DNA from: Promethearchaeota archaeon
Lineage (GTDB): Archaea > Asgardarchaeota > Lokiarchaeia > Sigyniarchaeales > SOKP01
Reading direction: 5' to 3'
Assembly: GCA_019058245.1 (NCBI GenBank)
Contig: JAHPZJ010000004.1
Location: forward strand, 1-41,059
DNA length: 41,059 bases
In this document: one piece after another, positions 1 through 41,059 of the stretch
Numbering within the stretch: the stretch's first letter is position 1
Layout of the letters: each line of letters begins with the position of its first letter
Notes under the pieces: generated by a model
Databases searched by the model: none
The model's input: the letters and a program-made list of their open reading frames with translations, nothing else
Told to the model about the DNA's origin: nothing
Program-made: the position numbers and the translations under genes

Positions 1-240
1 ATCTACTTGATTGTTTAATAATAATGTTAAAACCGGAATAAACCCCTCTTCAGACTTCCATAATTTTAGAATACTGTTTATTGCGTATAAAGTATCTCCT
101 GCTTCGGTTTCAATAATTTCAACATTGCACTTTAATGGGAAAATTTGATCAACAAATTTTTTATCGTAATGTTTTAAGATTTCATCTTTAAGGGGCTTTA
201 ATTCAGATTTTCGAATAAAATGTCTTTGTTTTATCTTCAT
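1..240 (-). CDS. DUF1947/pre-PUA-PUA RNA-binding protein (MCT-1/Tma20-like), N-terminal part; runs off the window
   Basis: Not in the ORF track. ATG at 240 (minus) reads MKIKQRHFIRKSELKPLKDEILKHYDKK...LWKSEEGFIPVLTLLLNNQVD, open to position 1. RHFIRKSE and FIPxL resemble the archaeal pre-PUA domain. Confidence 0.7.
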   Translation of the reverse strand, partial: MKIKQRHFIRKSELKPLKDEILKHYDKKFVDQIFPLKCNVEIIETEAGDTLYAINSILKLWKSEEGFIPVLTLLLNNQVD

Positions 241-312
241 AAGTTAACATAAGAATAAAATTTAAGAAAATTAAAATTTAGTATTTTATGAGATAAGTTA
301 TAATTTATTTGC

Positions 313-864
313 ATGGAATCTATGAGTAAAGTCTATACTTCAGCTGTTGTCATTACCCCCCCTCGAGAAAAGTGGTCATCAATTCAAGATATCCGTAAAA
401 TTTACGACCGAAATATTTATAGATGGATGCCACACATAACCTTAATATATCCTTTCAGACCTGAAAAAGAATATTTAAATCTTGAGAAGGCATTTACAGA
501 AAAATGCAAAAACATAAAAAAATTTGAAATTTCATTGAAAAAAATAAAATATTTTACTCATAGAAAAGATATATTTACAATTTGGCTTGATCCAGAACCT
601 AATCACTCCATAATATCTCTTCAAGCTAAAATTCTTGAAATTACTCCAGATTGCAATGATGTTAATAAATTCAAAAATGGTTATAAACCACATTTAAGTC
701 TTGGTCAAATTAAAGGTAAAATTAAGTTGGAAGAAATTATTAATAAATTACAGGAAAACTGGAAGGAAGTCAGTTTTTTATTAAATAATATACATTTCAT
801 ATCTCGAAAGCAAGAAAAATTTTCAAAATTTAAAATTATTAAATCAATAAGTTTGCAGAACTAA
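313..864 (+). CDS. 2H phosphoesterase (2'-5' RNA ligase / cyclic phosphodiesterase superfamily)
   Basis: Two HxT/S motifs, PHITL and PHLSL, about 85 aa apart. Confidence 0.85.
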   Translation: MESMSKVYTSAVVITPPREKWSSIQDIRKIYDRNIYRWMPHITLIYPFRPEKEYLNLEKAFTEKCKNIKKFEISLKKIKYFTHRKDIFTIWLDPEPNHSIISLQAKILEITPDCNDVNKFKNGYKPHLSLGQIKGKIKLEEIINKLQENWKEVSFLLNNIHFISRKQEKFSKFKIIKSISLQN

Positions 865-1116
865 AGATAATTATATAAATTTCTCATAGATAAAATAAGA
901 ATACCATTTCAAAGTAATTTATTACATAAATTCAAAATTAAGCCTTTTTAAATGGAAATGAAAAAGAATCTACTATACACAATAGTGAATATTTTATAAA
1001 TTGAAATTATAAAACTATATACCTTTAAAATAGAATGATTAAAATTTTTATATCCGAATTTCATTAATATATTAATTAAAAACAGATAAAATTCAATTAA
1101 ATCCTATAGAAAAATC

Positions 1117-1728
1117 ATGACAGAGAAAAAAAAAGAAGAAAATTTAGTATTTCATGAGCGTACAGAGATGATATTTAAAATTATAGTGATTGGAGATCCT
1201 GCAGTTGGTAAAACAAGCCTTTTGACAAATTTCTGTGGCGATAAATTCAAATACGAATATATACCAACGGTGGGTGTTAATATCACCAAAGAACCTGTCA
1301 CTATAAAAGATGAAATGGGTAAGGATATTAGAGTAAATCTGATGATTTGGGATATAGCGGGACAATGCAATTGAGCTTACCTCTTTTGCGTCAATCCGCA
1401 ATTTTATATGCTACACCGTCCTTACTTTAATGGCGCTGATGGAATGATGTTAATTTATGATATCACAAGATCTAGCTCATTCTCTAATATAAATAATTGG
1501 TATTCTACAGCAGTTAAATATGGTCTTTCAGGAATTCCACGAATTTTAATAGGTAATAAAATTGACTTAAAAGATGAGAGAAAGATTATATTACCTATGG
1601 CTGAACATTTAAGTGAGAAAATTGGGGCCCAAATATTTGAAACTTCCGCATTAACAGGAGAGAATGTTCAATTAATTTTTCAAAAAATTGCGGAATTAAC
1701 TTTACGTTCAAAAATAGAAGAGCAATAG
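1117..1728 (+). CDS. Rab-like small GTPase, interrupted by a 30-nt insert; predicted join(1117..1365,1396..1728), 193 aa
   Basis: G1 GDPAVGKT, G2 PTVG and G3 WDIAGQ are in ORF 1117-1374; G4 GNKID and G5 ETSAL are in ORF 1408-1728. Both are in the same frame, separated by one TGA (1372-1374). Removing 1366-1395 gives WDIAGQ-PQFYMLHRPYFNGADG, in exact register with the Rab pattern WDTAGQERFxxxxxxYYRGA. Confidence 0.9.
1366..1395 (+). other. Candidate BHB (tRNA-splicing-endonuclease type) mRNA intron, 30 nt
   Basis: Exon helix GCG1357-59/CGC1397-99; central helix GGAC1360-63/GTCA1390-93 (three WC pairs plus one G.A); 3-nt bulges AA|T1364-66 and AT|C1394-96; intron helix GCAA1367-70/TTGC1386-89 plus GAG1373-75/CTC1381-83. 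Cutting after the second nucleotide of each bulge removes exactly 30 nt. Confidence 0.7.
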
Positions 1729-2083
1729 TTAGTAGATTATTGATTATTTTTTTCTTCTAAGAATTCTAATAAAATTTTTTCTTTACTGAAATCTTTTTTT
1801 TTACCAAGACAATATTATTGGATAAAAAAATAAATATTTATAAATTAAATTAATTTCTCTCTTATCTTTTTCTTATTGAACCTAAATCACTCCATCCATG
1901 AGTAGCGTTAAGATTGTGGTGATCCTGACGAATATAAGATGAAATAACTATTCTTTAGTTCTTAATTTACTTTTAGTTGGATCTCCTTTATTTCTTATTC
2001 ATTTTTTAATTAATCTATAAAATCAAGAGCTTTAAATAGAAGAATTTGTAAATGTTTTTAGCAACTTTGATCACTATTTACCT

Positions 2084-2183
2084 CTTTTCACAAGAGAGAA
2101 TAATAAGGAGAAAACTTTCTATTGATTTCATCTACTTTCTCTCAAATATCCCTTCTCCTTTATTCTCTCTGAACTATGAAAAG
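2084..2183. repeat. Long imperfect inverted repeat / hairpin between convergent genes
   Basis: CTTTTCA 2084-90 pairs with TGAAAAG 2177-83; AGAGAGAATA 2093-2102 pairs with TATTCTCTCT 2161-70; AAGGAGAA 2105-12 pairs with TTCTCCTT 2153-60. Confidence 0.6.
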
Positions 2184-2233
2184 TTTTGAAATCAATTAAA
2201 GAAAAGATTATGCATTCTTATTATTTTTTAAAT

Positions 2234-2845
2234 TTATCCTTTTACAGACAACTTATTAATCCAAAATGTGATTTTCTCCTTAAGGGTATTTTTCATATCA
2301 TCAGGAAGAGTTTCTAAACCATTTAACTTGCTTGCAAATTGACCAATTTCATAAAGAATTCTATGACCTCCTGTATAAATAAAAATATCGTCTTTGATTT
2401 TTTCTAGCCCTTTCATAATTGGTTGGGGATTATCATTTTTTATGATGAGTTCTTCCAGAATATTAAATTGATCCACTATTTCCTGTTTTCTGTCAGTAGC
2501 GGATGTATCGCGATCAACATTTTCATTATTTGCTTCTCTGGATTGTAAAGAAATATCTGATCTTTGGATTAAACTTCTAATTAAATCAAGCTCTTCTTCA
2601 AGAATTTTTTGATTTTCGATAACATTATTCAACTTAGGTATTAGGGCTTTAATATCAATTGTTGCTTTACTCAACTCATCAATTTTATTAATTAACACGT
2701 TTACTTGTAAATTTGTTTGACCCATTTTTGTAATTATATCAAATCCAAATTTTTCGAGAACGGTGGAAAATTTTTCTATCCTATCATCATTTTCTTTTAT
2801 AGATTTCATGACATTCTCATTATCTGAATTATTATTTTCTCCCAT
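2234..2845 (-). CDS. Hypothetical alpha-helical / coiled-coil protein
   Basis: 203-aa ORF with heptad-like pattern; purine-rich AAGGGGA upstream; no family motif recognised. Confidence 0.7.
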   Translation of the reverse strand: MGENNNSDNENVMKSIKENDDRIEKFSTVLEKFGFDIITKMGQTNLQVNVLINKIDELSKATIDIKALIPKLNNVIENQKILEEELDLIRSLIQRSDISLQSREANNENVDRDTSATDRKQEIVDQFNILEELIIKNDNPQPIMKGLEKIKDDIFIYTGGHRILYEIGQFASKLNGLETLPDDMKNTLKEKITFWINKLSVKG

Positions 2846-3051
2846 TGATATTCCCCTTTAAAGTGTTTTTTTAAAGAGATAATTTTATAAAAAATAAAAA
2901 ATCAATCTTTACAAAATTTATTTTGCATTTAAAATTATTATTTAATTAATAATAATATACAGTTCTTTTAATATTAGGATCTTTCAAAAAACTTCTTAAG
3001 TAAAAAAAATATCATGAATTAAATAGAAACAAATTAAAAATCCGCTTAATA

Positions 3052-3921
3052 ATGATACAATACATTAACGTTTTGACTAGAGATGGCAAATCATTGTTAT
3101 TTAGAAATTATGGTAGTTCTGAAGTAGATAGAGATTTATTAGCTGGATTTTTAAGCGCTTTTTCAGGTTTTATGAAGGAAATAAGTCAAAGTGATATTAA
3201 GAGTACAGCTACAGAAGACTTTAAGTATTATTATACTATAATTGATACAATTATAATTGTGGTATGCACTGATTTAGAAGATGATGATGCAACCGTTAAC
3301 TCTAAAATCCTTAGTATTAGAACAAAATTCATCGAGAAGTATGGAAAGATTTTAGAGGATGGTAGTTGGGCAGGAAATAGAAGTCTCTTCAGTGATTTTG
3401 AACAAGAACTAGATAATATAATTTTAGGAGCAATTAAAATATCAATTATTGGATTTGGTGGAGTTGGTAAGACTACTTTAACAAAATTGATTTGCGGGAA
3501 AGATGTTAATCTTGAATATGTTCCAACGATTACAGCCGATATTGCTGCTTATAATGGAGATGAGTTTGAAAGGTCAATAACATTATGGGATTTTGCAGGA
3601 CAAGCTCAATTTAGGTCTTTATGGAAAAGTCTCTTGCAAGGATCAGATATTTGTATTCTAGTTACTGATTCTACTTTTGAAAATATAAATGGCTCTAAGG
3701 AGATAATACATGATATTTTAGATAAATATTATCAAGAAAAAGTAGTGATTGGGATTGCGAATAAACAAGATTTACCGAATAGATTAACACCAGAGTTCTG
3801 TGAAAAAATTTTATCTAGTGAAAAGCGAGTCATTAAGACACACGGAATGATTGCTATTGAACCTATGTATCGAGAAAAAATATTGGCAATACTAAAAGAA
3901 GCAATAAAAAAAATTTCTTAG
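3052..3921 (+). CDS. Longin-like domain fused to an Arf/Rab-like small GTPase (eukaryotic signature protein)
   Basis: N-terminal INVLTRDGKSLLFRNY...DLLAGFLSAFSGFMKEI longin pattern; C-terminal GFGGVGKT, PTI, WDFAGQ, ANKQD. Confidence 0.85.
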   Translation: MIQYINVLTRDGKSLLFRNYGSSEVDRDLLAGFLSAFSGFMKEISQSDIKSTATEDFKYYYTIIDTIIIVVCTDLEDDDATVNSKILSIRTKFIEKYGKILEDGSWAGNRSLFSDFEQELDNIILGAIKISIIGFGGVGKTTLTKLICGKDVNLEYVPTITADIAAYNGDEFERSITLWDFAGQAQFRSLWKSLLQGSDICILVTDSTFENINGSKEIIHDILDKYYQEKVVIGIANKQDLPNRLTPEFCEKILSSEKRVIKTHGMIAIEPMYREKILAILKEAIKKIS

Positions 3922-3962
3922 ATTTATAACCTAAATAATAAAATAAATTAAAAATAGTTTGG

Positions 3963-5720
3963 ATGGTTTGTTTGATCAGTTTTAATATGGAAGATATTGA
4001 ATTAGAGTCGTTAGATGAAGAAATAAAAGTATTAAAATTACCTGAATTATCCGATGAAGAGAAATCTATTATTGATCCGATTATAGCACCAACTTCAGGT
4101 TTACGGATTCAAATTCTTAATGAAAAAGAAGATGAAACAAAAGAACAATATATATTAACACGGAGAAAATTCTTTTTATTCCTTAGGGTGTTTAAAGCTA
4201 TTAGCCAGCAATTTAAAGAAATGAAAAAAAATCAGAATTTAAAGATTTTAATATTTACTGATGACCGACCAACTAAAAATATTTTATTAAAATATTGCTC
4301 CCAAATTTTTGCCTATGATGGGTATGAAATATATTATCAGCAAGATGAGGAAGGAGAATCAAGAATTTCATCACCTTATGGTGCAGCATCAATTGCTTTA
4401 CATGAAGAGATTAATTTGGTTATTATATTGACAGCTAGTCATAATGATTTATCTTGGAATGGTATAAAAGTGTATTTTGATTACCCTATACCCCTTTCTG
4501 GAGATTTATTTAAAAATATATCAAAAAAAGCTTTACAATTCAATGAAATTAAGCTAAAACCTGCAAAGCCCATTCTTACAGATGCAGAGAAGCAAAATAA
4601 TGATTATGTAATTGATCTATTATCGAAAGTTCTTGAAGTTAAGAGTATAAAAGAGAAAAATATAGTTATATGGCCATATTTAGGAAAAGCTAGAGGGATT
4701 GTTAATTTATTCAAATATTATGGTGCTAATGTTACAGTCGTAGAAGAAGAATTAAATCCTCCAAATCCTTTAAAAAATGTGCATGAAGAAAAATTACAGA
4801 ATATTATGACTCATGCTAATTCTAATATCGCTATTTTACTCGATGCTGATAGGGATAGAATTGCTTTATATATTAAACAAAATGGAAAATATTTTACATA
4901 TATTCCAAATGAAATCTATTCCGCTATGCATAATATACTAGCAAGGGAATATGGGAAAAAAATTATAAATGTGAGAACAATTCCGACCGATTTACGAGGA
5001 GATCAGACAAGTTTTATTAATATTTTAACTGGTGTTGGGTATAAACATTTAGGAGTGATCATGTACTTTCTTCTCGGAATTGAGGTAGATCAATCTAAAA
5101 TTGATACGGCTATTCTCTACTTTGAAGATGAGAACAAAAATTTGATTAAAATACATGATGCTGCTCCTTTGAAGCAACAAATAATTAAATTAATGGAAAA
5201 TCAAAATATTAAGAAAGAATCATTTTTAATGGTATATTGGGAAGAAAGTGGAGGGCATACACTTAATGTATTAGATATTTCAAAAAATATTGAAACAGGG
5301 GAATATCATTTCTCAACTGATTTTACTATTATCGCAGATAAATATCCTGTTCCCGCCTTAGTATTAATAACAGAACTTATTTGTAGAGGTTATATCATTT
5401 CTGAATCCATTGATTGGTCTATTAAAGGTATTAACCGTACAATTCCAGCTGTAGATGAAGAAAAAGTAAAAATTATGAAAAATTTCGAAATTAATAATGG
5501 AAAAAAGATTCAAATCGACGAGAAAGAGTATGAAATCCATGCATTATCCGACAACAATAATATGATAGATATTTACCAATTAAAAAGTCATGATTCTACT
5601 CTTTATTTTAGACCAAGTGGGACAGGTCCAGAGGTTAGATTTTATATTTTTGGCAAAACAGAAACACATTTAGATGAAATAAAGAGAGTCCAAAAATATG
5701 TAAAGGAAAATTATATTTAA
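3963..5720 (+). CDS. Alpha-D-phosphohexomutase (phosphomannomutase/phosphoglucomutase family); start possibly at 3987
   Basis: TASHN catalytic serine motif, DADRDR metal loop, EESGG, RPSGTGPEVRFY. Confidence 0.9.
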   Translation: MVCLISFNMEDIELESLDEEIKVLKLPELSDEEKSIIDPIIAPTSGLRIQILNEKEDETKEQYILTRRKFFLFLRVFKAISQQFKEMKKNQNLKILIFTDDRPTKNILLKYCSQIFAYDGYEIYYQQDEEGESRISSPYGAASIALHEEINLVIILTASHNDLSWNGIKVYFDYPIPLSGDLFKNISKKALQFNEIKLKPAKPILTDAEKQNNDYVIDLLSKVLEVKSIKEKNIVIWPYLGKARGIVNLFKYYGANVTVVEEELNPPNPLKNVHEEKLQNIMTHANSNIAILLDADRDRIALYIKQNGKYFTYIPNEIYSAMHNILAREYGKKIINVRTIPTDLRGDQTSFINILTGVGYKHLGVIMYFLLGIEVDQSKIDTAILYFEDENKNLIKIHDAAPLKQQIIKLMENQNIKKESFLMVYWEESGGHTLNVLDISKNIETGEYHFSTDFTIIADKYPVPALVLITELICRGYIISESIDWSIKGINRTIPAVDEEKVKIMKNFEINNGKKIQIDEKEYEIHALSDNNNMIDIYQLKSHDSTLYFRPSGTGPEVRFYIFGKTETHLDEIKRVQKYVKENYI

Positions 5721-5821
5721 ATTAATCATCAAGATCCTTATTAAGTCTCTTCTAATATCAAAAATTAATCATTATAATTAATAAAAACAAAAAAATAAGA
5801 AAAAAACTTGGTTTAGAATTA

Positions 5822-8800
5822 CTAAGTACTTCCTCTTTTTTTCATAAAGATATACACAACACTTATCACCGCGACTCCTCCGACTATAGAGACAACAACA
5901 ATAATTATAATGACAGTTGGGTCTAATCCACCTTCTGGAATGCTTTTAATTACACTCACACCTTCAGATACTTCATGTCCCGCGAGATCTCTGACATAGA
6001 ATGTAATATTGACTTCACCCTTGGATAAAGCTGTCCAAGCCGTCTGGTCAAAAGTACCATTATTCACAACAGTATGATTGGTCAATCCGCCATCAAATGA
6101 ATACCATATTTTATCTAGATTTACCTCTATAACATTTATATTAAATGAGGGTGCAGTATTGCCAAATGTCTCTCCTTCAGTTGGTGCGTTGATAATAATA
6201 ATAGGTGCTACAGTGTCCTTAATGATACTAACTTCTGCAGTTCCTACATGTCCTAAATCATCAACAGCGTAGAACTTAAGTGTAATCACTCCATCCGTCA
6301 TGGCATCCCATTTTGTTTGATTGATAGTGCTATTTGTCGTGAAGGTGTAATTATTTAAACCACCATCAATCGTATACCACATTGATACTAAATAATCATC
6401 GTTGATTCTTACGTCAAAAGAGGGGGCTATATTGCTAAATACTTCTCCTGAAGAAGGGGAGTTAATATTAATAGTTGGAACTTCATTATCTTTTATTATA
6501 GCAACCTCATCAGAGTTGATATTCATTGGCTTATCACTAGCATAAAATGTTAATATGACACTGCCCTCAGGTGTGGCATCCCATGCATCTTGATTAATCG
6601 TCCCATTATCAGTAAATGTAAAGTTTATTGATCCCCCATCGATTGTATACCACATTTCATATAAATAAACATCATTTATTCTAACATTGAACGATGGTGC
6701 TACACTACCAAATATCTTACCGGATGTAGGTGAATTTATTGTTATAGTGGGTTGAACATCATCTATTATTGGTAAATGGTCTTGGATTAAGGGAGTAAGG
6801 CTAATATTATAGGGCTCAATTCCGATACCATCACCACGATCTGTGCCAGTATAATTATCCCAGTAATTCCCAATTATACTACTGTTCCATTTATTATCTA
6901 TTCCATCATCCATTGCATGTTTTCCATTCTGAAGAAAGAAATTTTGAAAGATAGAGTTGTTATTACTATTAGTTTCTAAATATATTCCATAAACGGTATT
7001 TTTTCTTAAAATATTTCCCATTATAGTATTATTAATCCCTTCTTCTACTTCTATTCCGTCGTAACTATTGTTGTATGCTAGATTCTCAACGATATTATTG
7101 AAATTACTATAATACAGGCTAATCCCACCACTATTATTATTAAGATTATTTTGTGAGATATTATTGTAATCACATTCATTTTCAAGAAAAATCCCATCAT
7201 TACAACTCTTTGCCGAATTTTCATTAATTTTATTATGGTCGCTGGCTGTTAAATAAATTCCTGCCCTATTATTATTACTTACGCTATTTTCGGTAAGATT
7301 GTTGTAATCACTATCCTCTAAATGAATACCATCATTATTATTTCCATCTGCAATATTTCCAGAGAGGGTATTGTTATAACAATAATTGCACAAAAATATC
7401 CCATCACTACTGTTATATACATAATTTCCTGAAATTGTAACATTTATACATTCTTCCAGATATATTCCATTTTCATCATTTCCTTGTGCAGTATTATCAA
7501 TGATGCTACTGACAGTACATATATTTATAGAAATCCCATGTTCATTATCATTTACTGTGTTTCCTGTAATATTGACATAGTTACTTTCGTATACATTAAT
7601 CGCATCATAAATATTATTATTTACAATATTTTCAAAAATAGTAATATTATTACTATATTCTGCATAAATCCCCCAATATAGATTAGAACAATTATTGCTG
7701 ATTATTTTAGAATTATTTACATTATCTAGAGAGATTCCATTTTCATTAGTATTGTAAATTTTACAGTTTCGTATAATAAAACTGACATTAGAATTTCTAA
7801 TATCAATAGGGTAAATATTTTCAATTTTGAAGGCACTTAGTGTAAGATTTTCAATAATAAAAGGATCTAAATCTGTTCCTGAACCAGAACACCAGGTCTG
7901 ACTTTTTGCCCATGTCCAATTATGTGCACCAACACCGGTGGCAGTACCATCAATAAATATTGGTTCTGTTACCGTATGAGGTGAACAATCGTTATATTCA
8001 ATAATATTACCTGTACTTAAAGTCTCATAAATACACCAATTATTACTTGTCAAATCATTTCCTGACACATTGTTGAAATCACTTTCCTGTAATCCTATTC
8101 CTAAATCATTTCTATTTATTGTATTATTTTTAATAACGTTATTATCACAACGACGTAGATATAACCCTATTGCTGTATTATCATTTGCAGTGTTTTTAGT
8201 AATATTACAAGAATCTGAATAGTCTAAATATATTCCATGTTTATTATTATTATTTACTGTGTTACCTGTGATATTACAATTATCGGAATAGGAGATATAT
8301 ATTCCATAGACGCCATTATTATTAACCGTATTATTGATAAGCCTTGTTTTATGAGAGTTAGTATGTATCCTTATACCAAAACTTTCAAGTGAGGCGTGAA
8401 AATTGAAATTACATTCATTGTCAATTAGAGTATTATTTTCACTATAATCACCCACGATAATCCCTATATTATTATAATTTGCGGTATTGTTTGCAATAGT
8501 ATTATTTTTACAACCAGAAAATGAGTCAGAAACCCATCCAAATAATCCTATACCCAAATTAGAATTACTGTTAGCAGTGTTATTCGCAATGGTATTATTA
8601 TAGCAATATCTATATAGGAATATTCCTCCTCGCCCCTTATTGTTTGAACAGTTATTTTCAATTAAAGTCCCATTATTTGTATTTTCTAATTTAATCCCCG
8701 CATTATAAGATGATGAACTGCCTGTCACATTATAAACAGAACAGTTTCTTATGATAAAATACACATTCTTGGAATTACTTATTATTATACCGCTTCCTGT

Positions 8801-9067
8801 TGGAGATTTTCCCGCATTAATAGTGACATTTTCAATAATATAAATTCCATTTACTTGCCTGCACCATGGTTTTAAGAGTGTATCTGACCAATTATTGAGA
8901 ATACTCCCATCGATATGAATAAAATCTTCAATATAACCTCCCGAGGTTTTTGGTTTAATTTTATTAGTCTTTTGCACATCATAGAAATTGCTGTAGTTAT
9001 TAATTATTAATGGAAAGATAAGTACTAAAATCAATAAGATTACTAATTTTTCTCTTTTAATTTTCAT
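5822..9067 (-). CDS. Cell-surface protein: two NosD/parallel beta-helix modules, three Ig-like repeats, C-terminal membrane anchor
   Basis: Hydrophobic N-terminus; many GIYL..S..N.I..N repeats; GNYWDNY motif; three PxIxINxP...WY(T/S)(I/F)DGG repeats; TM helix followed by KKR. Confidence 0.85.
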   Translation of the reverse strand: MKIKREKLVILLILVLIFPLIINNYSNFYDVQKTNKIKPKTSGGYIEDFIHIDGSILNNWSDTLLKPWCRQVNGIYIIENVTINAGKSPTGSGIIISNSKNVYFIIRNCSVYNVTGSSSSYNAGIKLENTNNGTLIENNCSNNKGRGGIFLYRYCYNNTIANNTANSNSNLGIGLFGWVSDSFSGCKNNTIANNTANYNNIGIIVGDYSENNTLIDNECNFNFHASLESFGIRIHTNSHKTRLINNTVNNNGVYGIYISYSDNCNITGNTVNNNNKHGIYLDYSDSCNITKNTANDNTAIGLYLRRCDNNVIKNNTINRNDLGIGLQESDFNNVSGNDLTSNNWCIYETLSTGNIIEYNDCSPHTVTEPIFIDGTATGVGAHNWTWAKSQTWCSGSGTDLDPFIIENLTLSAFKIENIYPIDIRNSNVSFIIRNCKIYNTNENGISLDNVNNSKIISNNCSNLYWGIYAEYSNNITIFENIVNNNIYDAINVYESNYVNITGNTVNDNEHGISINICTVSSIIDNTAQGNDENGIYLEECINVTISGNYVYNSSDGIFLCNYCYNNTLSGNIADGNNNDGIHLEDSDYNNLTENSVSNNNRAGIYLTASDHNKINENSAKSCNDGIFLENECDYNNISQNNLNNNSGGISLYYSNFNNIVENLAYNNSYDGIEVEEGINNTIMGNILRKNTVYGIYLETNSNNNSIFQNFFLQNGKHAMDDGIDNKWNSSIIGNYWDNYTGTDRGDGIGIEPYNISLTPLIQDHLPIIDDVQPTITINSPTSGKIFGSVAPSFNVRINDVYLYEMWYTIDGGSINFTFTDNGTINQDAWDATPEGSVILTFYASDKPMNINSDEVAIIKDNEVPTININSPSSGEVFSNIAPSFDVRINDDYLVSMWYTIDGGLNNYTFTTNSTINQTKWDAMTDGVITLKFYAVDDLGHVGTAEVSIIKDTVAPIIIINAPTEGETFGNTAPSFNINVIEVNLDKIWYSFDGGLTNHTVVNNGTFDQTAWTALSKGEVNITFYVRDLAGHEVSEGVSVIKSIPEGGLDPTVIIIIVVVSIVGGVAVISVVYIFMKKRGST

Positions 9068-9299
9068 TTTAATGTTATATTATGTATTTTTTTATAAATA
9101 AAGAGAATGAGAACCAAATATTTAATATTTTTGAAATATAGTTTTAATTTCTCTTTTTTTTATTGAATTTATCGATTTAATTCATCCTGAATAAAATATT
9201 TGTCAATTAATTCAAACTCCTAATTGAGGTAGACCGAAATAATTAAAAGGTTAATTTAAAAGAATAATCTTTAATACAAAGAATACTTAATTTGATTTA

Positions 9300-10586
9300 T
9301 TGAAATTCAAGAATTTAGTTTTACAGAGTCTATTAACTGGATTTATTATTATTTCCATTTTTAATCTAATAATAGGTGTATCATTTCAGAAAATTATTAA
9401 AAATAATGATTTCAATTTAAAAACTAATGGTTTAGATGAATCATGGAATATATCCACTGATTTTTATGGAGTGGATATGGTAGTTGATTCAAATAATTGC
9501 ATTTATATTTTGGCTTCTGAACATCTTAGATGCCTTTTTGGTTGTTATTATTATGGGGATGTAATAATTATGAAATATAACAACTCTGGAAATCAATTAT
9601 GGAAAATAAGTTTAGAAGGGTTAAGTATAGAAGATTCGGGGATTGCTATAGATTCAAAAACTAATCTATATTTAGCAAGTAAGTATGAAAATCAAACTTT
9701 GGAGGAAAATATGATTCTGTTAAAATACAACTCTTTAGGTAATCTACAATGGCAAAAAACATGGAGTGGAGGGGATAACGGGGATATAATTGATATTGCT
9801 ATTGACTCAGATGATAACATATATGTTTACGGAACTTCAGATTTTGTCGAAGAGTTTAATTTTCATTTATTCATAGTAAAATATAATAATTCTGGTGATC
9901 AACAATGGTTTCATGTATATGAAGAATTAGGAGAACATTGTGCGGGATGGGATATTGAGATTAACTCAAATGATAATATAATTGTTTCAGGTGCTACTTA
10001 TACTAATGAAAATAATTCGATAAACTATAGTTATTGGATAAGGTGTTATAATCAATCTGGTGAATTAAATTGGGAAACTTTTAATGAAAAAGGAGTTATT
10101 GAAACCTTAGCAATAACCTTAGCAATTGATTCCTTGGATGAAATAATTTCTGTAAATTCCACTAGTATAGCAAAATTTAATATCTCAGGGAATCTGTTAT
10201 GGGAATGGACTCATCAGATCGAATTCTGTTGGCAAATTCAAATAGATATCGACTCGATTAATAATATATATGTTGCTACAAGTATAGACATCCCAGATGA
10301 TCATTATACCAGTGATCTTTATCTTATAAAAATTAATGCCTCTGGTGATTTTGATTGGTATTTGACTTGGGGGGGTGCAGATAAAGATAATCTAAAATCT
10401 ATTAGCATTGATTCCTTAGATAATATCTTTTTATTATCTGATAATTATTTTATTAAGAATCCAAAAAATAATAATAAATCACTTACAAATATAAAACTAT
10501 TAAATTTTTATTTTGTTCTGTTAGTGATTTTATCTGCTTTTTCAGCAATTTCATTGTTTCTTGTTATAAAAGGAAAAATCCGTTAG
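9300..10586 (+). CDS. Membrane-anchored beta-propeller (SBBP-like repeat) protein
   Basis: Repeated IAIDSxxNIY...KYNxSGxxxW blades; N- and C-terminal hydrophobic helices; TTG start. Confidence 0.8.
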   Translation: MKFKNLVLQSLLTGFIIISIFNLIIGVSFQKIIKNNDFNLKTNGLDESWNISTDFYGVDMVVDSNNCIYILASEHLRCLFGCYYYGDVIIMKYNNSGNQLWKISLEGLSIEDSGIAIDSKTNLYLASKYENQTLEENMILLKYNSLGNLQWQKTWSGGDNGDIIDIAIDSDDNIYVYGTSDFVEEFNFHLFIVKYNNSGDQQWFHVYEELGEHCAGWDIEINSNDNIIVSGATYTNENNSINYSYWIRCYNQSGELNWETFNEKGVIETLAITLAIDSLDEIISVNSTSIAKFNISGNLLWEWTHQIEFCWQIQIDIDSINNIYVATSIDIPDDHYTSDLYLIKINASGDFDWYLTWGGADKDNLKSISIDSLDNIFLLSDNYFIKNPKNNNKSLTNIKLLNFYFVLLVILSAFSAISLFLVIKGKIR

Positions 10587-10663
10587 GGATTGAGATATTA
10601 ATTTTGAGAGTAGTTAATGAGGAGCATAATTTTTTATGTTTATATTATTAATTTCCAAAAAAC

Positions 10664-11194
10664 CTAACTAAAAGCACCTTGTAATGAAATTAGATATAAA
10701 TTAATAAATCCGATAATTAAAAAGGATAATAAATTAATTACAATTGATATTAAGAGTATGTTTTTACTTGAAAGAAAATCATTTTTTGGATTCTCCATAA
10801 TAAAATTCTTAAATATACGTCGATATAATAACCATTCAACTACTATAACAATACCTTCTAGCACTAGATAGAAGTACTTTAGAAATTCATTTAAAAGCAC
10901 CATAGCTAGATAGAATGTTAATTGAGTCGGAGGAAAAGTTATAAGATTAATAAGAATCACAATTAAATATAAACGTGGTTTAACTAATCCTCGAGTCCTA
11001 AGGATATCATAAAGAACTCCATATTCAATTAAAGTATTTAAGATATAAAAGACAATTATAGCAATAATTATAAGCAGTGGATATTCCCAAAAAGCAATTG
11101 GTTCAACTCCAGGTGGTAACCAAAATGTTCTTAGACTTGATAAACCAATTATTAATACTATTATGATAAGATATCCATAATCTCGGATTCGCAC
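10664..11194 (-). CDS. Hypothetical multi-pass membrane protein
   Basis: About five hydrophobic segments; N-L-I-T-F-P and E-x-x-V-x-x-x-E motifs. Confidence 0.7.
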   Translation of the reverse strand: MRIRDYGYLIIIVLIIGLSSLRTFWLPPGVEPIAFWEYPLLIIIAIIVFYILNTLIEYGVLYDILRTRGLVKPRLYLIVILINLITFPPTQLTFYLAMVLLNEFLKYFYLVLEGIVIVVEWLLYRRIFKNFIMENPKNDFLSSKNILLISIVINLLSFLIIGFINLYLISLQGAFS

Positions 11195-11293
11195 AATTAA
11201 TTTTTAGGAAAAAATACTTTTTAAATGTTTGGTAACGAGAGATGAAATGTTATTAAATTAATCTATATTCCTATATTATCAAATACTCCAGAA

Positions 11294-12034
11294 TTAATAA
11301 TCATCATTTATTCTTTTCTGAGGACTTTTTTTATTTTTCCCAAAAAGAAGTTTTTGGTTTTTTTCAACAAATTTCCAGCCAAATCCTGTAAGAACTTCAA
11401 GCGGCCCTCGAATTCCTTTAGGGTTCCCTGTCTTAGTATATAAGATTTCAGTATTTTTTATAGCTTTAAAGACATTGTAAGGTGTTTTATACTTTTCAAT
11501 TAAAGTTTTAGCTTTTTTAGCTCCGATATCTACTAAGCCTTCAATAATAAACGATCTTCTCTCTTTTTTTGACAGTTGCTTTGGAGCTCTTCTTGAAAAT
11601 ATAGGCATACTATCTTTTACTTGTTCCCGATAAGCTATTCTTTCAACAACTATAGCTGTATCCTCTAAATTTCTAGTTGGAATTACCGAAATACCTAATT
11701 TATATGAAATAAATGAAAGGGCACCATAGATTGATGAAATTTTCATACCAGTATTTTCAAAAACATCATTATTTAAACCTTCTAATATTAAAATTGGATT
11801 TTCATATGTATCTTTTAAACGTAGTAATTGTTCAAATAGTCTATTATCCATTATAGAAGACACGAAATCAAATCCCTCTTTTCTCTCTATAGCGACATCA
11901 CTTGAAATAACAATATCCGCGATATCTAATTGTTTTGATTCATATGTTATTATATCTTTTTTATTATCTAACAGAGCCATCAATTTTTGTTCTCTATTAT
12001 CTATTATTACGTGAAGAGGTTTATTTTCAGTCAT
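11294..12034 (-). CDS. xpf: ERCC4-domain structure-specific endonuclease (short XPF/Hef type, no helicase)
   Basis: IDNRE, ADIVIS...IERK nuclease motifs; HhH-like GLVDIGAKKA; C-terminal QKRINDDY resembles a PIP box. Confidence 0.85.
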   Translation of the reverse strand: MTENKPLHVIIDNREQKLMALLDNKKDIITYESKQLDIADIVISSDVAIERKEGFDFVSSIMDNRLFEQLLRLKDTYENPILILEGLNNDVFENTGMKISSIYGALSFISYKLGISVIPTRNLEDTAIVVERIAYREQVKDSMPIFSRRAPKQLSKKERRSFIIEGLVDIGAKKAKTLIEKYKTPYNVFKAIKNTEILYTKTGNPKGIRGPLEVLTGFGWKFVEKNQKLLFGKNKKSPQKRINDDY

Positions 12035-12240
12035 TTTACTATTTAAAAATTTATAACTTCAGTATTAAATATTTCATTTCCTAATTATTAAAGTAATAAT
12101 TTTCAAAATTATAAATAAAAATTAGTAGAGTTAGATTTTTAATTACTAATACATAGGAAATTACATATTATAGGAAAAATAAATTTCAAACTAATTAATT
12201 AGAAAATAAGTTATATCAATTTAGATGATATATTCTGAGA

Positions 12241-13665
12241 GTGTTACTTATAAATCCAGATTATCCTGACGTTTTTAAGCATGGTGCCCAAAAAAATGTA
12301 ATTCTTCCTCCATTGGGTTTAGAATATATTGCTGCAAATATTGAAGATATAGCTGAAGTCCTTATAATTGATAATAGACTAAAAACTATAAATTTAAAAA
12401 GCATTGAAACTACAATTTATCAATTTCAGCCTGATTACGTAGGGATTAGCTGCAATTATAGTCCACAAATCTATCATGCAGTTAAAATTGCTAATATTGC
12501 TAAAACTTATGGATCAACGACAGTGATTGGCGGTTGGCACCCTACACTTGTTCCTGAAGAGACTCTTGAATTTCAATCTGTTGATATCTTGATTAGATGT
12601 GAAGGAGAAATAACATTTCGGGAACTTATTCAAAATAATTCTCCTATCGATATCCCAGGATTATCATATAAAAAAAATGGAAAAATAATTCATAATCCTG
12701 ACCGAGAATTGCTAGATTTAAAACATATTAAATTACCTTCTCGACACTATCGTTCAAAAGAAGCAAAAGTAGAATACAGTTTCTATGGTTTTTCTATTGA
12801 TTGCATTGAGACTAGCCGAGGTTGTCCATATTCGTGTAATTTTTGTTGTATTCACGAATTTTATCGAAAGAGATACCGGACTCGTTCAATACCAAGTATT
12901 ATAAAAGAATTAAATTCAAATGAGGTTAAAAATCAGAGCCCATTTATTTTTATCATTGATGATAATTTTTTGGTAGATCCTAAATTTGTAGAAGAACTAT
13001 GTAATGCCATTATTCAGGAAGGTATTAGAAAATACTTTTCAACTCAAATTCGTGTTGATATGATTGTAAGGTACCCAAAAATTATTAAAAAGATGGCTGA
13101 TGCTGGTTTTATTTTCCTCTTTTTAGGAATTGAGAGTTTTTCTGATCGAACTTTGAAATTTCTTAATAAACAAACTGAATTCAAACAAATCAGATCAGCT
13201 TTAAAAATTCTTCATGATTATGGCTATTTTATTCAAGGAAACATTATTCTAGGGGCTAATTTTGAGGATAAAAAAGAGGATTTAGAATCTACGATCGAAA
13301 TTGCTAAGAAATTGGAAATCGATTTAACAACCTTTTCAGTATTAACTCCATTTCCAGGAACAAAATTGATGGAAAAAGTTTTAGAGGACAATCTTTTACT
13401 AAGCAACGATTGGAGTGAATTTAACTGGTCAGTACCAATTATTAAATATCCCCACTTATCAATAAAAGATTTGAAAGATTGCTTGAATAGAGCATTTTTT
13501 GAAGTCTCAAATTCGAAAAAACTTTGGCCTAGAATTAAAACTGTCGTTCTAAATCGAGGACTAAGATTTCATATTCTAAGAGTAGTAAATGTAGTTATGT
13601 TCAAAACAGTCTTTCAGAAGATCGAACACTCCCTGAAACAAAGATCTAAAAAAACAAATAAATAA
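12241..13665 (+). CDS. B12-binding radical SAM enzyme (class B methyltransferase-like); start may be CTG at 12235
   Basis: PPLGLEYIAA, GGWHPT, EGE cobalamin-domain motifs; ETSRGCPYSCNFC; DDNF; GIES; TPFPGT. Confidence 0.9.
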   Translation: MLLINPDYPDVFKHGAQKNVILPPLGLEYIAANIEDIAEVLIIDNRLKTINLKSIETTIYQFQPDYVGISCNYSPQIYHAVKIANIAKTYGSTTVIGGWHPTLVPEETLEFQSVDILIRCEGEITFRELIQNNSPIDIPGLSYKKNGKIIHNPDRELLDLKHIKLPSRHYRSKEAKVEYSFYGFSIDCIETSRGCPYSCNFCCIHEFYRKRYRTRSIPSIIKELNSNEVKNQSPFIFIIDDNFLVDPKFVEELCNAIIQEGIRKYFSTQIRVDMIVRYPKIIKKMADAGFIFLFLGIESFSDRTLKFLNKQTEFKQIRSALKILHDYGYFIQGNIILGANFEDKKEDLESTIEIAKKLEIDLTTFSVLTPFPGTKLMEKVLEDNLLLSNDWSEFNWSVPIIKYPHLSIKDLKDCLNRAFFEVSNSKKLWPRIKTVVLNRGLRFHILRVVNVVMFKTVFQKIEHSLKQRSKKTNK

Positions 13666-13739
13666 AATAGAAGATTTATTTCAAATCAGATTACAATCTG
13701 AGAGATAGTCTTATTCATTTTTGTATTTCTCTAAAAAAT

Positions 13740-15152
13740 TTATTTTTCTTCCAAAAGTCCATGCTTTTTGAGACCTTCTCTCATATCTGCTTGAAATGGT
13801 TCTGGTGTTCCTTCTATAAAGGCTTCAATCATATCTTGGTTTTGAATATTTGGTGAAGATCTTTTTTTTGCTTTCTCCTCCGCGAGAGAGGAAATGACCA
13901 TTTTTGCAATTTGTTGAAATTGAGGGGGTGATAATTTTATTAATTCATCAAAAATAATCTTAGTTTCGGTATCCCATAATAAACCATCTTTTTTTTCTTT
14001 CTTTGGTTTAGCCGTTTCTACTCCAAATTCACGGCTAGTTAATATATCATCAAGATAATCTTTTATAGACTCTACATAACTTGTAGATTCATCTTTATTT
14101 AATATAACCGCTTTCTTTGCCCATTCATTACAATAATTACACTCATCGCACGTTGAGATACAATCTTGTTTTTTAAAAAAATCTATAAATCCATCAAGTT
14201 TCGTATTATCAATTATTAATTTGGATTTATTCTCTTCAGTGACTGTTTTTGTGAATTTAATATTTGGATCTTTTTCCACTCCAATTGACATAGTAAATCC
14301 TTGAATAATATCAATAAGGTTTCCTTCATATTTTCTTGAAGAAAATGCTTTCACAGATCTAATAATCCAATCAGTGGACATCCGACGTCCAGCTATCTTA
14401 AAATCTGTGATTCCAATTTCTTCATAATGAGATAAATCTTCCGGACGAACCCACCTACATTTGAGGATCTCCGCAGGATTTGAAAATTTAATAATACTAC
14501 AATTTAATACACAAGTATCGATGTAATTTCTGTCGAATTGCTGATATGTTTGAGAAGAATGACCTAATATATTATAATGATAATGCCTGAAAGGACATTG
14601 ATATAAACAACCATCAGTTAATAGAAGGACAATTTTACATTTAACCGCTTTCTTAATATTTTTTAAAGTCTTGAAATCACGATTGATCATGACATCTGGA
14701 GTTATTTCATCAGCACCTAGCATTTCATAAAATTTCGCTCTATTTACACTATTAACGTGCGAAATAGTTGAAACTCGTATTTTTAGCTTTGGAAATTGTT
14801 CTTTTATAAGTTGTATTAAAAAAGGAATAGTTACTATTACACTATCAACACCAATATCAGTAATCCATTGAAGATAATTAAGCAACTCTTTGTGATAATG
14901 CGGATCATACTCCATATTATTCATACAAGGAGCATTTAACAGATAGGAAAACTTCATTTTATGTTCATGAACCCTTTTAATGTATTCTGCTATTTCTTCA
15001 TCAGATATATTTCGTAATAAAAATGAGGGTCGACCTCCTCCAACAATTGTATGATCTGCTACTCCATATAAATCAACGACAGGATATTTAGCTAATTCAT
15101 CAATCAAATCTGGATCCCAATTTGTTGCAACATAGAATTGAATCAAAATCAC
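13740..15152 (-). CDS. U32-family Fe-S protein (UbiU/UbiV/RlhA/TrhP-like hydroxylase superfamily) with C-terminal PCP_red/DUF2621-like domain; likely start TTG 15146
   Basis: YLLNAPC, GVDSVIV, ISTxxHV-like segment, GCLYQCPF, WVRPEDL, FKIAGR; extra CxxxCxxCxxC; C-terminal WDTETK...PPQFQ...AEEKA...TPEPFQ. Confidence 0.85.
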   Translation of the reverse strand: MILIQFYVATNWDPDLIDELAKYPVVDLYGVADHTIVGGGRPSFLLRNISDEEIAEYIKRVHEHKMKFSYLLNAPCMNNMEYDPHYHKELLNYLQWITDIGVDSVIVTIPFLIQLIKEQFPKLKIRVSTISHVNSVNRAKFYEMLGADEITPDVMINRDFKTLKNIKKAVKCKIVLLLTDGCLYQCPFRHYHYNILGHSSQTYQQFDRNYIDTCVLNCSIIKFSNPAEILKCRWVRPEDLSHYEEIGITDFKIAGRRMSTDWIIRSVKAFSSRKYEGNLIDIIQGFTMSIGVEKDPNIKFTKTVTEENKSKLIIDNTKLDGFIDFFKKQDCISTCDECNYCNEWAKKAVILNKDESTSYVESIKDYLDDILTSREFGVETAKPKKEKKDGLLWDTETKIIFDELIKLSPPQFQQIAKMVISSLAEEKAKKRSSPNIQNQDMIEAFIEGTPEPFQADMREGLKKHGLLEEK

Positions 15153-15271
15153 CTTAAGATATTTAGTTTATTTTTTATTTTTCTCTTTTCTCCATTAACT
15201 ATTTTTTCTTAACTCATAATTTTTTAAATGAATAAAAAATCCCTTATTAGTTCTTATTATACATTGTCTTT

Positions 15272-15673
15272 TTATTGTTGAATTGCTTTTTCATGAGCTT
15301 TTGCATTAAGTGGTAATAATGGTGCACATGCCATCAACTTACTTACATCACCATCCACAACATAAGTACCTGCCATAGTTGCTTGAATAGGATCAGATTC
15401 TCCAGAATTTACTTTTTTAATTGTATCGAAATCTGTTTTGTGGATGATTTTTGGAACATCAGGTCCTGAATAAATTCCTATTCCCCAATCCATCTTACCA
15501 TGATCAATAAACTGCCAATAACTCATCTCAGGTTTATCAGTTATTTCATATTGAAAGATTAAAGGTGCAATTGGGTCTAACATTGAGGCTAAATCTGGTA
15601 GTTCATTGTAGGCCTTCATAAAACGTTCAAGATATGCTTTCCATTCTTCTTTTGTGTCCAATTTTATTTTCAC
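15272..15673 (-). CDS. SCP2 sterol/lipid-carrier domain protein; likely start TTG 15661
   Basis: SGESDPIQATMAGTYVVDGDVSKLM matches the SCP2 C-terminal signature; AAGGAGGTGA Shine-Dalgarno upstream of the TTG. Confidence 0.8.
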   Translation of the reverse strand: MKIKLDTKEEWKAYLERFMKAYNELPDLASMLDPIAPLIFQYEITDKPEMSYWQFIDHGKMDWGIGIYSGPDVPKIIHKTDFDTIKKVNSGESDPIQATMAGTYVVDGDVSKLMACAPLLPLNAKAHEKAIQQ

Positions 15674-15733
15674 CTCCTTTATTTTTATTTTTTTGTGTCT
15701 TTGGAATTATTTTTCTTAAAGATTATTAAATTA

Positions 15734-16906
15734 TCACTTATAAGATTCAAGTCCTGCTTTACATCCCATTGCTAAGAAATCAACCATAGTTCCATTATAG
15801 TCGTTTTCAATTTTATAATAGAACCCCTTTTGAGAGAAAGTAGCTCCCCAGATAAATTTATGTGAATCACTCTGGAGTGGAGTTCTATCGACAAACTCTT
15901 TCATTAAAGGATGCAAATGTATAGGAATTTCTTTGGGATCATTACACGTTATTCCAAAACATAAACGTTCGACTTCTTTTGAATCCCAACTGAATGTATA
16001 ATTAAGATGAGCAGCCTTACGACATCCTTCCATCACTTCTTCAGATGCGGGCTTAAATCCTAATTCTGTTACCAATGCAATGCAACTATCATATGCGGAT
16101 TTAGCTGGCTGTTTGAGCATGAAATAAATGTTTGTTGTATTATGTAGAAAATCAAAAGCAAATAAACTAAAAGCTGTTAAACCGTGTCTATTAAAGTATT
16201 CTTTGTAATCTGCCATACTTTTTGGGATTGATATCATTGAAAATATTGGATCAATGGATCCAGGCACTGTAAAAGGCCAAATCTTCGATAAACCAGTGCT
16301 AGCATCTACATCAACACCATATCCCATGATTTCAAAAGTATTAAGTGATTCCATTATCATCTTATGAATTGGATGTCCACTTTTTTCAATTAAACCTTTA
16401 TTTACAGCGGTTGTATAAGGATCTGGATTGTGAGATATGAAAAATTCAACATATCTTACTGCTACATCTCTTTTTTCAACTGGTTTAGTAGTTGTTCTAA
16501 TTGATACTGGAGCACCTTTAAAAAATTTCTCAAATGTATTGAATGCTTTCCATATTGCTTTTTCATTACATTTTACACCCGTAATATCACAGAGAATCCC
16601 CATATCTTTAACCATTTGATTGAGATCTGTATTACACTTGAAATCAGAATTCACTTTGGATAGATATCTATCATAATCTACTCCAAGATTTTTTAGGTCT
16701 TCAATCATAGTAGGTTGAAAAGCGGGTGGAGTTACCTCAAACAACGCCACTACTAAATCTAATTCAGCTACTTCTTTTCCATTGCGCTCAATGCATTTTT
16801 TTTCTGCAGCTTCATGAAGAGCTGGTTCTACTGCGGGTCTCACCATTTCTGGTATTCCTAAGATAATTTTTTCAAAAAGTAGTTTAATTTCTGATTGCCA
16901 TTCCAT
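15734..16906 (-). CDS. PCP_red/DUF2621-like domain fused to ABBA-type (NphB/CloQ, PT-barrel) aromatic prenyltransferase
   Basis: RTTTK, DPYTTAVxxGL, YGVDVDASTGLSKIWPF, FDFLHNTTNIYF, TFSWDSKEVERLCF, YYKIENDY follow the NphB/CloQ motif order; soluble, with no DDxxD or UbiA membrane pattern. Confidence 0.85.
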   Translation of the reverse strand: MEWQSEIKLLFEKIILGIPEMVRPAVEPALHEAAEKKCIERNGKEVAELDLVVALFEVTPPAFQPTMIEDLKNLGVDYDRYLSKVNSDFKCNTDLNQMVKDMGILCDITGVKCNEKAIWKAFNTFEKFFKGAPVSIRTTTKPVEKRDVAVRYVEFFISHNPDPYTTAVNKGLIEKSGHPIHKMIMESLNTFEIMGYGVDVDASTGLSKIWPFTVPGSIDPIFSMISIPKSMADYKEYFNRHGLTAFSLFAFDFLHNTTNIYFMLKQPAKSAYDSCIALVTELGFKPASEEVMEGCRKAAHLNYTFSWDSKEVERLCFGITCNDPKEIPIHLHPLMKEFVDRTPLQSDSHKFIWGATFSQKGFYYKIENDYNGTMVDFLAMGCKAGLESYK

Positions 16907-16935
16907 TTTTTTTAACCTTTTATTTTCTTTTTTTT

Positions 16936-18336
16936 CTATTTTAGCAATTCAATTTCTTCCTTTTCAGCATCATAAATTTCATGTTCATGGTCATTTTCAT
17001 GCCAACAAAAAGGAAATGAACCAAAAAAATCTCCAGTTATATATTCTGCGGTAACGCGGCATCCCCCCCCACAATACTTAAGATGATGGCAAGAAGCACA
17101 TTTCCCCTTTATTTTTTTCCTGTCACGAATATCCTTATAAAGTTGGGAATTTAAGACATTTTCAAAATTATCCTTTAATGCATTTCCTAGTGTCAAGGTT
17201 GTAGGATATCCCGCAGGATATATTGTTCCATTAATCCCAATCCCCATCATTGTCCTACAAGCTAAACATCCCACACCCCATTCAATTGTCGCCATTTCCT
17301 TATCGTCTTTTGGTTGTTCCATAAAAGGCATCATATCATATATTTCATAAGCTGGTAAAGTACCTGCCTTACCTTTTCTTATTGTTTCAATCGCATGTTT
17401 ATATTTAAAATCATACATTTTTTTATATTCTTCTTTATTAAGTCCTATTTCGTCCCAGAATTCAGCAGCTCGATTTTGTTTAACCACACATCGAAAGTAT
17501 GGTTGTGAACCCCATTCTTCTGATAAATTTTTAAGCTGTTCTAGCTCATCAATATTTTGCTTCATAATTGTAATTGATGAACATACAAATATCCCATTTT
17601 TCAAACACAAATCGATCGCTTTCCTAGCATAATCTAACGAATTAGGAAAACCACGGATTTCATCGTTTTTCTTAGGATCTATGCTGTCAAAACTAACAAA
17701 TATATGACTTATATTGTTTTCCTTACACATTTTTGCAAATTTATCATCAAATTTTACACCATTGGTAATAAGGGCATGGATATAATCATTTTCTTTACAA
17801 AATTCCATAATTTCTCCAATATCTTTACGCAGAGTAGGCTCTCCACCAAACCAAACAAAACATGCATGTCTACCTTGATTTCTTAATCCAGTTTCTACGT
17901 TTTCTATTATTTTGAACCAATCATCTACAGATAACTCTGGTCTTGGTACCATATCATCAGCAGCGCAATGAATACATTTTTGATTACATTTATCTGTAAG
18001 ATACATAGCAAAATGGATATTTCCAGGATGAAATCCTCTTTCTATTTTCTCCCAAGAGATTTTAAGTCGATCCTTTATATCTCTAAGTTCTATATATCGT
18101 TCAACATCAATACCTAACTTCGTTAGATCTTCAATCATTACGGGTTTAAAAGCTTCTGGTATAATATCAAAAATACCCATTATAACATCAGCATCATTAA
18201 TATAAGCACCATTACGTTCAAGACATCTTTTTTCTGCAGCTTCAACTATTAATGGTTCTACAGAAGGTCTAAAACCCTGAGGCATCTGATCTCCTATTCT
18301 TCCGAATAAAACTTTTGTTTCTTTTTCCCATTCCAT
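16936..18336 (-). CDS. PCP_red/DUF2621-like domain plus radical SAM/SPASM enzyme (paralog B)
   Basis: CNQKCIHC, GGEP, SPASM cysteines GCLAC...CASCHHLKYCGGGCR...C. Confidence 0.9.
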   Translation of the reverse strand: MEWEKETKVLFGRIGDQMPQGFRPSVEPLIVEAAEKRCLERNGAYINDADVIMGIFDIIPEAFKPVMIEDLTKLGIDVERYIELRDIKDRLKISWEKIERGFHPGNIHFAMYLTDKCNQKCIHCAADDMVPRPELSVDDWFKIIENVETGLRNQGRHACFVWFGGEPTLRKDIGEIMEFCKENDYIHALITNGVKFDDKFAKMCKENNISHIFVSFDSIDPKKNDEIRGFPNSLDYARKAIDLCLKNGIFVCSSITIMKQNIDELEQLKNLSEEWGSQPYFRCVVKQNRAAEFWDEIGLNKEEYKKMYDFKYKHAIETIRKGKAGTLPAYEIYDMMPFMEQPKDDKEMATIEWGVGCLACRTMMGIGINGTIYPAGYPTTLTLGNALKDNFENVLNSQLYKDIRDRKKIKGKCASCHHLKYCGGGCRVTAEYITGDFFGSFPFCWHENDHEHEIYDAEKEEIELLK

Positions 18337-18348
18337 TATTTTTCGCCT

Positions 18349-19716
18349 TTAAGCACAATTCTCATGTTCATGATCATCATCATGCCAACAGAAAGGAAGT
18401 GAAGCTAAAAAATCACCCGTTACATTCTCCGCATGCACCCTGCAACCCCCACCACACATATCAAGGTGGTGACAAGTTGAACACTTACCTTTTATTTTTC
18501 GATCTCTAATTTTTTTGAACATTTCAGTTTCCATAATTTCATTCCAACTCTGCTCAAGAATATTACCTAAGATTAAATCAGAGGGATAATCACAAGGGAA
18601 TACATCCCCATTAGTATCAATCCCGGAAATTGAGCGACAGGCTTGACATCCTGTGCCCCATTCGATCGCAGTCCTTTCTTCATCATTTATAGGACACTCC
18701 ATGAATGGTACCATATCCCATGTATAGAATTTATTGAGCGATGATCCTTCTCCTTTTCTGATAGCTTCTATAGTATTTTTATATTTAAAATCATAGAATT
18801 GTCGATATTCTTCCATGCTTAAGCCGATTTCGTCCCAATTTAAATCCGCTGAACGTTGTTTAATTAGGGGTCTATAAAAGGGTGTTACACCCCTAGAATT
18901 AAAATATTCCCTTAACTTATCTAATTCATCGAAATTCTCTTTTTGAGCAGTTACATTAGCAATGGTAAAAATCCCATATTTTGCAGCTAAATCTAATGCT
19001 TTTTCCGCCGCTTCGTATGGTTTTGGATGCCCTCTAATTTTTGCAGCACGTTTGGGATCCGTACTATCATAACTAATAAAAATATGGCTCATCTTAACAT
19101 CTGCGCATATTTTTGCCAGTTCTTCAGTAAACAAAATTCCATTAGTTGCAAGTGCTTGATAATAGCCCTTTTCACCACAATATTTTATTAGATCTTTAAG
19201 ATCTTTACGAATAGTAGGTTCTCCTCCAAACCATATATAACATCCTCGTCGCCCGCGTTTTCGTAAACTTTGTTCAAGATCCTCAATAATTTCAATCCAA
19301 GTTTCCATGGGAAATTCTGGACGTTTCTCCATTACCGAAGCAGCACAATGGAGACAATTTTGATTGCATCGATCCGTCAGATATATAGTAAAATGATAGA
19401 CACCGGGTAAGAAAGCTCCACTAATTTCATTCCATGTACGAGCGTATTGTTTTCTAATTTCTGATAATTTTATATATCTGTCCGTATCGATCCCTATTGT
19501 CTCCAAATCCTTGACAACTGTGGGTTGAAATGCTTCTGGTGTTATCTCAAATAATGCAGAAAGCAAATCATCCCTACTTACAAATCCAGAATTCCTAAGC
19601 TGTGCTGTTTTTTCAGCAGCCTCACGTAACATAGGTTTAACAGATGGGCGAAACGCTTCAGGGGTTAAATTCGTTATTTTTATATACAAATCTTCAATTT
19701 CTCTTTTCCATTCCAT
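18349..19716 (-). CDS. PCP_red/DUF2621-like domain plus radical SAM/SPASM enzyme (paralog A)
   Basis: CNQNCLHC, GGEP, GCQAC...GDVFPC...CSTCHHLDMCGGGCR...C. Start set at MEW (19716) by analogy with the two neighbouring genes that also begin MEW. Confidence 0.9.
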   Translation of the reverse strand: MEWKREIEDLYIKITNLTPEAFRPSVKPMLREAAEKTAQLRNSGFVSRDDLLSALFEITPEAFQPTVVKDLETIGIDTDRYIKLSEIRKQYARTWNEISGAFLPGVYHFTIYLTDRCNQNCLHCAASVMEKRPEFPMETWIEIIEDLEQSLRKRGRRGCYIWFGGEPTIRKDLKDLIKYCGEKGYYQALATNGILFTEELAKICADVKMSHIFISYDSTDPKRAAKIRGHPKPYEAAEKALDLAAKYGIFTIANVTAQKENFDELDKLREYFNSRGVTPFYRPLIKQRSADLNWDEIGLSMEEYRQFYDFKYKNTIEAIRKGEGSSLNKFYTWDMVPFMECPINDEERTAIEWGTGCQACRSISGIDTNGDVFPCDYPSDLILGNILEQSWNEIMETEMFKKIRDRKIKGKCSTCHHLDMCGGGCRVHAENVTGDFLASLPFCWHDDDHEHENCA

Positions 19717-19815
19717 TATATTCACTTCATATAAATTTCAAAATACTTTTTGTATGTTTAAATTTAAACTTTAAATTATTAATTTTCAAAAAATTATAGG
19801 AGAAAGTTATCATTT

Positions 19816-20523
19816 TTATCCCTCCAGTTGAAAAGGTTTAGTAAAATATTCAATATTAGTTTGAGGATAAAGATATTGATTGATAGAAATACTATCGAAT
19901 TTTTTAATATAAAATATATAAAAAAATTGTAGAAAGTATGAATATTGCAATAATTTAAACAAAGATTGAAATATTGCTATATTATTAATATCAACAACAT
20001 AATTTCCTTTTTCTTTCAAGAAGTAGTATTTGTTCTTGCAATTATTTGTTAGACTTTCATTTTCTTCAAATTTAATAGATAAAATTAATACATTAGAGGG
20101 AACTATTGGTTCATCTCCTAATCCAAAAAGTATGATTGAACCTTGATATAAATTATAGATCTGATTTTTAGAATCAAAATCAAATGATTCTTGAAAATCT
20201 TCCTCTAAACAAACCTTTATATAATATTGATAAGCAATTCTATCAACTAACACACTTATATTTGTGATAATTATACTATCAATCAAAAATCCAGAACTGA
20301 TTTGGATAAATTGAAATTTATTAGGTAAAAACCAAAAAATATTATTAAAAGATAAGAAAGGAAGGAAAATTGAATTTCCTAATGCTATATAATCTTTTGC
20401 AATAGAAATAAAGAAATCAATCTCTCCTAAAAACGAAAAAATTAGAGTAATTGGGATACTCACAAAAATAATGATTAAAATTAATATAAATTTCGTAATA
20501 TTTTGTATTTGAGTGGAACGCAT
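19816..20523 (-). CDS. Hypothetical membrane-associated protein
   Basis: 235-codon ORF in very AT-rich DNA; hydrophobic N-terminal half; no motif recognised. Confidence 0.45.
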   Translation of the reverse strand: MRSTQIQNITKFILILIIIFVSIPITLIFSFLGEIDFFISIAKDYIALGNSIFLPFLSFNNIFWFLPNKFQFIQISSGFLIDSIIITNISVLVDRIAYQYYIKVCLEEDFQESFDFDSKNQIYNLYQGSIILFGLGDEPIVPSNVLILSIKFEENESLTNNCKNKYYFLKEKGNYVVDINNIAIFQSLFKLLQYSYFLQFFYIFYIKKFDSISINQYLYPQTNIEYFTKPFQLEG

Positions 20524-20691
20524 ATTTAATTATAATTGATTAATTTTAAGCTGAATATATAAATTCTCTAAAAACTTCCCATAATGTTGTATTTTTAATA
20601 ATAAAATTCATTTACATTTAAAAATTTCGAATTAGTCTAAAAAATTAATTAGACTGATATGTATTGGTAAAATATTGGAATATTGATCTTC

Positions 20692-22185
20692 TCAATCAGA
20701 AAGATTAGACCCTGTAGTTAAAGAAGTGAGTATCGTACTTAAAAATAATAACATATTTGCATTACGAATTGACATTTTGGAAAAATTACTTGTTTCATAA
20801 TTTATAGCATTGTAGAAAAATGATATTTTAGTTCTTTTAAAAAATTCAGAAATTTGGGGAAATGAATTTAAAGTTAATTTTAAACCAAATTTCTCAGGAG
20901 ACTCATGAGCAGGGGATCCCGGAAAAACATGATAAGGTTCATTCATTATAGTTATGGGTTTGGAACTCGATTTCCCATATTTTAATTGACACTTTAAGGC
21001 AAAAATGAAATCTTTTTGAATATCTAAATGAGTTTGGAAAGGAAAACCGACAGTTAGCCAAATTCTTAAAGTTCTTCGGTATAAATTTGCATTCTTTATT
21101 AAATCATTTATTTGCTTTTTAGGAAAATTAAAAGTTGGATCACAGAGTTTCGCTATTTTCTGATGTACTCTACTTGACATTGTTCTAGGAGATATACTGA
21201 GTGATGAATATCTACGAGGAAATGTTTTATAGAACGCATTCCACATATCTTTAGGAAATGGTAATCTCCATATCTCTAAGTCTCCCCCAATGTCAAAATC
21301 TTCTTTCTGAATTAATCCAAATAATCTTTTCCAATATTTTAATGTGGCTGGATAAGTACCATGTCCAAAAAAAATACTTGGTATCTTAAAATTATTGCTA
21401 ATACTACTAATATCATCAATTATTTTCTCTGGTTTTCTAAGGATAACATTTTCTCGACCTGATAAAATCTTTTGTGCCCTTTGGCCTCCTCCACAATAGG
21501 GACAATTAAAAGGGCATCCTCTTCCAATAGGAAGATTAAATGAGATTCCCATCATTTGTCTACTGGATTCAAAATATTGTTTTGCATTTTCTAAAAGTGA
21601 AAAATTAGTAAAATTCAAATTATCTAAAGTCTTTGCGGTATATGTGAGAGAATTAATTTTAATGTGCTTTGAAGAATCTCTATAAGATAAATTAGGAACA
21701 TTCTCTAAAGATTGATTCTTTTTGATACATTGAACATATTTTAGAAGTGGAATCTCTCCTTCCCCTCTGATTATTGCATCGATATCTTCATAGTATTTCA
21801 GTATTTGATAATGATAATACGATGCGCTATATCCTCCAAGAACCACTTTACTATTAGGATTTGCTTTTTTTACAATTTTAGCAACTTCAATTGCACCATG
21901 AGCATTATGAATCCAATGTAAATCTAATCCACACACTTTAAAATCAATATTTTTAAGAAAATTTGTTAATTTCCAGTTACGATTTAGATATTGCTCTAAC
22001 GGATAATTTAATATTTTAACTCCAAAGCCTTCTTTCTCAAGTAAATCTGCAATTGCAAAAACACCCATCGGTAAAAAAAGGAATGTCCCTCGTATGAATT
22101 TGGCATTTTTACGATAATCTGGACGTAATACTCTTGGTGGATGAATTAAAAGTAAGTCGTATTTTTTCAAGTAAAATACCATCAA
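20692..22185 (-). CDS. B12-binding radical SAM enzyme (divergent subfamily)
   Basis: LIHPP, PMGVFAIA, LDLHW, LGGYSA, RGEGE; GRGCPFNCPYCGG; FPGSP. Confidence 0.85.
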   Translation of the reverse strand: MMVFYLKKYDLLLIHPPRVLRPDYRKNAKFIRGTFLFLPMGVFAIADLLEKEGFGVKILNYPLEQYLNRNWKLTNFLKNIDFKVCGLDLHWIHNAHGAIEVAKIVKKANPNSKVVLGGYSASYYHYQILKYYEDIDAIIRGEGEIPLLKYVQCIKKNQSLENVPNLSYRDSSKHIKINSLTYTAKTLDNLNFTNFSLLENAKQYFESSRQMMGISFNLPIGRGCPFNCPYCGGGQRAQKILSGRENVILRKPEKIIDDISSISNNFKIPSIFFGHGTYPATLKYWKRLFGLIQKEDFDIGGDLEIWRLPFPKDMWNAFYKTFPRRYSSLSISPRTMSSRVHQKIAKLCDPTFNFPKKQINDLIKNANLYRRTLRIWLTVGFPFQTHLDIQKDFIFALKCQLKYGKSSSKPITIMNEPYHVFPGSPAHESPEKFGLKLTLNSFPQISEFFKRTKISFFYNAINYETSNFSKMSIRNANMLLFLSTILTSLTTGSNLSD

Positions 22186-22300
22186 ATATGATTAAAAATT
22201 GGTTCTTAATACAATCTTAAAATTAATTAACTATTTATTGAATAATTAGTATTTGGATTAATACTTTAATTAAATTATTCCTGATAATATTTTTTTTTAA

Positions 22301-22831
22301 TTACACTTTAATTTCGACTTCTTTAGAACTCTGTATAATTGTTTGATTTATTCCTCTTAAATAATCAGAAACTTGACCTATGTGATATAATTTATTCTTA
22401 ATTAAAATAAAAATAAAAATTAATAGACCGGTGCTTTCAGTAATCATTACTAGTGGATTTGTCCATAGTTGTTGTATCCAAAATAATAAGGGTTCTTCAA
22501 CAAATTGAAAATTATAAGAAATAAAAGGGTAGAATAAAGGTACATAAGGTAAATCTAAAATTAAATGGAAAATAAGACCTATAAGAAGGGGAAATGAAAT
22601 ACTTTTATTCCTTTTTGAAGAAAAATGAACAATTAAAAAACAGATAATTACAAATAATAAGTTATGAGAAATAAATCTCCCGTTTCCAAATCCTAAAAGA
22701 AATAATGGTTTATCTATGATATCTGAAAGTAGTGATCCGAGTAATAGTGCATACTTATTTATTTTTAATTTCTTTATTTGTGGGATTTCAGTAAATAGTA
22801 AAGGCAGAGCAGCATGAAATATTGGATATAT
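22301..22831 (-). CDS. Membrane-bound metal-dependent hydrolase (YdjM-like), 176 aa, ATA start; absent from the ORF track
   Basis: Open frame of 177 codons including the stop, read by hand: (M)YPIFHAALP...GSLLSDIIDKP...GRFISHNL...FHLILD. In-frame TAA immediately 5' of the ATA; GAGGT 7 nt upstream. Confidence 0.8.
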   Translation of the reverse strand: MYPIFHAALPLLFTEIPQIKKLKINKYALLLGSLLSDIIDKPLFLLGFGNGRFISHNLLFVIICFLIVHFSSKRNKSISFPLLIGLIFHLILDLPYVPLFYPFISYNFQFVEEPLLFWIQQLWTNPLVMITESTGLLIFIFILIKNKLYHIGQVSDYLRGINQTIIQSSKEVEIKV

Positions 22832-22854
22832 TTAAATTACCTCTTGGTTTTTGT

Positions 22855-24129
22855 TTAGATTTTCCAACTATTAAAAAAATAGACAAAATAGAATATAAAA
22901 ATAAATACTACAAGAAATTCAATTGATAAAATTAGAGATCTTTTAGCTAAATAATTGTAGGGAAAAAGTTTTTCATGATATAAATCAATTTCTTTAAATA
23001 AATCTGTAATTCTTAAAATCCCGAATCCTTGAGCTTCAGAATCATAATTCAAATCTTTGCTTGATTTTCTAATTAATTTAATAATTTCATTATATTTCAT
23101 TTTTGGATCATATTCTTTCATTACAGCGATAAATCCAACACCAATCGAAGCAGAAACGCTAGAACCAGATACATTTATTCTTAAATTTTGAGATATAGGT
23201 AACATCACGTTAGATCCATGTAGACATATATCTGGTTTTATTCTATGGTCTAAAGTAGGACCTCTTCCGCTAAAATTAGCTATATCCAGATCTTTTGTGA
23301 GTGCTCCAATTGTAATAACTTTTTCTGCTGCTCCAGGACTTCCAATAGTATATTTTTCTGGTCCAAAATTACCAGCTGGACATACAACAATAATTCCACT
23401 TTCCACTAATAAATTACAAGCTAAAGATAATATATCTTTTCCATCAGAACTATCTTTTGAGTTTAGAGAAATTAACAAGATATCAACATTTATATTTTCG
23501 GTAATAATTTTATCAAAAATATTTAAAATATTTGAGAAGTAGTACTCTTGATTGATAGTGGATATATTAAAGTCTAAAATATTAGCATCTGGAGCAATTC
23601 CAATATAATTATCCTCTGCATTTTTAAATTGATTACTAATTATACTAGCCATTAAAGTCCCATGGGTGATCTTACTTTCAACATTCTTTAAATCGTTGAT
23701 TTTTTCTGTTTTGTTGTTCAAATAATATCTTAATATATTTTTTGATATTGATGAAAAATTCTCATTTATTCCATCATCAATAATTCCTATATTTACATTT
23801 TTTCCTGTATAGGATATTTGGGAATTTTTATAATCGTTTATTTCTAAGATTTCAAGTACATCTAATATAGATTGATAAAGTCTTTGGTCTTCTTCGATTT
23901 TCTTAACTGATTTGCTTTCATTGTAAATATTAATTTTTTCTTTTGTTAAATTAACATAAATAGAAGGAATTAAATCAAATTTCCCTAGAATTTTCAAATC
24001 TTCGTTGTCTTCTAAGAATTTTTCTCGATTTGACAAATTTTCAAACGAAATTATTACTCGAAATTGTTGATTTGTCTGACTATCAACCTTTTCTTTAAAG
24101 GGCTCATAAATTTTAGAATTTTCACTCAT
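22855..24129 (-). CDS. Subtilisin-like S8 serine protease with propeptide-like N-domain and C-terminal TM anchor
   Basis: IIDDG (Asp), HGT (His), PAGN (oxyanion Asn), SGSSVSA (Ser), FSGRGP, KPDI, QGFG. Confidence 0.85.
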   Translation of the reverse strand: MSENSKIYEPFKEKVDSQTNQQFRVIISFENLSNREKFLEDNEDLKILGKFDLIPSIYVNLTKEKINIYNESKSVKKIEEDQRLYQSILDVLEILEINDYKNSQISYTGKNVNIGIIDDGINENFSSISKNILRYYLNNKTEKINDLKNVESKITHGTLMASIISNQFKNAEDNYIGIAPDANILDFNISTINQEYYFSNILNIFDKIITENINVDILLISLNSKDSSDGKDILSLACNLLVESGIIVVCPAGNFGPEKYTIGSPGAAEKVITIGALTKDLDIANFSGRGPTLDHRIKPDICLHGSNVMLPISQNLRINVSGSSVSASIGVGFIAVMKEYDPKMKYNEIIKLIRKSSKDLNYDSEAQGFGILRITDLFKEIDLYHEKLFPYNYLAKRSLILSIEFLVVFIFIFYFVYFFNSWKI

Positions 24130-24139
24130 AATGAGTAAT

Positions 24140-24943
24140 CTATGTATATCCGTATTCTTTCAATACTTCATTTACTGTATAGTTTTTATGTACAATCTTA
24201 CTAATTGCACTGACAATTTTCGTAGGATCTTCAGATTGAAAGACATTTCGTCCGAAAGCAACACCTGAACCCCCTGCTTCTATTGAATCATAAACCATTT
24301 GCAATAAATCTGGGATTGTATCCATTTTTGGTCCTCCGGCAATTATTACTGGAATATGACTAACACCTTTTACAATTTCTTTAAAAGCATCAATATCTCC
24401 AGGATAATTCGTTTTAACTATATCCGCTCCGAGCTCTGCACCTACTCTAACAGCGATATTTATAACTTCTGGACTATTTTCATCTTTAATTTTTCTTCCA
24501 CGAGGGTATATCATAGCTAATAATGGAATTCCCCACTCTCTTGAGCTTTCTATGACTTTACTAGCATCTTGAAGCATTTCTGTTTCATCATCAGCTCCAA
24601 TATTAATATGTATAGATACACCATCAGCCCCTAACTTTAAAGCTCTTTCTACTGAACATATTAAAACCTTTCGATTTGGATCTGGTGCTAATTCAGTTGC
24701 GCCAGATAAATGAATAATTAGCCCGATATCTTTACCAGATTGACGATGACCTGCATCAACCATACCTGAATGTTCTAATACTGCATTAGCACCTCCTAAT
24801 GCTACTTTATCAACCATTTCAGCCACACTTTCTAATCCTTTGATGGTTCCCATTGTCAATCCATGATCCATCGGAATAATAATGGTTCTCTTGCTTTTTC
24901 TATCAATTATTCTTTCAATCCTAATTTTTTTACCAATATCCAC
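24140..24943 (-). CDS. aroA': DhnA-type class I aldolase, probably 2-amino-3,7-dideoxy-D-threo-hept-6-ulosonate (ADH) synthase
   Basis: PMDHG, HLSGAT, YPRG, ELGADIVKTNY (Schiff-base Lys), AGGPK, GRNVFQ. FBP aldolase activity is not excluded. Confidence 0.75.
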   Translation of the reverse strand: MDIGKKIRIERIIDRKSKRTIIIPMDHGLTMGTIKGLESVAEMVDKVALGGANAVLEHSGMVDAGHRQSGKDIGLIIHLSGATELAPDPNRKVLICSVERALKLGADGVSIHINIGADDETEMLQDASKVIESSREWGIPLLAMIYPRGRKIKDENSPEVINIAVRVGAELGADIVKTNYPGDIDAFKEIVKGVSHIPVIIAGGPKMDTIPDLLQMVYDSIEAGGSGVAFGRNVFQSEDPTKIVSAISKIVHKNYTVNEVLKEYGYT

Positions 24944-25031
24944 AATTAATCCTTTTCTTCTATAAGATTAGATATATCAATAGTAATGAGAAAAATAATT
25001 TAAAATTATAGATATAAAAAACGATATTTTG

Positions 25032-26603
25032 TTACCAAGGTCTTTTAATGTAAGAATTTCTTGCCAATTGCAATTTTTTAGGGTGATTTTCATTATAATG
25101 CGTTCCCCTACTTTCCTTTCGCGATAAAGCACACCTAATTAAAATTTCTGCCACCATTGATAAATTTCTTAATTCAATTAAATTCTTATCTACTTTATAA
25201 TTCCAATAATAATAATCTATTTCTTCTGAGTATAAGTTCATACGTTTAAGAGCCCTCTTTAAACGTAAATCTGATCTTACAATACCAACAAAATTTTGCA
25301 TTAACATTCTAATTTCATCCCAGTTCTGGGTTATTACTACTGCTTCTGTAGATGGAACAGCATCTCCTATTTCCCATTCCGGAAAATCCTTCCTTTTTAA
25401 ATTCATATTATGTTCTGCTAAAAATTTAGCACATTCATAAGCACACACTAAACCTTCAAGTAACGAATTACTTGCTAATCTATTTGCTCCATGAAATCCT
25501 GTGCACGCTGCTTCCCCTATCACATGAAGATTCTTGATTTCTGTTTTACCATCAATTCCAGCTACCACACCACCACAACTATAATGAGCAGCGGGAACTA
25601 CAGGAATTGGGTTTTTTGTTATATCTACATTAAATTCTAAACATTTTTCATAAATTCCAGGAAAATGAGTTTTAATAAAAGTAGAATCCTGATAGGAAGC
25701 AATATCTAAGTATACATAATCATCACCAGATTTTTTTAATTCAGCATCAATAGCTCTGGAAACGATATCTCGAGGTGCTAAATCTTTTTGCGGATGATAT
25801 TTTTCCATAAATTCATTTCCTTTTATATCTTTCAGGATTGCACCTTCTCCTCGCATAGCTTCTGTAATTAAAAAAGATTTTGCATATGGATGATATAAAC
25901 ATGTAGGATGAAATTGATAAAATTCCATATTAGATATCATAGCACCTGCCCTATAAGCCATCGCAATACCATCACCAGATACTACATCAGGATTAGTTGT
26001 ATACAAATAAATTTTACCAGCACCACCAGTAGCTAGAATTGTTGATTTTGCAGAAATATTATGGATTTCTTCAGTATCCTCCTCTAAGACGTGAGCACCA
26101 TAGCATTTTAAATTTTTAACATAAAGATTAACACCACACCACCTTTCTTTGATCTCTACATTATTCAATGCTTTTACGTTATTTATAAGAGTCGTTTCTA
26201 CACTTTCTCCTGTTTGATCATTTACATGTAAAATTCGCCTTTCAGAGTGTCCTCCTTCCTGTCCTAAATCGTACTCTCCTTCTTCATTTCGAGTAAATTC
26301 TATACCCATATTTATTAAATCATCTATTCTATCAGAAGCTTGGGATATTATTTTTCTTACTATTTTTTCATCACATAACCCATCTCCAGCTATTAATGTA
26401 TCATTTATATGTTTTTCGTTATTATCATTATGGTTTGATACACAAGCAATACCTCCTTGAGCATAGTAAGTACTACTTTGGTGTATACTTTCTTTTGTTA
26501 TCAATAAAATCTTTTCATCAGGCAAAAAACTAGAAAGATTTACTGCTAATGAAAGTCCAGATATTCCACTTCCAATTATTAAAAAATCAGTTTTAATCTT
26601 CAA
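25032..26603 (-). CDS. nadB: L-aspartate oxidase
   Basis: GSGISG, AQGGIA, EGGHSERRILH, QFHPT, TEAMRGEG, LAPRDIVSRAI, PAAHY, HGANRLASNSLLE, ESRGTHY. Confidence 0.95.
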   Translation of the reverse strand: MKIKTDFLIIGSGISGLSLAVNLSSFLPDEKILLITKESIHQSSTYYAQGGIACVSNHNDNNEKHINDTLIAGDGLCDEKIVRKIISQASDRIDDLINMGIEFTRNEEGEYDLGQEGGHSERRILHVNDQTGESVETTLINNVKALNNVEIKERWCGVNLYVKNLKCYGAHVLEEDTEEIHNISAKSTILATGGAGKIYLYTTNPDVVSGDGIAMAYRAGAMISNMEFYQFHPTCLYHPYAKSFLITEAMRGEGAILKDIKGNEFMEKYHPQKDLAPRDIVSRAIDAELKKSGDDYVYLDIASYQDSTFIKTHFPGIYEKCLEFNVDITKNPIPVVPAAHYSCGGVVAGIDGKTEIKNLHVIGEAACTGFHGANRLASNSLLEGLVCAYECAKFLAEHNMNLKRKDFPEWEIGDAVPSTEAVVITQNWDEIRMLMQNFVGIVRSDLRLKRALKRMNLYSEEIDYYYWNYKVDKNLIELRNLSMVAEILIRCALSRKESRGTHYNENHPKKLQLARNSYIKRPW

Positions 26604-26708
26604 TAGAAATTGATATATTTTTCCTTATTCTTATTTGAATTTATTTTAAAATACAATTAATTTTATTAAAATTTTATTAAATTATAATAGAAGAAAGACA
26701 ATTTGAGT

Positions 26709-29168
26709 TTATTTTCCAATATTTTTCTGTATTTCATCAATTTTATTTCTTATAGCATCAACATATTGTGTTTGTTTTAGCTGATCAAATATTTTTTGGC
26801 TTTCTTCATAATTCTGTAAGGCTTTCCGATATTCTCCTTGAATAGAATATACTCTCCCTAGATTATAATAATCACTTGCTATTCCCATAGGATCATGCAA
26901 CTGTTGATCAAACTTGAGAGTTTCTTCATAACATCTTAATGCTTCATGATAATTATCAAGAGTCTCATAAATTTTTCCAATATTACTGAGAGTAGCTGCT
27001 TTATTTGATAATTCTCCTATATTTTCAAAAATTAAAACAGCTTCTTCAAATTGTTCAAGAGCAGATTGGTAATCCTCTTGCATCATATTTATTGAGGCTA
27101 TTTTGGTTAAAAGAAGGGCTTTTTTTGATAAATCACCAATATTATTCGCAATGAATAAAGCTTCATTATATTTTTGCTTAGCAACATCATAATTACCCTT
27201 ACTATTGTGAATCATTCCGATATTATTAAGATAAATTATTTTCATTAATGGATCTCCTAATCTTTCTTCGATATTCAAAGCCTCTTGATATATTTCTAAA
27301 GCTTTGTCTGGATTTCCTTGAGCTAGATAAACAGAACCAATGTTATTCATGCTTCCTGCTTTTTTTGCCAAATCCCCCAATTGATCAGCAAATTTTATAG
27401 ATTCATTATATTTTTCTAAAGCTTTGTCATAATCTTTAGATTCATCATAAATCCTTCCTATATTATTTATCACTATTATTTTACCATATACATCTCCTAA
27501 AAGATCTGAAATTTGTACTGATTCATCAAAATACTTAATTGCTTTCTCATTTTCTTCCTTGGCTCTGTAAATCATCCCTATATTATTTAAAAGAAGTGCC
27601 TTGCTATTCAGATCCCCAACTTCTTCTGTAATTTTAATCCCTTCTAAATAATTTTCTAATGCTAAGTCAAATTCATGACGAACCTCATGTACTCTTCCTA
27701 AATTATTTAAACAAGTTACCTTACTACCGTTGTCATCTAATTTTTCGGCTATTTCTAAAGCTTGGTGATATTGTTCAAGTGCTTCATCATATTTCCCTAT
27801 AGTTAAATAGATAGAACCTATATTATTGATATCTGAACCAATACCTGCGATGTCATTTAAAGATTGATCAATTCGTAAGGCATTCTGATAATGTTCTAAG
27901 GCATTAGCATAATTTCCCTTAATTTGAGTAATCAGACCTAAAAAATTCAAAAAGTATGATGTTGAAGAGATATCATTTATTTCTTCTGCGTTTTGAATAC
28001 CTTTTTGTGAACAACGACTTGCGGCTTCAATTTCTTTCAAATAGTAGAATAATTGGCATGCAAATTTGTATTTTTCAACTTTAGGTACATTCTCATATAG
28101 AGGTTTTATCCATTCTAAGAAATTCGGAATTTCTTTATCTGATCCACCCAAAAATGTTTCATTTAAAGAATGATAAGATAAAAAAATCTTCCATAGGTAT
28201 GTTTCGATAAATTTACTGGTGTGTATTCTGACCAAAACAACTTCGAAATCACCAGAAGAACATATATCTGCTAACATATTTTCAAGAGGGGAAATTTCCT
28301 CTTGAGAACTTAAATCTTTTCTCTTTCTTATTTTTTTTATTTCTGGATAAGTATTTTGAGAATGTTCAATCCAAATAAGACGATTTAAATAAGGTAATTC
28401 CCTTAATGTTGGGCCTATATCAAAATCATCACTACCAGAATATCCCAAAACAACTAAAGATCGATTATTCATTAAATTAAAAACTGTAGGTTTTTTATAC
28501 GGCTCAATAGTGAATGTTTCCCCTTCACCACGCTCTTTTCCTAAAGCACTCATCGTAGTGATGAGTGAATCCATTGTATCTTTATCAGTTATGATATTAC
28601 GTTTGGATCCGTGTATTTTAAATATAGGGTATTTATTTGATTTTACAAGGTTATCTGGATCTTGGTAGAAGATGTAGTCCTCCTTAGAAATAATTGGTAA
28701 AATATCTTGATGCCATTGTTCATCTAGAACACGCAGTAAAGCTTGTTCAATCAAATAATCAAAATTTGTAGTTATGACATAATTGCCTTTGGCAATAATA
28801 TTTGCTAAAAACATATGAATAAGGTTTGGCTCAGTAACATGTTCTAAATAATCTAAAAATTTTAAATCCTCATCAAAAATATTCTGTATCTTCTCCACTA
28901 CTAGCTCATATCTAAGCATATCAAGAGAAAGCAAATTTCCTATTTCCTCTTGAGGTGCACATAATTCCAATAATCCTTTAACTATCTGTATCGCAGAAGG
29001 CATGTTTGTCGGAGGATCCATGGAGATTCCTGCGCCTACTAAGAATGTATACCTATTTTTTGGGTCGAATAATGATTCAATATCATCCTTATATTCTTTA
29101 AATTTAATATCTTCAACCATGCTTAATTCCTTTGGAAATAAAAGTATCTTATGTATATGATATATCAT
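26709..29168 (-). CDS. SIR2-like domain plus long TPR array; likely start ATG 29120
   Basis: FLVGAGIS, ITTNFD, KIHGS, LGYSGSD; followed by about ten NN(I/L)G...AL..Y TPR units. Confidence 0.9.
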   Translation of the reverse strand: MIYHIHKILLFPKELSMVEDIKFKEYKDDIESLFDPKNRYTFLVGAGISMDPPTNMPSAIQIVKGLLELCAPQEEIGNLLSLDMLRYELVVEKIQNIFDEDLKFLDYLEHVTEPNLIHMFLANIIAKGNYVITTNFDYLIEQALLRVLDEQWHQDILPIISKEDYIFYQDPDNLVKSNKYPIFKIHGSKRNIITDKDTMDSLITTMSALGKERGEGETFTIEPYKKPTVFNLMNNRSLVVLGYSGSDDFDIGPTLRELPYLNRLIWIEHSQNTYPEIKKIRKRKDLSSQEEISPLENMLADICSSGDFEVVLVRIHTSKFIETYLWKIFLSYHSLNETFLGGSDKEIPNFLEWIKPLYENVPKVEKYKFACQLFYYLKEIEAASRCSQKGIQNAEEINDISSTSYFLNFLGLITQIKGNYANALEHYQNALRIDQSLNDIAGIGSDINNIGSIYLTIGKYDEALEQYHQALEIAEKLDDNGSKVTCLNNLGRVHEVRHEFDLALENYLEGIKITEEVGDLNSKALLLNNIGMIYRAKEENEKAIKYFDESVQISDLLGDVYGKIIVINNIGRIYDESKDYDKALEKYNESIKFADQLGDLAKKAGSMNNIGSVYLAQGNPDKALEIYQEALNIEERLGDPLMKIIYLNNIGMIHNSKGNYDVAKQKYNEALFIANNIGDLSKKALLLTKIASINMMQEDYQSALEQFEEAVLIFENIGELSNKAATLSNIGKIYETLDNYHEALRCYEETLKFDQQLHDPMGIASDYYNLGRVYSIQGEYRKALQNYEESQKIFDQLKQTQYVDAIRNKIDEIQKNIGK

Positions 29169-29309
29169 ATAATTCTAATATTTTTGAAGTTAATCATAAA
29201 TTTTTTTTGAATTGAATTATTTTATTTGATTTAGGTACAAAATGGTTTAGAATATAGTACTCTTTTCTAAACATCGCTATATAATTTATTCATTTTTCTA
29301 TAAAGAATT

Positions 29310-29810
29310 ATGTCAAAAATACATAAAATATTATTTCTTTGCGGTGGAAATACATGTAGATCTCCTTTTGCCTCTGAATATGCGAAATGGTTGAAAAAAA
29401 CTAAATTTATGAACGATTTAAAAGAAGTAAATTTCGATTCTGCAGGATTATATCACTATTACGAGAGGGCTCAGGATGGAACAGTTAATTATTTAAAATC
29501 AAAAGGGATTGACATATCTAATTTTAGGAGCAAAAGAGTAGATGAAGAATTAGTAAAAAACCAAGATCTTATCTTAGCTTTTGAACAAAAAAGACATATC
29601 AATAAATTAAAAAGACGATTTAAAAATTTAAATCTTGATGAAAAAGTGTTTTTGCTTTTAGATTATGCTGGTGAAACTCATAATTTAGAGATTGAAGACC
29701 CTTTCTATTTTGAACAAAAAGAATACAATAAAATTCTTAAAAGAATTGAAGAAGGTGTAATAAAAACTATTAAAAAGATAATAAAAATAAATAACTTAGA
29801 AAATAGTTAA
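29310..29810 (+). CDS. Low-molecular-weight protein tyrosine phosphatase family protein
   Basis: P-loop CGGNTCRS, DSAG, IEDPF. Confidence 0.9.
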   Translation: MSKIHKILFLCGGNTCRSPFASEYAKWLKKTKFMNDLKEVNFDSAGLYHYYERAQDGTVNYLKSKGIDISNFRSKRVDEELVKNQDLILAFEQKRHINKLKRRFKNLNLDEKVFLLLDYAGETHNLEIEDPFYFEQKEYNKILKRIEEGVIKTIKKIIKINNLENS

Positions 29811-29890
29811 GGAGTTAAAAATAAGTAGAATTATCTCTTATAATCTAAACCAGTTATAACCTGTTATTTAAATAAGAGCGAAAACTAGTA

Positions 29891-31558
29891 TTAAACATAT
29901 TTTTGGCTAAAATACCTATCAATCATATATTTTGCTGGAGAAAATACTTGAATATTACCTCTAAAATTTTTGATTTCTTCTGAAAAATTCTGTTCAAAAG
30001 ACCTTGAAAAAGCGTCTAATTTTTTATTTAAAATTGGTAGATCCATAGAGGTGATTAATACCGCTATATGATATTTTCCGAATGCAAAATAAAAATGATT
30101 ACCTTCTTTATCGATCTTTTTAATAAGTTTTGAACTTCTCGTGATTTCAGAGATTATCGTAATGACACCTGAAAGCGCTCCGCTTACTAAATCTTCATCA
30201 AATTCACATTCTTTTTCCTCTTCTTTCTCTTTATATTCTTGGCTCATTAACATAAAATCATAGTTATATAAGCAAACTCCACTATTACTTAAAACAAAAA
30301 GATTTTTTAATGATTTTGCCCAATCTTTCTCTTTAGATACTAATATGTCTTTACCTGCCATCATCCAAACAAGAACTATAACTAATGCAAATGAATTTAG
30401 TAGATTAGGTAGATTTGGCACCCAAATCTGCATATCCTCAAAAGTATTGTAAAGAAGATCAATCATTTTAAATAATAAATATCCTAAACCTATCCCAAAC
30501 ACCATTAAGGCTAGAAAAAGTCCATTTATACTACCTCTATATTTTAAATTTCCTCTTTCAGTTGAAAAATCTCCCGCTATTGTGATTATAGCTAATATTA
30601 GTGGAATAATAGCAAATGCATAATGAAGAGAAAGATGAATTTCTTTTGGCATACCAAAAACAGGATCATTCGGAGATCCTGTATAAGATGACCCAAATGA
30701 TATATAAAAAAATGAAACTAATAAAATACCAAGAACTAATGAATTCTTTCTACCCATATAATCAAAAAACCAACCAGCTGCAAGAATATATAAAAAAGAA
30801 GTTATTGAAAAAGCAAGAATATTAATTTTATAACTCCCAAAATAACTCAAAGAATCATTTAATAAACCACCTAAAAGACCACTTAAAAAAGCAAGACCAA
30901 TGGAATATCTTGAAAAGTGTAATTCAAAAATGATATTAAAATATTTTCTATCAGATTTTAATCTGTCTTTAGTTTCAATATAGGTATAAAATCGCGAAAT
31001 AATAATGATTATAATTAATAATATAAACTCTAGTATGATAAGATATATATATAAATCCTTAAAAAACAAAAAAAAAATAACAGGTAAACCAAGCAAATAA
31101 CTAGAGATTAAGATCATAGCAGTTATTCTTCCTCTATTCAAAATATTCGTTTCATGAGCTAATGTTGAACACCAGATTATTATTAATTGAGGTATTGTTA
31201 TTATAATAATTAGTAGCCCCAAAATATCAAATAGAGGGTGTGTGAAGGTTGTTAATAATAAACCTAAAATACAAATCAGCAAAACTATATTGAAAAATCG
31301 TGTTTTGTTTGTTATTTTATCAATAAAAAAACCAGAAGCTAAAAAAAAGAAAGATATTACGAATAATGTCATAATCACAGGAATTTCTATTTCTAACCCG
31401 ACTTCCATCTGTATAAAGAATTTTAGAATAAAATATTCAACTGTAAATGAAATTGAAAGAAAAGAAAAAAAAAGGTAAAAAAACGAAGTATTCTCTAAAT
31501 CCACATCTCTAGCAAACAGCTTACCCAGCGAATATTTAATATTTCGTTTCTTAGTCAT
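29891..31558 (-). CDS. MFS-like multi-pass membrane protein with C-terminal longin-like domain (paralog 1)
   Basis: About 12 TM segments; G..D..GRK MFS motif-A-like loops; C-terminal LFVLSNSGVCLY...DEDLVSGALSG...F. Confidence 0.75.
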   Translation of the reverse strand: MTKKRNIKYSLGKLFARDVDLENTSFFYLFFSFLSISFTVEYFILKFFIQMEVGLEIEIPVIMTLFVISFFFLASGFFIDKITNKTRFFNIVLLICILGLLLTTFTHPLFDILGLLIIIITIPQLIIIWCSTLAHETNILNRGRITAMILISSYLLGLPVIFFLFFKDLYIYLIILEFILLIIIIIISRFYTYIETKDRLKSDRKYFNIIFELHFSRYSIGLAFLSGLLGGLLNDSLSYFGSYKINILAFSITSFLYILAAGWFFDYMGRKNSLVLGILLVSFFYISFGSSYTGSPNDPVFGMPKEIHLSLHYAFAIIPLILAIITIAGDFSTERGNLKYRGSINGLFLALMVFGIGLGYLLFKMIDLLYNTFEDMQIWVPNLPNLLNSFALVIVLVWMMAGKDILVSKEKDWAKSLKNLFVLSNSGVCLYNYDFMLMSQEYKEKEEEKECEFDEDLVSGALSGVITIISEITRSSKLIKKIDKEGNHFYFAFGKYHIAVLITSMDLPILNKKLDAFSRSFEQNFSEEIKNFRGNIQVFSPAKYMIDRYFSQKYV

Positions 31559-31735
31559 TATTCCGTACTAAATCTTAATAAATAGTATTTTTTCTTTCTA
31601 AATTAAATATTAATATCAGTATGTAAATTAAGTTTGTAGTATTTTTTAGGATGGCTTCTTATTTAACTTTTTTGCTGAACCCATCTGTTATAATCAACTT
31701 TTATGAGAAAAATGAAAAGAAATACCTCGACTTAA

Positions 31736-33406
31736 TTATTCCATAAAATCATCGTAATTTTTACTGAAATACTTGATTAGTAAGAATTTTGTAGGTTCAA
31801 AATGAGAAACATTACCCTTGAAACTTTTTAATTCCTTTGAGAACTTACTTTCAAATTCTCGGGAGAATTCATCAAGTTTCTTGAATAAAATTGGCAAATC
31901 CATTTTAGCAATTAAGGTAGCAATATGATATTTACCATAAGCAAATATCAGAGTGGCATCCTCCTTTTGAATATGCCTGAGATGCCTTTTGGTATGAGTT
32001 ATTTCGGAAAGGAGAGACGAAATGCCTGTTAATGCTCCAGATACTAAATCTTCATCAAAATCTACTTGCTCTGGTTCATCTTTAAATAAGTCCTTCTGTT
32101 CAAAAGAATAATTATAAAGACTTATGCCGTTTTTGCTAAAAATAATAATAGTTTTCAATGAATCTGCCCATTTCTTTTCTTTTGAGACTAAGAATTCTTT
32201 CATAGCCATCATCCAAACTAAAAGTATAACTAATATAAAACCATTTAGAAGATTTGGAAAATTAGGTAAAAACTCTTGAAAATTAGGAAACCTTTTATAT
32301 ACATCATTTATCCAACGACTAAAAGTAAATCCAACTATCGCTCCAAAAAACATTAAAGCTAAATACAAGCCATTTATTCTCCCCCTATATTTTAAATTTC
32401 CTCTCTCTGTTGAAAAATCTCCTGAAATTGTAAAGATAGCGAGTAGAAGAGGTAATAGGGAAAATCCATAATGAATAGAAAGAAGAGTTTTTCTGGGCAT
32501 ACCGAAAATATAATCTGAATCAATGAATGAACCATAAGATATCAGAAAAAATGAAACAACTAAAATTCCAAGAACTATAGATGTTTTTCGTCCAATATTA
32601 TCCAAACAATATCCTGCTGCGATAAGATACAAAAAGGAAGCTATTGCATATACTATGAAATCAACATCAAAACTGTATCTTGCTAATAAATCACCCAAAA
32701 TAAAACTTAATATAAAAAAACTAGTTGAATATCTAAAGAAATGTTTTTCAAAAATTATATTTAAAAATTTTTTACCTGATTTCAATCGTTCTTTGGTTTC
32801 AATATATTTATACTTTCGAGAATATCTATAAATAATTATAAACAACCCTAGTTCTAAAATTGCTAAAAATATATATAAAAAGTCAAAAATAACAAAAATA
32901 ATAGATATAAATGCTATTGAAAAACCTAAAATGAGTAAATATGCAGCTATCCTCCCACGATTTAAAATATTAGTTTCATGTACGAAGAATGTGAACCATA
33001 GAATAACAAGTTGTGGAACTGTTAAGAGAACTATTAGTAACCCTAAATAATAAAAAATCATTTCTGGAATTGCACTTATAAAAAGTCCGATAATACAAAT
33101 AATCAGTGTTATATTAAAATAATTAGTTCTATTCTTAATGAAATCTATAATAATACCAGAAATTAGAAAACTAATAGCAAGTATAATTAATAATGCATAA
33201 ACTTCTAAACCAACATGCAAAACTCCTCCTGTAGAAAATGTATATTCAAATAAAAATGCTTCAGCTACTATTGTAATTGAAAGCATAGAGAAAAATAAAT
33301 ACATTAAAGTATCTCTTGATAAGTTTATATCTCTTGTGAATGTTCTAGTGAACCAATTTTTTAAATTGGCTTTTTCCATTACTTCTTTATTTTCTACTTC
33401 AGTCAT
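31736..33406 (-). CDS. MFS-like multi-pass membrane protein with C-terminal longin-like domain (paralog 2)
   Basis: Colinear with paralog 1; shared HETNILNRGRI, GDFSTERGNLKYRG and FDEDLVSGAL. Confidence 0.75.
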   Translation of the reverse strand: MTEVENKEVMEKANLKNWFTRTFTRDINLSRDTLMYLFFSMLSITIVAEAFLFEYTFSTGGVLHVGLEVYALLIILAISFLISGIIIDFIKNRTNYFNITLIICIIGLFISAIPEMIFYYLGLLIVLLTVPQLVILWFTFFVHETNILNRGRIAAYLLILGFSIAFISIIFVIFDFLYIFLAILELGLFIIIYRYSRKYKYIETKERLKSGKKFLNIIFEKHFFRYSTSFFILSFILGDLLARYSFDVDFIVYAIASFLYLIAAGYCLDNIGRKTSIVLGILVVSFFLISYGSFIDSDYIFGMPRKTLLSIHYGFSLLPLLLAIFTISGDFSTERGNLKYRGRINGLYLALMFFGAIVGFTFSRWINDVYKRFPNFQEFLPNFPNLLNGFILVILLVWMMAMKEFLVSKEKKWADSLKTIIIFSKNGISLYNYSFEQKDLFKDEPEQVDFDEDLVSGALTGISSLLSEITHTKRHLRHIQKEDATLIFAYGKYHIATLIAKMDLPILFKKLDEFSREFESKFSKELKSFKGNVSHFEPTKFLLIKYFSKNYDDFME

Positions 33407-33544
33407 TTCTCTCTTTTAAATAGATTATAATAGATGTTGTAATTATTATTATGTCAATCATCTATTTAATTCTTTATTTAATTTTACTTAGGGATTTCTC
33501 ATAACTTTTATTTGAAATAACATTTTTTTAATATTTGATTAATT

Positions 33545-34024
33545 GTGAGTAAAATTAAAAATGTTCTCTTCGTATGCCTAGGCAATACAGCAAGATCTCC
33601 TGCTGCAGAATATTTAGCACGCTATTATACTAAGAAACTTGACGTAGATTTAGAAATTGATTCATGTGGTTTTTTCAATGCGTTCACTTATATGCAACCA
33701 GAGTCTCGAACATACTTGGATTCTAAAGGAATAAATCATTTGGACTTTATTCCAAAAATAATTAACCGTAAATTATTAGAAAAACAAGACTTAATTCTTA
33801 CTATGGAAAAAACACATTCACTTGATTTAATAAAGAATTTCAATTATATAGAAAATATTGAGAAAAAAACTTTTACATTGAAAGAATTTAATGGAGAGAC
33901 TCAGAAAATAGATATTATTGATCCTTATTGTACTTCAACTGAAAATTATGAGAAAATCTTAAAAATTATTGATGAAAATGTTGAAAAAGCAATTAAAAAG
34001 ATAATACAATTAAATCAGAATTAA
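33545..34024 (+). CDS. Low-molecular-weight protein tyrosine phosphatase family protein (paralog)
   Basis: P-loop CLGNTARS, IIDPY. Confidence 0.9.
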   Translation: MSKIKNVLFVCLGNTARSPAAEYLARYYTKKLDVDLEIDSCGFFNAFTYMQPESRTYLDSKGINHLDFIPKIINRKLLEKQDLILTMEKTHSLDLIKNFNYIENIEKKTFTLKEFNGETQKIDIIDPYCTSTENYEKILKIIDENVEKAIKKIIQLNQN

Positions 34025-34130
34025 AGGACTTTTAATTTTTATCTTAATTATTTAAGTCATTAGTAAAATAAATTTAACTTCTTTTTGGTTATCCTAAAAT
34101 ATAAATATATTCATTTAGGTAATATTTATC

Positions 34131-34676
34131 ATGTATCAAATAACAATAAATAATTCAATTATCGAAATTTTTCAAGGTGACATAACCAATATTGAACAAT
34201 ATGATGCAATTGTGATTCCTACAAATAGTAGGCTCCTTCCTAGTGGTGATCTAAGATGTAGAATTTTAAAAAAAGCCGGAACAAAGGTGCAAGTTGAATG
34301 TAATAAAATTATTAACAAAATAATTCAAGTCTCTGTAGGAAACTCTATAGTTACCTCTGGGGGTGATTTTATAAAATATATAATACATACTAACGGTCCA
34401 AGACCGGGACAAGGAAACGAAGGGAAAAAATTAATGTTAGCCACTTGGAACTCATTACTATTAGCCGATGAGATAGGTATTAATTCGATTGTATTTCCTC
34501 CTATCTCTATAGAAATGAGAGGAATCACCTCTAAATTATGCGCTAAAACAATGCTTCCCACAATGAAAAAGTTCCTTGTAGAAAAAAACCAAAACTTAAA
34601 AAATTTATCAATTTGTCTTGAAAGTCAAGCTGATTATAATGAATTTGAAAAGGTTCTACAGAATATATCTGAATAG
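34131..34676 (+). CDS. Macro domain protein (divergent)
   Basis: QGDIT, DAIV, IIHTNGP, SIVFPPIS; the NAAN and GGG loops are altered. Confidence 0.8.
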   Translation: MYQITINNSIIEIFQGDITNIEQYDAIVIPTNSRLLPSGDLRCRILKKAGTKVQVECNKIINKIIQVSVGNSIVTSGGDFIKYIIHTNGPRPGQGNEGKKLMLATWNSLLLADEIGINSIVFPPISIEMRGITSKLCAKTMLPTMKKFLVEKNQNLKNLSICLESQADYNEFEKVLQNISE

Positions 34677-34779
34677 AATCTTGTTATTCGATTTTTTTGA
34701 ATTATTAAGTCTTAACTCATAAAAAGATTTATATTCTATTAAACTAAAAATAAATTTGTCTTATTTTAATTAAAAAATA

Positions 34780-35727
34780 GTGATAATTTTGGATTTAGCT
34801 ATTGAAACAAATAATTTAAAAAAATATTTTGGGGTTATTCATGCTGTTGATGGAATAGACCTACAAATCCCAAAAGGCTCATTATTTGGAGTTCTTGGAC
34901 CAAATGGAGCAGGAAAGACAACAACAATAAAAATGTTATCGACAATACTCCCCCCAACTAGTGGTGATGCGTCAGTGCTAGGTTTTGATATAAAAAAAGA
35001 TGTCTTAGAGATAAAAAAACGTATAGGTGTATGTCCTCAAGAGCTTGTACTTTATCCACGTTTGAATGCGAGAGAAAATATTCATTTAATTGCGCAAATG
35101 CATGGGATGTCAAAAAAAGATTATAAAGAAAGAACAGATGATTTGTTAGGAAAAATGAATTTGTTAGATCGATCAAAAGAATTAGTAAAAAATTATTCTG
35201 GTGGAATGAAACGGCGGATTAATGTGTTAATGGCAGTAATTCATGAACCAGAATTATTATTTTTTGATGAACCCACAGCAGGTCTTGATCCACAATCCCG
35301 GCGAGTAGTATGGGATTTTATACGAGATTTTCAAGAGAAAGACTCTACTATTATTTTAACTACACATTCTATGGAAGAAGCAGATGATCTTTCAGATGAA
35401 TTAATAATAATTGATCATGGCAAAATTATTACCCAAGGAACGCCAGACGAACTGAAAGGAAAATTAGGAGAAGGAGATATTTTAGAATTTAAGGTTAAAG
35501 AGATAGAACAGAGAAATGAAATTATTGAGCGAGCTACAAAATTAGATTTTGTCCAATGGGGAAAATCAGTAGGGAAACATAGAATTGTCCTTAACGCCCT
35601 TGATGGATTAAGGAGAGTGTCTGAAATTATGGATGTTATAAAAGTAAAAATGGAAGATATTTCAGTTCGTAAAAATACTTTAGAAGATGTATTTATTGAT
35701 TTAACTGGTAGGAGGTTAAGAGATTAA
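34780..35727 (+). CDS. ABC exporter ATP-binding subunit (DrrA-like)
   Basis: GPNGAGKTT, YSGGMKRR, FFDEPT, TTH. Confidence 0.95.
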   Translation: MIILDLAIETNNLKKYFGVIHAVDGIDLQIPKGSLFGVLGPNGAGKTTTIKMLSTILPPTSGDASVLGFDIKKDVLEIKKRIGVCPQELVLYPRLNARENIHLIAQMHGMSKKDYKERTDDLLGKMNLLDRSKELVKNYSGGMKRRINVLMAVIHEPELLFFDEPTAGLDPQSRRVVWDFIRDFQEKDSTIILTTHSMEEADDLSDELIIIDHGKIITQGTPDELKGKLGEGDILEFKVKEIEQRNEIIERATKLDFVQWGKSVGKHRIVLNALDGLRRVSEIMDVIKVKMEDISVRKNTLEDVFIDLTGRRLRD

Positions 35728-36461
35728 TGGAACAAATATTCGAGCCAAAATTTACTAATCAGTTATGGTATTTAACTGTAAAAAACTTCAAATCAATGAT
35801 CCGAGAGATAAGTCAATTAGTTTGGATTTTTGGATACCCTTTAGTCTTTATTCTTTTATTTAGGTTTGGATATGGATTAGAAACTTTTAACATTTTTGCG
35901 CCTGGAGTTGTAATATTAGCGCCAATTGTATTAATTTCACAATTAGCAGGTCATTTCGCCGAAGAAAAGGAGTCAGGAACATTGCAACGACTAATAACTA
36001 CTCCTGTCTCACGTTCTACTGTGTTATTATCTGGATTATTTTCGCAGTTAATAGTCGCAGCAATTCAGATTATAGTTATGCTCCTTCTAATTTTATTATT
36101 TGGAGTATCGATTAATCCTAATGCTAATATCTTTTTATTATTCTTTATTCCATTTATTGTTGCATTTACATCTCTTGGATTTGGTTTAATACTTGCATCT
36201 TTTGTGAGAACAGCAAGTTCAGCTGGAGGATTAGCATGGTTTATCATATTACCACTCCAATTTTTAGGAGGATTACTTACAGTTCCACTTGTAGGTTTTA
36301 TTCCTACCTCTTTAGCAGCAGAAGCTATGGGTGCTGTAATGATAAATGGAAGTATTGCATTTGATCTAGTTGGATTAAATATAATTTTTATAGCTATATG
36401 GGGTATAGGATTAATTGTTCTAGGCATTCTTCTGTTTCAGCGAAAAACCGCAATATTATAA
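35727..36461 (+). CDS. ABC-2 type permease
   Basis: TAATG overlap with the ATPase gene; EKESGTLQRLITTP motif; about six TM helices. Confidence 0.9.
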   Translation: MEQIFEPKFTNQLWYLTVKNFKSMIREISQLVWIFGYPLVFILLFRFGYGLETFNIFAPGVVILAPIVLISQLAGHFAEEKESGTLQRLITTPVSRSTVLLSGLFSQLIVAAIQIIVMLLLILLFGVSINPNANIFLLFFIPFIVAFTSLGFGLILASFVRTASSAGGLAWFIILPLQFLGGLLTVPLVGFIPTSLAAEAMGAVMINGSIAFDLVGLNIIFIAIWGIGLIVLGILLFQRKTAIL

Positions 36462-36463
36462 AA

Positions 36464-36492
36464 TATGTTCTTTAAGAACATACTTTTTTTTT
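36464..36492 (+). terminator. Inverted repeat plus T-tract after the ABC operon
   Basis: TATGTTCTT-T-AAGAACATA directly after the stop codon, followed by C and a run of T. Confidence 0.5.
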
Positions 36493-36542
36493 AAAAATTA
36501 AATTTTTAAAAAATTAATTGCTTTTATTATTAATCTTATACA

Positions 36543-37085
36543 TTGGAAATTGAGGATATAAATATGGATATTGAACAATATAATAATAGAATTAAAAATG
36601 ATCTTTCAAATATAGATTCATTAAAGGGCTTTGAAATCATTTCAGAATCTATGGTTTATAAAATCCTTGATATTTTCGGAAGAAATAGTCTTCTTTCTAT
36701 CTTATATCAAATAGGTGCTGGTCCGGGTGAAACTATAGCAAACAGAATTAAGAACCTATATAAAAAAGAAGAATTTGAAATTCTTGAAGTCCTTGAAATC
36801 TTGATGAATGAGCTTAAAGAATTCTATTCATTACAAATTCGAGAAATTCAAGAAGAACCCGGAAAAGTAAGAATAATTATTGAAAATCATTGCTTCCTAA
36901 GAGAAACGATAAAACATAGAGGAAAATTAAAATTTGGTAAGGCATTTTGTAGAATAAATAAAGGCTATTTCGAAACAGCTTTTAGAAAATTATTAGGTAA
37001 CAAAATTAAGAAAGTAGAGATAAATTATCTTGAACATGATGTTCAAAAAAATCTTTGTATTGAGGAGCTTGTTTTTAATTTTTGA
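36543..37085 (+). CDS. V4R-like domain protein
   Basis: LYQIG..G helix, then ENHCF...FCRINKGYFE...C, the cysteine pattern of V4R domains. Confidence 0.6.
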   Translation: MEIEDINMDIEQYNNRIKNDLSNIDSLKGFEIISESMVYKILDIFGRNSLLSILYQIGAGPGETIANRIKNLYKKEEFEILEVLEILMNELKEFYSLQIREIQEEPGKVRIIIENHCFLRETIKHRGKLKFGKAFCRINKGYFETAFRKLLGNKIKKVEINYLEHDVQKNLCIEELVFNF

Positions 37086-37112
37086 ACTTTGAGTTTCAGT
37101 TAAATAATTCTC

Positions 37113-38240
37113 TTAGGTTTGTTTGTGATCTATATTTTGACTCCAAAATTCAAGAGATGAGATTATATCACTCTTTCCTACAAATCCAATTATTTCTTTA
37201 CTGCTGTTTTCTTCGACTATTAAAAGTGGAGGAACACTCCTTAATTTATTTAATTCTTTCAAAGCTTCCTTTCCAGATAAATTATCATCAATATATTGAA
37301 ATTCAGATAGTTTTGACATTACATCGCTTACACGATATTTTGATCTTTCCCCGATTGGTAACTGTCTGATATCTTTAAAAAAAATAATACCTACTATTTC
37401 ATCATTCTCAATTACAGGGAAATAAGCTTTTTTATAGGGAATAAAATAATCTCTTACAGCTAAGTTGAGAGACTTATCAACTGGAATCCCCATGAATGGT
37501 ACACTAAGGATCTCCTTGACTCCTATATTAGATAAAATAAAATCATTTTTAGTTTGCTGATATGATTGCTTTGCTGAAGAGTTCAAGAATGCCCCTATAA
37601 GGATAAACCATATTCCACTAAAAAGCGCAATAGTAAACATCTGGAGAAAGCCATAAATCATAAATCCATAACCAATAATTACTCCTACTTTGGAAGTAAA
37701 TTTTGTAGCAGATAATAGATTATTTTTTCTTTTCCATAGGAAAGCTCTTAATATTCTTCCACCATCTATAGGAAAAGCGGGTATAAGATTAAAAAGACCT
37801 AATCCTATGTTTGTAATACCAGAATATAATAGAGTAATGGAAATAATAGTTGGCATATTGATAGGTATAAAAAATAATAAAATCAATCCAAATCCAATTA
37901 ATAAACTTGATAATGGTCCAACTATTGAAATAATCATTTCAGAATTAGGTGTTCTAGGTTCCTCTTCTATTTTTGAAACGCCTCCAAAGAGGTATAATTC
38001 AATTTCTTTAACTTTAAGTCCATATTTTTGTGCTACAAGTGAATGGCTTAACTCATGGATTAAAATTGAAAACAATAAAATTAAACCATTTAACAAACCA
38101 ACAATTATTAAATCTATAACGGATGCATTTGATATTAAGGAAAGATAAAAATTTGTTGAATAAAAACCAACTAAGGCTATAATCAATAAAGTTGATAAGT
38201 GTAGTTTTATATCAATCCCATGAATTTTAGCTAATCTTAT
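37113..38240 (-). CDS. Site-2 protease (M50) with CBS domains; start extended to ATA 38240
   Basis: HELSH, LFGGV, FNLIPAFPIDGGRI, CBS pair. The frame stays open 18 codons above the track start: (M)RLAKIHGIDIKLHLS, a typical M50 N-terminus. Confidence 0.9.
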   Translation of the reverse strand: MRLAKIHGIDIKLHLSTLLIIALVGFYSTNFYLSLISNASVIDLIIVGLLNGLILLFSILIHELSHSLVAQKYGLKVKEIELYLFGGVSKIEEEPRTPNSEMIISIVGPLSSLLIGFGLILLFFIPINMPTIISITLLYSGITNIGLGLFNLIPAFPIDGGRILRAFLWKRKNNLLSATKFTSKVGVIIGYGFMIYGFLQMFTIALFSGIWFILIGAFLNSSAKQSYQQTKNDFILSNIGVKEILSVPFMGIPVDKSLNLAVRDYFIPYKKAYFPVIENDEIVGIIFFKDIRQLPIGERSKYRVSDVMSKLSEFQYIDDNLSGKEALKELNKLRSVPPLLIVEENSSKEIIGFVGKSDIISSLEFWSQNIDHKQT

Positions 38241-38581
38241 TTTTCAAACCTCTTTTCAACTTTAAATTTTCAATAATTTTTACTTGATAATTAAAATAGA
38301 GATTTCTAATAAATTTGTGATGTTTCATCTATAAATTCTATTTGTTTATTTATCTAAACCATTTTCCAATAGTAAATTATATTCTAAAATTAAACCCACA
38401 TTTATTTTATGAAAAAAAAGATTGGTTTTTAAATCTATGGTTAAGGAATTGATGGAATATGTATATTAATTCACTTAAAAAATCAATTTCATTATCAAAT
38501 TTGAAAAAAAAATATAATATATGCTAAATTAAATTTTACAAAAATTTAAAAATAAAATAAATCTTAAGAGGTAAAAAAAAA

Positions 38582-39754
38582 ATGGTTAATATTAAAAATG
38601 TAGTAGTGGTAGGTGCTGGGCAGATGGGTCATGGAATTGGTCAAATGGCGCTGATGGCAGGATATAATGTTACTATGGTCGATGTAAAAGATGAGTATGT
38701 AGATAAAGGATGGAATAAAATTGATGAGGGTATAAAAAAGATCGAAGCTAAAGGTGGATTACCAGGAGGGAAAACTGCTGCTGATCTTATGACAAATTGC
38801 AAAAAATCAACAGATTTAGCATCAGCAGTAAAGGATGCAGATATTATGATTGAAGCAGTTGTCGAAAGATTAGAAATCAAACAAGAAGTCTTTAAGAATT
38901 GTGGAGATAATGCTCCATCGCATTGCATTCTTGCTTCAAACACCTCTACAATGAGCATTACAGATATCGGAAAAGAATCAGGGAGACCAGATAAATGTAT
39001 AGGAATGCACTTTTTCAATCCTGTACCTCTAATGAGGTTGATTGAGGTTATTTATAGCGAGCATTCCTCTGATGAAAGTATTAATATAGGAATGGAATTT
39101 GCAAAATCTATACCTTGTCTTAGAGGGGAAAGATATATTGCAAAGGTATTAAAAGATAGGCCTGGATTTATTTGTAATCGAGTTACTGCTCCTGCTCAAA
39201 TTTATCAAAATTATGTTTTTGATAAAGCAGTTGATGAGGGATTTTCTTGGGACCAATTAGATAACGATTCCCGAAGTGGTCCAATGTCAATGACAGTCCT
39301 AGCTGATTATGTGGGTATAGATGTTTTATACCATGGTCAAATGTATTACTCTAAGACTTTATCACCCGATTTTGCTCCAGGTAAAGTAATAACAAAATTA
39401 TTCAATGAAGGAAAGTTAGGTATGAAAACAGGTCAAGGATTTCGAGATTGGTCCAAAGGGAGACCACAAGTTGATAAAAAAGCTGGTAAAGCAAGAATTA
39501 ATAAAATGAAATACCCAATTGCGATTATGCTAAATGAAGCATGCAGAGTTCTAGAGGAAGGAATAACAACTAGTTGGGAAGTAATTGATGAGACATTGAA
39601 AGCAGGGATGAATATGCCCGGTCCTATGGCCGCAAATGTAAATAATTGGCAGAATCAAGTTGAAGTTTTAAATGAGCTTGTTGAGCTTACAGGAAAAGAA
39701 TATTTTAAACCATGTGAACTATTAAAATCTGGTAAATGGGTAGAGATGAAATAA
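38582..39754 (+). CDS. 3-hydroxyacyl-CoA dehydrogenase
   Basis: GAGQMGHGIG, IEAVVE, ASNTST, GMHFFNP, PGFICNR. Confidence 0.95.
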   Translation: MVNIKNVVVVGAGQMGHGIGQMALMAGYNVTMVDVKDEYVDKGWNKIDEGIKKIEAKGGLPGGKTAADLMTNCKKSTDLASAVKDADIMIEAVVERLEIKQEVFKNCGDNAPSHCILASNTSTMSITDIGKESGRPDKCIGMHFFNPVPLMRLIEVIYSEHSSDESINIGMEFAKSIPCLRGERYIAKVLKDRPGFICNRVTAPAQIYQNYVFDKAVDEGFSWDQLDNDSRSGPMSMTVLADYVGIDVLYHGQMYYSKTLSPDFAPGKVITKLFNEGKLGMKTGQGFRDWSKGRPQVDKKAGKARINKMKYPIAIMLNEACRVLEEGITTSWEVIDETLKAGMNMPGPMAANVNNWQNQVEVLNELVELTGKEYFKPCELLKSGKWVEMK

Positions 39755-39926
39755 AAATAATTTTATACTTTCCTATTTTTCTTTTTTTTTTTGTACTCTT
39801 TGGATTCTTTAAATAAAAAATGATAATTCAATTTGCAAATTTTTAATTTTAATAAAAATATTACTAATTATCTATAAATCAATTTATTAATGATTATTAA
39901 AAACAATATAAAAGAGGTTGGAAGGA

Positions 39927-40757
39927 ATGTCAGAAAAGAAATTTGAACATGTAGAAGTAGAGAAGAATGAAGAAGGTAATTATGCTGTTATTTCGATTAA
40001 TAGACCAGATAAATTAAATGCACTCACAACCCAAACATTGAGAGAAATCTATGAGGCAATGGAACAATTCGAGCTTGATAGCAGCGTAAGATGTATTGTG
40101 GTTCGAGGAACAAAAAATGTAACAAAAAAAGCAGCCTTCTCTGCTGGTGCTGATTTAGCTTCTCCTATGGGAAAAGGAATGAAACCAAATATTCCTGTTC
40201 ATTGGACTATCTCTATGCAACAAAAACATAGATATTATAGCTTAATTGAACAATTTCCAAAACCAGTTATTGCAGCAGTAGATGGTTATGCTTTTGGAGG
40301 AGGATGTGAATTAACTCTTGTATGTGATATTATCATTGCTACCAAGAGATCATTTTTTGGATTCCCTGAAATAGCAAGAGGTATTTTTCCGGGAAATGGA
40401 GGTACTCAAAGAATGGCAAGACGTATAGGAGTGAATCGAGCACTAAATATGTGTTACTTTGGAGAGCGTGTTTCAGCAGAAAAAATGCTTGAATGGGGAC
40501 ATGTAAGTTACCTATGTGACGATGGCGAAGAATTTGAAAAACTTGTTCATGAAAAAGCTTCATGGTTAGGAAATGGACCTACAACCAGTCTATTAATAAT
40601 TAAGAAAGCAGTAAAATTTGGAACTCAAGCATCAATAGAGATAGGAAATCAATTCGAAATGTTAGGCTTTGGAGTAAATAGTGGATCTTCAGATGTTAAT
40701 GAAGGCATCCAAGCTTTTCTAAAAAGAAGAGAAACAAAATTTACTGGTGGAATGTAA
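39927..40757 (+). CDS. Enoyl-CoA hydratase/isomerase
   Basis: NRPDKLNAL, FSAGADL, AFGGGCEL, FPE...PGNGGTQR; GAGGT upstream favours ATG 39927 over TTG 39918. Confidence 0.95.
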   Translation: MSEKKFEHVEVEKNEEGNYAVISINRPDKLNALTTQTLREIYEAMEQFELDSSVRCIVVRGTKNVTKKAAFSAGADLASPMGKGMKPNIPVHWTISMQQKHRYYSLIEQFPKPVIAAVDGYAFGGGCELTLVCDIIIATKRSFFGFPEIARGIFPGNGGTQRMARRIGVNRALNMCYFGERVSAEKMLEWGHVSYLCDDGEEFEKLVHEKASWLGNGPTTSLLIIKKAVKFGTQASIEIGNQFEMLGFGVNSGSSDVNEGIQAFLKRRETKFTGGM

Positions 40758-40861
40758 GCTCAGTTATACTCTATTATTTCCTTAATATTTTTTACTTTTT
40801 TTTGTAATATTTATTATATCTCTCTTTTATTATATCAGATAGAACTTATTAGTAGTAAACT

Positions 40862-41059
40862 ATGTCAAATGACTTTGAAGTTATTGAAGAAATTAATGAT
40901 GGAAATCTTTTTCTCAGAAAAATATCGAAAAACGATATAGATTTCTTTTTTAAAAGTTTAAATGAAAAAGATTTAACAGCGTATTTATCTTTAGGGCCTT
41001 TAAGTTCGTTAGAGCATTCTAAAGCTTTAATTAAAAACTATTTAAGATATTGGGATAAA
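40862..41059 (+). CDS. GNAT (RimJ/RimL-like) acetyltransferase, N-terminal part; runs off the window
   Basis: MSNDFEVIEEINDGNLFLRKISKNDIDFF...LGPLSSLEHSKALI, open to the window end. Confidence 0.6.
   Translation, partial: MSNDFEVIEEINDGNLFLRKISKNDIDFFFKSLNEKDLTAYLSLGPLSSLEHSKALIKNYLRYWDK

What the first reader, a model, noticed from the sequence alone, without database searches (positions are those of the whole stretch)
1357..1399. Candidate BHB (tRNA-type) intron in the mRNA of an Asgard Rab-like GTPase
Seen: the two GTPase fragments are in one frame, and between G3 Gln (CAA 1363-65) and Pro (CCG 1396-98) sit 30 extra nt (TGCAATTGAGCTTACCTCTTTTGCGTCAAT) with a TGA. Removing them gives exact Rab switch-II spacing; the paralog at 3052 has the same uninterrupted GQxQF spacing. 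The junctions fold as GCG/CGC helix, central GGAC/GUCA helix, two 3-nt bulges on opposite strands and a GCAA/UUGC intron helix. Established: archaeal EndA cuts after the second nucleotide of each BHB bulge, RtcB ligates, and crenarchaeal cbf5 is the classic mRNA example. Here those positions (1365|1366, 1395|1396) are exactly the frame-restoring ones. The rest of the gene shows no decay. Inference: expression of a eukaryote-like GTPase depends on splicing and may be regulated, reminiscent of non-spliceosomal HAC1/XBP1 splicing. Caveat: one central pair is G.A, and a rival register (3-bp helix) would excise 29 nt.
Basis: partly seen in the sequence, partly recalled or inferred. Interest (0 to 1): 0.92.

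Follow-up and report, generated by a model that had tools for sequence, protein, structure and literature searches.

The report
tRNA-type mini-intron in Asgard Rab-like gene
A Rab-like GTPase gene of a Loki-type Asgard archaeon is broken by a 30-base insert shaped like the introns archaea cut out of tRNAs. It is one of at least eight such inserts in this genome's protein genes, so these messenger RNAs are very probably spliced, which the papers I could search report inside the coding sequence of only one archaeal gene (cbf5).

Summary
Confirmed. A 30-nt insert (1366-1395, in-frame TGA) splits G3 Gln from Pro. Removing it gives a 193-aa GTPase about 94% identical to an uninterrupted relative.

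Four other genomes in two genera carry 30-nt inserts at exactly this site, in two unrelated sequence families. All four intron-helix pairs show compensatory changes, and the G·A pair is G·U in three of five. Three further sites in this gene carry bulge-helix-bulge (BHB) inserts. Both exons are under purifying selection (dN/dS 0.04-0.06).

This genome holds at least eight such inserts (GTPase, cdhA twice, ahcY, cobO, uppS, two more), a two-subunit EndA and RtcB. Single-copy uL11 carried them in all 11 split copies examined. Across 48 inserts, 44 form a BHB in a frame-restoring register, against about 5 expected.

Best reading (0.9): an EndA/RtcB-spliced mRNA intron, one of a patchy population of mini-introns. 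HAC1-like regulation is unsupported: about 107 of 115 orthologs lack any intron, and carriers are not a clade. No RNA reads were available, so splicing is inferred.

The scan found this phenomenon before on other DNA, including Rab-like genes.

The parts
1117..1365 (+). Exon 1 of the Rab-like small GTPase (G1 P-loop, switch I, G3 DIAGQ; 83 codons)
   Evidence: the ortholog hits Pfam Ras and is named 'Rab family GTPase [Promethearchaeota archaeon]'
1366..1395 (+). 30-nt candidate BHB intron, phase 0, with an in-frame TGA at 1372-1374
   Evidence: absent from 27 of 29 orthologs first aligned; unique frame-restoring register
1396..1728 (+). Exon 2 (switch II PQFYMLHR, G4 NKID, G5 ETSA, stop)
   Evidence: dN/dS 0.038 against the closest relative, no lesion
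1360..1363 (+). Central helix, exon strand GGAC (pairs with 1390-1393)
   Evidence: GGAC is invariant in all five site carriers
1364..1366 (+). 5' bulge AA|U; predicted cut 1365|1366
   Evidence: BHB geometry; cut rule from PMC2738675
1367..1389 (+). Intron hairpin: GCAA (1367-70) with UUGC (1386-89); inner GAG (1373-75) with CUC (1381-83)
   Evidence: all four outer pairs show two-sided changes among carriers
1390..1393 (+). Central helix, intron strand GUCA (outer pair G.A here; G.U in three other carriers)
1394..1396 (+). 3' bulge AU|C; predicted cut 1395|1396
1357..1399 (+). Whole BHB, closed by the exon-exon helix GCG (1357-59) with CGC (1397-99)
   Evidence: this helix is the least conserved part, 77% of cells paired

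Best explanation
The insert is a protein-spliced, tRNA-type (BHB) intron in the GTPase mRNA. The pre-mRNA folds into the BHB. The two-subunit EndA cuts after the second base of each bulge (1365|1366 and 1395|1396), and RtcB joins the exons to give ...GGA CAA CCG CAA... and a normal 193-aa GTPase. Unspliced RNA would stop at the TGA after 85 codons. It is not special to this gene: it belongs to a population of 28-37-nt BHB introns in conserved motifs of ordinary protein genes of this Promethearchaeota family. They come and go between lineages, probably as nearly neutral passengers tolerated because the tRNA-splicing enzymes remove them. SHOWN: the insert, BHB geometry at the frame-restoring cuts, covariation, selection on the exons, other inserts, and the enzyme genes. 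INFERRED: cleavage, ligation, translation of the spliced RNA, and the route of spread.
For: (1) Same-site 30-nt inserts in G025, G061, G147 and G114, in two sequence families sharing only 10-13 of 30 bases. The four intron-helix pairs all have two-sided changes; 84% of cells pair against 20-42% for slid registers. (2) Three other sites in the same gene (codons 21, 48, 53-55) carry 30-31-nt inserts with 4/4 central helices at the frame-restoring cuts. (3) 44 of 48 distinct inserts found by protein alignment alone pass a BHB test; about 5 are expected from shuffles, and 12 of 480 other registers pass. Two thirds are not multiples of 3. (4) dN/dS is 0.059 and 0.038 for exons 1 and 2 against G024, with no stop in any spliced carrier. 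(5) uL11 carried BHB inserts, up to three per gene, in all 11 split copies examined, and the ten tested genomes have a single copy. (6) The genome has an EndA alpha subunit with Tyr/His/Lys catalytic motifs and an N-terminal loop aligning with the best PDB match (3p1z_B, E 4e-35), a second His-less subunit, and RtcB. Asgard EndA is reported as (alpha-beta)2 with the L1 loop tied to relaxed motifs (PMC5829648).
Against: No spliced read, excised circle or peptide was seen. In this genome the outer central pair is G.A, and the predicted minimum-energy fold is a different hairpin, 8.7 kcal/mol below the BHB. This genome has about 50 other small GTPases, so this copy may be dispensable. Pairwise dN/dS cannot detect very recent loss of function. 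The 48 inserts are not independent (several are kin), and the best register was chosen among 1-8 equivalent ones (the shuffle null allowed the same choice).
Confidence: 0.9

Rival explanations
1. Recent pseudogene: an insertion knocked out a dispensable GTPase copy and the RNA is never productively spliced.
For: About 50 paralogs exist. The closest relative lacks the insert. The G.A pair and the competing fold weaken this copy's BHB.
Against: No second lesion; dN/dS 0.04-0.06; terminal branch 0.087 against 0.069 for its sister. Five carriers at one base position keep the BHB through compensatory changes, which random knockouts would not do.
Confidence: 0.04
2. Regulated splicing switch (HAC1/XBP1-like): the competing fold or the 29-nt register makes splicing conditional and controls GTPase levels.
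For: A more stable alternative hairpin and a 3-bp rival register exist. A regulatory role was proposed for the cbf5 intron (PMC2738675).
Against: About 107 of 115 orthologs have no intron, carriers are scattered over the tree, and introns occur at four different sites of this gene and in unrelated housekeeping genes.
Confidence: 0.08
3. Selenocysteine read-through: the TGA encodes Sec and the insert is a 10-residue coding loop (C-N-U-A-Y-L-F-C-V-N).
For: The genome has in-frame TGA at Cys positions of HdrA- and MvhD-like genes. TGA is kept at the same codon in G000, G025 and G061.
Against: The same-site inserts of G147 and G114 stop at TAA in a different codon. The insert's amino acids are not conserved while its base pairs are. 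Other inserts shift the frame. A 10-residue loop between the G3 Gln and switch II would be expected to disrupt the GTPase (inference). No Rfam SECIS match near the gene (weak, no positive control).
Confidence: 0.01
4. Assembly or sequencing artefact, or ribosomal bypassing of the hairpin.
Against: Homologous but different inserts occur in independent genomes, and G061's version recurs unchanged in two public metagenome contigs. The only matching landing codon for a hop (CAA 1392-94) would skip 29 nt and shift the frame, and it is absent in G025 (seen in the sequence).
Confidence: 0.02

Closest known systems
BHB intron in the cbf5 pre-mRNA of Desulfurococcales and Sulfolobales (PMC2738675)
   Same: Short (16-44 nt there, 28-37 nt here), sits in a conserved motif, often a relaxed BHB, cuts between bulge bases 2 and 3, host has a two-subunit EndA.
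   Different: cbf5 is one gene and one site, inherited vertically with losses, and splicing is shown by cDNA. Here there are many genes and sites, several introns per mRNA, a patchy distribution, an Asgard host, and no RNA proof.
Non-canonical tRNA introns of Asgard archaea (bioRxiv 10.64898/2026.10.13.758758) and Thermoproteales
   Same: Same motif and enzymes; repeated independent gains; route of arrival unknown.
   Different: Those lie in tRNA genes. That preprint does not contain the word mRNA. No copy of this insert exists elsewhere in the genome within 8 mismatches.
BHB intron in the 5' UTR of Haloferax HVO_1309 (PMC7714728)
   Same: EndA substrate inside an mRNA, cleaved in vitro.
   Different: Untranslated region; 46 nt; no reading frame depends on it.
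HAC1/XBP1 unconventional splicing (from my own knowledge)
   Same: Endonuclease-plus-ligase splicing of an mRNA without a spliceosome; XBP1 uses RtcB.
   Different: Cut by Ire1 at stem-loops, not a BHB, and conserved as a stress switch. This intron is not conserved and no regulation is shown.

Membership tests
Archaeal BHB (EndA-spliced) intron | 4-bp central helix between exon and intron | tested here: met
   3/4 plus G.A here and in G061; 4/4 in G025, G147 and G114. Relaxed in this genome.
Archaeal BHB (EndA-spliced) intron | Two 3-nt bulges on opposite strands, with cuts after the second base giving the functional product | tested here: met
   Cuts 1365|1366 and 1395|1396 are the only 30-nt register that restores the protein.
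Archaeal BHB (EndA-spliced) intron | Flanking helices (intron-side and exon-side) | tested here: met
   Intron helix 4/4 with covariation; exon helix 3 bp here and weaker in relatives.
Archaeal BHB (EndA-spliced) intron | BHB is the fold the RNA adopts | tested here: inconclusive
   ViennaRNA prefers another hairpin in this genome; the central helix is in the minimum-energy fold for G147.
Archaeal BHB (EndA-spliced) intron | Host encodes EndA able to cut relaxed motifs, and RtcB | tested here: met
   Two EndA subunits and RtcB. Breadth of specificity is inferred from the loop, not assayed.
Archaeal BHB (EndA-spliced) intron | Excision and ligation seen in RNA or in vitro | not testable with these tools
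   No RNA holder was listed.
cbf5 intron family | Located in the catalytic Asp codon of cbf5 | tested here: not met
   The host gene is a Ras-family GTPase. It works like the cbf5 intron but is not a member.
HAC1/XBP1-type regulatory intron | Conserved position across the lineage, with conditional splicing | tested here: not met
   5 of about 115 genomes at this site; carriers are not a clade. Conditional splicing was not testable.
Selenoprotein (UGA recoding) | Conserved in-frame TGA aligned to Cys, plus a SECIS | tested here: not met
   The TGA lies in an insert absent from orthologs; TAA in two carriers; no Rfam SECIS hit.
Rab-like small GTPase of Asgard archaea | Intact G1-G5 motifs after splicing; Ras-family match | tested here: met
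   No C-terminal cysteine, so not a true prenylated Rab.

The most novel reading that the evidence does not exclude
Loki-type Asgard archaea routinely splice mRNAs with the tRNA machinery. They carry roughly ten or more mobile BHB mini-introns per genome, up to three in one ribosomal-protein gene, which spread sideways into conserved coding motifs. This would be a multi-gene, multi-intron mRNA splicing regime in the archaeal relatives of eukaryotes, independent of group II introns and the spliceosome.
Probability: 0.75. Interest if true: 0.85.

Novelty: new variant of a known kind. Interest (0 to 1): 0.68.

Why it matters
The papers I could search list one archaeal coding-sequence BHB intron (cbf5; PMC7714728 calls it the only example as of 2020). 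A population of such introns in Asgard protein genes would mean three things. First, mRNA splicing, including multi-intron splicing in a cell without a nucleus, works in the lineage closest to eukaryotes. Second, many 'split' or 'missing' Asgard genes, including marker genes such as uL11 and eukaryotic-signature GTPases, are mis-annotated. Third, intron gain can be watched among close relatives, which makes the open question of how BHB introns arrive testable. This GTPase intron is a good test case because sister genomes with and without it exist.

Tried and rejected
The look-up of sequencing runs: no RNA holder listed, which says nothing about expression. Six DNA runs hold at least 93% of the sampled words, but read laying showed no contig across the insert, so neither is used as evidence. 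A degenerate pattern of the insert found nothing in metagenome contigs. No copy of the insert elsewhere in the genome within 8 mismatches, so no donor was identified; ARAGORN finds only 19 tRNAs, so the tRNA set is incomplete. A paralog-based self-scan found only this insert. A blastn census missed the second cdhA intron, so I replaced it with a motif-free spliced aligner. G155, G134 and G010's second match are cut by contig ends, and G019 is broken with no intron found. The G022 cdhA alignment crosses an assembly gap and was excluded except for codon 169. A resemblance of the insert's middle to type I-B CRISPR repeats (from memory) was dropped: it is single-copy and that part varies among carriers. 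Rfam found nothing meaningful. The PDB search of the GTPase at E 1e-38 was empty. Nine literature searches found no report of Asgard mRNA BHB introns; the library lacks most subscription papers.

Full report
OBSERVATION. The window is contig C4 of a 3.09-Mb, 76%-complete, 29%-GC genome. Same-genus orthologs are labelled Promethearchaeota / Lokiarchaeota. Two ORFs, 1117-1374 and 1408-1728, share a frame. Removing 1366-1395 gives a stop-free 193-aa Ras-family GTPase with all G motifs. Of 29 orthologs first aligned, 27 are uninterrupted and all read DIAGQPQFYMLHR or DVAGQPQFYMLHR. The closest, G024, is about 94% identical and syntenic. Only one 30-nt register restores the protein, and it coincides with cuts after the second base of each bulge of a BHB: central GGAC/GUCA (outer pair G.A), intron helix GCAA/UUGC, exon helix GCG/CGC. 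Shuffling the insert gives a fit this good in 0.5% of trials. ViennaRNA's minimum-energy fold is a different hairpin (-17.3 kcal/mol against -8.6 for the BHB and -12.5 for the 3-bp rival), so folding alone does not prove the motif.

SAME SITE IN RELATIVES. Of 135 family genomes, 115 have the gene. Five carry a 30-nt insert at this exact junction. G000, G025 and G061 form one sequence family (20-24 of 30 identical). G147 and G114, in another genus, form a second family that shares only 10-13 of 30 bases with the first and stops at TAA instead of TGA. On the gap-free alignment, 84% of cells pair against 20-42% for slid registers, and each of the four intron-helix pairs has a change on both sides. 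With five related rows the shuffle counts are not probabilities. The outer central pair is G.U in three carriers and G.A in two. This favours the 4-bp, 30-nt register over the 29-nt rival. G061's version recurs unchanged in two public metagenome contigs, which argues against an assembly error.

OTHER SITES IN THIS GENE. Codon 21 (G077), codons 53-55 (G018, and a frameshifting 31-mer in G088) and codon 48 (metagenome contig L237) carry inserts with 4/4 central helices at frame-restoring cuts.

SELECTION AND HISTORY. dN/dS against G024 is 0.059 for exon 1 and 0.038 for exon 2. No spliced carrier has a stop. In a gene tree without the 10 codons on each side of the site, G000 groups with intron-less G024, G061 with G022, and G025 with G018 (which has a different intron). 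One clade of G000, G025 and G061 is rejected (AU p=2e-6). Related introns in non-sister genes mean lateral spread or many precise losses. G061 is the best match to G000 over the 30 nt upstream (29/30) though only average over the gene. This is a weak hint of co-conversion, since four others reach 28/30.

NOT A LONE CASE. A motif-free spliced alignment of about 1,390 reference proteins (mostly 2 Mb of G006) to this genome found five disruptive insertions with well-conserved flanks, and all five are BHBs: this one, two in cdhA (32 and 34 nt), one in a response regulator (31 nt) and one in an 88-aa protein (30 nt). Three leads from earlier scan notes were tested and hold: ahcY (32 nt), cobO (30 nt) and uppS (30 nt, shared with G024). 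That makes at least eight inserts in seven genes. In relatives, cdhA has inserts at codons 43, 68, 69, 71, 75, 114 and 169. The uL11 N-terminal domain is split or truncated in roughly half of the family's genomes. All 11 split copies examined have BHB inserts, G064 and G005 three each, and the ten tested genomes have one copy of the gene. Over 48 distinct inserts (28-37 nt; 32 not a multiple of 3), 44 pass a BHB test and all 48 have at least 3/4 central pairs. About 5 passes are expected from shuffles, 12 of 480 neighbouring registers pass, and 24% reach 3/4 when introns are placed in foreign exons. G.A at the outer central position occurs six times and is the commonest mismatch. These inserts are partly kin, so the counts overstate independence.

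MACHINERY. The genome encodes two EndA paralogs and RtcB. One has the Tyr, His and Lys motifs and aligns best with PDB 3p1z_B and 3ajv_B, including the N-terminal G..G.PL...KPR loop; from memory these entries are the Aeropyrum enzyme. The other lacks the His. PMC5829648 reports Asgard EndA as (alpha-beta)2 with the L1 loop linked to relaxed motifs, and PMC6379350 says only this type and epsilon2 cut relaxed BHBs efficiently.

MECHANISM. Most likely (0.9), EndA cuts 1365|1366 and 1395|1396, RtcB ligates, and the spliced mRNA gives the normal GTPase; unspliced RNA ends at the TGA after 85 codons. The sequence, geometry, covariation, selection and enzyme genes are shown. Cleavage, ligation and spread are inferred. 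The rivals are a pseudogene (0.04), a regulated switch (0.08, compatible with splicing), Sec read-through (0.01, although the genome appears to use Sec), and an artefact or ribosomal hop (0.02).

COMPARISON AND NOVELTY. It works like the cbf5 intron (PMC2738675) but is not of that family. PMC7714728 (2020) names cbf5 as the only earlier mRNA example and adds a 5' UTR case. A 2026 preprint describes repeated gains of Asgard tRNA introns without treating mRNA. Nine searches found no report of Asgard coding-sequence BHB introns, within a library that lacks most subscription journals. This scan has noted the phenomenon many times on other DNA, including Rab-like genes; those notes were used as leads only, after my reading was formed. 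Verdict: a new variant of a known kind. The system is of high interest; the GTPase-regulation idea is unsupported; RNA proof is missing.

Noticed in passing
G000 C28:104782-107187 (-): cdhA (CO dehydrogenase alpha) carries two BHB inserts, 32 nt at codon 43 (also with an outer G.A pair) and 34 nt at codon 69. Close homologs of the 34-mer occur in G016, G002 and G032.
   Followed up: yes
L203-L212; G006 C1:1129379: Single-copy uL11 has BHB inserts at codons 17, 24, 28 and 33-34; three in one gene in G064 and G005. About half of the family shows a split or truncated N-terminal domain.
   Followed up: partly
G000 C13:239819 (+) and C23:13253 (+): BHB inserts in an 88-aa hypothetical protein (30 nt, codon 8) and a response regulator (31 nt, codon 16).
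   Followed up: partly
L221 (G000 C29 near 64,600) and L220 (G024): The uppS insert in the DGNRRW motif is in frame and stop-free in this genome but has a TAG in G024, so stop-free introns would be invisible to split-ORF scans.
   Followed up: partly
window 313-864 (+): A 2'-5' RNA ligase / LigT-like phosphoesterase gene lies directly upstream of the GTPase. It is syntenic in intron-less G024, so probably incidental.
   Followed up: partly
window 2234-3921: A 203-aa gene with no Pfam match, divergent from a 289-aa protein with an unassigned N-terminal domain (longin-like by earlier notes) fused to an Arf/Roc-like GTPase; the arrangement is conserved in G024.
   Followed up: no
G000 C13:36750, C13:38145, C17:89296, C28:244466: In-frame TGA at Cys-aligned positions of HdrA- and MvhD-like genes: likely selenoproteins.
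   Followed up: no
G010 C146:2774-3304 (-): Another small-GTPase paralog with a TAG and a TAA inside the match; may hold a further intron.
   Followed up: no
window 5822-9067 (+): A 1081-aa repetitive, probably secreted protein with no match in the syntenic G024 segment listed.
   Followed up: no
None of the 16 matches in other families of the order has a stop inside this GTPase; the inserts were seen only in family f1 among those searched.
   Followed up: partly

Follow-up and report, generated by a model that had tools for sequence, protein, structure and literature searches.

Oxygen-independent hydroxylation in the ubiquinone synthesis of Proteobacteria involves UbiT, an SCP2 protein, together with UbiU and UbiV, which are U32-family 4Fe-4S proteins (PMC6747719), and the oxygen donor of the UbiU/UbiV-dependent steps is prephenate (PMC10990095). 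Archaeal lipids are modified by radical SAM enzymes (Tes, Gms) and B12-radical SAM enzymes (Grs, Cgm/Pgm, Ted), of which Ted has homologs in Asgard archaea (bioRxiv 10.1101/2025.10.20.683597). A further set of radical SAM enzymes, AhbC, AhbD and NirJ of alternative haem and haem d1 synthesis, acts on the carboxyalkyl side chains of a small molecule, not on peptides. To our knowledge, all characterised ABBA (PT-barrel) enzymes prenylate an aromatic acceptor, and a function is known for just three U32 subfamilies. After CloQ, one of these ABBA enzymes, the O2-dependent CloR carries out two oxidative decarboxylations.

Here we describe a gene block from a Loki-type Asgard archaeon that carries SCP2, U32, ABBA and radical SAM genes and is itself undescribed; a literature search found no paper describing the cluster, in agreement with a preliminary description of this DNA, whose author knew of no pathway with such a gene set. 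The reading we prefer, and to which we give an even chance, is an oxygen-independent biosynthetic cluster whose enzymes make or tailor a prenylated aromatic lipid, i.e., a meroterpenoid or quinol-like compound.

An ORF check of the window (the whole 41,059-nucleotide stretch that was analysed) found seven of the seven genes named in the preliminary description to be intact in their reported positions, and Pfam searches upheld their family assignments. That description had overlooked an eighth conserved gene, for a membrane protein (19816-20523, minus strand; between the gene for radical SAM/SPASM enzyme B, hereafter rSAM-B, and the upstream B12 gene), as well as a domain of ~85 residues common to four of the cluster enzymes. 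The core therefore comprises a small membrane protein, two radical SAM/SPASM enzymes, an ABBA prenyltransferase, an SCP2 protein and a U32 protein, with intergenic gaps of 119, 60, 29 and 12 bp along the co-oriented run from U32 to rSAM-B. Its gene order is repeated in about 20 independent loci, so that the co-occurrence in relatives for which a neighbourhood comparison had been proposed is borne out. The region 12241-22185 is one presence/absence unit between an S8 protease gene and an ERCC4 gene, which adjoin each other in two congeners (G177 and G049) where the whole block is missing. The recurring order and the absence of the block as a unit indicate a grouping beyond chance, and the conserved order, the common domain and gene fusions in relatives uphold the earlier view that these genes form one group.

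The common domain is a PCP_red/DUF2621-type tag carried, as shown by alignment, by the prenyltransferase, both SPASM enzymes and the U32 protein, and an HMM search of the genome found it in those four proteins only (E 1e-35 to 1e-45). All four copies give weak Pfam matches; the copy at the U32 C-terminus (13743-13997, minus strand), recognised by alignment, HMM and Pfam DUF2621, had an E-value of 8e-35 in the own-genome search and 29.7 bits against DUF2621 when scanned alone. Among 56 database-wide representatives, the tag is chiefly joined to PTase_Orf2 (13), U32 (11) and radical SAM/SPASM (5) domains, also to SCP2, and in single cases to a class I methyltransferase, an HpaB-type domain, a PNPOx-like flavoprotein, a 2Fe-2S ferredoxin and LuxC. 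The tag probably brings its four carrier enzymes together, either as a single complex or on a shared partner, a role for which the upstream small membrane protein is one candidate.

This membrane protein, P0004 (19816-20523, minus strand; 235 aa), has no family match in Pfam, NCBIfam or Atlas, and in each of 19 loci its gene lies immediately upstream of rSAM-B. The N-terminal ~105 residues are conserved and contain hydrophobic helices, the middle is variable, and a loosely conserved Q-x-E-G-like motif stands near the C-terminus in about 12 of the 19 loci. Such a gene, directly 5' of rSAM-B, is in the usual position of a peptide precursor, and the tag could accordingly be imagined to recruit the enzymes to one ribosomal precursor, possibly the P0004 tail, for SPASM cross-linking followed by prenylation, hydroxylation and methylation, giving a lipopeptide or a PQQ- or mycofactocin-like cofactor. 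We see only a slight chance of this. Radical SAM/SPASM pairs with N-terminal extensions of ~100 residues are typical of peptide maturases, the NCBIfam matches include MftC, PqqE and other maturases, and one small domain on unrelated enzymes resembles leader-recognition domains; however, the modelled tag has the all-helical PCP_red/DUF2621 fold rather than a PqqD-like winged helix, P0004-type proteins have 200-260 residues, hydrophobic helices and a loose end motif that is sometimes non-terminal, and a search for a conserved small ORF gave none. Nor does the S8 protease belong to the cluster, since it is retained in congeners that lack it. SCP2 fusions to U32 and SPASM enzymes likewise speak against a peptide, as does the resemblance of the prenyltransferase to enzymes acting on small molecules.

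The prenyltransferase, P0001 (15734-16906, minus strand), consists of an N-terminal tag (about 16631-16906) and a barrel (15773-16627), and is the sole PTase_Orf2 gene product of the genome. It covers positions 2-283 of the 287 in the PTase_Orf2 profile (183 bits) and matches small-molecule ABBA enzymes along the entire barrel (AmbP1, 1.7e-36; 5ynt, 1.9e-35; AmbP3, 2.8e-35; 4ee6, 2.9e-30; 1zb6, 1.9e-27; CloQ, 5e-12), so the PT-barrel assignment holds both by HMM and against solved structures. Its 13 PDB matches with E<=0.01 include no cyanobactin peptide prenyltransferase. The closest prenyltransferases of solved structure use indole alkaloids, phenazines and naphthalenes as substrates, so several classes of acceptor would be conceivable.

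The proposal that this barrel replaces UbiA/MenA fared unevenly. In this 76%-complete genome MqnA/D were not found and the two UbiA-family genes resemble DGGGP synthase and the DPPR-synthase type, which suits it, but other holders of the cluster have 4-6 UbiA-family genes, which weakens it. Aromatic-precursor, prenyl diphosphate synthase and O-methyltransferase genes are all missing from the cluster in the window, and as no gene supplies the acceptor, quinone chemistry is purely inferred. The genome does encode chorismate synthase and chorismate mutase, and prephenate can therefore be made.

The U32 protein, P0002 (13740-15152, minus strand), is a divergent TIM-barrel Fe-S protein, with a Pfam Peptidase_U32 match of 51 bits over residues 88-151. 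Its fold is borne out by an AF2 model (pLDDT 81) for which Foldseek ranks the U32 protein Mk0906 first (5d88; E 4e-11, against about 1e-5 for the generic TIM barrels that follow), and 5d88 is also matched by sequence (E 3.7e-8). C76, C182, C186 and C218 are invariant, C214 is present in 45 of 46 sequences, and a second invariant cluster reads C331-x3-C335-x2-C338-x2-C341. In a tree, the cluster U32s form their own clade on a long stem (support 97/99), outside UbiU/UbiV, TrhP and the RlhA N-domain. The earlier likening to UbiU/UbiV is consequently weakened, P0002 being no nearer to these than to any other U32; the separate clade and a score of 17 bits against the NCBIfam UbiU cut-off of 440 rule it out as a UbiU/UbiV ortholog. 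It may be an O2-independent hydroxylase.

That P0002 is instead an RNA hydroxylase of the RlhA/TrhP kind, in a neighbourhood grouped by chance or regulation, we find scarcely credible. TrhP is its best E. coli match (46 bits over 127 residues), yet the NCBIfam TrhP score of 30 bits is far under the cut-off of 534, and the protein sits outside both families in the tree, which removes an objection that had been raised beforehand. Two canonical U32 genes lie elsewhere in the genome (257 and 262 bits), and the tag in common with other enzymes, the SCP2 fusions in relatives and the gene order kept in about 20 loci tell against a chance neighbourhood.

The SCP2 lipid-binding protein, P0003 (15272-15673, minus strand), has a Pfam score of 23 bits (cut-off 21.3) that is backed by an Atlas look-alike search (0.94; 28 of 30 hits, 203 shared features), and shares 79% identity with the SCP2 domain at the C-terminus of long U32 proteins in three loci (L001, L025, L027). 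Relatives carry fusions of U32, tag and SCP2 (the long U32), of radical SAM/SPASM and SCP2, and of tag and SCP2; those with the long U32 and SPASM enzymes favour a lipid-like substrate, in line with the lipid-handling role first proposed for SCP2.

Both SPASM enzymes bear N-terminal tags: rSAM-A (P0005; 16936-18336, minus strand; Radical_SAM 82 bits, SPASM 30 bits) at 18052-18336, and rSAM-B (P0006; 18349-19716, minus strand; 83 and 42 bits) at 19432-19716, the likely start of the latter being the ATG at 19716 within a full ORF of 18349-19725. Their radical SAM motifs are C117-x3-C121-x2-C124, with seven C-terminal Cys, and C120-x3-C124-x2-C127, respectively. The best NCBIfam matches of rSAM-A are AhbD, NirJ1/2 and AhbC, and those of rSAM-B, also below cut-off, are AhbD/AhbC/NirJ-like.

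Two class B radical SAM genes flank the core, and their membership had been considered less certain. This caution was justified for P0008 (20692-22185, minus strand; Ta0216-like; Pfam B12-binding and Radical_SAM; TIGR04190 265.6 bits, cut-off 500), which in most loci is encoded 5' of P0004 but has orthologs of 75% and 70% in two congeners without the core (G008 and G279); it often adjoins the cluster, yet is separable. P0007 (12241-13665, plus strand; B12-binding 64 bits, Radical_SAM 76 bits), whose gene is convergent with that of the U32 protein, does co-vary with the core: orthologs of 60-93% identity adjoin the cluster in L021, L027, L028 and L033, while the best match in five congeners without the core is 35-44%. 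It is probably a cluster member and probably a C-methylase or other radical tailoring enzyme, with BchE, HpnR and HpnJ as best NCBIfam matches, all far under cut-off.

The radical SAM/SPASM and B12-radical SAM enzymes could alternatively belong to archaeal membrane-lipid tailoring, in which they would cross-link, methylate, desaturate or hydroxylate the isoprenoid tails of archaeol or GDGT, SCP2 would lift the lipid from the membrane, and the prenyltransferase and U32 protein would add an unusual head or side group. The described lipid modifiers and the Asgard Ted homologs are compatible with this, as are the lipid-like substrate suggested by the SCP2 fusions, a LuxC acyl-CoA reductase fused to tag and radical SAM/SPASM in one relative, and P0008 standing alone in genomes without the core; moreover, among solved structures rSAM-A is closest in sequence to the GDGT/macrocyclic archaeol synthase 7tol (E 3.9e-11, radical SAM core only). 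However, the NCBIfam Tes score is 57 bits (cut-off 450) and the top matches are tetrapyrrole side-chain enzymes, the cluster has no glycerol-ether lipid gene, and its barrel is complete, of a type that, as far as we know, prenylates aromatics. On balance we consider lipid tailoring rather unlikely.

The distribution bears on the product. Its occurrence is patchy: the cluster was found in 26 of the 301 genomes sampled from the phylum and, within its own genus, in 2 of 22 other species. One of these two congener clusters lacks the prenyltransferase and rSAM-A with the remaining genes kept, such that either the prenyltransferase is dispensable there or that cluster is decaying. This is an optional cluster of Lokiarchaeia, a status easier to reconcile with a speciality product than with a core electron carrier; the new membrane electron carrier first suggested is weakened, and a speciality product is more probable than a respiratory quinone.

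For a prenylated aromatic lipid, the soluble prenyltransferase would join a prenyl diphosphate to an aromatic acceptor, probably shikimate-derived, and the SCP2 pocket would hold the greasy intermediate, as UbiT/UbiJ do with ubiquinone intermediates. The U32 Fe-S protein may then add oxygen without O2, with prephenate as likely donor, the SPASM pair may perform radical side-chain chemistry, e.g., oxidative decarboxylation or C-C bond formation, and the B12-radical SAM enzyme(s) may methylate unactivated carbons. More speculatively, the two AhbD-like enzymes could be an oxygen-free counterpart of CloR.

Compared with known systems, the locus resembles UbiT/UbiU/UbiV in that an SCP2 gene adjoins a U32 Fe-S gene in a pathway that includes a prenyltransferase (PMC6747719), in an anaerobic host with prephenate-making genes, and the pairing of the long U32 with a second, weakly U32-like protein in relatives recalls the UbiU-UbiV heterodimer. 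It differs in its archaeal host and optional occurrence, in a soluble ABBA rather than UbiA-type prenyltransferase, in having added radical SAM enzymes but no UbiE/UbiG/UbiD/UbiX partners, and in a single U32 in the window with an extra 4-Cys cluster, a tag domain and the spacing C-x3-C-x27-C-x3-C instead of the family's usual C-x6-C-x15-C-x3/4-C (PMC6747719). P0001 matches the full PT-barrel of NphB/CloQ/AmbP-type enzymes (5yk9, 5y4g, 4ee6, 1zb6, 2xlq) at about 30% identity, with aligned barrel-lining basic and Tyr residues; whereas these belong to bacterial secondary metabolism, P0001 is archaeal, has anaerobic radical and Fe-S enzymes in place of oxygenases as its neighbours, and is N-terminally tagged (C-terminally in distant relatives). 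With class B and SPASM-type enzymes for greasy isoprenoids in anaerobic archaea, the ether-lipid modifiers are similar in kind, but orthology is not demonstrated and their description mentions no ABBA prenyltransferase, SCP2 or U32 (bioRxiv 10.1101/2025.10.20.683597). Of the curated families, AhbC/AhbD/NirJ score best with rSAM-A and rSAM-B (115-140 bits), but the two enzymes fall far under the cut-offs of 500-650, carry the extra N-terminal tag and have no tetrapyrrole genes nearby. The tag model itself superposes on stand-alone DUF2621 (TM 0.82 by query, 0.92 by target; rmsd 1.1 Å over 83 residues) and, over 63 residues, on the PCP_red domain of subunit Z of chlorophyllide reductase (TM 0.60). 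Elsewhere PCP_red (PF08369) and DUF2621 (PF11084) are small helical domains, such as the C-terminal domain of BchB/BchZ or stand-alone bacterial proteins of 85 residues, whereas in this one cluster four enzymes, from three unrelated families, have such a domain added.

The block at 12241-22185 contains eight ORFs, all intact, in an AT-rich window (26-33% G+C), contig C4 of a 76% complete genome of 3.09 Mb. Pfam/NCBIfam searches assigned a B12-binding radical SAM enzyme on the plus strand (P0007, 12241-13665) and, on the minus strand, a U32-family protein (13740-15152), an SCP2 protein (15272-15673), a PTase_Orf2 ABBA prenyltransferase (15734-16906), radical SAM/SPASM enzymes A (16936-18336) and B (18349-19725) and a second B12-binding radical SAM enzyme (P0008, 20692-22185). 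The remaining ORF, also on the minus strand (19816-20523), encodes a 235-residue orphan membrane protein (P0004) of no family. The preliminary description of these genes, made from the sequence alone, holds because its weaker assignments (SCP2 and U32) and the prenyltransferase passed further checks, including structure matches for U32 and the prenyltransferase, but it overlooked the membrane-protein gene and a domain common to four of the proteins.

The prenyltransferase scored 183 bits against PTase_Orf2 (PF11468; cut-off 22) over profile positions 2-283 of 287, i.e., the whole barrel. AmbP1 matched residues 94-376 (E 1.7e-36), and whole-barrel alignments were obtained with AmbP1, AmbP3, 5ynt, 4ee6, 1zb6 and CloQ. 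Both the HMM and the matches to solved structures therefore confirm the PT-barrel assignment, and prenyl transfer to an aromatic acceptor is the function predicted for this ABBA enzyme from its sequence.

The U32 protein exceeded the Peptidase_U32 cut-off (PF01136; 51 bits, cut-off 22.4) over profile positions 2-65 only. It matched Mk0906 (5d88) by sequence (3.7e-8), and the same structure was the top Foldseek match to its AF2 model (E 4.4e-11, TM 0.71 by target). Its barrel has three invariant cysteines (C182, C186 and C218) and a fourth, C214, found in 45 of 46 orthologs, giving a spacing of C-x3-C-x27-C-x3-C, in contrast to C-x6-C-x15-C-x3/4-C, the four-Cys 4Fe-4S motif usual in most U32 families (PMC6747719). 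A second invariant set, C331/C335/C338/C341 (C-x3-C-x2-C-x2-C), precedes the common domain. Scores against curated families were low, at 17.4 bits for NCBIfam UbiU (cut-off 440) and 30 bits for NCBIfam TrhP (cut-off 534), and BLASTP gave 29.6 bits to E. coli UbiU and no match to E. coli UbiV. In a tree that included E. coli UbiU, UbiV, TrhP and RlhA together with the two canonical U32 proteins of the genome, the short U32 proteins of the cluster and the long ones found in related loci formed a clade to themselves (97/99) with a long stem, separate from TrhP and the RlhA N-domain. A grouping with RlhA or TrhP, named in the preliminary description as evidence against its proposed pathway, was thus absent, and an RNA hydroxylase that merely happens to lie in an unrelated neighbourhood appears very improbable. 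The tree equally gave no grouping with UbiU or UbiV, and the protein is not orthologous to either.

Characterised U32 proteins have been tied to O2-independent hydroxylation, with prephenate as the oxygen donor in the UbiU/V-dependent steps of ubiquinone synthesis (PMC10990095). The genome encodes chorismate synthase and chorismate mutase, and a hydroxylase role for the cluster U32 protein is suggested by family-level analogy. The co-oriented SCP2 gene precedes the U32 gene by 119 bp; its assignment is backed by an Atlas look-alike search (0.94), and sequence similarity to E. coli UbiT was undetectable.

Both SPASM enzymes carry a C-x3-C-x2-C motif and a C-terminal cysteine-rich SPASM domain, and scored 115-140 bits against the curated AhbD, AhbC and NirJ families, below the cut-offs of 500-650. 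P0007 and P0008 each combine an N-terminal B12-binding domain with a radical SAM domain; neither reached an NCBIfam equivalog cut-off, P0008 scoring 265.6 against TIGR04190 (cut-off 500). Doubt had been expressed over whether these two flanking genes belong to the cluster, and it is justified for one of them. Orthologs of P0007 (60-93% identity) occurred only beside clusters, the best match in five genomes without the cluster being 35-44% identical, whereas orthologs of the Ta0216-like P0008 (75% and 70%) were also present in congeners without the core. In one such congener (G008:C90, locus L015, 9576-11935) the Ta0216-like gene adjoins ERCC4 on the side opposite the S8 protease, and may be either a cluster remnant or an independent gene.

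The domain common to the four proteins, hereafter the tag, is N-terminal (~90 residues) in the prenyltransferase and both SPASM enzymes and C-terminal (~85 residues) in the U32 protein, and alignment showed these copies to be homologous. A tag HMM run against all ORFs of the genome matched these four proteins only (E 1e-35 to 1e-45), and the confident AF2 model of the tag (pLDDT 89.7) is a five-helix bundle. An Atlas fold search likened the tag to stand-alone 85-residue DUF2621 proteins (TM 0.82/0.92) and placed it with the PCP_red domain of chlorophyllide reductase subunit Z. Pfam agrees, if weakly, with a DUF2621 match on each of the four copies (29.7 bits for the U32 tag scanned alone, cut-off 27.7; 13-19 bits for the other three). 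By sequence and fold match the tag therefore belongs to the PCP_red/DUF2621 domain superfamily. Foldseek of the tag model against the PDB gave no match at E<=0.001, and the VIA-align scores against the PDB, Z up to 8.5 for AAA+ lid domains and 5.5 for PCP_red (2kru), are in the noise range of helical bundles, so that of the fold searches only that of Atlas was clear. A domain repeated on several enzymes could also be explained if the cluster made a peptide-derived product, the tag serving for recognition and the membrane protein's tail being a possible substrate. Of the hallmarks of RiPP maturation systems, no small conserved ORF was found as precursor, and the tag is all-helical and not a PqqD-like winged helix, though the orphan membrane protein may itself be a substrate; we consider this reading quite unlikely.

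In libraries of 5.8 and 1.8 billion proteins, the main carriers of the tag were PTase_Orf2, U32 and radical SAM/SPASM proteins. Doubled tags occur, some prenyltransferases have the tag at their opposite end, and fusions to SCP2 were found repeatedly. Fusion partners seen once each were a class I methyltransferase, an HpaB-type domain, a PNPOx-like protein, a 2Fe-2S ferredoxin and LuxC, the last in a 949-residue protein (P0373) whose single chain comprises a LuxC acyl-CoA reductase, the tag and a radical SAM/SPASM enzyme; a LuxE gene also lies close to the cluster in one locus (L009, 16109-17368). Two tandem prenyltransferases with the same N-terminal tag (L041:8647-11158) adjoin a ceramidase gene and lack radical SAM, U32 and SCP2 partners, on a contig of 52% G+C with sigma-54 activators which is presumably bacterial. 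STAND proteins with TPR_10/TPR_12 repeats were rejected as relatives of the tag, since these long proteins gave 5-10 weak stretches each, as expected of repeat cross-hits.

Gene order was tabulated over 22 distinct loci, and the neighbourhood comparison proposed in the preliminary description revealed a recurring core: membrane protein, rSAM/SPASM-B, rSAM/SPASM-A, an in-line B12-radical SAM enzyme, prenyltransferase, SCP2 and U32. The in-line B12-radical SAM gene between rSAM/SPASM-A and the prenyltransferase is usual in the other loci and missing in the window; P0007 was rejected as this gene relocated across U32, as the in-line genes are only 22-27% identical to it. The membrane protein had no match in Pfam, NCBIfam or Atlas. 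Its N-terminal third is conserved, its middle is fast-evolving and of low complexity, and about 12 of 19 loci have a Q-x-E-G-like motif near the C-terminal end, a conservation pattern that fits a tethered short linear motif.

Many loci contain an extra module in which a 383-residue, weakly U32-like protein is followed by a long U32 of 670-690 residues (L001:11203-14428, with equivalents in L006, L009, L025-L029 and L035); it is absent from the window, and the two proteins may represent a UbiU/UbiV-like pair. The long U32 has the architecture U32, tag and SCP2, its SCP2 part being 79% identical to the free SCP2 of the window, and SPASM-SCP2 fusions are also present among relatives. Through such fusions SCP2, U32 and the SPASM enzymes are all connected with a single lipid-like substrate.

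The whole block is missing from two congeners (G177 and G049), in which the S8 protease and ERCC4 genes are adjacent. The block at 12241-22185 thus behaves as one presence/absence unit in these genomes, and the S8 protease, being kept next to ERCC4 where the block is missing, lies outside the cluster. The 669-bp gap at 22186-22854 holds only short ORFs, none conserved. Elsewhere in the window, both on the minus strand, are two further proteins. One (26709-29168), of 819 residues, has a SIR2-like domain and then many TPR repeats and recalls NAD-depleting defence/signalling proteins; the other (5822-9067), of 1081 residues, is a NosD/right-handed beta-helix protein that also has an Ig-like domain, only partly conserved in congeners and probably a surface protein.

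The phylum was sampled on the basis of GTDB, and the tag, used to score presence, was found in 26 of 301 genomes. These included 22 of the 68 genomes of the window's family and two from other families of the same class, and there was one weak match elsewhere; all strong matches in this sample fell within the window's own class. Among the 22 other species of the genus, most with genomes 84-100% complete, only two had the tag. Submitters' names of the holders (Heimdall-, Thor-, Odin-, Hod- and Hermodarchaeota) clash with GTDB, which places nearly all of them in the window's family, including the genome of a 461,344-bp contig labelled Heimdallarchaeota (G204:C28); the Asgard-wide conservation that such labels (Thor-, Odin-, Hod-, Heimdallarchaeota) would imply is not borne out by the GTDB-based sample. 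One congeneric holder with a 100% complete genome (G207) has kept rSAM-B, SCP2, U32 and both B12 genes, and has lost rSAM-A and the prenyltransferase, with no tagged prenyltransferase found elsewhere in the genome. At its locus (L021, G207:C13:289000-308900, ~8673-10546) rSAM/SPASM-B (95% identical) leads directly to SCP2, a clean loss of the two genes. Where the cluster is kept, conservation of its proteins is strong (62-99% identity for U32 and 50-93% for the prenyltransferase), and the picture that these comparisons suggest is of an optional cluster, under selection where present and often lost.

The reading with the best support, to which we give roughly even chances, is that the cluster tailors a prenylated aromatic lipid without oxygen. 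The ABBA enzyme would prenylate an aromatic acceptor, SCP2 would carry the greasy intermediate, U32 would hydroxylate it, the AhbD/NirJ-like SPASM enzymes would perform radical side-chain chemistry, the class B enzyme or enzymes would methylate, and the tag would bring the enzymes together. Tailoring of archaeal ether lipids is an alternative consistent with the many modifiers of such lipids that are radical SAM enzymes, although we regard it as rather unlikely. A more specific form of the prenylated-aromatic proposal is that the product is a new kind of lipid-soluble redox cofactor, quinol-like and made without oxygen, with a soluble PT-barrel instead of UbiA/MenA, a novel U32 clade as putative hydroxylase, radical SAM enzymes instead of oxygenases, and the PCP_red/DUF2621-type tag possibly keeping the enzymes as a metabolon. 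If true, some Lokiarchaeia would own a membrane electron carrier that is invisible to genome annotation. A true respiratory carrier nevertheless seems unlikely to us, because the cluster is optional and decaying in close relatives.

MqnA/D were not found in the 76% complete genome. Two UbiA-family genes were, with best matches to DGGGP synthase, the gene for which adjoins GGGP synthase, and to decaprenyl-phosphate phosphoribosyltransferase (DPPR synthase); there is also one UbiD-family gene. Five nearly complete holders likewise lack MqnA/D and have 4-6 UbiA-family genes, so a membrane prenyltransferase for a quinone may be present there. The cluster probably does not encode a classical quinone pathway.

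Among known organisms, Asgard archaea stand closest to eukaryotes, and most of what is said of their membranes and redox chemistry has been deduced from genomes. With seven or eight genes, the cluster is compact, conserved and amenable to testing. It brings together a U32 protein from a new clade, putatively an oxygen-free hydroxylase, with an SCP2 lipid chaperone, an aromatic prenyltransferase of the soluble type and radical SAM enzymes. Close relatives with and without it exist, which makes comparative lipidomics feasible. Finding the product would give a function within the mostly uncharacterised U32 family and a first role, as a common tag, for the PCP_red/DUF2621 domain, and might uncover a new way of making a prenylated aromatic lipid anaerobically.

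No account of the gene set turned up in searches of the literature on aromatic/ABBA prenyltransferases in Asgard and other archaea, on U32 with SCP2, or on Lokiarchaeal quinone biosynthesis. Compared with the UbiU/UbiV/UbiT system, its U32 protein is not a UbiU/UbiV ortholog and neither a UbiA-type prenyltransferase nor UbiE/UbiG methyltransferases are encoded within it; the two are alike in having an SCP2 gene beside U32, and we see the cluster as a variation on the O2-independent tailoring logic of the Ubi kind, assembled from other enzyme clades.

Follow-up and report, generated by a model that had tools for sequence, protein, structure and literature searches.

A DUF2621-like helical domain appended to four enzymes of an Asgard archaeal gene cluster, a candidate adaptor for its SCP2 lipid carrier

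In the UbiT/UbiU/UbiV system and in the UbiJ-centred Ubi metabolon, SCP2 proteins are proposed to act as carriers that bring hydrophobic intermediates to a series of enzymes (PMC6747719, PMC10470549). The RRE (PqqD-like), which binds leader peptides and folds as a winged helix-turn-helix with three sheet strands, is one small domain that is fused to several tailoring enzymes or free-standing and serves as their common handle; on radical-SAM/SPASM enzymes it is placed N-terminally. Docking domains of PKS and NRPS systems are short terminal helices that pair consecutive enzymes through flexible linkers. Proteobacterial Ubi enzymes have, to our knowledge, no common appended domain. Our literature searches returned no paper describing the domain treated here, none on DUF2621 and none joining Asgard archaea with an aromatic prenyltransferase; they gave nothing informative on PCP_red or its structures 2kru and 2l09, a function for PCP_red not being described, and, reviews included, nothing on the C-terminal domain of BchB.

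The locus compared here with these systems lies in a 41,059-nucleotide stretch of Promethearchaeota DNA (the window), in which sequence alignment finds one 80-residue domain four times, on enzymes of three unrelated families (Table 1). Relative to the copy on SPASM enzyme A, those on SPASM enzyme B, the prenyltransferase and the U32 protein are 43, 53 and 26% identical, and W3, E6, P19, A34, E35, R41, D50, P60, F63, L71 and G75 are invariant in all four, in agreement with the consensus given in the initial annotation. When the whole host proteins were compared by BLASTP, alignment was limited to the domain stretch, with E-values between copy pairs running from 1e-23 (prenyltransferase against SPASM enzyme A, 52% over 82 residues) to 6e-9 (prenyltransferase against the U32 C-terminus, 30% over 74 residues). 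A CxxxCxxCxxC motif directly precedes the domain in the U32 protein. Within the whole window the string ATGGAATGG is found at three places and no others, each time at a gene start (expected 0.47; a triple occurrence in 0 of 100 shuffles), and these starts are those of the three genes already noted to begin with MEW. Each of the four stretches is a copy of a single, autonomous four-helix domain; the initial annotation had proposed one domain on four enzymes of three families, which alignment, BLASTP and profile search confirm, and its coordinates hold with small corrections, the U32 copy now being placed at 13982-13743. The ORF of SPASM enzyme A has an alternative start, GTG at 19725, the conserved MEW start at 19716 being likelier.

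Table 1. Domain copies, host genes and neighbouring genes of the cluster (window coordinates).
Feature	Position	Strand	Evidence
Domain copy 1 (radical-SAM/SPASM enzyme A, N-terminal; MEW start)	19477..19716	-	profile E 4.9e-39
Domain copy 2 (radical-SAM/SPASM enzyme B, N-terminal; MEW start)	18097..18336	-	profile E 1.5e-40
Domain copy 3 (aromatic prenyltransferase of the ABBA, Orf2 type, N-terminal; MEW start)	16667..16906	-	profile E 2.9e-40
Domain copy 4, C-terminus of U32 protein, most diverged	13743..13982	-	profile E 1.7e-37
Host gene, enzyme A: domain + radical SAM + SPASM	18349..19716	-	family profile scan
Host gene, enzyme B: domain + radical SAM + SPASM	16936..18336	-	family profile scan
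Host gene, domain + PTase_Orf2 barrel	15734..16906	-	matches to solved prenyltransferases
Host gene, U32 family (UbiU/UbiV/TrhP-like) + domain	13740..15152	-	U32 51.1 bits
SCP2 lipid-carrier protein without domain	15272..15673	-	SCP2 23.2 bits, cut-off 21.3
Cluster membrane protein without Pfam family, without domain	19816..20523	-	comparison with related loci
B12-binding radical SAM enzyme (TIGR04190-like) without domain; cluster end	20692..22185	-	
B12-binding radical SAM enzyme (nearest BchE, HpnR) without domain; opposite cluster end	12241..13665	+	

Among the host proteins, SPASM enzyme A has AhbD, AhbC and NirJ as its nearest named families, all far below their cut-offs. Residues 92-384 of the prenyltransferase match FamD1, AmbP3, AmbP1, NphB and CloQ, and residues 1-90 have no match among solved prenyltransferases. 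TrhP is the sole named family that the U32 protein matches, and it does so weakly (30 bits; cut-off 534). The membrane protein is conserved in the cluster yet evolving fast.

A profile built from the four copies and run against the whole 3.1-Mb genome matched these four places only (E 1e-37 to 1e-40), all of them in the cluster; the SCP2 and B12-binding radical SAM proteins therefore lack the domain, as had been supposed. A cluster with the domain on equivalent enzymes was found again in eight loci of related genomes, where the domain is likewise confined to it, and each cluster found encodes at least three domain-bearing proteins. Such confinement is sound evidence for a single system made up of these genes and upholds the earlier use of the domain as a mark of a joint function. 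A shared appended domain is a strong marker, readable from sequence alone, of genes in one pathway, and here it joins the ABBA prenyltransferase to both SPASM enzymes, the U32 enzymes and SCP2 in what appears to be an undescribed oxygen-free Asgard pathway.

Relatives were sought in a set of 1.84 billion proteins. The domain occurs among them in N-terminal, C-terminal, internal, tandem and free-standing placements, which bears out its proposed independence of position. Ten partner types were found, nearly all of them small-molecule tailoring enzymes, including ABBA prenyltransferase, U32, HpaB-like, PNPOx-like and methyltransferase proteins; apart from a NuoE-like [2Fe-2S] ferredoxin, the partners are small-molecule biosynthetic enzymes or SCP2. 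A spread over functionally unrelated proteins, which the initial annotation had named as counting against a docking module, is not what we see: the partners are diverse but related to small molecules. Tandem copies are found in U32-dom-dom (L019), SCP2-dom-dom (P0226) and dom-dom-NuoE-like ferredoxin (P0249) proteins (dom, domain; PTase, prenyltransferase), and the prenyltransferase family shows both orders, dom-PTase and, in P0130, PTase-dom. Roughly one in four of the best 150 matches was a long STAND protein with TPR_10/TPR_12 repeats; the scores of these proteins add up many weak repeat matches, and they were treated as non-homologous. Apart from such TPR proteins, the family comprises ~190 clusters. 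In a tree, the copies cluster by host enzyme (prenyltransferase 97/94, U32 93/100, long U32 100/100), and the fusions are therefore old. The domain is retained in 117 of 120 prenyltransferase homologues and is conserved as strongly in this family as the catalytic barrel (mean identity 63% for the domain vs. 62% for the barrel).

Judged by profile matches, the domain probably represents the soluble part of Pfam DUF2621 (PF11084). The U32 copy scores 29.5 bits alone (cut-off 27.7) and 26.5 bits in the whole protein, and the remaining three copies give 15.4 bits, 12.1 bits and no match; DUF2621 is matched by 37 of 48 free-standing and 26 of 54 fusion relatives, always within profile positions 52-137 of 139. 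With the U32 copy above the cut-off on its own and most free-standing relatives matching, the DUF2621 resemblance noted earlier stands, and the nearest ESM-Atlas clusters are bacterial DUF2621-type proteins of 77-96 residues. In the DUF2621 model, a membrane anchor takes up the first ~50 positions. These positions are missing from the domain, which therefore departs from the full-length DUF2621 architecture, and here it is fused to enzymes. The domain is probably a distant relative of PCP_red (PF08369), the C-terminal domain of the DPOR subunit BchB/ChlB, though the link is indirect and below threshold: the PCP_red HMM lists none of the four window copies even at E ≤ 10 and, in a scan of the whole genome, none in the cluster, whereas it does match 17 of the 48 relatives at E ≤ 0.01 (best E 7e-7), with scores, among those shown, of 21.1-28 bits, under the gathering cut-off of 32.5. 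What remains of the PCP_red resemblance claimed earlier are these relatives and a modest fold match; the window copies themselves do not match. PCP_red also has 45 positions vs. 80 here, where an extra helix is present, and the hosts here are not nitrogenase-like. Run against the PDB, the domain profile did not retrieve BchB chains.

Structure prediction for the prenyltransferase copy gave a four-helix bundle (pLDDT 95) with one beta-bridge of two residues. AAA+ lid domains are its best structural matches, namely that of BchI (1g8p; 71 of 81 residues superposed, Z 8.6, rmsd 2.6) and those of MCM, ORC, dynein and Rpt proteins such as Rpt3 (Z 6-8), in a range (6-8.6) that is generic and common for small helical bundles. 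Unlike an AAA+ lid, the domain is not preceded by a P-loop ATPase domain and has no significant sequence similarity to such lids, and AAA family profiles match no host protein. As to PCP_red, the first ~60 model residues superpose on both of its NMR structures, 2l09 (57 residues, Z 6.2, rmsd 2.8) and 2kru (60 residues, Z 5.4, rmsd 2.8), which is compatible with homology but lies in a range generic for helical bundles; Foldseek gave a target-normalised TM of 0.51-0.54 and E 0.2-0.5 against PCP_red structures, and nothing at E ≤ 0.001 against the PDB. Sequence searches of the PDB with the four-copy and a 47-row profile gave nothing significant (best E 0.008, a designed protein); weak histone-fold and uteroglobin rows also appeared. 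A helix-strand-helix motif is reportedly common to AAA+ lids and histone folds, and the weak histone-fold matches would be in keeping with this. Since the domain has no conserved Cys or His, a metal or cofactor site is unlikely. For the whole domain-prenyltransferase protein, the AlphaFold scores (pTM 0.92, domain-barrel linker pLDDT 86) predict that the domain is packed rigidly on the barrel, and it would therefore not be a floppy tag. This predicted packing, and a conservation equal to that of the catalytic domain, argue against the likeness to PKS docking domains drawn in the initial annotation, from which the domain further differs in being an 80-residue folded unit with a structured junction that is also internal and free-standing.

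Among 43 longer proteins with the cluster-type SCP2, 41 contain the domain, and in 40 it lies 4-54 residues from SCP2. Five architectures with the two adjacent were seen (U32-dom-SCP2, SCP2-dom-PTase, SCP2-dom, SCP2-dom-dom and U32-dom-SCP2-dom-dom), and in dom-PTase-SCP2 (P0108) SCP2 is not adjacent to the domain. Loci without a free SCP2 gene have a 683-residue U32-domain-SCP2 protein with SCP2 ~40 residues after the domain. In SCP2-dom-PTase, the linker from SCP2 to the domain is Gly/Ser-rich and the junction from the domain to the barrel is structured and conserved, a contrast that suggests a tethered mobile carrier (SCP2) and a fixed adaptor (the domain). An apparent domain-SCP2 fusion in one genome (G144, L020) proved to be merely a remnant of the first helix, and the rSAM-SPASM-SCP2 proteins without the domain (L016), considered as domain-swapped forms of SPASM enzymes A and B, belong to another radical SAM lineage (27% identical).

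The recurrent fusion beside SCP2 fits docking on the SCP2 carrier, and the reading that we favour, tentatively and at somewhat less than an even chance, is that the domain serves, on the enzyme side, as a shared adaptor for the cluster's SCP2 carrier. Each host enzyme gained the domain long ago, and the domain, packed rigidly on the catalytic domains, would provide one common surface on all four hosts (prenyltransferase, both SPASM enzymes and U32 protein). A mobile SCP2 loaded with a greasy prenylated intermediate could dock on this surface and pass its cargo to the enzyme, so that oxygen-free tailoring steps towards the presumed product would be coupled, with SCP2 in the role that UbiT or UbiJ has in ubiquinone synthesis. 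As in the UbiT/UbiU/UbiV system, the SCP2 gene stands beside a gene for a U32 Fe-S enzyme in an oxygen-free context, and U32-dom-SCP2 fusions are common; the prenyltransferase, in contrast, is a soluble ABBA barrel and not UbiA. Several observations count against an adaptor. The cluster's B12 radical SAM enzymes are without the domain, SCP2 is absent beside the bacterial free-standing relatives, the domain and SCP2 are both acidic, with no simple complementarity of charge, and the location of the domain at protein ends, combined with fusion of neighbouring genes, could produce part of the SCP2 adjacency, from which dom-PTase-SCP2 (P0108) departs. If SCP2 does dock here, this would be a first function for DUF2621 and, more distantly, for PCP_red, and the 80-residue domain would be a tractable handle for isolating the complex and its lipid product.

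Alternatively, the copies may bind each other as homo- or hetero-oligomers and assemble the enzymes into a complex, to which SCP2 would be recruited only if carrying a copy itself; we consider this not very likely. At least three domain-bearing proteins in each cluster would suit such an assembly, as would the tandem copies, since a tandem often stands in for a dimer. However, the free SCP2 of the window has no copy, though SCP2 is always present, and four bacterial genomes have one free-standing copy each and no other, so that hetero-association of enzymes cannot be the general role of the family. The likeness to AAA+ lids and, weakly, to histone folds, both of them protein-contact modules, points the same way as the tandems, but it is generic.

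Unlikely, in our estimate, is that the domain closes each active site as an integral lid, recognising some part that all intermediates share, such as a prenyl chain or an aromatic ring. The rigid packing predicted on the prenyltransferase barrel and the equal conservation of the two parts are consistent with a lid, but the domain can sit at either end of this enzyme family; the partners nearly all act on hydrophobic or aromatic small molecules, the type II PKS operon described below included, but the domain is also carried by non-enzymes (SCP2 and the ferredoxin) and occurs free-standing. The C-terminal region of BchB helps to cover protochlorophyllide, which counts for a lid, whereas the conserved residues of the domain resemble determinants of the fold (W, P, G and helix caps) and not of a pocket. 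That the domain is instead a RiPP-type recognition element, binding the leader of an unrecognised precursor peptide modified by all four enzymes, is highly improbable: an extra N-terminal domain on radical-SAM/SPASM enzymes is in the RRE position, B12 radical SAM enzymes and an S8 protease such as the one encoded nearby occur in RiPP clusters, and the second-tier SPASM matches take in peptide maturases, but the predicted fold is all-helical with no winged helix and beta-sheet, the host proteins and copies have no RRE or PqqD Pfam match, the only sizeable gap (22186-22854) holds no credible short ORF for a precursor peptide, the S8 gene is missing from all eight related loci that were compared, and the conserved presence of SCP2, U32 and a small-molecule prenyltransferase of the Orf2 type suggests that the substrate is lipid-like. 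The RRE analogy of the initial annotation thus fails on the fold; the likeness lies in one small domain, fused to several tailoring enzymes or free-standing and N-terminal on radical-SAM/SPASM enzymes, as a common handle, which here would probably be for a lipid-carrier protein and not a leader peptide.

As to how far the favoured SCP2 adaptor might extend, MAGs of Planctomycetia and Omnitrophota encode free-standing relatives, each the sole copy in its genome, within a type II PKS-like operon that has an ACP, an SRPBCC cyclase and a PNP_UDP_1 neighbour and no SCP2. These relatives, together with PCP_red in BchB, where there is no SCP2 partner, mean that binding of SCP2 cannot be a property of the entire superfamily. 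A broader proposal, which we regard as doubtful and quite unlikely, is that the DUF2621/PCP_red superfamily would be a carrier- or metabolon-adaptor for enzymes of hydrophobic aromatic intermediates, serving SCP2 in Asgard archaea, ACP/SRPBCC in the bacterial operon and possibly protochlorophyllide reductase, as a small-molecule counterpart of the RRE. The type II PKS-like operon is itself an example of the further biosynthetic clusters that the domain profile finds.

The first 80 residues of the two radical-SAM/SPASM enzymes (SPASM-A and SPASM-B) and of the Orf2-type ABBA aromatic prenyltransferase (PTase) align without gaps with the last 80 residues of the U32-family protein; identities to the first copy are 43, 53, and 26%, with eleven positions invariant across the four copies. 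In whole-protein BLASTP, PTase matches SPASM-A (52% over 82 residues, E 1e-23) and the U32 C-terminus (30% over 74 residues, E 6e-9), and no alignment between these unrelated enzymes extends outside the domain stretch. All three N-terminal copies start with ATGGAATGG, found only there window-wide (3 seen vs. 0.47 expected), and a four-copy profile run against the 3.09-Mb assembly (76% complete) recovered exactly the four window sites. The proposal of the initial annotation that one domain was appended to four enzymes is thus real, far beyond chance.

The domain probably falls within DUF2621 (PF11084), a Pfam entry with no assigned function, of which it matches the C-terminal part only (positions 52-137 of 139). 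Scanned alone, the U32 copy scored 29.5 bits against a cut-off of 27.7, the other copies being sub-threshold. Searched with the profile, 1.84 billion representative proteins yielded just 252 matches at E <= 0.001; besides STAND proteins, these were fusions and free-standing proteins of 77-105 residues. DUF2621 was matched by 37 of 48 free-standing members (best E 3e-12), and the domain's neighbours in the ESM Atlas were small bacterial DUF2621-type proteins, so the resemblance to this family suggested earlier was right. The likeness to PCP_red (PF08369, the C-terminal domain of BchB/ChlB) is plausible, as 17 of the 48 match it (best E 7e-7), but indirect, since no window copy did in the Pfam scan. 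Roughly one in four of the 150 best matches (of the 252) were STAND proteins carrying TPR_10/TPR_12 repeats; they were discounted because their scores sum many weak repeat matches. These proteins (P0134, P0141, P0162, P0163, and others) are bacterial, with trypsin or TIR N-termini and 5-10 weak stretches each; such matches of an 80-position profile are a trap when cataloguing fusion partners.

AlphaFold2 (47-row alignment) predicted a compact four-helix bundle (helices 5-16, 23-40, 48-58, and 61-73; pLDDT 95) with a two-residue beta-bridge. The top Foldseek rows were the PCP_red NMR structures 2l09 and 2kru (target-normalised TM 0.51-0.54, E 0.2-0.5), plus histone folds. An exhaustive structural aligner gave its top ranks to AAA+ lid domains (BchI at Z 8.6, with 71 of 81 residues aligned), followed by MCM, ORC, dynein, and Rpt3 (Z 6-8) and then 2l09 (Z 6.2) and 2kru (Z 5.4); by the aligner's own guide, small helical bundles commonly reach such values, and the matches therefore describe the fold rather than prove kinship. 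A helix-strand-helix motif is reported as common to AAA+ lids and histone folds, and would be consistent with both sets of matches. The alignments contain no conserved Cys or His; the near-invariant residues (W3, P19, R23, A34, E35, R41, D50, P60, F63, and G75) resemble capping and core positions.

In the window, the host enzymes lie in a tight row of minus-strand genes running from a B12 radical SAM enzyme to U32. The nearest named families of SPASM-A and SPASM-B are AhbD, AhbC, and NirJ (120-140 bits vs. cut-offs of 500-650), which are tetrapyrrole side-chain enzymes, and BchE is the closest one for the B12 enzyme on the plus strand; these similarities hint at decarboxylation-type chemistry and amount to no assignment. 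An S8 subtilase whose C-terminal tail is hydrophobic adjoins the cluster across a 669-base gap, and is probably not part of it because none of the eight related loci compared has a counterpart.

Coordinates of the window's cluster and of related features (L and G handles denote loci and a genome other than the window's)
Feature	Location	Strand
B12-binding radical SAM enzyme	20692-22185	-
Membrane protein without Pfam family	19816-20523	-
Radical-SAM/SPASM enzyme A	18349-19716	-
Radical-SAM/SPASM enzyme B	16936-18336	-
Orf2-type ABBA aromatic prenyltransferase	15734-16906	-
SCP2 protein	15272-15673	-
U32-family protein	13740-15152	-
Cys motif of U32 (residues about 365-390)	13983-14060	
Second B12 radical SAM gene	12241-13665	+
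S8 subtilase	22855-24129	
Long U32 (U32-dom-SCP2)	L015:12048-14099	
Long U32 (U32-dom-SCP2)	L016:14924-16993	
Long U32 (U32-dom-SCP2)	L017:6256-8262	
Long U32 (U32-dom-SCP2)	L018:9317-11359	
SPASM-SCP2 enzymes	L016:9398-10975; L016:11007-12515	
SCP2 with first domain helix, genome G144	L020:6898-7377	
Domain fragment, genome G144	G144:C1:300270-300464	
Conserved bacterial operon	L028-L035, e.g., L031:3503-14033	

The closest homologues come from MAGs named Promethearchaeota, the Loki-type Asgard archaea. In more than 100 clusters PTase, domain included, is always 390 residues long, the domain being retained in 117 of 120 homologues, and eight related loci preserve both the gene order and the domain on the same enzymes. 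Among 150 sampled genomes of the phylum, the domain was present in 9 of 25 of the same family, absent from the four others of the same genus, and seen elsewhere in one weak case only; this patchiness points to an optional cluster. In a maximum-likelihood tree built from 36 copies, taken from the window and seven related loci, the copies cluster according to host enzyme (PTase 97/94, U32 93/100, long U32 100/100, SPASM-B 92/86), with SPASM-A copies not resolved at its base, which implies that each fusion is older than the split of these genomes. Paralogous copies show no trace of having been exchanged recently, the one exception being a tandem pair in one locus (L019), both inside the U32 group. 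In the PTase family the domain is conserved as strongly as the catalytic barrel (mean pairwise identity 62.9 vs. 61.5%). In genome G144, the N-terminus of SCP2 retains only the domain's first helix (MEWEKEIKDIFEKII), a further domain fragment is interrupted by a TGA stop, and neither PTase nor SPASM genes were seen in the cluster, which looks decayed.

The initial annotation's view of the domain as position-independent is borne out by its N-terminal, C-terminal, internal, and tandem occurrences. Many related loci carry an extra pair of U32-like genes, of 383 and about 683 residues; in L015-L018 the long gene always follows the 383-residue one, which has no Pfam match. The tail past the internal domain of the long protein is clearly the cluster's SCP2, which makes the long form U32-dom-SCP2; the 383-residue and long proteins are possibly a UbiU/UbiV-like pair. 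The window has a free SCP2 instead of this pair. Other architectures include SCP2-dom-PTase (three clusters), dom-PTase-SCP2, PTase-dom (domain C-terminal), SCP2-dom, SCP2-dom-dom, U32-dom-dom, U32-dom-SCP2-SCP2, U32-dom-SCP2-dom-dom, U32-dom-SCP2-...-SCP2-dom (a bacterial protein), LuxC-dom-rSAM/SPASM, HpaB(C-terminal part)-dom, dom-methyltransferase, dom-PNPOx-like, PNP_UDP_1-dom, and dom-dom-NuoE-like [2Fe-2S] ferredoxin. The last is seen in P0249, P0278, and their cluster (308 residues), annotated NuoE (thioredoxin-like [2Fe-2S] ferredoxin) behind two tandem N-terminal copies. The partners are almost only small-molecule tailoring enzymes, SCP2, or a redox carrier.

Free-standing copies such as P0150 (90 residues) and its kin come from MAGs labelled Planctomycetia or Omnitrophota (0.9-1.9 Mb). 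Their conserved operon encodes an AMP-dependent ligase, PNP_UDP_1 phosphorylase, the domain, an ApbA-type reductase, an unknown 196-residue protein, two ketosynthases, ACP, PF04199 cyclase, SRPBCC polyketide cyclase, and MFS transporter, a type II PKS-like set. The superfamily therefore functions outside the Asgard cluster and without SCP2, and, because the free-standing copy is the sole one in four such genomes, the domain can act alone in trans.

We class the domain as a putative recruitment or adaptor module common to the enzymes of one biosynthetic cluster. Its association with SCP2 is the strongest pointer to mechanism. Of the eight related loci under comparison, seven encode SCP2, free or fused; L017 has it as well, and none was seen in the stretch of L018 examined. 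The domain occurs in 41 of 43 longer proteins bearing this SCP2, at a spacing of 4-54 residues in 40 of those 41, across several architectures. The linker is Gly/Ser-rich in SCP2-dom-PTase and ends in a variable Asn/Lys-rich stretch in U32-dom-SCP2; unlike this link, the junction with the catalytic part is structured. Because of this recurrent adjacency and the contrast between the two kinds of joint, we tentatively favor a model in which the domain would be a fixed adaptor on each enzyme, on which SCP2, a mobile carrier either tethered or free, would dock with hydrophobic cargo. However, the adjacency partly follows from the domain's terminal position, the domain and SCP2 are both acidic, the cluster's B12 enzymes lack the domain, and the bacterial PKS-like operon and BchB have no SCP2.

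Assembly of the enzymes through domain-to-domain contacts, to which tandem copies and the presence of at least three copies per cluster would lend weight, is unlikely and is weakened by the single-copy genomes. The full PTase prediction (65 homologues) reached pLDDT 96.1 and pTM 0.92, with a linker block at pLDDT 86; since such a high pTM for a protein of 80 + 300 residues indicates confident relative placement, we read from pTM and pLDDT alone a predicted rigid packing of the domain on the barrel. Residues 92-384 match FamD1 and AmbP3 (Z 37), AmbP1, NphB, CloQ, and EpzP, and no solved ABBA prenyltransferase covers residues 1-90, making the domain an add-on not known in characterised ones. This packing and the high conservation would suit an active-site cap recognising a moiety common to the substrates, a rather improbable role for a domain that one enzyme family carries at its N- or C-terminus and that non-enzymes carry too. 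RiPP recognition elements work on a comparable logic, being small domains that occur free-standing or attached to several tailoring enzymes, but a RiPP-type leader binder is highly improbable here, as the fold disfavours it, the one sizeable gap (22186-22854) showed no plausible precursor ORF, and the partners are lipid-type. SCP2-centred Ubi complexes and the UbiT/UbiU/UbiV system (PMC6747719, PMC10470549) also follow a similar logic; from these and from RiPP recognition elements, the domain differs in fold, partners, and host enzymes.

A literature search found no paper on DUF2621, on PCP_red function, or on an Asgard ABBA prenyltransferase. Contributed here are the family assignment, fold, architecture catalogue, systematic SCP2 adjacency, the tree dating the fusions as old, the predicted rigid packing, and the bacterial PKS-like context. 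Two radical-SAM/SPASM enzymes in L016 carry a C-terminal SCP2 without the helical domain; they are of a different lineage, with 27% identity to SPASM-B. Just ahead of the U32 copy lies a CxxxCxxCxxC motif, perhaps a further metal or Fe-S site; the relative P0259 has a comparable CxxCxxC motif ahead of its domain.
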